A stretch of DNA of 37,778 bases from assembly GCA_900128585.1 (NCBI GenBank), contig LT642190.1, positions 1 to 37,778 of the forward strand, written 5' to 3'. The notes under the pieces were generated by a model. The model was not told the origin of the DNA, did not search any database, and saw nothing but the letters and a program-made list of their open reading frames with translations. Position numbers and translations under genes: made by a program. The DNA is from Stramenopiles sp. TOSAG23-3. Lineage: Eukaryota. This document shows positions 1-37,778 of the stretch, in pieces (position 1 is the first letter of the stretch; each line of letters opens with the position of its first letter).

Positions 1-30
1 TTCGATCGCTCCTACATTGTTTTTGGTGGA

Positions 31-2028
31 GTGTTGTCCGTCCGTGGCTCTATACCTCTATCAACCCGTTTGGAAATGCTTTTCCTGGCGTCGGTGACCG
101 TCCTTCTCTCTTCGGAAACGTTTCGGCATGCGATCGAAGGCTGGTTTGCGGACGGGTCGATGGTGGCGGCGGAGAACGTACTGATCGCTTTTTTTACGAT
201 TGTGATCGTCGGTTGCGCCATGCTCTTGTACAAAGTATTGACCACGCCCGACCTGCCGGACGGCGCAAAGTTGCCCCCCGTGGTGAGCACGGGACTCCCG
301 GTTTTCGGCCCCGTGCTCGCCTTTCTGAAGAACCCCCTGGAAGCAGTGGACAACGCCAGGAAGGAGTACGGGGACGTGTTCACCATCAACATGTTTCATA
401 TTAAGTCCACGTTTCTCATCGGGAGCAAGGCCCACAAGGCCTTCTTCGAGGCAATGGACGACCACCTCGACCAGGCCCCCTGCTACCGGTTCATGATCCC
501 GGTCTTCGGGAAGGGGGTGGTGTACGACGCCCCGCTCAAGAAACGAAGACAGCAGATGCGGTTCCTGGGGGGGTCCCTCCGGCCCTCGGAGCTTCGAAGG
601 TACCCGGGCATAATTGCCAAGGAGGCCGCTGACTTCTTCAAAGCGTACGGGGCGAGCCACACCAAGGACTTGCTCCACGCGATGGCGGACCTGACCATCC
701 TCACCGCCAGCGCGACCCTCCACGGCCCGGAGGTACGGCAGCACCTGTACAAGGACGTCAGTCGCCTGTTCGCGGAACTCGACAAGGGAATTTCCCCCCT
801 CTCGATCCTGTTCCCGTACCTTCCCACCCCCGCCCACCGAGGGCGGGACAAGGCAAACAAGGGCATGATAGACCTGTTCACGAAAGTCATCCGGGAGCGC
901 CGGGCGAAGCAGCAGGCGGAAGGCAAGGCGGCCAAGAAAGGGGTCGACATGCTGCAGAAGCTCATGGACAGCACGTACAAGGACGGGACCCCGGTCCCCG
1001 ACCACGAGATTGCTGGCCTCCTCATCAGCGCCCTCTTCGCAGGGCAGCACACGTCGTCCATCACGCTCACCTGGACGCTCCTCTTTCTCCTGAAGGACGC
1101 CCGGAACGGCGGGAAGTGGCTGAAAAAGGTCAAGGACGAGCTTGCGGCCGTGGAGCCGTCCCCGGGGGCCTTTGCCCGCGGGGAGGTCGACCACGAGACC
1201 GTCTCGAAGATGGACGTCCTCCACGCCTGCATCAAGGAGACCTTGCGCATGTACCCGCCGCTGATCTTTTTGATGCGGCGGGTCGTGAACAAGCCCCTCG
1301 AGGTGTGCGGGTACCACGTCCCCGAAGGGCACAACGTCTGGGTGTCCAACGCGGTCGCCCAGCGCTTGCCGGAGGTGTTCCCGAACCCCAACACGTACGA
1401 CCCGTCGCGCTGGATGACCTTTGACATTCGGAAACTTCCCCCGTACTCGTTCATCGGCTTCGGCGCTGGCATTCACACCTGCATGGGCGAGTCGTTCGCG
1501 TTCATGCAGCTGCGCACTGTGCTCTCGGTCATCCTCTCGTCGTTTGATCTAGAGATGATGGGCGAGTTCCCGGCCCCAAGCTACGAGGCCATGGTCGTCA
1601 TGCCCAAAGGCCCGAACATGATACGGTTCACTAGGAAGACGTCGGCGGGCACGACCGGGAAAGGGGTCGCCGGGCCGCGCGCAGGCGCCGCCAAAAAGGC
1701 CAAGAAGAAAAAGGCCGTGGCGGCGACAACGGCTCCGTCGGCGCATGGCGCCGTGTCAATGAACGCGGCGGTGGACGCCACGTTTACGCCCAAGGAAGTG
1801 GCGAAGCACAACACCGCCGACGATTTGTGGATCATCGTGAAAGGAAAGGTCTACGATGTCACCACGTACCTGCCGGTGCACCAGGGGGGGGACGCGATCT
1901 TGAAATTTGCGGGGAAGGACGCGACACAGGGTGTCTACGGTCCGCAGCATCCCAGCACGGTCCCGAAACTTTTGGAACGCTACTACATCGGCGATTTGGC
2001 CGCAGAGTATCATAGTAAATTAAATTAA
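31..2028 (+). CDS. CYP51: Sterol 14-alpha-demethylase (CYP51) fused to a C-terminal cytochrome b5 domain; 5' end uncertain (frame open from base 1, first ATG at 76)
   Basis: CYP51 signatures YRFMIPVFGKGVVYDA, I-helix AGQHTSS, KETLRMYPP (ExxR) and heme motif FGAGIHTCMG (Cys at 1480). After a Lys/Ala-rich linker comes the b5 pattern FTPKEVAKHN..DLWIIVKGKVYDVT.YL..HQGG..IL..AGKDAT..QHP..LERYYIGDL. Confidence 0.93.
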   Translation: MLSVRGSIPLSTRLEMLFLASVTVLLSSETFRHAIEGWFADGSMVAAENVLIAFFTIVIVGCAMLLYKVLTTPDLPDGAKLPPVVSTGLPVFGPVLAFLKNPLEAVDNARKEYGDVFTINMFHIKSTFLIGSKAHKAFFEAMDDHLDQAPCYRFMIPVFGKGVVYDAPLKKRRQQMRFLGGSLRPSELRRYPGIIAKEAADFFKAYGASHTKDLLHAMADLTILTASATLHGPEVRQHLYKDVSRLFAELDKGISPLSILFPYLPTPAHRGRDKANKGMIDLFTKVIRERRAKQQAEGKAAKKGVDMLQKLMDSTYKDGTPVPDHEIAGLLISALFAGQHTSSITLTWTLLFLLKDARNGGKWLKKVKDELAAVEPSPGAFARGEVDHETVSKMDVLHACIKETLRMYPPLIFLMRRVVNKPLEVCGYHVPEGHNVWVSNAVAQRLPEVFPNPNTYDPSRWMTFDIRKLPPYSFIGFGAGIHTCMGESFAFMQLRTVLSVILSSFDLEMMGEFPAPSYEAMVVMPKGPNMIRFTRKTSAGTTGKGVAGPRAGAAKKAKKKKAVAATTAPSAHGAVSMNAAVDATFTPKEVAKHNTADDLWIIVKGKVYDVTTYLPVHQGGDAILKFAGKDATQGVYGPQHPSTVPKLLERYYIGDLAAEYHSKLN

Positions 2029-2257
2029 AAAGCAAGAAAATTGGCTGTTGTTTAAGAAAAAAACAAAAAGCTTCCTCATACATAAACTAAATGAAAAACG
2101 AACTTTGATACGTTTGAACGCTGGCCGTAAGTTAAAGTTAAAACACGAAAGCTAAATACTTCGCGGCCGTATAAAACGTATCCATAAAAGAATAAACGAA
2201 ACAATATCGTATGATGAGTCAAGCCTTGAAAAAAAAGGTGATTTCTTTATAATATTT

Positions 2258-2333
2258 GATTTAGTGCCGGGTATAATTTGTTTTTTTTGATTTAGTGCCG
2301 GGTATAATTTGTTTTTTTTGATTTAGTGCCGGG
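2258..2333. repeat. 31-bp tandem repeat, about 2.5 copies (GATTTAGTGCCGGGTATAATTTGTTTTTTTT)
   Basis: Units start at 2258, 2289 and 2320, in the convergent gap between two genes. Confidence 0.9.
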
Positions 2334-2347
2334 CTACACGTTTTTAT

Positions 2348-3853
2348 TTAATTCAAAAAAATGCTGACAGCGCGATCTTTCGGTTCAAGTTCAACCCGAC
2401 TGAAGTGCCAGCGGATGTCAGATTTTGATACTGGTTGGAGAGATCCACTCCTTGGCCGAGACTCTTGCGTCGAGGCATTACGGTCCGCGAGGTCATCAAA
2501 GTCTTCGAACGAGTCTGTCGGCGGAAGAGGCATCGTACAGCCTTCGGAATCAAATCTCTCGAGCGATCCCGCGCGTTGTCGGTACCCCCCATTCTCTTTG
2601 TCATGCAGGGACTGAAATGTCTTGTAGCCGTGTGGTTGGTTGGTCCTGAACGTCTGAGCTACCTCCAACGAACCACCCCTTGATCGGAACTCTTGCTTTT
2701 GTTCAAATGGTGTGAAGGAACTAGTCCTTGACAGGCTCTCGGTGGTTGTTTCGTCGAACTCGAAGTCTCCGAGCGAGGTCGTGGACTCGTCCATGTCGAA
2801 GTCGTCTACCTCAACAGATTCACCCCTTGACCGGGACTCTTGCTTGAATGCATTGCGGTCCACATAGTCATTTTGTTCCAATGCCACGAAGGATTCAGTC
2901 CTTGGCCGGCTCTCGGTGTTCCTGCCGAAGTCGAGGTTTCCGAACGAGCTGCCCGTTGCTCTGCTCAGCGCCAGCAGCAAGGGGCCATCATTACCTTCGG
3001 GGTACACTCTCTCGGGCAATCCCTCTTCTTGTCGATTCCCATTCTCTTTGCCATACAGGACCCGAGATGACTTGCACTCTTTCGGGTGCTCGGGCCTAGA
3101 CGTCAGAAATACCCCCTCCTCGATCTTTACAGTCTTCGGCGACGCAGGTCTGGGGGAGAGTCGCTTCCCCTCCATGGAGACCACCTTGGAGACAGGTCGA
3201 ATGTTGTCTGGATCTGGGTCCAGCCTGTTTGTGACCTGCAAATAGCCGGCCGTGTGCTGCACCTTTCCCTGTCCATCGACCATAGCAATCTTCAAATCTT
3301 CGCCCCCGTTCTTTGGGCGTAGCACGAGTTCATGGTACACGCAGCGAAACGAAAGGCTGCACGATTCTTTCCCTTTCACAGCTTTCACCTCGGCCTGGTG
3401 ATTGTGCCGCTCACAGAATATAAGATCCCCCTGCTGCACGATAACGCCGTTCTTGTCGTAGAGCTCGATCCTGTCGAAGATACCTTTGCTCCCCGGATGC
3501 ACCTTGATGGCCTGGGTCGTGCCAGTCACCAACCTTGCATAAGTGTCTTTTATCACCATGGGCACGCCGTTCGGCATTCCAGGGATGTCGAACGTAGGGT
3601 TGGTGAGCGAGACGCTGATCGTGTCCTCCTTGAAGCAAATGACCGGCGCCTTCTTCTTCTGCTTCTGCGCCTTCTTCGCGCCCTTCTTTGCGTACTGCTC
3701 AACGTCGCTGATAAGGCACAGCGTCATCAAGGAGATCATGGACGTGGCCATCGAATGAGGCCTCACCTTCTTTTGTTTCGCGTGGTTCGAACGTTTTTTT
3801 CTCTTGTTGTGACCATTGCTGCCACGGAGGGCACTGTTGCTGCGCTTGGCCAT
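2348..3853 (-). CDS. Hypothetical 501-aa protein, probably nuclear: basic NLS-like N-terminus, beta-rich middle, acidic disordered C-terminus with repeated RxRxxS motifs
   Basis: Long ATG-initiated ORF with coding-like GC between AT-rich flanks; KRKKR and KKQKKKA clusters. No family recognised. Confidence 0.75.
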   Translation of the reverse strand: MAKRSNSALRGSNGHNKRKKRSNHAKQKKVRPHSMATSMISLMTLCLISDVEQYAKKGAKKAQKQKKKAPVICFKEDTISVSLTNPTFDIPGMPNGVPMVIKDTYARLVTGTTQAIKVHPGSKGIFDRIELYDKNGVIVQQGDLIFCERHNHQAEVKAVKGKESCSLSFRCVYHELVLRPKNGGEDLKIAMVDGQGKVQHTAGYLQVTNRLDPDPDNIRPVSKVVSMEGKRLSPRPASPKTVKIEEGVFLTSRPEHPKECKSSRVLYGKENGNRQEEGLPERVYPEGNDGPLLLALSRATGSSFGNLDFGRNTESRPRTESFVALEQNDYVDRNAFKQESRSRGESVEVDDFDMDESTTSLGDFEFDETTTESLSRTSSFTPFEQKQEFRSRGGSLEVAQTFRTNQPHGYKTFQSLHDKENGGYRQRAGSLERFDSEGCTMPLPPTDSFEDFDDLADRNASTQESRPRSGSLQPVSKSDIRWHFSRVELEPKDRAVSIFLN

Positions 3854-5120
3854 TGGGGTTGAATGGGGGAGGGAGGGGGGAGCGGGGGTGTAGAGCTAGG
3901 ATGCGAACTGGTCTACGGGAGTAGTAAATGCTATAGTTAAACTCCAACTATCTTTTTCTGAGATAGTTTGAAAAAAAGAATTAAATATTCGTAAGTTTAT
4001 TTACGTAATTGAATTGAATTGAATCTTTATTCTTACCCGTGTTCTTTCTCTTGAATTCATTTCAATATAGTATTCTATCTATAGTAGAACATACCTTCTC
4101 AAATACATACATACCCTCCCCCCCGCCGCCGCCGCCGCCCACTTTTTTTCTTCTTCTTTTTTTTTTTGTTGGAAAATCACACCTTCTTTTTGTCCTATGC
4201 TGTGTCTATGTATTACACAATCATTTTTCATAAAAAATAATTTTAGATCGACGCGCCAAACCTTTTTTTCTTCTTTTTTCTTTTCTTTTATCTGGGTTTT
4301 CCTATACTGTGTTTATGTAAAGTCAATGTCATTTTCTATTTTATTTAACACCGATGAACCTACTACTACTTTTCTTTTCTTTCAATGCTGTGTTTATGTA
4401 TATAATCCAGTTGGATCTATTTTCTTTTCCATAAATAACCTTTTATTAGTAGGTAAATAGCATAGAAAAAATGAATGGTTTCTTCGATTATTATATATAT
4501 ACTACACAGCATTAAAAATAACAGAAAACCCTCCAGATGCCGCCGTTTCAATGCTATGTTCCTATTCCATTCTCCCAAAGCCACCGTTCTTTCTTGATGG
4601 AATTTTATTAATAAAACAGGTAAATAGTATAGGAAAGAAAGAATTCAAGAAAGAATTAAGATCCAAAAATGAAAAAAAGAAAAGAATAGGAAAATAAATA
4701 TGTTGAGCGAGAACACAAAAGAAACTTCTTTTTATTCTTCTTTTTTCTATGCTATGATTATGTTAATTCTATTATACTTTTTTTTATCTTTTAAAGAAAG
4801 AAAGAAAGAAGAAAGAAAGAATGGAATAATGAAATCTTTCTTTATATTTCTTTCTTTCTTTCTTTCTTCTTTTGAGTTCTTTCTTTCTTTCTTTCTTTAA
4901 AACACGCGAGTGCGCCAAAACCTCAAATAATAGAAAACCAACCCACCAAAATAAAAAGTATAGAATTATGTATACTTATACTTATAATGATAGGATATAT
5001 TTATACATCGAAAAGAGAGGAGGGATGGCGCTTCTGCTTCTGACTGTTTTGTTGAGGGTCACAGATTACAGCTTACAGCTTACAGCATTGTAATTTCATT
5101 TGGGGCTTCTTTTTGTTTTG

Positions 5121-5385
5121 CGACGATCGACCTTTCAGCATTTATGAATTGGACCATCTGTGGGAAGTTATTAATACCAGGGTCGGACGTCGATAGTCAT
5201 TGGATGATTTTAGTAAGAGAGTCTTGGAACTTATAGTGCAAGTATCGGTCTTTCGACGGTTTACGATGAAACGGATTAATTTTTGAAGAGGCTAACCTGG
5301 GTTAAGTTTATACTGCACCGAGGTAGCTCAGTCACTAAACGGCACTCGGTAAGTTTGCGACCTTCGCCACGGAGACCGATTCGAA
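5121..5385 (+). ncRNA. Candidate structured non-coding RNA, family unassigned
   Basis: Hand-found helices 5121-5134/5179-5192 (13 of 14 pairs), 5244-5251/5373-5380 (perfect 8 bp) and 5317-5322/5345-5350. Sm-like AATTTTTGA at about 5278. No long ORF. Confidence 0.3.
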
Positions 5386-5439
5386 CCCTACCCTCGCGCT
5401 CCCCCCTCCCCCAAACAACCCATATCTCCTTCCCCCCGC

Positions 5440-8307
5440 TCAGATCGAGTGCTTGATGACTTTCCGCTTCAGGTCCAGCTCCAGGTTGTGGGCGGCAAAA
5501 TTTTGGGACTTGAAAAATTCCGACAAGTCGTGGATGTCCAGCTCCCGTGCCCTGCTCTTCAACAATTCTACACTAACTTCGACGTCGTCCATGTCATGCT
5601 GCTGCTGGCCGCGGTGGCGGCTTCTCAGCTGCGCGTACTGCTGCGCTTCCCGGACCAGCTGCTCCAGCACGTACATCAGCAGCGAATTGTTGTGCTTCTT
5701 GAACACCAAGTATTTTCTAAACTTTCGCCGCAGCGTCCGCTGGACGCTAAACTTCTGGGCGTCGATGAACGACTCGATCATCACCCGGATGGCCATGTCC
5801 AAATCGTCGTCCCGGACGTACTCCCGAAGGTGCATCTTTGCGTGGGCCTCGGACATGCGCATGATTGACTCGATGTGGCGGACCGTGATCGGCACGCCGC
5901 CCGCGTTGTGGGCCTCCCGCCGCAGGTCTGCGTACAGCTTCTTGACCTTCTCCTGGTCGATGTTCTGCAGCTGGGGCTTGATCTCTGCCCGGGCGAACAT
6001 GATGTACTTCCGAAGCAAATCCTGGGGGATGGTCTCCTGCCCCGCGTCGCCGATGATCCCCTTTTTGACGGGGGACTTTCCGGGCGACGCGGCGGGCGGG
6101 TGGTCTGGGGCAAGGGCGGTGCTGGCGGTCTCCTTTCCCGGGGTGGCCGCGTCGGCGCTCGCGGGGGCGTCGTCGGCCCCCTCCGGGCCGTTGGCGCCGT
6201 ACGAGGGGTGGCTGCGAATGTGGCTGCCGACGACGAACCGGGCGAGCCGCTCGTCCTGCACGGGGTTGACTTCGTCGATCAGGACGCAGAGGTTGTCGAA
6301 CCGGGACAGGATCGGGTCGGTGAGCTCGACGTTCTCGGCGAACGTGCGCTGGGGATCGTAGCGCCCGCCGATGGGGTTCGCGGCCGCGATGATCGCGCAC
6401 CGGGCCTTGAGGGTGGTGACGATCCCGGCCTTGGAGATCGAGATGGACTGCTGCTCCATCGCTTCGTGGATGCTGGTCCGGTCGGCGTCGTTCATTTTGT
6501 CGAACTCGTCGATCAGGCAGATCCCGCGGTCGGCCAGGACCAGGGCCCCGCCCTCCAGGGTCCACTCCCGGGTCACCGGGTCCTTCTGCACCGCTGCCGT
6601 GAGCCCGACGGCCGAGGCCCCCTTCCCCGTACTGTACACTGTCCTGGGCGCCGTCTTCTCCACGTACTTCAAGAACTGCGACTTGGCGCACCCCGGGTCC
6701 CCCATGATCAGGCAGTTGATGTCCCCGCGAACGTGGTGCTTGTTGTTGATGTTCTTCTCCCGGCCGCCGAACATGGACAGGGCGAGGGCCCGCTTGACCT
6801 TCTTCAGGCCGTAGATGGACGGGGCGATGCTGTCGACGATCCGCTCCCCGATCCGCGGGTCCCTTGCCAGCTCGCGAATGTTCCGTTTGTCCTCCTCCGT
6901 CAGCAAGTGGCGGGCCATCATGGTCTCCCCTTTCTGGATGAAGTTGGCCTGGATGACGGTGGAGAAGACCGGGAAGCCCTGCATGGCGTTCATCCGCACG
7001 TCGTACGTGTTCATGTAAATCCCGGTGACCTCGACCTCCTCCCCGGGGCGGGCCGTGTCGATCAGGTCGTCCAGCAAAATGACGTCCTTGTGGCGCGGCA
7101 CCCGGCCGGCCGGGACGGTCCCGGGGCTCTCCTGGAGCGTGAGCCGCTGGTAGTTCCGGTACAGGGTACGCTCCATGTCGATGGTGAAGTTGGCGCCCTC
7201 GCACTGGGGGCACATGGACGGCTTCGGGACCTCCTGGCCCTCGACGTGGTACGGGTCGGTGACGTACTCGCAGGCCATGCACTTGAACCGCATAGCTTTG
7301 AACTGGGGAAACACGGACGTTCGCCGGGTCACGACCCCGCCCACCTTGATCAGGGCGTTCAGGTGGATCTGGCGAAGCTCCCGCAGGTTGTCCCGGATCG
7401 GAAGGTCCGTGATGCGCACGAAGATCTGGTCGTGGATCTCCTTGTAGTCCGCGAACTGCTGGAGGACGACGTCCCGAGAGACCTCGTTGAAGATGTTCAG
7501 CATGTCCTTGGGCGCGTCCGCGAGCCAGATCGCCAGCAGCGGCGCGCTCCGGCTGAGGTGAAGGTAGGACACCTGGAGGCTCTGGTCGTTCGCCGCGCAC
7601 ATGGCCCGAATGCGCTCCTCGTAGACGTTGTTCTCGCCCTCGTCGACGTACATCCGAATGAAGTTTCGGAAGCGTTTCTTGATCTCCCGCCGAGGGCGCT
7701 CCTGGGCGATCCACTCCTTGAGCGGGACGTTGAAGTCGTCCAGGGCGAACTGGATGTCGTCCTCGTCGAAGTCAACCTCCCCCGCCGCCCGCTCGGCCAT
7801 GCGCCGGCGCTGGCGGGAGGGCTCCAACTCCGAGTGCTCGTCCTCGGAGTCTTGCAGGGCCAAGGGCAGGCGCTGGCCCTGGCGCCGCATCTCGTCCCGG
7901 TCCCGATGCCGCATTTCGACCTCTGCGGCGTGCCGTGCGTCGTCGGAGATCCGTTCGTACTCTCGCCGGTCCAGCCCTCGGCCCTCGTATGTGTCCAGAA
8001 CGGGCATTGCCCGGTAGTCCTGCTCAATCCCCTCGTCGACAAGCTCTTCCCCGTCGTCCTCGTCGTCCCCCAACCGGTCCAAATCGTTCTGGAGCGCGGC
8101 CGGGCCACGCCGGGCGTTCCCCCCCCGTCGCTGGTCCGTCCGCCGCCGTATCACCCCGGGGGACGAGTCCGGGGCGTCCTGCCCTGGGCCCATTGATCGG
8201 TTCGGCGCGCTCGCATCGTCGTCCGACGAGGACGCAGACGAGGCGCCGTCGCTGTCGTCCTCGTCCCGACGACGTTTGCGTCCAGAGGAGGACGGGCTGG
8301 TCGACAT
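5440..8307 (-). CDS. MCM2: DNA replication licensing factor MCM2
   Basis: Acidic N-terminal histone-binding region (DYRAMPVLDTYE), Zn finger CMAC..CPQC, QESPGTVPAGRVPR, Walker A GDPGCAKSQ, IDEFDKM, arginine finger SRFD, ITVRHIES. Confidence 0.97.
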   Translation of the reverse strand: MSTSPSSSGRKRRRDEDDSDGASSASSSDDDASAPNRSMGPGQDAPDSSPGVIRRRTDQRRGGNARRGPAALQNDLDRLGDDEDDGEELVDEGIEQDYRAMPVLDTYEGRGLDRREYERISDDARHAAEVEMRHRDRDEMRRQGQRLPLALQDSEDEHSELEPSRQRRRMAERAAGEVDFDEDDIQFALDDFNVPLKEWIAQERPRREIKKRFRNFIRMYVDEGENNVYEERIRAMCAANDQSLQVSYLHLSRSAPLLAIWLADAPKDMLNIFNEVSRDVVLQQFADYKEIHDQIFVRITDLPIRDNLRELRQIHLNALIKVGGVVTRRTSVFPQFKAMRFKCMACEYVTDPYHVEGQEVPKPSMCPQCEGANFTIDMERTLYRNYQRLTLQESPGTVPAGRVPRHKDVILLDDLIDTARPGEEVEVTGIYMNTYDVRMNAMQGFPVFSTVIQANFIQKGETMMARHLLTEEDKRNIRELARDPRIGERIVDSIAPSIYGLKKVKRALALSMFGGREKNINNKHHVRGDINCLIMGDPGCAKSQFLKYVEKTAPRTVYSTGKGASAVGLTAAVQKDPVTREWTLEGGALVLADRGICLIDEFDKMNDADRTSIHEAMEQQSISISKAGIVTTLKARCAIIAAANPIGGRYDPQRTFAENVELTDPILSRFDNLCVLIDEVNPVQDERLARFVVGSHIRSHPSYGANGPEGADDAPASADAATPGKETASTALAPDHPPAASPGKSPVKKGIIGDAGQETIPQDLLRKYIMFARAEIKPQLQNIDQEKVKKLYADLRREAHNAGGVPITVRHIESIMRMSEAHAKMHLREYVRDDDLDMAIRVMIESFIDAQKFSVQRTLRRKFRKYLVFKKHNNSLLMYVLEQLVREAQQYAQLRSRHRGQQQHDMDDVEVSVELLKSRARELDIHDLSEFFKSQNFAAHNLELDLKRKVIKHSI

Positions 8308-8812
8308 GACGGGTGGTAAAACCGGAAAGAAAGAAAGAAATACGTATATATATATGTATAAAACAAAAGTGCAAACGTCTCAGAAAACGGTCTCTACCTG
8401 TCCTAAAAAAACTCTTTCCCGTTACAGTAGTGTTGTCGTATCTCTTTCTCTTCTTCATTTGTTATTCAAAGGAAAGAAAAACCAACGAAAAAAGGAAATG
8501 AAAACGAAATGAAAAGGAATCGAAAATGGAATCGAAATAAAAGCAAAAGATTCCTTCTTTTCTTTCTTCTTACTTTTCTTCTTTCCACCAAAACCATGAT
8601 TTCTTCTTCTATGCTATGTACCTGTTATAGAATAAAGAAAAAGAACTCCTATTCGAAATCCCAAAAAATCTCAACGAAAAAAGATACTTTTATCCTTTTC
8701 TATTTCAATAATTACAATTCATTCATTCTTACATAATCATAGCATCGAACATCCTTTTGAAATATTTTTGCTTTCTATAAAATACGTCAAATACTTTAAA
8801 CGGGCTTTGTCA

Positions 8813-8821
8813 TTTCCCGCC
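8813..8821 (+). promoter_or_regulatory. E2F-like site TTTCCCGCC about 500 bp upstream of MCM2 (second E2F-like TTGGCGGGAG at 9006-9015)
   Basis: Matches TTTSSCGC in an AT-rich background. MCM promoters are E2F targets in plants and animals. Confidence 0.4.
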
Positions 8822-9540
8822 TTGGAACTCGCGCAATACTGTGTTCCTGTTAATAAGAAAAGCAAACCCTTCCTGCTATGTTCCTATTAATAGTGTTATG
8901 GTATGTGCCTGTTTCTTGAAGCATGGTTTTGGTGTTAATGCTGTGACGTTGTAATTGTATCTATATAGAATAATATTTAGTAGTCTTAATATGTACTTGT
9001 AATTGTTGGCGGGAGAAGGATTACCGGTTGGTATTATAAAATAGGTAATTATGAATTTATACAGGTATTATAATATGTATTAGAAGGGATATTGATAGGA
9101 TATGTTCGTAGTCATTGATGTACTAAAAAAGTTCACTCCTCCATCACCGAATCGTTCTTTTTATTTAAGGTATATGGAAATAGTGTATTCTTTAGTTCTA
9201 TCGTATTAGCTGTATTCATAGGTTCACTCTTTTCCATTTTAAAAGTAATTAAACAGAACTGAACAGAATGAAACTTAATTTCAATTGAATCTTTTTAATT
9301 CTTCTTAATATATACACAGTATCTCTTATTTATATTTATGAAATTGCATCTAAATCCTGAAATTCAATTTGCTTTTTTGGGACACCATTCGTTGAAGGAA
9401 ATCTCAAGAATTAAAAGATGGACAATGCTGTGACAGTATTAATATATATTATACACATCATAGCATTAATTGATATTGCCTATCATAATACTCACTAGAC
9501 TATGCATTATTTTATTATAACTATGTAGAATAGGATTGAA

Positions 9541-9840
9541 GTTGTCTTTCTTTCTTTCTTTCTTTCTTCTTTTCTTTCTTCTTTTCTTTCTTCTTTTCTT
9601 TCTTCTTTTCTTTCTTTCTTTCTTCTTTCTTTCTTTCTTTCTTCTTTCTTTTCTTACTTTCTTCTTTTCTTTCTTTCTTCTTTCTTTCTTCTTTTCTTTC
9701 TTCTTCTTTTCTTTCTTCTTTTCTTTCTTCTTTTCTTTCTTCTTTCTTTCTTTCTTTCTTTCCTTTCTTCTTTTCTTTCTTCTTTTCTTTCTTTCTTCGT
9801 TTCTTTCTTCTTTTCTTTCTTCTTTTCTTCTTCCTCCTTC
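9541..9840. repeat. Polypyrimidine (CTTT/CTT) low-complexity tract
   Basis: About 300 bp almost entirely C and T; similar shorter tracts occur in the other divergent intergenic regions. Confidence 0.95.
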
Positions 9841-10096
9841 AAAAGCAACGGCCACCATTTCATTTCCATCCATCCCAATAATAATAGTTTTAAATGAAGA
9901 CTAATAACAATCTCACAACCTCACTCTCTCTCTTTGTCTATCTTTTTTTGACCGATGGTTAACGTTTTAGTGTTCCTCTTTTCCCCTGTTGCCCAGTCTC
10001 ACTCCCTCTCTCTGTCTCCCCTGCCCTTCCCCTTTCTTACGACGTAAATAGTCAAACATGAGCGGACGAACGAGTACACCGACGAGCGGGCGTGCC

Positions 10097-11903
10097 ATGG
10101 CGTGCGGCTGCCTTCTTCTCCTCCTTCTCGTTCACCCGTCCGTGGTGCGTGCCTCGGAGGAAAACCACGAGTACCAGGAGAAGGAGAACGTTTACCTGTG
10201 GCAGAATAAGGTCGGCCCGTACCACAACCCGCAGGAGACATACCCGTACTTTCAGCTGCCGTTCTGCAAACCGGTCGACACCCCGCCCGACCTTCCGGAG
10301 GCCAAGTACGGGGGCCTCGGGGAGGTCCTCGAGGGGCACGGGTTCGTCCAGAGCGGGATCGCCGTCCATTTCGGGGAAGACGTCCAGGACAGGAAGCTGT
10401 GCCAAAAGGTATTGACGAAGGAGGACGCCGACGTCTTCGACAACGCCGTGCGCCACCACTACTGGTACCAGTTGTACCTCGACGACCTGCCCGTGTGGGG
10501 GATGGTCGGACAGATAAACCAGGACACCACGCGGACCGGGGCGGACGTCGACGAGCGGGGGGCCGCGGACGTCCAGACCTTCGTGTACACCCGGAAGGAG
10601 CTGACCATCTTTCGGAACAAGGGGCAGATCATCGAGATCAACCTGAAGTCGAAGAACCCGGTCGAAGTCAAGGCCGGGGCCGAGCTCAGCTTCACCTACT
10701 CGGTCGCGTGGACGGACACGGAGAAGGCCTTCGGGACGCGGTTCAACCGGTACTTGGACAACACGTTCTTCGAGCACCAGATCCACTGGTTCTCGATCTT
10801 CAACTCGTTCATGATGGTCGTCTTCCTGGTCGGCGTCGTCTGCCTGATCCTCCTCCGCACGCTTCGGGCGGACTACGCAAAGTACATGCGGGACGAGGAC
10901 GACTTGGACTCCACGGAGCGGGGGGTCGGGGAAGACGTCGGGTGGAAGCAGGTCCACGGGGACATCTTTCGACGGCCGAACTACATCATGTTCTTCACCG
11001 CCCTCCTCGGGACCGGGGTCCAGCTCGTGTTCCTCATCTTCTTCATGATAGTCTTGGCGATCGCCCAGTCCGTATACTCGGAGCGCGGGGCCATGGCCTC
11101 CAGCTTCATCGCGTGCTGGGCGCTCACGTCCTTCCCGGCCGGGTACTACAGTGGCTCGTTTTACAAGAGCCACTTTTACCCAAACCCCTCGCCGGACTGG
11201 ATCAAGGTCTTCGTGCTCACGGCCACGATCCTGCCCTCGATCGCGGGGGGGCGTGCTGCTCTCGCTGAACTCGATCGGGCTGACGTACGGGACCCACACC
11301 ATCCCGACGAGTGCTGTCGTCACCATCGTGGTCATATGGCTCGTCGTGGTCGTCCCGCTGACGCTAGGGGGGACCATCTTGGGGCGCCAGTGGGGCGGGG
11401 CCTCGGACTGGCCGTGCCGGATCAACGCCTTCCCCCGCCCCATCCCGGCGAAGCCCTGGTACTCCCAGCGCTGGTTCCTGGTCCTGGCGAGCGGGGTCCT
11501 GCCCTTTGGGAGCATCTTTATTGAAATGTGGTTCATCTTTACCTCGTTTTGGAACTACAAGTTCTACTACGTATATGGGTTCATGATGCTTGTGTTCCTG
11601 ATTTTGTCGATCGTTACCATGTGCGTCGCGATCGTGGCCACCTACTTTTTAGTCAACTCGGAAGACTGGAGGTGGTGGTGGACGTCCTTCCTGGCCGGGG
11701 CGTCGACGTCCATTTACGTGTTTTTCTACAGCGTGTACTATTTTTTTGCAAAGACCCACATGCACGGGTTCTTGCAAACGGCGTTCTACTTTGGGTACAC
11801 ATTCCTGTTTTGTGCGGCCCTTGCGCTGGTGTGCGGGACCACCGGGTTGATCAGTAGCAAGTGGTTCGTGTCCCGGATATACGGCAACATCAAGATCGAT
11901 TGA
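10097..11903 (+). CDS. Transmembrane 9 superfamily (EMP70/nonaspanin, TM9SF3-like) protein with a +1 frameshift in the G7 run at 11245-11251
   Basis: Signal peptide, NKVGPYHNPQETY.YF.LPFC, DDLPVWG, HQIHWFSIFNS and GWKQVHGDIFR in one frame. PCRINAFPRPIP, GVLPFGSIFIE, EDWRWWWTSF and terminal IYGNIKID in the other frame. Removing one G joins them (SIAGGVLLSLN). Confidence 0.92.
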
Positions 11904-12089
11904 AGCAAGGGAGGGGAACTGACGCGTGTTAAAAACAACGAAACAAAACCATTCGGGAAGCGTTTGGTCAGCTCAACAACTTTCTCTTGAGATAAGTACA
12001 TATACGATTCTTATGTTGTAAAGAGTACTCTTTCTAACCTTACATACGTACCTACGCAAATACCTTCTCAAATCTCTTCGCCCTGAACT

Positions 12090-14549
12090 CTACGAATGGT
12101 TCAACACGCCGAAGAACCTGGCCATCCAGTATGGCAAGAGCCAGGCCCCCGCGTCGTCCTCCGACATTCCCGAGCCGGAGGCGGTCACGATCCAGGGGTT
12201 TCCGTTCCAAAGCCCTTGCATGCGTTCGTTGCTCGGGAGGGGCGGCCTGGTGTGGAGGGATTGGACATCCTTGACGCCGAAACGGGTCACGGCAAGGTCG
12301 TAAAGGATGTCCTGCCGTTCGGCGTTGCTCACCGGCCAACGGATCAGCTCCAATGGCCACGTCCGCAAATTCCAGACAATGTCCCGGACGATGCTGTCGT
12401 CCTGGTTTCCAGACGTTGCCAGGTAGATGGCGTCCCACAAGTCAGGTCGCTCGGGCCGAACGATTTGAAACGTGCGCTCCATGCTTGTCAGCACTGGCGC
12501 GCGGTCAAACGGGCACGTCGAGCTGTTCTGGCAGAAAAACAAAAACGTAAAGTATGGCAGGAACGTTAGCTCGTCGTCGCTGTAATTATCGTCGGACGGG
12601 GCCGTAATCTTCAAGTTCATCACGTTTTCGTTGTACTGGTTCGTCTCGTTCGTCAATTCGCGGTAATGCCCCAGAAGTTCTTCCCGGCACGTATCGTTCG
12701 CAAAGTGGTACGCTGCCGAAAGGTAGGCCAACATCTGCATCGAGTTCACCCCTCGGCCGTCGCTCCATGGACGAAAATCGTTCAATTGGGCCGGGTCCCA
12801 CTGCCCCCACGACGTTGGCTTTCCCGTCCAATCGATCAACTTGTACCCGTTACGGACAAGGCCAAGGACAAAATTGCTCAGCAGCGTTCCCGCCAGCTCG
12901 CGCTCGGACGGGACTGGGGACAGTTTTGCGACCAGGCTGAGCGCAAACACGTGCCCGGTCGTCTCATCGCTCGACGTGTCGCTCTTCCAGCTCCAACCCT
13001 CGTAGTTCGGGTTCGTAGAGTTGCGCCACTGCCCGGGTTTTCCCCCCGTGCCGCACTTTACAAACGGTTCTTCGCTGGGGGCACACAGGCTTCTGGCCAT
13101 CAGCCCACGAATCCCCGTCACCTCGTTCAGGCGAACCATCCCCCCAAAAAAGGTGGACGCGAATTTAAGATCTTCCGGGGCCTTGGTGATGGAATACTTA
13201 AAGTACCCTGCCGCGACGACAAGGGACGTCCACAACCCGTTGTTGTCGTTGTCGGAACACACCGTCTTTGAATTGTCTCCAAACGATGGCAGTTGACACT
13301 GCGCCGTCAGCCCGTTGCGGTTGTGGCGTTCCAATTGGATGGTTTGGAACACTTCGGCCTTGCCTTCCAGTGTCCACTCCTGCTGTTCAAGGACTGTGAT
13401 GCCCTCTTCCGCCACTGCAACGATCGTGTCCCCCATCAGCTTCGCGTCCACCTTTCGCGGGACCACCGCCAATCGTTTTATTGTGCTGCCGGCAAGCCAC
13501 CGCTCTTTGTGCAAATACCTGAATTCGGGGTCGCTCCCTTTCTCCCACACGGACAGGCCGGAAGTTGTCCCGATCCATAGCTGGGCAACGTTTTCCCCTT
13601 GCACGTTGCGAACGGCAGTTGCAAACGCAATGCAGGTGATGTTGGATGTGGGGAGGCCCTTGTCGCCGTTCACGGTCGTGTACGTCCCGTTGTCCCCAAA
13701 CCGAACATTCAAATTGTTCTGCGTTCCAATGAATAGATCAGCGCCGCCGTTGAAATCATTCGAAAATGCGAGGGAAGTGACCGTCGAAGACAGGACGCCG
13801 CCCGCACCAGATTCAATGTCTGTCACCCATTCAAACCTCATAATGCGCTCCGCATTGAAATAATCGATGTGCCAGAGCTTTTCACTACTTCCGACCACCA
13901 CGGTCGGGGGACTGGCCAACCCGCTCGCGGCATTGCCCGACACGGCGACGGACAGCAACGGCAAAGTAGACATCCCCGGGACTTCCTGGACCTGCCCGAT
14001 CTTTCCCGCAGCGTCGATGGCAACTGTCAGTAGCCCCGCGGTCCCAACGCACCACACCCTGGTCACCTCCCCGGCCTTCGTCTGGTCCAAGCTAGCGGCC
14101 ACGTCGTTGATATCGCCGCGAGAACCAAACGCTTTGCAGTCGATGGCTTTGCATGATGACTGGGACGCGGAAAACGAGCAGCTCAGCGAGCAGAACTGGT
14201 CCGGGGATGCAAACCCTACAAGCGCCCCGTTGAACGCGACGAGCCTGGACCCTCCCGGAAGGTCGGCCTGGTCAAACGCAACCGCAGCAAAGGCCGGGCC
14301 AAAGAACATCTTCCCCTCTGCCAACACGACGAACCCTTCCTTGACAGCCACCACATCCTTCCCTGGCGTAGCAGTAGGAAATACAGGCCAGGACGGCGGA
14401 ACGTTGGATTTTGCCCCCTTGTAAAGTGCACGCTGCGGGACAACTTCAACGTACGAAGCCGGGGGGCTAAACGCCGCCGACGCCACACTGACCCCAAACA
14501 CCACTACCACCAAACGAAACCACCGATTTTGTAGTAGAATTCCCATCAT
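12090..14549 (-). CDS. Secreted 819-aa protein: beta-propeller-like N-half plus a helical, possibly glycosidase-like C-domain
   Basis: Signal peptide; propeller-like repeats (GLPTSNITCIA, LWIGTTSGL, LFIGTQNNL); acidic motifs DNDNNGLWTS, WKSDTSSDETTGH, NYSDDELTF, WLLPYWMARF. Confidence 0.7.
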   Translation of the reverse strand: MMGILLQNRWFRLVVVVFGVSVASAAFSPPASYVEVVPQRALYKGAKSNVPPSWPVFPTATPGKDVVAVKEGFVVLAEGKMFFGPAFAAVAFDQADLPGGSRLVAFNGALVGFASPDQFCSLSCSFSASQSSCKAIDCKAFGSRGDINDVAASLDQTKAGEVTRVWCVGTAGLLTVAIDAAGKIGQVQEVPGMSTLPLLSVAVSGNAASGLASPPTVVVGSSEKLWHIDYFNAERIMRFEWVTDIESGAGGVLSSTVTSLAFSNDFNGGADLFIGTQNNLNVRFGDNGTYTTVNGDKGLPTSNITCIAFATAVRNVQGENVAQLWIGTTSGLSVWEKGSDPEFRYLHKERWLAGSTIKRLAVVPRKVDAKLMGDTIVAVAEEGITVLEQQEWTLEGKAEVFQTIQLERHNRNGLTAQCQLPSFGDNSKTVCSDNDNNGLWTSLVVAAGYFKYSITKAPEDLKFASTFFGGMVRLNEVTGIRGLMARSLCAPSEEPFVKCGTGGKPGQWRNSTNPNYEGWSWKSDTSSDETTGHVFALSLVAKLSPVPSERELAGTLLSNFVLGLVRNGYKLIDWTGKPTSWGQWDPAQLNDFRPWSDGRGVNSMQMLAYLSAAYHFANDTCREELLGHYRELTNETNQYNENVMNLKITAPSDDNYSDDELTFLPYFTFLFFCQNSSTCPFDRAPVLTSMERTFQIVRPERPDLWDAIYLATSGNQDDSIVRDIVWNLRTWPLELIRWPVSNAERQDILYDLAVTRFGVKDVQSLHTRPPLPSNERMQGLWNGNPWIVTASGSGMSEDDAGAWLLPYWMARFFGVLNHS

Positions 14550-15312
14550 TCAATGCTGCTTATTCACAGATACAGATAGAATATATTGACAAATTGATAG
14601 ACAAGCGTGCATTAATTGTATCTAATTTCTTTCATCGTTTTGTTAACATTCCTTTGTTATATATATACTCGGAGAATATAAAGGGAAGATTAATAACTTC
14701 AAATGTTTATAATATACTTTCTTCTTTTCTATTATTGTGTTCTTCTTCTTCTTTCCTTTCTTCTTTCTTTCTCCTCTGTGAAAAAAAAGAAAGAAACGAA
14801 AGAACTCCTCCTCTGCTCAAACCATTTAGATTAAGGAAACTATCAGATTACGCTCAACTCTTTCTATCTTATTAAATATTAAATAAATAAATAATAATAC
14901 AATAATACTTAATTATAGAAGAAGAAATGAGAAAAAAGTTCTTCTTTCTTTCTTTCTTTCTTCAATCAATCAAAAAAAATAATCACAAAAATTTCTTCAT
15001 TCTTCTTTTTTCTTTTTTTCATTCTTACTTCTCTCTTCTTTTCTTCATTCATTCTTTTTCCTTCCCTAATTTTTCTTGGCGGAGCAACGAGAGGAAAGGA
15101 GGGTAGAAGAAGTTCTTCTTTCTTCGTTCGGTACCCGTTTTTTTTTGTAGGTTTGTTGTTTCTTCTAGACTGAGAAGAGTTGAGTTCGGGTTTCTTTGTA
15201 TGGTTTGGTTTTGTGTGAATTTATCCTTTTCGTCCTTTCTACTTTCTACCCTGCTCTGATCGTTTGGTTGAAACGATTGTTGTTTTTTAAACGAAGAAAC
15301 CCCTCAAACAAT

Positions 15313-16245
15313 ATGGCGTTGAATATGCACGAGGAAGGGGTGAACCCCCCGGACAACGGGTGGCAACAGTCAGTTGGGTTGAAGTATTTGCCTGTGCGTT
15401 TGTTTGGTGTGCCAAGGGAACATTTGCCCCGCGACTTGCTCGAGAAGCGCAACGCGGCCCTTCACGCCGTCGTCGCAGAGGTGTGTTTCTGTGCGGTGTG
15501 CATTCCGGTAGGGGCTGCGGTACGGTCCGGGGTGTTGAAAGCAAGTGTCTACCTGAACGTAATCACGTTGTTGATGGGATTCCTGGGGCTTTGGGCGTCG
15601 GCCGTGTTGCGCGGGCCGTGGATCATGTCACATTACACTTCAATCTTTGCCACGTCGATTCTGTTTATTGTCTACTGCACAATTGTTTTTGCCGCTACCC
15701 AGAGCGAAAGCGCGCTGGTGCTCTTGGTCCTTGTCGTTTTTATCGTACCGGACATTATCGCCGCAGTGCTTACCATGCGTCTGTTTAAAGCGTACTTGGG
15801 TTTCAGGAAAAACGTTGCCGGGGGTCAGTTTGCAGCGGTCATAACGGCCGCCACCAACGAGGACGCAACGGTAGCGCCGGGCATCGAAGCATTACCGCGC
15901 CCTGCGGAGCCACGGCAAGGACCAAGTGGCGACCAAACGAGGGCCAACGTGTCCGAACAGTTAGCGAGGCACCACTCCATCCCCGACACCCCGGAGCTGT
16001 ACCGCTGCCCAATTACAACAGAAATTATGAACGACCCCGTCAACGCCGAGGACGGATACACGTACGAGCGGGCATCCATATCGGAGTGGTTAAAAAACAA
16101 CAACAAAAGCCCGATGACGAACTTAGAAATGGGGAAAAACCTTGTGCCAAACAACAGCCTGCGAAGTGCGATCATGGAGTTTGTCGAGTCCTACGAGCGC
16201 CAGAGCAAAGGCACGGACACTGATGTCCCGGACGCTGATTGTTAA
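15313..16245 (+). CDS. Membrane-anchored U-box E3 ubiquitin ligase-like protein (about 4 TM helices plus C-terminal U-box)
   Basis: U-box PELYRCPITTEIMNDPV.AEDGYTYER..I.EWL....KSPMTN..M...LVPN..LRSAI, preceded by four hydrophobic segments. First ATG at 15313. Confidence 0.85.
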   Translation: MALNMHEEGVNPPDNGWQQSVGLKYLPVRLFGVPREHLPRDLLEKRNAALHAVVAEVCFCAVCIPVGAAVRSGVLKASVYLNVITLLMGFLGLWASAVLRGPWIMSHYTSIFATSILFIVYCTIVFAATQSESALVLLVLVVFIVPDIIAAVLTMRLFKAYLGFRKNVAGGQFAAVITAATNEDATVAPGIEALPRPAEPRQGPSGDQTRANVSEQLARHHSIPDTPELYRCPITTEIMNDPVNAEDGYTYERASISEWLKNNNKSPMTNLEMGKNLVPNNSLRSAIMEFVESYERQSKGTDTDVPDADC

Positions 16246-16395
16246 GTTCTTATACAATGCAAAGTGCGGGAGAGAAGAGGGTGCCGAACAGAAAAATGGC
16301 TGTAATTTAATGACGTAATTCAAATTTATCTTCTATATCATCAATATACCGCATTGACCTGGGGATTCCTTCAATCTGTGTTGCTGTGAAGAATC

Positions 16396-17838
16396 TTAAA
16401 AAAAGCCATCGTTTGATTTCGAGCGGGTGCTGATTTTTGAGAGTTTCATGGCATCGGCTGCGTCGGCCTGAAGACTCAGCCACTTCATCGTTTCGATAAA
16501 TGCTTCGAAATCCACTCGATGTGTCTTGTCGCTCATGCGAAAGCCCTCGAGTCTCTCCAGCATGGCATACGCCTCGTCCAGTTCCAGGCAGTTCCCTTTC
16601 TGCATCAGCAGCTTAATAAGGTCATTCTTATCGATGGTGCTCTCTCCTTTCGCCAGAATCTTAAACGCGTCCTTTATGTCCGCCTCCGTATCAAGTCGAA
16701 AAAATCCTGCCGGCAGCGGCGCCCTCGCGTTCACGGCAGCAGGCAGCGTGCGCGGGTTCTCGTTTGGCTGTGGGACGGGCATGCAGCGCGGCGTGTTGCA
16801 CCGGCGCCGTGACAAATCATTTTTGCGGTGGATTGTGGCCAGCATATGCCTCATGTCTTTCTCACGGTTTTTGTACTCGTACCCCGACTTTCGCTTTCGG
16901 TAGTACGCATTCATTTCTTTTTGCAATGCTTTCTTCCGTTCGATCCGGTACAACCGCTTTCTAATTTCCTCCGCCTTCGGCTTGGAGTACGCTTTTACCG
17001 TTTTCAGCTTCATCAGATCCAGCCTGTCTCGAACGCGAATCTTTCTATTCCACTCTACCATCTTTTGCTGAGTAGAAGTCGCCATGCCTGCGTTGAACAA
17101 AAACACCTCCTCCTTTGCCCATGCATTTCGCCATTCTTTCTTCGCCGTGCTTGGTCGACTTTTCTTCCGAGACGATGACCGTGCCGATCGAGCGTTGGCC
17201 GTCCGGGGCCGGGGCTTTCGTGCCTCCCTCCTCCCCAACTTCTGCACCATTTTCTTCCGTCGCTCCTCCCGGTGTTCCTGCTTATGTCGCTTTATATTTT
17301 CTTCCCACTTGGTCTGGGCCGCAACCATGCGTTCTTCCTTCTTCAACCCCATTTCACGCGCCCGCAGCAAAAACTTGTACTCTTCGTCCGTCAACGACCC
17401 TTTCCACTTCAGGAACCTCTTGAAAAGCGCGGCCATGATGGGGGAATACTTGCACGCAAGCCACAAGGGCGTCTCTCCAATGGTGTTTCTAGCGTGGAGA
17501 TCGGCGACTTCTCCGGACCCCCCACCGTGCAACAACAGTGCCCCAATCCGTACGCAGTCACCCAGCCGTTTTGGACTCCCGTGGTGCTTGCGGGCAGCCT
17601 GTACACAGTAGTAGAGGGGCGTATTCCAATGCATGTTCCGTTGGTTTGCCGTATATTTTCGTAATGCCAAGTATCGTCTCACCAAAACAACATCTACCCT
17701 TTGCACCGCGGACCATATCGTTGCCTTACGGTCTTTCTTCAACCCAGAACACCCCTCAAATCCTACAGGCGTTACTGCCGGATCTTGCGCCGGGGTCAAG
17801 AAAGGGGGTTTCAAGATTTTGGGAGTCGGAGTCAACAT
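16396..17838 (-). CDS. Ankyrin-repeat, coiled-coil and degenerate EF-hand protein
   Basis: ANK motifs WNTPLYYCV and GETPLWLAC; basic coiled-coil middle; calmodulin-like C-lobe (DIKDAFKIL..IDKNDL..EAYAML..VDFEAFIETM). Confidence 0.7.
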   Translation of the reverse strand: MLTPTPKILKPPFLTPAQDPAVTPVGFEGCSGLKKDRKATIWSAVQRVDVVLVRRYLALRKYTANQRNMHWNTPLYYCVQAARKHHGSPKRLGDCVRIGALLLHGGGSGEVADLHARNTIGETPLWLACKYSPIMAALFKRFLKWKGSLTDEEYKFLLRAREMGLKKEERMVAAQTKWEENIKRHKQEHREERRKKMVQKLGRREARKPRPRTANARSARSSSRKKSRPSTAKKEWRNAWAKEEVFLFNAGMATSTQQKMVEWNRKIRVRDRLDLMKLKTVKAYSKPKAEEIRKRLYRIERKKALQKEMNAYYRKRKSGYEYKNREKDMRHMLATIHRKNDLSRRRCNTPRCMPVPQPNENPRTLPAAVNARAPLPAGFFRLDTEADIKDAFKILAKGESTIDKNDLIKLLMQKGNCLELDEAYAMLERLEGFRMSDKTHRVDFEAFIETMKWLSLQADAADAMKLSKISTRSKSNDGFF

Positions 17839-18389
17839 GTAAAAAAGCCCAATATATAAAATCCCAAGTTCAATTCATTCAATCAATCCATACGTTTCTA
17901 CAATTCTTAACAAATATAATTCATTTTTATCTAAACAAACAGATGGATTAAAACCTTTCATTTAACTATTTTGATTAAAGACTTCCTCTTCTTCTTTTTA
18001 TACATAACGCTTTTTCGTTCTTCTTTTCTTTTCTCGTCCCTCTCATTCATATATTTCGTTTCTTCTTTTTTTTGTAACGGAACATTTTTTTTATTATTAT
18101 TATTATTTGTTTTAGGAAGATATTTTGGTTTAAGGTATTTGTCTCTGAATAAATCTGAGATTTTTTGAGCGGCGGTTGAAGTGGGGAGGGGAGGGAGGAG
18201 GGAGGGAGGGACAATAGAAATTAAATTTAAGAAAGAAAGAGTCGAAAGAAAGAAAGAAATTAAATTTAAGAAAGAAAGAAAGAAAGAAAATCAAAGACCA
18301 GAGACCAGAAAAGAAGAAGGAAGGGGAAGTTTATATTCTGTTCGTACTTACAAGTTAATGAACACTTGTGGACTGGCTCTCAACGCACA

Positions 18390-19850
18390 ATGAGCACCCG
18401 AATGGTCGTATTGGCAGTCTTTGCATGGTTCTGTGCCACCCTCCAGTTCGCTGCGGCGACCCCCTCGCAGGTTCATCTCTCCTACACAGGGAGCGACGAG
18501 GGCGAAATGATGGTATCGTACGTCACGATGAAAGACACGGTGGATTCTGTTGCGAAAGTGCGACCGTACCAATCACAGGAACAGTGGACGGAGTTTTCTG
18601 GGAACAGTGTGAAATTTGTCGACGGCGGGTCGAAGAGGTCCGTCCGTTTTGTGCACCGTGTTGTGATGTCCGGGTTGCAGGCGGCAGCAGCGTACGAGTA
18701 CATGGTCGGGGATGAAAAGGATGGGTGGTCGACGGTGTACAAATTCAACGCAATGCGTTCGATGGAGAACAAAACAAAGGATGCTCGCCCGTGGCGTTTC
18801 ATCTGCCTAGCCGACATGGGGCTCGATAACGACCGCACGCTGGAGAACATTACAAACCTGGTACAGACAAGCGCGGACGCTCAGGCACCCTACGACGCAA
18901 TTCTTCACGCCGGCGATTTGGCGTACGATTTTCATGAGAAGCAAGGGACCGTAGGGGACGAGTTTATGGCCGCAATCGAACCCGTCGCTTCCACAGTACC
19001 GTACATGACGTGCCCAGGAAATCACGAGTCCCGTTACAATTTTTCGCACTATCGCAACCGCTTCAGCATGCCGAACTACGAAAGCACTGAAAATTTGTGG
19101 TACAGTTTTAACGTTGGGCCCGTACATTTCGTCTCGTACTCGACCGAAAGTTACTTTGACTACCAGAAAGGAAAGGCGCTGAACGACACTCTGCAGCGCC
19201 AGTACGAATGGCTGCAACAGGATTTAGAGGCCGCCAACAGTGCACGATCCACGCAGCCGTGGATCATTGTCCAAGGGCACAGGCCGCTCTACTGCACGAA
19301 CTGGTACAATGCAACTGTCGGTTGCGGCCCAGAACAAGAACAGTCGAGGCACGGTTCGTACCGACCTGGTGCTGGGAACAATTTCGCTGTGGAGCCGTTG
19401 TTTTACAAGTACGGTGTCGACTTGTGGATTGGTGGGCATGTGCACGATTACACGCGGTACTGGCCAGTCTACAATTTGGAAGTGAAAAATGGAACGACTG
19501 ACCCATCGAATCCTTACCACAACCCGCGTGCGACAACGTACATGACCATCGGTGCGGCGGGAAACCACGAGATGCACTTTTACAACGGCTGTATTCACGA
19601 CGGGGCGTGCGTTTACCCTAGCGAGTCCCCTTACGCCGGCGGCCCTTCCCCCTTTGCCGCATGCACGGCAGGAACGGCGCCAAACTGCCCCGATTTTAAT
19701 TTTGGGGAGATGACCGTGTACAACGAAACACATCTGCACTGGGTCCAGCATTCGAGTGTGCAGAGGAAAACAATCGATGAAATGTGGCTGATTCAGGAAC
19801 ACCATGGAAGCTTTGAAGGTAGAAAATTGTCGGCCGGTAATGCGACTTGA
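18390..19850 (+). CDS. Secreted purple acid phosphatase (ACP7-like metallophosphoesterase)
   Basis: Signal peptide, PSQVHLS N-domain, and the five PAP metal blocks DMG, GDLAYD, GNHE, GHRPLY and GHVH. Confidence 0.93.
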   Translation: MSTRMVVLAVFAWFCATLQFAAATPSQVHLSYTGSDEGEMMVSYVTMKDTVDSVAKVRPYQSQEQWTEFSGNSVKFVDGGSKRSVRFVHRVVMSGLQAAAAYEYMVGDEKDGWSTVYKFNAMRSMENKTKDARPWRFICLADMGLDNDRTLENITNLVQTSADAQAPYDAILHAGDLAYDFHEKQGTVGDEFMAAIEPVASTVPYMTCPGNHESRYNFSHYRNRFSMPNYESTENLWYSFNVGPVHFVSYSTESYFDYQKGKALNDTLQRQYEWLQQDLEAANSARSTQPWIIVQGHRPLYCTNWYNATVGCGPEQEQSRHGSYRPGAGNNFAVEPLFYKYGVDLWIGGHVHDYTRYWPVYNLEVKNGTTDPSNPYHNPRATTYMTIGAAGNHEMHFYNGCIHDGACVYPSESPYAGGPSPFAACTAGTAPNCPDFNFGEMTVYNETHLHWVQHSSVQRKTIDEMWLIQEHHGSFEGRKLSAGNAT

Positions 19851-20137
19851 TGCTTCACCAGTGCCTGACAACGGTTTGAATGGTTTTTGCATGTCTTTCC
19901 GCGTGGGTACAGTGTAACATGTGTATGTTTGTTATGTTTTATCAGGTATTAACAGCCATTGTTTTGTTTTAAAAAGAGTAAATAAGAAAATTACGTACGC
20001 ACACGTATGATATATATCTCAAGTGTGATTAATCATTTTTAAAATAAAAATCCTTTTACAATTTTTTATTATTGGGTGTCAAAATTTTGCCTTCATCTCA
20101 GTCTGCTTTGCTCAGCGAGAAACACAGTATATTTTTT

Positions 20138-23100
20138 CTACAGTTTCTCTAACGTGTCTTCGATTTCCGCGGAAGTCATATCTATCTTGGAGTCCACCGA
20201 CTTTCCTGATCTTTTGGAGGATCGAAACAATGGGTTTTCGAACGACGCTAAGCTGTCCCTGATTCGGCGCACCGAAGATCGCGCCCCCCTGCCAACCCCG
20301 CCCGTGTTCGGGTTCAAACCGTTTGTGGGAGAGTTATTTTTCGATCGTCGGTTGTTTGACCTTCTCGAACCGTGCCTGCGCAGCTGCCCCGTTTGAGCGT
20401 CGCCGCAAACGCCTTCCAGCCAAGACTCGACGTCGGAGGGTATGATTGCAAGGTAACTTTGGCCACCCGTGTAGCCTTCCTCGGGCAAACGGTCCAGCGG
20501 CTCAAAGGACAAGGAGGATTCCTTGGAGGCACGGACGTACGTCGTTTGACTCACATGAGTCCGTTCCGGGACCCCTCCACTTTCCATGACCTCGGCTTCT
20601 TCTACCGTTTCCCCCCACACGTCGAATATAAACTTCTTTCCACCGACCACACCGCCAACAACAGCACCGGACGCGACGCCCACACGGATACGAAGGTCTT
20701 TCCCGAACGGCCCTTTCCCGTTCAATTTGTGGCGGATGTTAAGTTTTGCCATAACCCAGTGCATTCCTATCCCAAACTGCACCATCGACGCTGCATGATT
20801 CGCAAGGGGCGACAGGACGCCGGTGCAGGCAACGTAGCAGTCGCCCAGCGTTTTTACTTTATCGACGCCGACGCGCTTTGCCAGCTCGTCGTGCATGGCA
20901 AACATGTCGTTCAATATTTGAACCAGCCGGATGGGGACCATGTTGGTGCTGAACACGGTGAACGATACAATATCGGCGAACAGGATTGTGCCATAGGCGT
21001 CCAGAACGACCTGCTTGCCACTCTTCAAGCCCTCGACCAAAATCGGTGGCAACGAAATAAGTTTCCCATGCTTTCCCTGCTCCGTTTCGATGGTTTCTTG
21101 CTGCTTTTTAATCCCCATCAACTTCATGAACATGCCACGGTGGCGAGCGTCCAGTTTGTAGCCAATGACGATGCTCACCAGCATCATGTGGACAAACTTT
21201 TCCACGATAAAGTCTAACGTGTTGCTGCAGAGTTTGTTATCGTGCAAGCCTATGAAGCACGATTGGTTCGTGCCCAAGACGACATACAGCAGTGCAAGCA
21301 ACGTGCTCAAAACCGCGGCAAACAGGTACGGCATGGTCGAATAGGTATTGATCAGGGTCAAATAGAACAGCATGACCCAACCGTAGTAATGGGCTTGTAC
21401 GGCCAAATTCAAAAAGACCCCCCCGATGATGACTTGAAGCACGCTTCCGAGGATTTCCAATCGAATGTCGTACGACAAACGGGTAATGAAAACGTACACG
21501 GTTGTGATGGGGATGACAATGCAGGACGTCCAGAAGCGGGCTTGGACCAACATGTCCTCGTCGTACGCCCGGACGCGCTCCCCAGGAAAGCACGCCGTGT
21601 TGTTGGTCGTATTGATCGGAAGGTTGAGGTCCGTGCAATACTTCAACTTGGCGCAGGACTCTTCCGCATTTTCCCAGGACATTTCGCTTGCGGTGGTCGT
21701 TATCAACGGGTCGATGCACTTGTCGTTCATGATGTTGGACGTGTAAATGTTGTTCAGTATTGCTACGCAGCAGATCATGATGAGCCAAATGGTTAAAATT
21801 GGAATCGATATTGCTTCCTTCCGGTCTTTATTGAAACTGAACTCTATCCCGCGCAGCGTACCGCTTCGGATAGTATGCAGCACGGCACGGATAGGGTTCA
21901 AAAAGTTCATGGTCGCACGCCGCAGTTTGTCATCCTTTCGCGTCTTCTCCGCTTTGCGCAGCATTTCGTGCGCATCCACCAAATCATCCTTCATGGCAAC
22001 ACACTGTTCGCACGAGCGCTGCTTGTATATTTTCTGGTTCGAGCAGTTATCGCACAGCAGCCGACCGCAGAACCGGCAGTGGTGTCGCCTGAAACAGATG
22101 GTGAAGCGAGCGTTGCACTCCTCGCAATGTTGGGACGATTCATCCCCGGTCCACAAGTGCTTTCCAATTTTCAGGTCGTCCTTGTTCGCCATCATCTCCG
22201 CAATTTTATCGTTGCTGTAGTTTGCGATCATGTGAATCGGGGCATTCTTGTGGATCGAGCTGCGCCTTCGGCCGCGATCGTCGGAGACCCCGCGCCGCAA
22301 CTGGCGCTTGTTGACCCGGGCGTGCATTTTGTTGTTCGGTTTTCGAATGCCGATCATGGGGTCGCTGGCATCGCGCTTCTGCACGAACAGGAAACACTCC
22401 ATCATCCCTTTCCCTTTCACGTTGATCATGCCCCTAGACTCAAACTCGAACTCATCCTTCAAGATCTCCGTAGTCGCCTTGGTCGTCTGGATCCTGCCCT
22501 TGACACCGCAGCTGTACATTCGACTGGCAGTGTTTGCCGCGTCGCCCCAGAGGTCGTACGTAAAGTTCTGGGACCCGATGACCCCGGCAACGACGGGGCC
22601 ACTACTGACACCGATTTTGTAGCTCAGGTCATCCTGGAGCATGGTGCCATTGTTGAAATCCTTTATGTTCTCTATCATGGCGAACGCAAAATGGGCCATG
22701 TGGGAGGCGTGGTCGTCGTCTGGGACGGGCAGCCCGGCCCCGGCCATGTAGGTGTCCCCCACCGTTTTAATTTTCTCAATCATGTGCTTGTCCGTCAGGT
22801 CGTCGAAACGCTTGTACAGCATGTCGATGACTTCAACGACTTGGACGGTTGGGAGCTTGTCGAACAGGTCGTGTATCCCCAAAACTTTGGCAAAAATAAT
22901 AGTGACAGAGTTGAACTCGTCTGCGATCGCGGCGCCGTTCCGCAGCGTTTTGATCCGGGGGATGATTGCCCGCGGCAGCACCCGCTCCAACAGCGTTTCG
23001 GACTTCTTTATGTTCTCCATCAAGATCTCCTGCTCCTCGTCGAAGCTCAAATGCAGCAAGTAGTTCTGCAGCTGGAGCGTTTCCGGCAGCTTTGTATATA

Positions 23101-23962
23101 TGTGCTGCACGACCCACCAGCCGAACAACGGGGCGAGCTTGTGCAGTTTGTGCTCCCGTATAATGGCAAAATTGACGAGTTGGCAAAGGCAGTAAAACCC
23201 CGAGCCGTACGCGACCGTTTTCCACGACCGATGAACACCGACTTTTCCGGGAAAGTGGTGCACGGCGCTCACGAACAGAATCATCGAACTGTCGTAAAAG
23301 GTCGGGGCCCCCAGGGCCACTTCGGCAATGCCCGTCAAAATCGGGAACAACAGGTAGAGGCCGAGAAGCGCCCGCCTCTTGCTGTAGTCGGATTGGATTT
23401 TCGGCAGCTCCCCGTACATCATGGCAACGATGACGATGTTTGCCACCCCGTACAGGGCGATCGGCGACCAGCACCAATTGAGCCGCTCGGAGATTTTCAT
23501 GTCCTCCCCGTTCCCATTGCGCACCGCTGCGTAGTGCCCCTTTTCTAAATCATACCACGTGAAAACGATGGAGCCCAAGAACAAGATGAAGCTTTGGACG
23601 GCGTGCTTGAACTCGAGCGACCCGAGCATTTCGTCCTTCATGTTCGAAATATACTCGTCGTCCTTCTCTTCCGCTTGGTGCAGGAACATACTGTTCGCCT
23701 TGTCCATGCTCGCCTTCAGCGTGAGCGTCTCCGAAAACGTCAAGCGCTTGTGCTTTGAATCGAACATCAGCTTTTCCGACCCACGCGCTTTGTTGAAGTC
23801 ATCAAACCCCCCCTCCGTCTCGCTGCCCCTGCTCATGTTCCTTGATCGCAAGGTATCAGGAATGTTCAGCTCTTCCGCCATTTCCGGCGCGGCCTGGGAT
23901 TGCCGACGCACGCCAGACCGTTTTCGCCGCGGCCTCTTCCCTTTTCCACCGTTACCGGACAT
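20138..23962 (-). CDS. 12-TM class III nucleotidyl (predicted adenylyl) cyclase, architecture M1-cyclase-FYVE-M2-cyclase
   Basis: Two cyclase domains (EKIKTVGDTYM..YDLWGDAANTASRM and FADIVSFT..KVKTLGDCY..FDVWG), two clusters of about 6 hydrophobic helices, and FYVE WTGD..CEEC..RRHHCRFCG..CDNC..RSCEQC. First ATG at 23962. Confidence 0.9.
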   Translation of the reverse strand: MSGNGGKGKRPRRKRSGVRRQSQAAPEMAEELNIPDTLRSRNMSRGSETEGGFDDFNKARGSEKLMFDSKHKRLTFSETLTLKASMDKANSMFLHQAEEKDDEYISNMKDEMLGSLEFKHAVQSFILFLGSIVFTWYDLEKGHYAAVRNGNGEDMKISERLNWCWSPIALYGVANIVIVAMMYGELPKIQSDYSKRRALLGLYLLFPILTGIAEVALGAPTFYDSSMILFVSAVHHFPGKVGVHRSWKTVAYGSGFYCLCQLVNFAIIREHKLHKLAPLFGWWVVQHIYTKLPETLQLQNYLLHLSFDEEQEILMENIKKSETLLERVLPRAIIPRIKTLRNGAAIADEFNSVTIIFAKVLGIHDLFDKLPTVQVVEVIDMLYKRFDDLTDKHMIEKIKTVGDTYMAGAGLPVPDDDHASHMAHFAFAMIENIKDFNNGTMLQDDLSYKIGVSSGPVVAGVIGSQNFTYDLWGDAANTASRMYSCGVKGRIQTTKATTEILKDEFEFESRGMINVKGKGMMECFLFVQKRDASDPMIGIRKPNNKMHARVNKRQLRRGVSDDRGRRRSSIHKNAPIHMIANYSNDKIAEMMANKDDLKIGKHLWTGDESSQHCEECNARFTICFRRHHCRFCGRLLCDNCSNQKIYKQRSCEQCVAMKDDLVDAHEMLRKAEKTRKDDKLRRATMNFLNPIRAVLHTIRSGTLRGIEFSFNKDRKEAISIPILTIWLIMICCVAILNNIYTSNIMNDKCIDPLITTTASEMSWENAEESCAKLKYCTDLNLPINTTNNTACFPGERVRAYDEDMLVQARFWTSCIVIPITTVYVFITRLSYDIRLEILGSVLQVIIGGVFLNLAVQAHYYGWVMLFYLTLINTYSTMPYLFAAVLSTLLALLYVVLGTNQSCFIGLHDNKLCSNTLDFIVEKFVHMMLVSIVIGYKLDARHRGMFMKLMGIKKQQETIETEQGKHGKLISLPPILVEGLKSGKQVVLDAYGTILFADIVSFTVFSTNMVPIRLVQILNDMFAMHDELAKRVGVDKVKTLGDCYVACTGVLSPLANHAASMVQFGIGMHWVMAKLNIRHKLNGKGPFGKDLRIRVGVASGAVVGGVVGGKKFIFDVWGETVEEAEVMESGGVPERTHVSQTTYVRASKESSLSFEPLDRLPEEGYTGGQSYLAIIPSDVESWLEGVCGDAQTGQLRRHGSRRSNNRRSKNNSPTNGLNPNTGGVGRGARSSVRRIRDSLASFENPLFRSSKRSGKSVDSKIDMTSAEIEDTLEKL

Positions 23963-25483
23963 TCTCTTTATGGTTAACAAATTGAAACACTCTCTGAAAA
24001 AACCGTTGGTCCGTAGGTTCTTTCTTCCGTTTCCGCTGCTTTCAAACCACACGTTCAAGACCTACCCGTCCTCTTCATATCTTTTCAGTTCCTTTCGGTT
24101 CTGTCAAACCTTCCGCCCCTTTTCGATTACTTGTTTCCTCTTGTGCGTGCTTTTATTTTCCAAAACATTTTGTATCAAAAATCTTACTCCAATGTACTTC
24201 ACACCCGAAAGACAAGGCTTCTACATTCCCCATCGATACCAACTTCTTGGATTAAATAAAGCAGTAACATTCGATTGTAAAGTAGTCATACAAATCGATA
24301 CAAAATTCTCATATTTTCAAGTAAGGTATGATTGTATACTCTTCATAGGCAATGCACGAAGGGAAGGAGGTGGACTGGTAGTGTACATAGAAATAGCATT
24401 GATGCGTGACCACGTATTGGTTGGAATACATGGCACAGCAAAGGATTTTCTAATTTTTGTGCACAGTTGTACCAAACGAATTGAATAGGGTGAATGAATC
24501 GTAATAATACAAACATATAAGTACAGAATAAAAGAATATGAGTTGATTGTTTAATAGGTAAGGATATCGTTGTATATTGGAATCGTACGGTTTTGTTTTA
24601 GGTAGAAAAGTGGTAAGAAGACAATGGGAAAAAGAAAGTGGATTGATGAAGCAATGGCAAAAGAAGGAAACTTGATCTTAATTCTTAATTCATTCTGTGG
24701 AATTCTTTGGGAATTCGGAAGGGAGGGAAATGTTCTTTGCTTTTTCTGGGAGAATGTAGATAGATATTATGGGTATATTAAATTGTATGGGTTAACCTTG
24801 TAATTATGAAATACTTTAAATGGAATTCAGTTTTTGAAGAATGAAAATGAAAACTTCTAAATTTTATGAAAGTTTTGTTAGAATTAACAGGACACAGGGA
24901 GAGAGACAAAAGGGAAGGAGACCAACCAACCATATATTCAATGCTGTGTATATGTTTTCATCAAATATTCATTAAATTTCTTTGATTTCCTTCCCTGCAT
25001 CTTTCTTAGAAGGAACATAGCATTGAAAAAAGGAAAACGGAAGTGAATTGGGTGATTGTAAAGTTCACCCATAATAGAATTGGTTTTATTGTAGTAACAT
25101 ATAGGAACATAGAAGTACTTGAAGTATTATTGTTTTTTATTTAAAGGTATACTGACAAAAGGACCATATATATGAAGATTCATATAGGGGAACATTATTA
25201 AAGTATACGAAGAATGTACAAGGTGGCCATTACTGCAGATCTGATTTTAGGTGCAACATTACACAGCATAAGATACGGAATATTCCTTAAACTTGATGTA
25301 GAAGACCTTGACCAAAAATGGCTTGTCAGAGCTGTTTGAACAATCCAAATGTTTAATAGTCTCAAACACACCTCCATGTATATATAAAACCAAAACTGTG
25401 CCCATTGGCACTCAAACTACTGTAATAATGCAAAGATATCATATTGAAATGAAAAGTTTGGAGCAGATCGATTGGGTCAAATG

Positions 25484-25534
25484 AAAACCTGAAGACAGCT
25501 ATAGAAAGCCCTGTATCCATAGAATAAGTCCTAG
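25484..25534 (+). repeat. 51-bp direct repeat, copy 1
   Basis: AAAACCTGAAGACAGCTATAGAAAGCCCTGTATCCATAGAATAAGTCCTAG; one mismatch to 26291-26341. Confidence 0.95.
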
Positions 25535-25575
25535 TTAAGATCGATCGGAATCGAGGAGATATATGTACTGCACAA

Positions 25576-26334
25576 ATGCTGTTGGCTGAATTAAATGCCA
25601 GTTTGAAAGCTGAACGCACGGAAGCCAAGCGTATCTACCAAGCGGACGTGCAAGGAAACAACGGGAGTGCGAAGAAATACCCGAACAAATATTGCTTGGG
25701 ATCGAAGCTCCCCAGGATTAAAGGCAATTATTATCGATTGATAGAAATGTTTGGGCAATATGTGTACGACAGAAGGGATTTGGATGCAGCGACCACGAGA
25801 AAAGAGAACGCCATGAAGGCGGAGTTGCACGCAATGCGCAAACGGATTTGGGTATATCGAAAATTCTATGGGACTGACAGGACGAACGAAGACTATCAGC
25901 AGCTTTTGGACAAAGCTGACGACAAATTTGCTTACTACGATTCTGGTTTTGAAGAAAAACAGGCGGCAATAAGCGACACCGAATCGAACAGCAGTAGCAG
26001 CTCAGACGGGCTAGAGGACGGGCTAGTTCTCATTGAAACTGGTAACGCCAATTTCGACAAAGGACAGCAGGATGGCAAAAGAGCAGTAAAAAAAATCAAC
26101 AAGGAAGCGAGGAAAATAAGAAGAAATTTGGAGAAAAATAAAAAGGACATTGCGGAAATTATTGGACCGTTGACAGCAGGTGACCCGCCGATGAATGCGT
26201 TTGACAGAGACCACTACGCACCCCAAGATCAGGAACAAAGATTGGATGGGAGTAACGAGAATCCGCAAATCGCGAATACTTGTCCAAATAAAAACCTGAA
26301 GACAGCTATAGAAAGCCCTTTATCCATAGAATAA
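25576..26334 (+). CDS. Hypothetical 252-aa charged/helical protein between direct repeats
   Basis: ATG-initiated ORF, visibly more A-rich than neighbouring genes; its stop lies inside repeat copy 2. No family recognised. Confidence 0.5.
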   Translation: MLLAELNASLKAERTEAKRIYQADVQGNNGSAKKYPNKYCLGSKLPRIKGNYYRLIEMFGQYVYDRRDLDAATTRKENAMKAELHAMRKRIWVYRKFYGTDRTNEDYQQLLDKADDKFAYYDSGFEEKQAAISDTESNSSSSSDGLEDGLVLIETGNANFDKGQQDGKRAVKKINKEARKIRRNLEKNKKDIAEIIGPLTAGDPPMNAFDRDHYAPQDQEQRLDGSNENPQIANTCPNKNLKTAIESPLSIE

Positions 26335-26341
26335 GTCCTAG
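26291..26341 (+). repeat. 51-bp direct repeat, copy 2
   Basis: AAAACCTGAAGACAGCTATAGAAAGCCCTTTATCCATAGAATAAGTCCTAG, 807 bp after copy 1. Confidence 0.95.
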
Positions 26342-27326
26342 AGATTTGGTAGCAAATGCGCAATCAGTTCGAAAGTTGAGAGTCTAGTGGCCTTCTTGCG
26401 TTGCTTGTCTTCTTCCCTTTTTTTTCCTTCTTCTTCTTCTTTTTCTTCTTCCTTTTTCTTCTTCCTTTTTCTTCCTAGGAGAAGGAGTGTAATTTGTACA
26501 TTCTGTTATTGTTTACAGGGCCTTCTCCTCTTCTTCCACCTCTATTTCATTGATATTTATAATTATTATGCATGGTTTTCCATAAGAAACTTTTGTTGTA
26601 ATTGCAGAGAAGGCATTTTTAAGGTCCAATTAATAATTATTTCATAACATAAACAGAGCATTCGAAAATGTCATTATATTTATAAAGAAAATAGCAATCC
26701 CTTTATTTAGACTAGCTTGTTGATTTGATCTAATAATACTGTGATTATATGTTATATGTTGTAATCAGTAGTAATCAGAGGAAGTCTTCGAGTCATTGGC
26801 ATCCATCGAGCATCGACTCTCCGTCCGTCCTTCCTTCCTTCCTTCCTTCCTTCATTTGTTAACTTGGAGCTATTTCCATGATATACAATATTACATAATT
26901 ACAGCATTGAAAGAAGAAGAAGAAGAAGAAGAACACTGCTTCTTTCCAATTTAACTATACAATATATTCGTACTATTCATTTCCTATCATTCCCTACTAC
27001 AATTACAGTACATGCTATTTAATGTATTAAATAACACCTCCTCCTCCTCTTCTTTCCTTTTCTTTCTTTCTTTCTTTCTTCTTTCTTTCTATCTTTTTCC
27101 TCTGCTCTTCTCTTTCTTCTGCTCATCATCATCAATCATAACAACAAAATAAGTGCGAATCTTTTCAATTTACTATACTTCACAAACTTTCGTTTGGAAC
27201 GAAATATATTTACGCCTTCAAATTTACCATCAACATGCAAAGACATTTGTTCAATTTAGAACTATTGAATATTAGCATACGTATACGGTTTATTGACGGA
27301 ACAGAGCCGAACACGATTTGAACACC

Positions 27327-28196
27327 ATGGCAGCACTCGCCCCGCCTTCTTATGGCTCCCGAAATGCCCACATAGAGCAGCCGGTTTCAAACGGGCCGTA
27401 CACCACGCCCAGGTTCGTTTGGAATGCAAAATGTACTGATTCCCTGATAGATAATCTGCAGAGGGCCGTCTTTGCACTGAGTGCGTCGGCATCTATGTTC
27501 GTCTGTGACAGTTACATCATAGGGGGGCAAGACGCTCAGCTTGTGGGACGCGTATTTTTCCCAAAACTACCGTACGGACAGTTCTGCGGCCCGGAGGATT
27601 TCCGCGAGCCCCAAGCAAGCACGTGCTCTTTGTACGCCACCAAAGACTGCCTTTTTGTTCTTCTCGGCACCAAAACCGACCAACGAAGCATTCACGATGT
27701 TGTAGACGGGATATTTTCAAAGTGGGGGGGGCTCAAGGACGTTGTTGCGCTGGACTCGGTTGCTTTGGAAGAAGTCGAGCGCGCCAATTCGTCTGCGGCC
27801 CCAAGCCCGGCCACCTCCTCCAAGCTGTGGTCACTTAGTACGTCCTGTGGCACCAGCGTTGCGACGGTGTCCCCTTTGCCAACGGAATGTTTGGTGCAAG
27901 GAACGTGCGCAACCGTGCTCTCTTACTGTGAGGCCAGAGGATTAGCGGCTAGCGCAGTTTTTACCACGGTCGACGTGTTAAACTCAGACATTGATAGTGA
28001 TGCCAAATCTTTCTGCAAGTTGCAGAGTTTGCCCTCTTTCTTGCCGCCTTCCGCGGAGAAAAGTGGAGACGATAGAACGCGCGCCTTGAACAATGCCAGG
28101 GCAGTCTTACGGGGGGAAGCTATGTGCTGTGTTATCTCCGCCGCAACGGCAGCGAGTCCAGCTGGGCGCACTGCTGATTCGGGTTTGTATTTATAA
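27327..28196 (+). CDS. PSMG1: Proteasome assembly chaperone 1 (PAC1/PSMG1)-like protein
   Basis: PLPTECLVQGTCATVLSYCEARG resembles the PSMG1 'P.LE.PN.V..L.AAVLSYC' block; C-terminal HbYX motif (GLYL); size fits. Confidence 0.65.
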   Translation: MAALAPPSYGSRNAHIEQPVSNGPYTTPRFVWNAKCTDSLIDNLQRAVFALSASASMFVCDSYIIGGQDAQLVGRVFFPKLPYGQFCGPEDFREPQASTCSLYATKDCLFVLLGTKTDQRSIHDVVDGIFSKWGGLKDVVALDSVALEEVERANSSAAPSPATSSKLWSLSTSCGTSVATVSPLPTECLVQGTCATVLSYCEARGLAASAVFTTVDVLNSDIDSDAKSFCKLQSLPSFLPPSAEKSGDDRTRALNNARAVLRGEAMCCVISAATAASPAGRTADSGLYL

Positions 28197-28408
28197 TAAT
28201 ATAGTTGGTGTGAATACGAAAATAACTTTTAAACCGATGCAAACATTTTTAGTTATGATAGAGGATTTTAAAGTTCTGATTTCAATTTAATTCCTCAGTT
28301 TATCTAAAATTACTACACCCCACCGCATAATTTTTTTGCTCTGTTATTTAAGATTAAATTTATCTTATGATAAAAAGGCTATAATGCTAAATTAAGTATT
28401 TTCACTGT

Positions 28409-31400
28409 TTAGTCTTTCGACGGTACCGCCGTGTCCTCGGCTACCAGCGCTTCCTTTTCCTCGACTTCCACCGCCTCCCGTTCCTCGGCTGTCACTTCTT
28501 CCTCTTTTTTCTGGTTTTCTTTTCCAACGCTTCCCACCGTTCGTTTCAGCGTAAACCCCCTTGTGCCGTCTGGGGCTTTCGCGACTTTGCTCAGAACCAT
28601 CCCCCCTTTGTGCCCACCACTTTCCAGCCTTGCCAGTAGCAGGTTTTGGTTGACGCGCTGGCGAGAGGTGCGAAACTTGGGCGCGGCTTTGATCAATTCA
28701 ATGTTGACCGCCTTCAGTGGCGCTCGACTGTGTGGTTTGCCTTTGCCCGACAACGTTTTCTTGCCAACATTGACCAAGAGGTAGCTGACTTCATCTCCCG
28801 TGCTGAGAGCAATTTGCTCCCCGGCACCGTTCGGAAAAATATCGCTTGCGTCGAACCGAACACTGTTTGTGCGGAACTCATACGACCTTATATTGCCGCC
28901 AATAACTTCGCTGTCCTCGCCCAACCGAACATTTTCTACGACGCCTTTGTCGGCAACACCGTGCTGTGACTTTAGCTTGATGTCGTACGCAACGACCGTG
29001 TCCTTCAAGAGCTTGTCTTGGGCGATCGAGAATTCCACCACATCCCCAATTCGCGGTATCCACACACGGCCGTCAGAGAAACGGCAGTCAAACGTTCGGA
29101 AAGAAACGGGTAGGAACGCCTTTCGGGGCGGTTTCGCTGCATCGGAGTCTTCGAGTTTCGCCTTCTCCAAGCGCTCGGTAAGGCTGGTCAGCTCTTCCAA
29201 GGCGCCCGACAGCTTTTCCTTAGGGTGGGATTCCTGGACACTTTCCCCAGATGCCTCTTCCGTACCCGCTGTTACAGGGTCAGCTTTCACTGGGGCTGCT
29301 TTGACGGGGTCAGCTTTTTCTGGGGCCCCTTTCGCTGGCACCTGGTTTCGCCGTGGTTTGGTATGCTGGGTCAGCATTGCCTCAAAGCGCTCCTTAAGCT
29401 CATCCTCTCCGGAGACGTCGATCTTGCCCAGCTGCCGTCGCCTTGGAACAGGACGGCCCCGCACCCCACGACCGCGGCGCTCGCTGGCCCCCTCGACGTT
29501 TTCCGAAACGACGACACCTTCAAACTTTCCCGCAAACCCTTCTATTTCTACAAAACGGTATTCTTTCCCGAGCTTTTTGGCAATGGTGCCCTTGGCCAGG
29601 CGTTTAACTTTCAGCGCACTGGCTTTATCGCCGTCTGCGTCTCTGCGGCCGGGCCGCTTGGTCCTGCGGGAGTCTTTTTCGATGTTACCGACGACAAACT
29701 CGACCTCGTCGCCAGTGCACAACGGTGGGCTGGATTTCTTCGCTTTCGATTTGGACGAACCTTTGCCCCGTTTGTCGCGGTTAGGCGCTTGGCCGGCCAG
29801 TTCATTTTGGTGGAACGAATACCGCCCCCTCGTTTTGGACACGCACTCGATGTAACCAACAGGTTTGTTCTTGTTGTAAAAGGCAACGATGCCGTACTCC
29901 TTAGGGATCACAATGGGTTTTTTCTTCGTTACTTTAATTTTTCGACCGTGTAGCACTTCGCCAGAAGAAAGGCTTACGTTTCGCACGAACAGTTCGCATT
30001 CGACCTCGTCCCCGACGCCCAGGTTCGTCCTTATGCTTTCGAGCGCATCAGGCATGAATTGTACTTGGACCGGTAACTCCGTCGCTGCTGGATTGTCCTC
30101 TTCGGGTTCTGCTGCGTCCTCGGCCTTCAGGTTTTGGCCCTTCTTCTTTCTGTCCGGTTTTCCCCGTTTCACGCCCTTGCTCTTCTTTGCCCCATTCTTT
30201 CCTTCCCCATCGGCCGCTCGTCGAATGGTGAACTTTGTCAAAGGGACCCTGGACCGTGATTTGGTAGGGGATGCTTCCTTGACTTGAAACCCAAACTCCC
30301 GGCAAGTCTCCGTCAAAAAATATCGTTTCAATGGAGAACATCTCAGTGCCTCCACTTCTAACTGCTTGGCACTCTTCGCGGCTCTAAAATCGAGCAAGCG
30401 CGCCTGAAGCAGGGGAAACAACGCCTGGAGGTTCTTCCATCCGATCGCCGAGGCATTCACCTCGATTGTTCCGTTGCCCTTCTCGTGCCCTCTCCCGCTG
30501 CGACCGCCAGGGCCGTGGTTCGATGCAACTTCCGTGACCACCCCCGGCACTTTCGTCGACACAACGCTCGTTTTCCGCTTCGCCAAAGCCCCTTTTGGAA
30601 GAATGACTACACGGGTGGCAATCTGGCGCTTGTTGCCTTCCTTGTCGTTCGAATACGGATCGTCCTCCACGTCGAACGAAATATCGTAACGTTCTTGCAA
30701 GGGCGGGGGCATGCCACGTTGGTTCCCAGCCGTTCCACCTGCTGCGGAATTGCGAATGTTGGCGAACACGGAACTGAAACTAAGTAAAATATTTCCTCGC
30801 TGCGTGCTTCTTTGGCTTAGTGCGAACCCCTCTCGAACTTGCATGACTGTTCCATACTCTCTGCTGGCTCGTTGCACGTGGCTGCCCCGTTTGTACGGGG
30901 CGACCATTGCAATGTTCGAGACCCGCAGCTTTCGGTCTTTCCCATAGTTTGCTCTGGTGATGTCAAGCTTCACCTGGTCCCCGGGCAGAAACTGGGCGGG
31001 CAGGTCGCGCCCGAGCCATGCCCAGTCCGTGTACAGTACGTCGTCGCTCGAGAAAGAGATATCGCTCTTGAGGTTGCTGGAAACCGACCGGGACCGGCGG
31101 CCGCCGCCCTTCTTCTTCTTCTGCGTGGGACTTGCCCCAGGGCCAGGGTTAAGGAGCGAGGCGTCTTCCAGTTCTATCACCCCGCCTCGTCCGACGGGTT
31201 TCGCAGTCTGGTGGCCCTTTCTGCCCCGTGAAGATCGGGAGGTGCGGGGAAACTCGACGCCCTTAGTGACGTACCCGAAGGCGCCTTTGGCTACGACTTC
31301 AAAGAACGACACCGTTCCGGCTTTCAATTTCTTCAGCTGCACGGCGAACTCCGTCGCATCGTCGTCTTTTGCGGCCGATGGCAAGTTCGGGACGTCAACG

Positions 31401-33175
31401 ATTTTGAACTCCACTTCATCGTCGACTTTAAAGGCCTTCCCTTTCGCGCCGCTTTTCGTCGAAAGGCCCAGGTCAAACGCGATTTGCGACGTCCGCGTCC
31501 CGACCGGGACGATGCTACCCCTCCTCCCACTGATGGCCGAGATTTTTCCCTGGAACGACGGCATTTTCCCTTTCAGCTGCTCCGAAACAAACGCTTGCTT
31601 CTGTTCCAACAACGTCTGGGTCACCTCTATTCGCAGGGCGTGCTTCGTCCCCGTTCGTTTCTCGACGGCGACTTGAAATGTACACATGTCCCCGACACGA
31701 ACGCACTGCCTTCCTTTGTCCTTGGTTTTACCAGACTGGGCGTCCGCCACCCCGAACGAGAACTGGGCCTCCTTGCCGTCATGCTCTACCTGGCGGACCC
31801 TTCCGGATCGGTCTGCTTTCCCTTTTCTACTTTTGTCGCCCCGATAGTCCCTTCGCCTCTCGATGGCTTCGCGGGTGATGACCCCTTTGTACACTGTCTG
31901 ATCGCTGACATCGTCCCACTGAACCGTTCCTGGTTTTAATTTCGTCACCCCAACGGCGTTGTAATCGCCTCCTTTGCGTCCTTTGTTACGCCTTGATTTG
32001 ACAACTTCGTACTCGACCTCGTCTCCCACGCGTAGATCGTTCGCGCTCGTCTTTGTGTCCCGAAAGCTGAAGAAGAAATCCCGGTCTTCGCTGCAGCTTT
32101 TGATGAACCCAAACTGCGAATCGCTCATCGTTGACACGATTACTCCCTGGTCCATCTGTTTCGGCGGCTCCGGTTTCTTGAGAATTTTTACCTTTTGCGG
32201 ATTCCGCAGCCCCCCTCCCGTCTTTCTACTCGGTGTTGGGCCTGCCTGTTCGGCCGGGGCTGGCGCAGGGTCGAGGCGATCGGCAGGAAGCGACGATGCT
32301 AAATTCTCCCCCGTTTTCCACTGGTTGACAGAGGGGTCGTGGGGTCTACTGCTGCGGACAATCACGCCCGGTGCCATGCCTGGGCCGTCGCTTCGCGCGC
32401 GATAATCGTTGCTCCCACGGGCACCGTCGTTACGGTCACCGCCATGGGAGCGGTAGTCTTGCCCTCCCCGGTCGTTGCGCCCCCGACCATCGTAGCCACG
32501 ATCGTTGTACCCGCCGCCACGGCCACGGTCGTTGCGCCCCCGACCATCGTAGCCACGGTCGTTATACCCACCGCCACGGTCACGATCGTTGCGCCCCCGA
32601 CCATCGTAGCCACGGTCGTTATACCCACCGCCACGGCCTCGGTCGTTGTATCCACCGCCCCGGCCTCGGTCGTTGTACCCACCACCACGGCCTCGGTCGT
32701 TGTACCCACGGTCAGACTGCCGCCTGTCCTGTTGCTGGTACCCATCACTTCTGGATCGCGAATCTCCCCGTCTATCCCCATACTGGTCGTTCCTGCCGGC
32801 ACTGCCCCTTGCGTCCCCGCGCTGGTAACTAGGGGCACGCTGCTGCTGCTCAGGTCGCCGTTCGAAGCTGTTGCCTCTGTCACGACGGGACGGTTGGGCC
32901 TGCGGCGCACGCTGGTGCTGCTGCTGCTCAGGTCGCCGTTCGAAACTGTTGCCTCTGTCACGACGGGGCGGTTGGGCCTGCGGCGCACGCTGCTGCTGCC
33001 GCTGCTCAGGTCGCCGTTCGAAGCTGTTGCCTCTGTCACGACGGGACGGTTGGGCCTGCGGCACACGCTGTACGTCTACCTGGGGTTCTTCTTCCGTCTC
33101 TTCTTCGGACAATGACTTCTTGCCATCGCTGTAATCATCATCATCGTCCGAAGACAATTGATCTGCCCAATCCAT
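28409..33175 (-). CDS. CSDE1/UNR-like multi-cold-shock-domain RNA-binding protein with RGG/DRYG-rich N-terminus and SUZ-C tail
   Basis: Repeated OB/CSD units (FGFIKS..RDFFFSF..LRVGDEVEY; VGYIEC..YSFH..TGDEVEF; PRIGDVVEF; STGDEVSY) and C-terminal KAPDGTRGF similar to SUZ-C. Confidence 0.8.
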   Translation of the reverse strand: MDWADQLSSDDDDDYSDGKKSLSEEETEEEPQVDVQRVPQAQPSRRDRGNSFERRPEQRQQQRAPQAQPPRRDRGNSFERRPEQQQHQRAPQAQPSRRDRGNSFERRPEQQQRAPSYQRGDARGSAGRNDQYGDRRGDSRSRSDGYQQQDRRQSDRGYNDRGRGGGYNDRGRGGGYNDRGRGGGYNDRGYDGRGRNDRDRGGGYNDRGYDGRGRNDRGRGGGYNDRGYDGRGRNDRGGQDYRSHGGDRNDGARGSNDYRARSDGPGMAPGVIVRSSRPHDPSVNQWKTGENLASSLPADRLDPAPAPAEQAGPTPSRKTGGGLRNPQKVKILKKPEPPKQMDQGVIVSTMSDSQFGFIKSCSEDRDFFFSFRDTKTSANDLRVGDEVEYEVVKSRRNKGRKGGDYNAVGVTKLKPGTVQWDDVSDQTVYKGVITREAIERRRDYRGDKSRKGKADRSGRVRQVEHDGKEAQFSFGVADAQSGKTKDKGRQCVRVGDMCTFQVAVEKRTGTKHALRIEVTQTLLEQKQAFVSEQLKGKMPSFQGKISAISGRRGSIVPVGTRTSQIAFDLGLSTKSGAKGKAFKVDDEVEFKIVDVPNLPSAAKDDDATEFAVQLKKLKAGTVSFFEVVAKGAFGYVTKGVEFPRTSRSSRGRKGHQTAKPVGRGGVIELEDASLLNPGPGASPTQKKKKGGGRRSRSVSSNLKSDISFSSDDVLYTDWAWLGRDLPAQFLPGDQVKLDITRANYGKDRKLRVSNIAMVAPYKRGSHVQRASREYGTVMQVREGFALSQRSTQRGNILLSFSSVFANIRNSAAGGTAGNQRGMPPPLQERYDISFDVEDDPYSNDKEGNKRQIATRVVILPKGALAKRKTSVVSTKVPGVVTEVASNHGPGGRSGRGHEKGNGTIEVNASAIGWKNLQALFPLLQARLLDFRAAKSAKQLEVEALRCSPLKRYFLTETCREFGFQVKEASPTKSRSRVPLTKFTIRRAADGEGKNGAKKSKGVKRGKPDRKKKGQNLKAEDAAEPEEDNPAATELPVQVQFMPDALESIRTNLGVGDEVECELFVRNVSLSSGEVLHGRKIKVTKKKPIVIPKEYGIVAFYNKNKPVGYIECVSKTRGRYSFHQNELAGQAPNRDKRGKGSSKSKAKKSSPPLCTGDEVEFVVGNIEKDSRRTKRPGRRDADGDKASALKVKRLAKGTIAKKLGKEYRFVEIEGFAGKFEGVVVSENVEGASERRGRGVRGRPVPRRRQLGKIDVSGEDELKERFEAMLTQHTKPRRNQVPAKGAPEKADPVKAAPVKADPVTAGTEEASGESVQESHPKEKLSGALEELTSLTERLEKAKLEDSDAAKPPRKAFLPVSFRTFDCRFSDGRVWIPRIGDVVEFSIAQDKLLKDTVVAYDIKLKSQHGVADKGVVENVRLGEDSEVIGGNIRSYEFRTNSVRFDASDIFPNGAGEQIALSTGDEVSYLLVNVGKKTLSGKGKPHSRAPLKAVNIELIKAAPKFRTSRQRVNQNLLLARLESGGHKGGMVLSKVAKAPDGTRGFTLKRTVGSVGKENQKKEEEVTAEEREAVEVEEKEALVAEDTAVPSKD
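32466..32710 (-). repeat. Coding tandem repeats encoding (YNDRGRGGG)n and YNDRGYDGRGRNDR
   Basis: Recurrent CCACGGTCGTT/GTACCC units visible in the DNA. Confidence 0.9.
32838..33072 (-). repeat. Three coding repeats of about 75 bp encoding QRAPQAQPSRRDRGNSFERRPEQQ
   Basis: Near-identical GCTCAGGTCGCCGTTCGAA..GTTGCCTCTGTCACGACGGG..GGTTGGGCCTGCGG blocks occur three times. Confidence 0.9.
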
Positions 33176-34329
33176 TCCTACCCAATCGGTTTGTTTATTT
33201 CGTTTCTCCCACCGAAGTGTATTGTTGTATTTATGTATATATAGATACGCGGCTTCTGAGTCTTATGTGTTGAAGAAGGGGGGCAGTCGTATCTATTATT
33301 AATAACACGTTTCTCCGTTCGATATGTATTCAAACTCCAATATTCAATTCTTAACTTTTCTCTCTTCCTTTCTTTAAATCTTTCTTTCTCTATATTGTTT
33401 GTTTCTTTCTTTCTTTCCCTCTTCCTTTCTTTCTCTCTGTCTTTCTCTCTCTGTCTTTCTTTCTTTCATTCTTTCATTCTCTTTCTTTCTTTTGCCACCA
33501 CCACTGCCCGCGAGGACCGCCATTCTTCCCAATGGCGGGAACATATAATATAAGGATAAAAATAAATAAACTAAAAGTAAACTTTCTTTTCGTTTTAATT
33601 ATAATAAATTTAAAATAAAAAAAAGATAAATAAAACTATATTTATTTATGTAAAGATTGTACTTTGTAATTAAAATGTATATAAAAATGAAATAATAAAA
33701 GTGTTCTTTTTTACTTAAAAAGAAAAGAATTTAATTTTACGAGATCCTACAATTTTAGCATAGAAATAGAATGAGTTTGATATTATATGCTATGTGTATG
33801 TATGTACTACTTCTTGAGGTTTGAAATTATTGTACTTTATATAGGAATTGTTGAAACAAGTTATACTTAATAAGTGTAGTAAAGTATTTATAAATATTAC
33901 ATTATTGTAGTTAATTTATTACCTTTATTCCTATCATTATCGAAATGAAAAGAAGACAAAAGAATTTTATTTTTTCTTCTTTTTTTTTGTGTTTCTGAAG
34001 AAATTCAGGTATTTTAACAGGTACATAGCATAGAATATTGAAGTAAAAGACCTTCACTTTTTTTAACTTTTTTTTGTTTTTCAATGTTGTGTCTATGTTA
34101 TTTAAAAAAATAAGAAAGACATCCTCTTTTTTTTCTTTTTTTTTCTTTTTTCTTCTTCTTCTTCTTCTTCTCTTCTTCTCTTCTTCCGTGCGCGCCCACG
34201 CCCACACGCGGACACTTTATGGTTTACTCTACAGTTCGTGTTGATGAATGGATTGATATGAAAGATAGAAAACGAATTGAAGAAGAAACTTACACGAAAC
34301 ACTTTTGTTTAGTTACAAAAAATTTAATA

Positions 34330-34900
34330 AACCCTCCTAAGCATGAGGCTAAACTGCAAACGTATTCGTGAAGTGGAAAGACTGGGTTGAGCGCAAACCG
34401 TTCCCGTCCGCATCCTTCGGGTGTGGCCGCATCCCTCTTCGAGGGGGTGTGGTGTGCGGTATGGGAGCGGGCAAGTGCCTGCTGAGGAGAGAGGGTCATG
34501 TGGTCAGGTGAATCTAAGTAGCCGGTTCCGCCTCCTCCAACACTCATGTTTGTTGCTACGTGACAACTTTAGTTTACTACACTTTCTCGTCTGGGAGTGC
34601 TCTACTGGGAGCTTTCTGGAGTGTAAAATGGTTTTCCTGAAAAGGTACATGTTATTCGGTGATGGACCGGCGCTCGTTTGCGCAACCCATCTGCCTTGGA
34701 CGGGATAGGGGGGAGCACATCAATGGGAGTGCTCTTACACGGGATTGTGATATTGAAATTTTCCCCTGGTTCCCTGAACGCCATCTCTTGTTAGTTTTAC
34801 GAAAATTCTCTCGCTGATCACCGGCCGTGGGCCCCGACGTTTTGTGCATGCTAGCGTTTTCCTGCTACTTAGCAGGCCTGCATCATGAAAGTCGGATGGC
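34330..34900 (+). ncRNA. Candidate large structured RNA, or structured 5' leader of the eIF4A-like gene
   Basis: Nested helices 34379-34398/34676-34692, 34398-34407/34460-34469 (enclosing two TTCG-containing hairpins), 34521-34532/34658-34671 and 34578-34585/34618-34625, plus hairpins 34713-34734 and 34861-34876. Many G-U pairs point to the + strand. Confidence 0.45.
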
Positions 34901-34987
34901 GCCATGGCCGCGAGAAAACGGTCAACTATGATCAGCCATAATGTTCCATTTTTTTTTCTCATTACGACACATATCACAAAACCAAAA

Positions 34988-36241
34988 ATGGAGAAAGTAG
35001 ACGATGAGCGGAACGGTGCCCCACTGGTGGGGGCTAAGGAGGAAAAGGAGCGGAGTGCCGATGGCGACGAGTCGGAGGACGTGGGCACGGAGGTGTACAA
35101 CACGTTCGACGACATGGGAGTGAAGGAAACCCTACTCCGAGGGATCTATGGGATGGGCTACGAACGGCCATCGGCGATCCAAAAGCGGGCGATTGTACCC
35201 GTTTTTCGGGGACACGACTGTATCTGTCAGTCCCAATCGGGGACCGGGAAGACGGCGGCGTTTTGCACGGGGGTCCTGGAGCGTATGGACCTCTCGTTGA
35301 GGGAAGCGCAGGCGATCGTGCTGTCGCCCACCCGCGAGCTTGCGAAACAGACGTACAATGTTTTGTCGAGCATTGGTTCGTACATGGAGGGGATAAAGGT
35401 GCACCTGTTAATCGGGGGGCGGGGGCAACCGTCCAACCGAACGCACGCGCAGATGCTGGAGGAAGGCGTGCACGTCGTGGTTGGCACCCCGGGGCGGGTC
35501 CTGCAGATGGTCGCGGACCTAGGCGCGTTGCGGGTCCATGCGTTGAAGATGCTGGTCTTGGACGAGGCGGACGAGATGCTCTCGATGGGGTTTCAAGAGC
35601 AAATCTACGATTTGGTAAAGTACCTCCCCGAAGAGATGCAGCTTTGTCTTTTTTCGGCGACAATGCCGGGGGAGGCTCTGGCGCTGACCAAAAAGTTCAT
35701 GCGAAACCCGGTGACGATACTAGTCAAGCGAGAGGATGTCACGCTACTTGGGATCGAGCAGTTCTTCGTCAACGTCGAGCGTGAGGAGTACAAGGTTGGC
35801 ACGCTGATGGACTTGTATGAGCAGTTGACGATCACCCAGGCGGTCATCTTTTGCAACATGAAACGGAAGTGCGACTGGATTGCGGAGAAGATGACCGAGA
35901 ACGATTTTACCGTAAGTGTGCTGCACGGGGAGATGGACCAGCAGGACAGGGACCTGGTTGCCAAAGAGTTCCGGTCGGGGACTAGCCGCGTTTTGATTAC
36001 CACGGATGTGTTGGCCAGAGGGTTCGACTGCCAGCAAGTGAACTTGGTGATCAACTACGACTTGCCTCGAAACAGGGAAAATTACATCCACCGGATAGGG
36101 CGTAGTGGGCGCTTTGGGAGGAAAGGCGTTGCAATCAACTTCGTGACGGCCGGCGATTTGCGGACTATGCGTGACATAGAGAGCTATTACCACACGTTGT
36201 GGACGGAAATGCCTGCAGATTTTGACATTGCGAGTGGTTAG
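34988..36241 (+). CDS. eIF4A-family DEAD-box RNA helicase (divergent; mixed eIF4A/eIF4AIII features)
   Basis: Q motif [52 protein letters not shown]. Likely ATG at 34988, with in-frame upstream ATGs from 34904. Confidence 0.93.
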
Positions 36242-36475
36242 GGGGACGACCCCCTGGGGGTTTTGTTGTTTTTTTGTTTTACTGCCTTGGCGAGGCAATT
36301 AGCAGGACGGCGAACAATTTGGACGTTCGTGACGTGAGGCAATTTACGGTAGAAGTGACACGTAATAATTTTAAAGTAGAATTTTTTTTTTAATGAAACC
36401 ATCAGTTCGCTAACCTATTCGTACAAGAAATTATATTTTTATAATTTTAATATTTTATATACACTGTTCAATAAT

Positions 36476-37645
36476 TTACAATCTGCGAAAGATAGATTTC
36501 GATTTCGTTTTCTTTCGTGGCATTACGGAGCTCAAGGCCCTGTTTGTCAACCATCGACCGAACATGGACGACTTTTCCATCGTCGTTTCCCATTTAGACT
36601 CGTAGTTCTTCCGTGTCGATACACGCGCGTCATTTAATTGCAGCATTTTTAGCAGCGGTGTCGTAATGAACGAAGGCAACCATTGGTGTTTGACTTTGGC
36701 CTTGAAGTCGTCAAAATCGATTTCGAATTTGTGGCCACCTTGGCGGCTCGCATCGGGACTGTAATCCGTGGTGAGTTTCAATCTAATGTTCGTGTACGTA
36801 AGGTCCTGGATCACGACCACTGGTTTGAACAGTCTTCCTGTCTTCTTGCTGACGGAATCAGTGTTCAGTACTGATTTCTTCGTGATAATCGAAATGGACG
36901 GCTTTTGCTGCAATATTTGCCAAATGTTGTAATACAGCGCCTGCTTTCCTGCCTTGGTGTTGCCAGCCGCCCGTAGTTGCTCAGTCGATTGGCCCTCCCA
37001 CGGGTTGCGAATGAGGCTGTTCACCTTGTTCATGGCAACGTCGGTAAGTTTCTCTATTATCATCTGGCTAAATTTATTAATAATCGGCAAATTCGTTCCG
37101 CGCATGACAGCGTTTGCCAGCTTGGAAACGGCCTTCTTCAACAAAAGGTGCCCCTTCCCCTCTTCCCCCTTGTGGTTCTTGTGGTCCAGGTAGAGTGGCG
37201 CAACTGTGTGGAGGTCTTTTGTGTTTGGGTCGTAGCACGAGATCTTCGATTTGTGATCCTCTGCTTTCTCAAATGCGTTCATATCCTTGTCGTACGACAG
37301 CTGAAAATCAAGCAGAACGCCAGGTTTCTCTCCCGACATGTTGCAGTTTGATAAAACGTCAAAGTCAGACCGACCAAATTTGCCCATAAACGTATCGGTA
37401 AATACGAGTCTGTCGAACACCAGAACGGCTTTCACGTCCATAAGCGTGTCTTCGTTCTTCCGGAGCAACTTTATGTCAATGGAGGGCATCGCAAAGTTGA
37501 CACCATCCGCCTTGACTTTTTTAATAGAAATGAGATTCACGTCTTGTCGGAGACCTTGGTTGATCGTCTCTCTCAACCCCATAGGTTCCGTTGCGGCGGC
37601 GCAAACCGCGAAGACCGCAAGTAAAGCAACTACAGTAACCTTCAT
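36476..37645 (-). CDS. Hypothetical secreted 389-aa protein
   Basis: Clear signal peptide MKVTVVALLAVFAVCAAA; long ORF; basic C-terminus. No family recognised. Confidence 0.75.
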   Translation of the reverse strand: MKVTVVALLAVFAVCAAATEPMGLRETINQGLRQDVNLISIKKVKADGVNFAMPSIDIKLLRKNEDTLMDVKAVLVFDRLVFTDTFMGKFGRSDFDVLSNCNMSGEKPGVLLDFQLSYDKDMNAFEKAEDHKSKISCYDPNTKDLHTVAPLYLDHKNHKGEEGKGHLLLKKAVSKLANAVMRGTNLPIINKFSQMIIEKLTDVAMNKVNSLIRNPWEGQSTEQLRAAGNTKAGKQALYYNIWQILQQKPSISIITKKSVLNTDSVSKKTGRLFKPVVVIQDLTYTNIRLKLTTDYSPDASRQGGHKFEIDFDDFKAKVKHQWLPSFITTPLLKMLQLNDARVSTRKNYESKWETTMEKSSMFGRWLTNRALSSVMPRKKTKSKSIFRRL

Positions 37646-37778
37646 GTTGACGTGTCAGATCTCAGTGCTCTGGTACTATTCCGTTGCACGAGAATGGAAT
37701 TGATACGAAAGAGCAAACGTTGATGCTGTGGCGAAAGTACAGTTGGAACTTTACAAAACTGTTTACTACACTGCATGA

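Follow-up and report, generated by a model that had tools for sequence, protein, structure and literature searches.

CYP51, at which azole drugs are aimed, is the sole P450 that all kingdoms share in making sterols, and its electron supply has been regarded as settled, with CPR as the source and cytochrome b5 as an optional addition. In 2025, work on Arabidopsis in Sci Adv showed that CB5LP is the electron carrier of plant CYP51 and that this special b5 is essential for the plant enzyme (PMC13155568). The Arabidopsis protein (At1g60660) has 121 aa and an N-terminal TM segment, and its His81 and His104 are essential; CB5LP raised the activity of CYP51A2 in yeast microsomes, and its loss led to a build-up of obtusifoliol (PMC13155568). 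Two routes are usable by CYP51A2, namely NADPH-ATR-CB5LP and NADH-CBR-CB5LP, and in the microsome assay of CYP51A2 with CB5LP, NADPH was favoured over NADH (PMC13155568). CB5LP is there termed plant-specific; its survey of plants, red algae, bacteria, fungi and animals retained, from the bacterial, fungal and animal matches, only proteins of 100–200 aa, so that, with these taxa and this length filter, fusions and stramenopiles would be missed (PMC13155568).

In Methylococcus capsulatus, MCCYP51FX (structure 6mcw) has a small redox carrier on the C-terminus of CYP51, attached via a simple linker; the protein is soluble, and its ferredoxin, an iron-sulfur carrier, can supply both electrons (PMC13155568). 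Yeast and human CYP51 are accompanied by CPR and by a tail-anchored b5, a separate protein that is dispensable to the yeast enzyme unless CPR is lost too (PMC13155568). Cytochrome b5 is fused to the enzyme that it feeds in front-end desaturases, flavocytochrome b2, sulfite oxidase and nitrate reductase, and P450BM3 and CYP505 hold a P450 and its redox partner, CPR, in one chain. For lower eukaryotes, two P450 fusion types in all have been reported, P450-CPR and P450-peroxidase (PMC4486971). In the literature that we searched, we found no description of a CYP51-b5 fusion, nor of a natural P450-b5 fusion of any kind; the supplementary homologue lists of the CB5LP report may contain protist hits (PMC13155568).

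Here, we describe a CYP51-b5 fusion from Stramenopiles sp. TOSAG23-3. The window, that is, the whole stretch of DNA analysed, comprises 37,778 nucleotides (contig LT642190.1), and all the features given below with their positions lie on its + strand. The intronless coding sequence of the fusion, at positions 76–2028, encodes 650 aa and ends with a TAA at 2026–2028, as defined by the list of open reading frames, the translation and colinear RNA contigs. A previous, sequence-only reading had placed the open reading frame from position 31: the frame was right and, according to the same list, is uninterrupted from window base 1 through the TAA, but the start was not, since position 31 is a GTG and the eukaryote-style start is the ATG at 76, which is also used by P0002, P0124 and P0125, members of the same cluster, and by the 70%-identical P0006. 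Both Pfam p450 and Pfam Cyt-b5 were recognised in the single 650-aa frame, in agreement with the previous claim of a complete CYP51 in frame with a complete b5 domain. The linker between them is bridged colinearly, with no joint, by RNA contigs from four libraries of four studies, one contig per run (X11, 1129–2122; X18, oligo-dT, 1508–2093; X4, 1255–2138; X7, 1300–2177). The contigs of these four runs are colinear with the window over 1–2177, and no joint was found in them anywhere in 1–2400. The CYP51-b5 fusion is a real, transcribed, in-frame gene.

The protein begins with a predicted N-terminal membrane-anchor helix (residues ~29–56; positions 160–243), indicated by hydropathy windows starting at residues 27–42 and by a helix at residues 29–56 of the AF2 model. 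This helix of CYP51 is the membrane anchor of the fusion, and none belongs to the b5 domain. The catalytic domain that follows (residues 71–517; 286–1626) matches Pfam p450 with an E-value of 8.6e-68 and contains YRFMIPVFG at residue 137 and AGQHTS at residue 322, which we take to be the CYP51 signature stretches of the B' helix and the I helix. Its best solved relatives are CYP51s: in the best 60 matches to solved structures nearly all are CYP51, spanning from 7e-128 (6q2c, the top match) to ~1e-63, whereas other P450 families appear only from 1e-28; the structure of the Methylococcus CYP51-ferredoxin, 6mcw, matches at 2e-94. The putative thiolate ligand of the P450 heme, Cys469 (1480–1482), lies in FGAGIHTCMG at residue 462 and is invariant in 46/46 aligned fused proteins, and H325 and T326 are also invariant across the aligned fused proteins. 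The NCBIfam search gave just weak matches to prokaryotic P450 families, every one far below the cut-off. Judged by its sequence, the P450 part is a CYP51, with predicted sterol 14-alpha-demethylase activity.

A flexible linker rich in Ala, Lys, Thr and Gly (residues 521–570; 1636–1785) leads from the CYP51 to the b5 domain, with ~45 disordered residues between the two. The AF2 model (mean pLDDT 87.2, pTM 0.81) is confident for both domains and falls below 50 at residues 525–563. The Lys-rich linker reported previously was recovered at nearly the same coordinates, starting at ~1636 and containing KKAKKKK. Among the homologues, the linker measures 11–122 residues (median 42), and the mean identity to the window protein is 66% for the b5 domain and 58% for the P450 domain, against 11% for the linker. 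The b5 domain, better conserved than the P450 domain and set against a poorly conserved linker, appears to be under selection.

The b5 domain (residues 571–642; 1786–2001) covers positions 1–74 of the 74 of the Pfam Cyt-b5 profile (E 2.5e-22), and we tentatively assign it to the CB5LP type by BLASTP and a domain tree, as detailed below. The two heme histidines named in the sequence-only reading align with the axial histidines of solved b5: His602 (1879–1881), in HQGG, with the HPGG histidine of b5 type B, and His625 (1948–1950), in GPQHP, with its second ligand. Both are invariant, together with C469, G604, G605 and P626, in 46/46 aligned fused proteins. Classical b5 structures match the domain at ~1e-15 and the steroid-binding type only at ~1e-4. 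It is a complete bis-His b5 domain, with predicted heme binding. As previously noted, there is no C-terminal TM anchor; 8 residues follow the domain, without a hydrophobic tail. Pfam gave only p450 and Cyt-b5 at E ≤0.01, with no flavin domain in the fusion protein, which, having no reductase of its own in the chain, would still depend on an outside one.

The nearest named free-standing relatives of the b5 domain are plant proteins named "cytochrome B5-like protein" (P0156, P0160 and P0168–P0170) and a protein of Aphanomyces (P0176), with 59–60% identity, each with an N-terminal helix and no tail. By BLASTP, the domain and plant P0156 are 59% identical without gaps (97.8 bits), against 47% with one gap (71.2 bits) for a tail-anchored plant b5. 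A phmmer run started from P0156 gave 90.3 bits for the window protein versus 64–76 for tail-anchored b5; on the Hondaea branch, however, many of the fused proteins scored only 62–76 bits. In a tree of b5 domains, a branch separates 55 fused and 30 N-anchored GPQH-type proteins from 12 tail-anchored and 25 other ones, with an SH-aLRT of 91 that is not a starred value in this tree of 81 columns. The residues after the second histidine have a median of 19 in fused and N-anchored short b5 proteins, compared with 64 in tail-anchored b5. The comparison set is biased, because it was picked by words shared with the query; it lacks Arabidopsis CB5LP, and the orthology of the monocot proteins to CB5LP was inferred from name, length and topology. 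Within the set compared, which is without Arabidopsis CB5LP, these sequence features suggest that the b5 domain is of CB5LP type, unlike ordinary tail-anchored b5. The sequence-only reading made no mention of this kinship. The His-His spacing was also considered as a marker of the CB5LP subtype and was discarded: in fused b5 motifs, near-copies counted, it is 23 in 43/73, 24, the canonical value, in 28/73, and 25 in 2/73.

Compared with plant CB5LP, the window protein has the same GPQH context of the second histidine, the spacing of 23, a tail-less end, membrane attachment on the N-side and the same partner enzyme, CYP51; it differs by HQGG in place of the plant HPGG and by joining in one chain what in plants are two polypeptides, CB5LP and CYP51A2. 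Since the relatives of its b5 domain share the topology of CB5LP, the fusion would join two proteins that cooperate as separate ones in plants. The system of yeast and human has in common with it the catalytic domain and the class of heme carrier fold, but its tail-anchored b5 is a protein of its own, with a spacing of 24 and a DVGHS-type context in 9/9 examples. The CYP51 parts of MCCYP51FX and of the window protein are homologous, whereas the latter is eukaryotic, predicted to be membrane-anchored and equipped with a heme carrier. Flavocytochrome b2 and sulfite oxidase are among the solved-structure matches of the b5 domain; in contrast to these and the other b5-fused enzymes, the acceptor in the window would be a P450. 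Unlike P450BM3 and CYP505, the window protein has no flavin reductase domain. The fusion extends known principles and is no new kind of system.

A reverse search from P0156 for longer proteins failed as a reciprocal test, with a P450 domain in none of the 45 matches listed; we attribute this to the word-based pick of just 201 candidates, as the window protein itself reaches the phmmer score given above. Desaturase fusions with PF00487 and PF00173 are among the matches listed. In 6 of the 45, a GPQH-type b5 is C-terminal on 3-beta-HSD/NSDHL-like proteins; three of these six come from the brown algae Ectocarpus, Scytosiphon and Choristocarpus, and the domain order was given by Pfam for 3/6.

The sequence-only reading had treated the CYP51-b5 architecture as a rarity, which it is not: PF00067 occurs together with PF00173 in 52 of the 120 homologue clusters listed, with the labyrinthulomycete Hondaea and a MAST-3-labelled record among them, and of the 150 best representatives at 50% identity, 15 span the junction. 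It had named as grounds for refutation that the architecture is common and already described; common it is, and in the literature that we searched a description was not found. The trees of fused and unfused CYP51 rows require two changes, and in an AU test on 30/51 fused and 30/67 unfused rows a single fused clade was not rejected (p 0.238). The fusion is present in thraustochytrids. As these organisms are cultivated on an industrial scale for their lipids and sterols, its occurrence there gives it biotechnological relevance.

A natural fusion in distant protists supports the CB5LP-CYP51 pairing independently of the plant work and suggests that the pairing is not restricted to plants. Going further, and only tentatively, the partnership could be an old eukaryotic arrangement rather than a plant invention, recorded by the gene fusions of stramenopiles. 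If so, its traces would be CYP51-b5 in labyrinthulomycete and MAST-like lineages, the attachment of the same type of b5 to the sterol-synthesis C4-decarboxylase in brown algae, and a free N-anchored b5 in sterol-making oomycetes, and a dedicated "sterol b5", overlooked until now, would belong to the core machinery of sterol synthesis beyond animals and fungi. In that case, the fused form would also offer a ready one-chain system to measure how CYP51 is driven through its three steps by b5. With two hemes at a predicted one-to-one stoichiometry, it would suit studies of b5-to-P450 electron transfer.

As for the mechanism, we lean towards a tethered CB5LP-type b5 that relays electrons from an external reductase, on which it depends, to the heme of CYP51. 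The CYP51 would act as a sterol 14-alpha-demethylase of the ER membrane, connected from its C-terminus by a tether of ~45 residues to the bis-His b5, and its single N-terminal helix would hold both domains at the membrane. The b5 would be loaded by a separate flavoprotein reductase, presumably CPR and/or NADH-b5 reductase, and would then swing onto the P450 and deliver electrons to the CYP51 heme; in each of the three oxygenation cycles, the delivered electron would most likely be the second one. A single chain would do here the job of the separate CB5LP and CYP51 of plants, in an arrangement that is conserved across stramenopile-like marine heterotrophic protists of a large clade, including labyrinthulomycetes, MAST lineages and this organism. 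The potentials of b5 are usually too high for it to give the first electron to a P450, so the fusion cannot be self-sufficient. In the window, 14 large ORFs were scanned with Pfam and no redox partner was found among the neighbours: matches were obtained in 8/14 (MCM2, EMP70, U-box, purple acid phosphatase, a cyclase with FYVE, a cold-shock-domain protein, a DEAD helicase and the fusion's own neighbourhood) and were absent in 6/14.

The enzyme to which a b5 is fused isn't necessarily its electron acceptor, as the brown-algal proteins carry a b5 of the same type on an enzyme that needs none. The tethered b5 could serve mainly other b5-dependent enzymes of sterol synthesis in trans, namely the C5-desaturase and the di-iron C4-methyl oxidase, with CYP51 chiefly an anchor in a sterol-synthesis assembly. 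The GPQH-type b5 on 3-beta-HSD/NSDHL-like proteins speaks in favour of such a role, this being an NAD enzyme without need of b5 that acts alongside the b5-dependent C4-methyl oxidase. We nevertheless consider it rather unlikely as the main function, because CB5LP directly supports CYP51A2 in yeast microsomes and the mutant accumulates 14-alpha-methyl sterols (PMC13155568). Serving other enzymes in trans and feeding CYP51 are mutually compatible roles of the b5.

If the relay to the CYP51 heme is the main function, the outside reductase may still be of more than one kind. The previous suggestion that the b5 is fed by NADH-b5 reductase rather than CPR, taken to its end, would free CYP51 from CPR altogether, with all six electrons passing from NADH via b5 reductase to the tethered b5. 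The b5/b5-reductase system of yeast reportedly drives the complete CYP51 reaction, according to older literature, while the usual potentials of b5 disfavour transfer of the first electron. Plant CYP51A2 also uses the NADH-CBR-CB5LP route, but with CB5LP it favours NADPH over NADH in the microsome assay (PMC13155568). On balance, independence from CPR is in our view distinctly improbable.

A non-redox helper, giving heme delivery, stabilisation or allosteric activation in the manner of MAPR/Dap1-type b5-like proteins, would have a precedent in b5-like proteins that reportedly regulate P450s without electron transfer. We consider it very unlikely for the b5 of the fusion, a classical bis-His domain whose two ligand histidines do not vary across the 46 proteins aligned and whose match to classical b5 is far better than that to the steroid-binding type.

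That two adjacent genes were joined by misassembly or by a lost stop codon is hardly credible, since the RNA contig sets of four studies cross the linker, the same domain order recurs in the 52 clusters of independent sources among the 120 listed and the b5 domain is strongly conserved, even though an indel of 5 bases, close to the 3' end of the gene, sets the window apart from all four RNA runs and shows that its sequence is not flawless. The five extra bases, at 2008–2012, are absent from 4/4 RNA runs examined, and without them the protein would end 6 residues earlier, precisely where its 644-aa twin P0002 ends; as both the RNA runs and P0002 lack them, the last 6 residues of the window protein would reflect either variation between strains or an error of assembly. 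These 6 residues fall outside the b5 domain.

The reading frame of the CYP51-cytochrome b5 fusion runs without a stop from base 1 of the window to the TAA at 2026-2028. The sequence-only reading had placed the start at base 31, where the codon is GTG; the ATG at 76 is likelier in a eukaryotic gene, and it is common to the cluster members P0002, P0124 and P0125 (P numbers are handles for stored proteins) and to the 70%-identical relative P0006. Counted from this ATG on the forward strand, the protein has 650 residues, with a P450 domain at residues 71-517 (Pfam, E 8.6e-68) and, at residues 571-642, a complete cytochrome b5 domain (E 2.5e-22, profile positions 1-74 of 74); no third domain was found by Pfam at E up to 0.01. 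The top matches among solved structures were all sterol 14-alpha-demethylases (best 6q2c, 7e-128), the CYP51-ferredoxin of Methylococcus, 6mcw, matched at 2e-94, and non-CYP51 P450 families appeared only from 1e-28. The b5 part alone matched classical cytochrome b5 at about 1e-15, with H602 (HQGG, 1879-1881) and H625 (GPQHP, 1948-1950) aligned with its two heme-ligand histidines. A hydrophobic helix occupies residues 29-56, and no hydrophobic stretch lies C-terminal to the b5 domain. Pfam, the structure matches, the histidine alignment and hydropathy therefore bear out the earlier description of a CYP51 in frame with a b5 domain that holds both heme-ligand histidines and has no C-terminal anchor, at the coordinates given there. 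AlphaFold2, given an alignment of 46 fused homologues, returned a model with mean pLDDT 87.2 and pTM 0.81 that is confident in both domains; at residues 525-563 its pLDDT stays under 50, the sign of a disordered tether.

The region 1300-2100 was matched by 20 public runs from 11 studies, nine of them recorded as RNA. Four RNA runs, each from another study, were compared with positions 1-2400, and in all of them one contig crossed the linker colinearly: X4 (1255-2138), X7 (1300-2177), X11 (1129-2122) and X18, from an oligo-dT library (1508-2093). No joint was reported in these contigs over 1-2400, and therefore the fusion gene has neither intron nor break, as the sequence-only reading had proposed to verify with RNA across the linker; contigs from an RNA library are not in themselves proof of transcription, since DNA may be present. 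Five bases, at 2008-2012, were missing from all four runs. Without them the protein is six residues shorter and stops where P0002 does, the 644-residue twin of the window's protein; the final six residues encoded here thus represent either a variant or a minor slip of assembly, and the b5 domain does not reach them.

In a homologue search with a word index, 273 proteins scored at E 0.001 or better. Among the best 120, PF00067 and PF00173 occurred together in 52 (P0002-P0051, P0053 and P0066) and the P450 domain alone in 68, a split with which a motif check agreed; three of the fusions (P0009, P0016 and P0020) carry two tandem b5 domains each. Named fused members are a protein of Hondaea fermentalgiana whose annotation says only 'Sterol 14-demethylase, partial', a EukProt record taken from its label to be MAST-3, and P0046, filed as Batrachochytrium salamandrivorans (BASA81_011322). 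These few named relatives point to a marine, heterotrophic, stramenopile-like protist, kin to labyrinthulomycetes and MAST lineages, as the source organism. In an exhaustive HMMER search of a set at 50% identity, the domain junction was spanned by 15 of the best 150 representatives. C469, H602, G604, G605, H625 and P626 were invariant in the alignment of 46 fused proteins, and mean identity of the fused homologues to the window was 66% for the b5 domain, 58% for the P450 domain and 11% for the linker, whose length had a median of 42 residues (range 11 to 122). A junction kept for so long, with stronger conservation in the b5 domain than in the enzyme, is no accident of gene prediction; the fusion is real and conserved.

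The rarity first attributed to this architecture did not hold, given its frequency among the best homologues, but in the literature searched it is still without a published description: none of a natural CYP51-b5 or P450-b5 fusion was found in open-access PubMed Central and bioRxiv, and a mention elsewhere is possible. In the excerpts considered, a Schizochytrium sterol-pathway paper lists CYP51G1 with no word of b5 or of a fusion (PMC10174431), and an oomycete P450 survey names two kinds of fusion, P450-CPR and P450-peroxidase, as those on record for lower eukaryotes (PMC4486971). Database Pfam columns display the CYP51-b5 architecture, so that annotation pipelines 'know' it even if it is undiscussed. 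It belongs to the known kind of P450-redox partner fusions, as a new variant.

A FastTree phylogeny was built on the P450 domains alone (118 rows, omitting the twin P0002, P0050 as too short and P0087, which did not match the cysteine-motif pattern). A single clade with support 100 contained 45 of the 51 fused proteins, one branch (18 rows) including the window together with the MAST-3 record and the other (25 rows) Hondaea. P0046 nests deep in the Hondaea branch, adjoining P0033, which suggests labyrinthulomycete-like contamination of the chytrid assembly, not a fungal gene. Six fused proteins fell outside the clade (P0047, P0048, P0049, P0051, P0053 and P0066), and four of these, P0048, P0049, P0053 and P0066, adjoin unfused CYP51s including those of Mallomonas and Pinguiococcus. 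An AU test on a 60-row subset did not reject the grouping of all fused proteins in one clade (p 0.238); on these alignments, a single origin of the fusion is neither shown nor excluded.

To which type the b5 domain belongs was approached by a search for shorter proteins, with the b5 part as query, which gave 75 matches at E up to 1e-5. After fragments of fused genes, the best named matches were plant 'cytochrome B5-like' proteins of 117-118 aa, 59-60% identical, from date palm, asparagus, coconut, oil palm and ginger; a Pyramimonas protein also ranked high, and the tail-anchored plant 'cytochrome b5 isoform E' came far lower (46-47%). By BLASTP, the window's b5 aligned with the date-palm protein P0156 without gaps (59%, 97.8 bits) and with a tail-anchored plant b5 with one gap (47%, 71.2 bits). 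The short proteins with an N-terminal hydrophobic helix have the second histidine in GPQH, 23 residues from the first (25/25), and end about 19 residues past it, whereas the tail-anchored group has DVGHS or DIGHS, a spacing of 24 (9/9) and about 64 residues beyond; the window's domain is tailless, with GPQH and 23 as its spacing. In a maximum-likelihood tree of 122 domains and 81 columns, from which 15 fragments and false motif matches had been removed and whose members were picked by words shared with the query, Arabidopsis CB5LP itself being absent, a branch with SH-aLRT 91, not a strong support, set all 55 fused and all 30 N-anchored GPQH domains on one side and 12 tail-anchored and 25 other b5 proteins on the other. 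The spacing of 23 was rejected as a general trait of fused proteins: over all stored ones, near-copies counted, it was 23 in 43 of 73 motifs, 24 in 28 and 25 in two. In the reverse search, from P0156 for longer proteins, none of the 45 matches listed had a P450 domain. This miss seems to come from the candidate step, because phmmer with P0156 over all stored proteins gave the window's protein 90.3 bits; brown-algal fusions reached 91-96, tail-anchored b5 proteins 64-76 and, in the Hondaea branch, many of the fusions only 62-76.

According to PMC13155568, Arabidopsis CB5LP (At1g60660, 121 aa) has an N-terminal TM helix, as do the short GPQH proteins, and a C-terminal b5 domain with heme histidines 81 and 104, hence 23 apart as in the window; termed plant-specific, it is reported to be an essential electron carrier for CYP51A2. 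Judging by name, size and topology, the monocot proteins are probably its orthologues, and the domain fused here appears to be of the CB5LP type and not the tail-anchored type. The same paper describes a survey of plants, red algae, bacteria, fungi and animals with bacterial, fungal and animal matches restricted to 100-200 residues, a filter that would exclude fusions; the survey did not extend to stramenopiles. With its b5 so assigned, the fusion connects the plant CB5LP-CYP51 partnership with distant protists.

The single chain carries a membrane helix, a CYP51 with its Cys ligand, a flexible tether and a bis-His b5 apparently of CB5LP type; it is conserved, and RNA libraries contain it. As to its working, we lean towards the tethered b5 being a redox carrier that delivers electrons to the CYP51 heme. 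Both domains would bind heme, a separate flavoprotein (CPR and/or NADH-b5 reductase) would reduce the b5 domain, and the reduced b5 would then swing on the tether onto the P450 and hand over electrons. The potentials of P450 and b5 make b5 a suitable donor of the second electron in each cycle, rather than of the first; from these, and with no flavin domain in the chain, an outside reductase is expected and the enzyme would not be self-sufficient. In the plant two-protein system, CB5LP is reported to raise CYP51A2 activity, and the NADPH and NADH routes are both used, with NADPH favoured in microsomes (PMC13155568).

The same b5 type occurs in other proteins. P0176, of the oomycete Aphanomyces stellatus, is a free 124-aa N-anchored GPQH-type b5 ranking high in the b5-part search, and CB5LP-like proteins are therefore not limited to plants; among oomycetes, CYP51 is described as confined to Saprolegniales, the sterol-making order of Aphanomyces (PMC4486971). 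Among the 45 matches of the reverse search, six (P0227 and P0231-P0235; three from the brown algae Ectocarpus, Scytosiphon and Choristocarpus) combine a GPQH-type b5 at the C-terminus with a domain of the 3-beta-hydroxysteroid dehydrogenase family that resembles sterol C4-decarboxylase. The GPQH-type b5 is therefore tied to sterol synthesis twice in stramenopiles. Such a dehydrogenase uses NAD, so the fusion partner of b5 need not be its acceptor, and its pathway neighbour, C4-methyl oxidase, is a b5-dependent enzyme. That the tethered b5 chiefly feeds neighbouring di-iron sterol enzymes is an unlikely alternative, to be set beside the plant pair, in which the carrier serves CYP51 itself. As a separate observation, eleven proteins of 540-1252 aa (P0315, P0316, P0347, P0356, P0360, P0372, P0376, P0388, P0395, P0396 and P0402) each contain 4 to 11 distinct regions matching the b5 domain of the fusion; they are apparently b5 arrays.

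Full independence of CPR, suggested by the sequence-only reading, is more doubtful still: the plant system does have an NADH route, but NADPH is favoured there in microsomes, and the b5 potentials suit the second electron. A non-redox helper role for the b5 domain seems very improbable beside its invariant histidines, and an artefactual fusion, for all the small indel near its end, can hardly be credited beside the colinear contigs.

Elsewhere in the window, 14 large ORFs were scanned, and those with a Pfam match were ordinary nuclear genes (MCM2, EMP70, U-box and others), with no redox partner gene among them. Six of the 14 lacked a Pfam match at E up to 0.001: 2348-3853, 12090-14549, 16396-17838 and 36476-37645 on the minus strand, and 25576-26334 and 27318-28196 on the plus strand. 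An ORF of 1306 aa (20138-24058, minus strand) combines two adenylate/guanylate cyclase catalytic domains with a FYVE zinc finger (Pfam). By eye, a unit of about 31 bases, with a GC-rich core and then a T run, is repeated three times head-to-tail at about 2258-2335, in an AT-rich spacer separating two convergent genes. GC content contrasts along the window, with ORF stretches up to 0.60-0.67 and some spacers (4001-5000, 9001-10000) at about 0.29.
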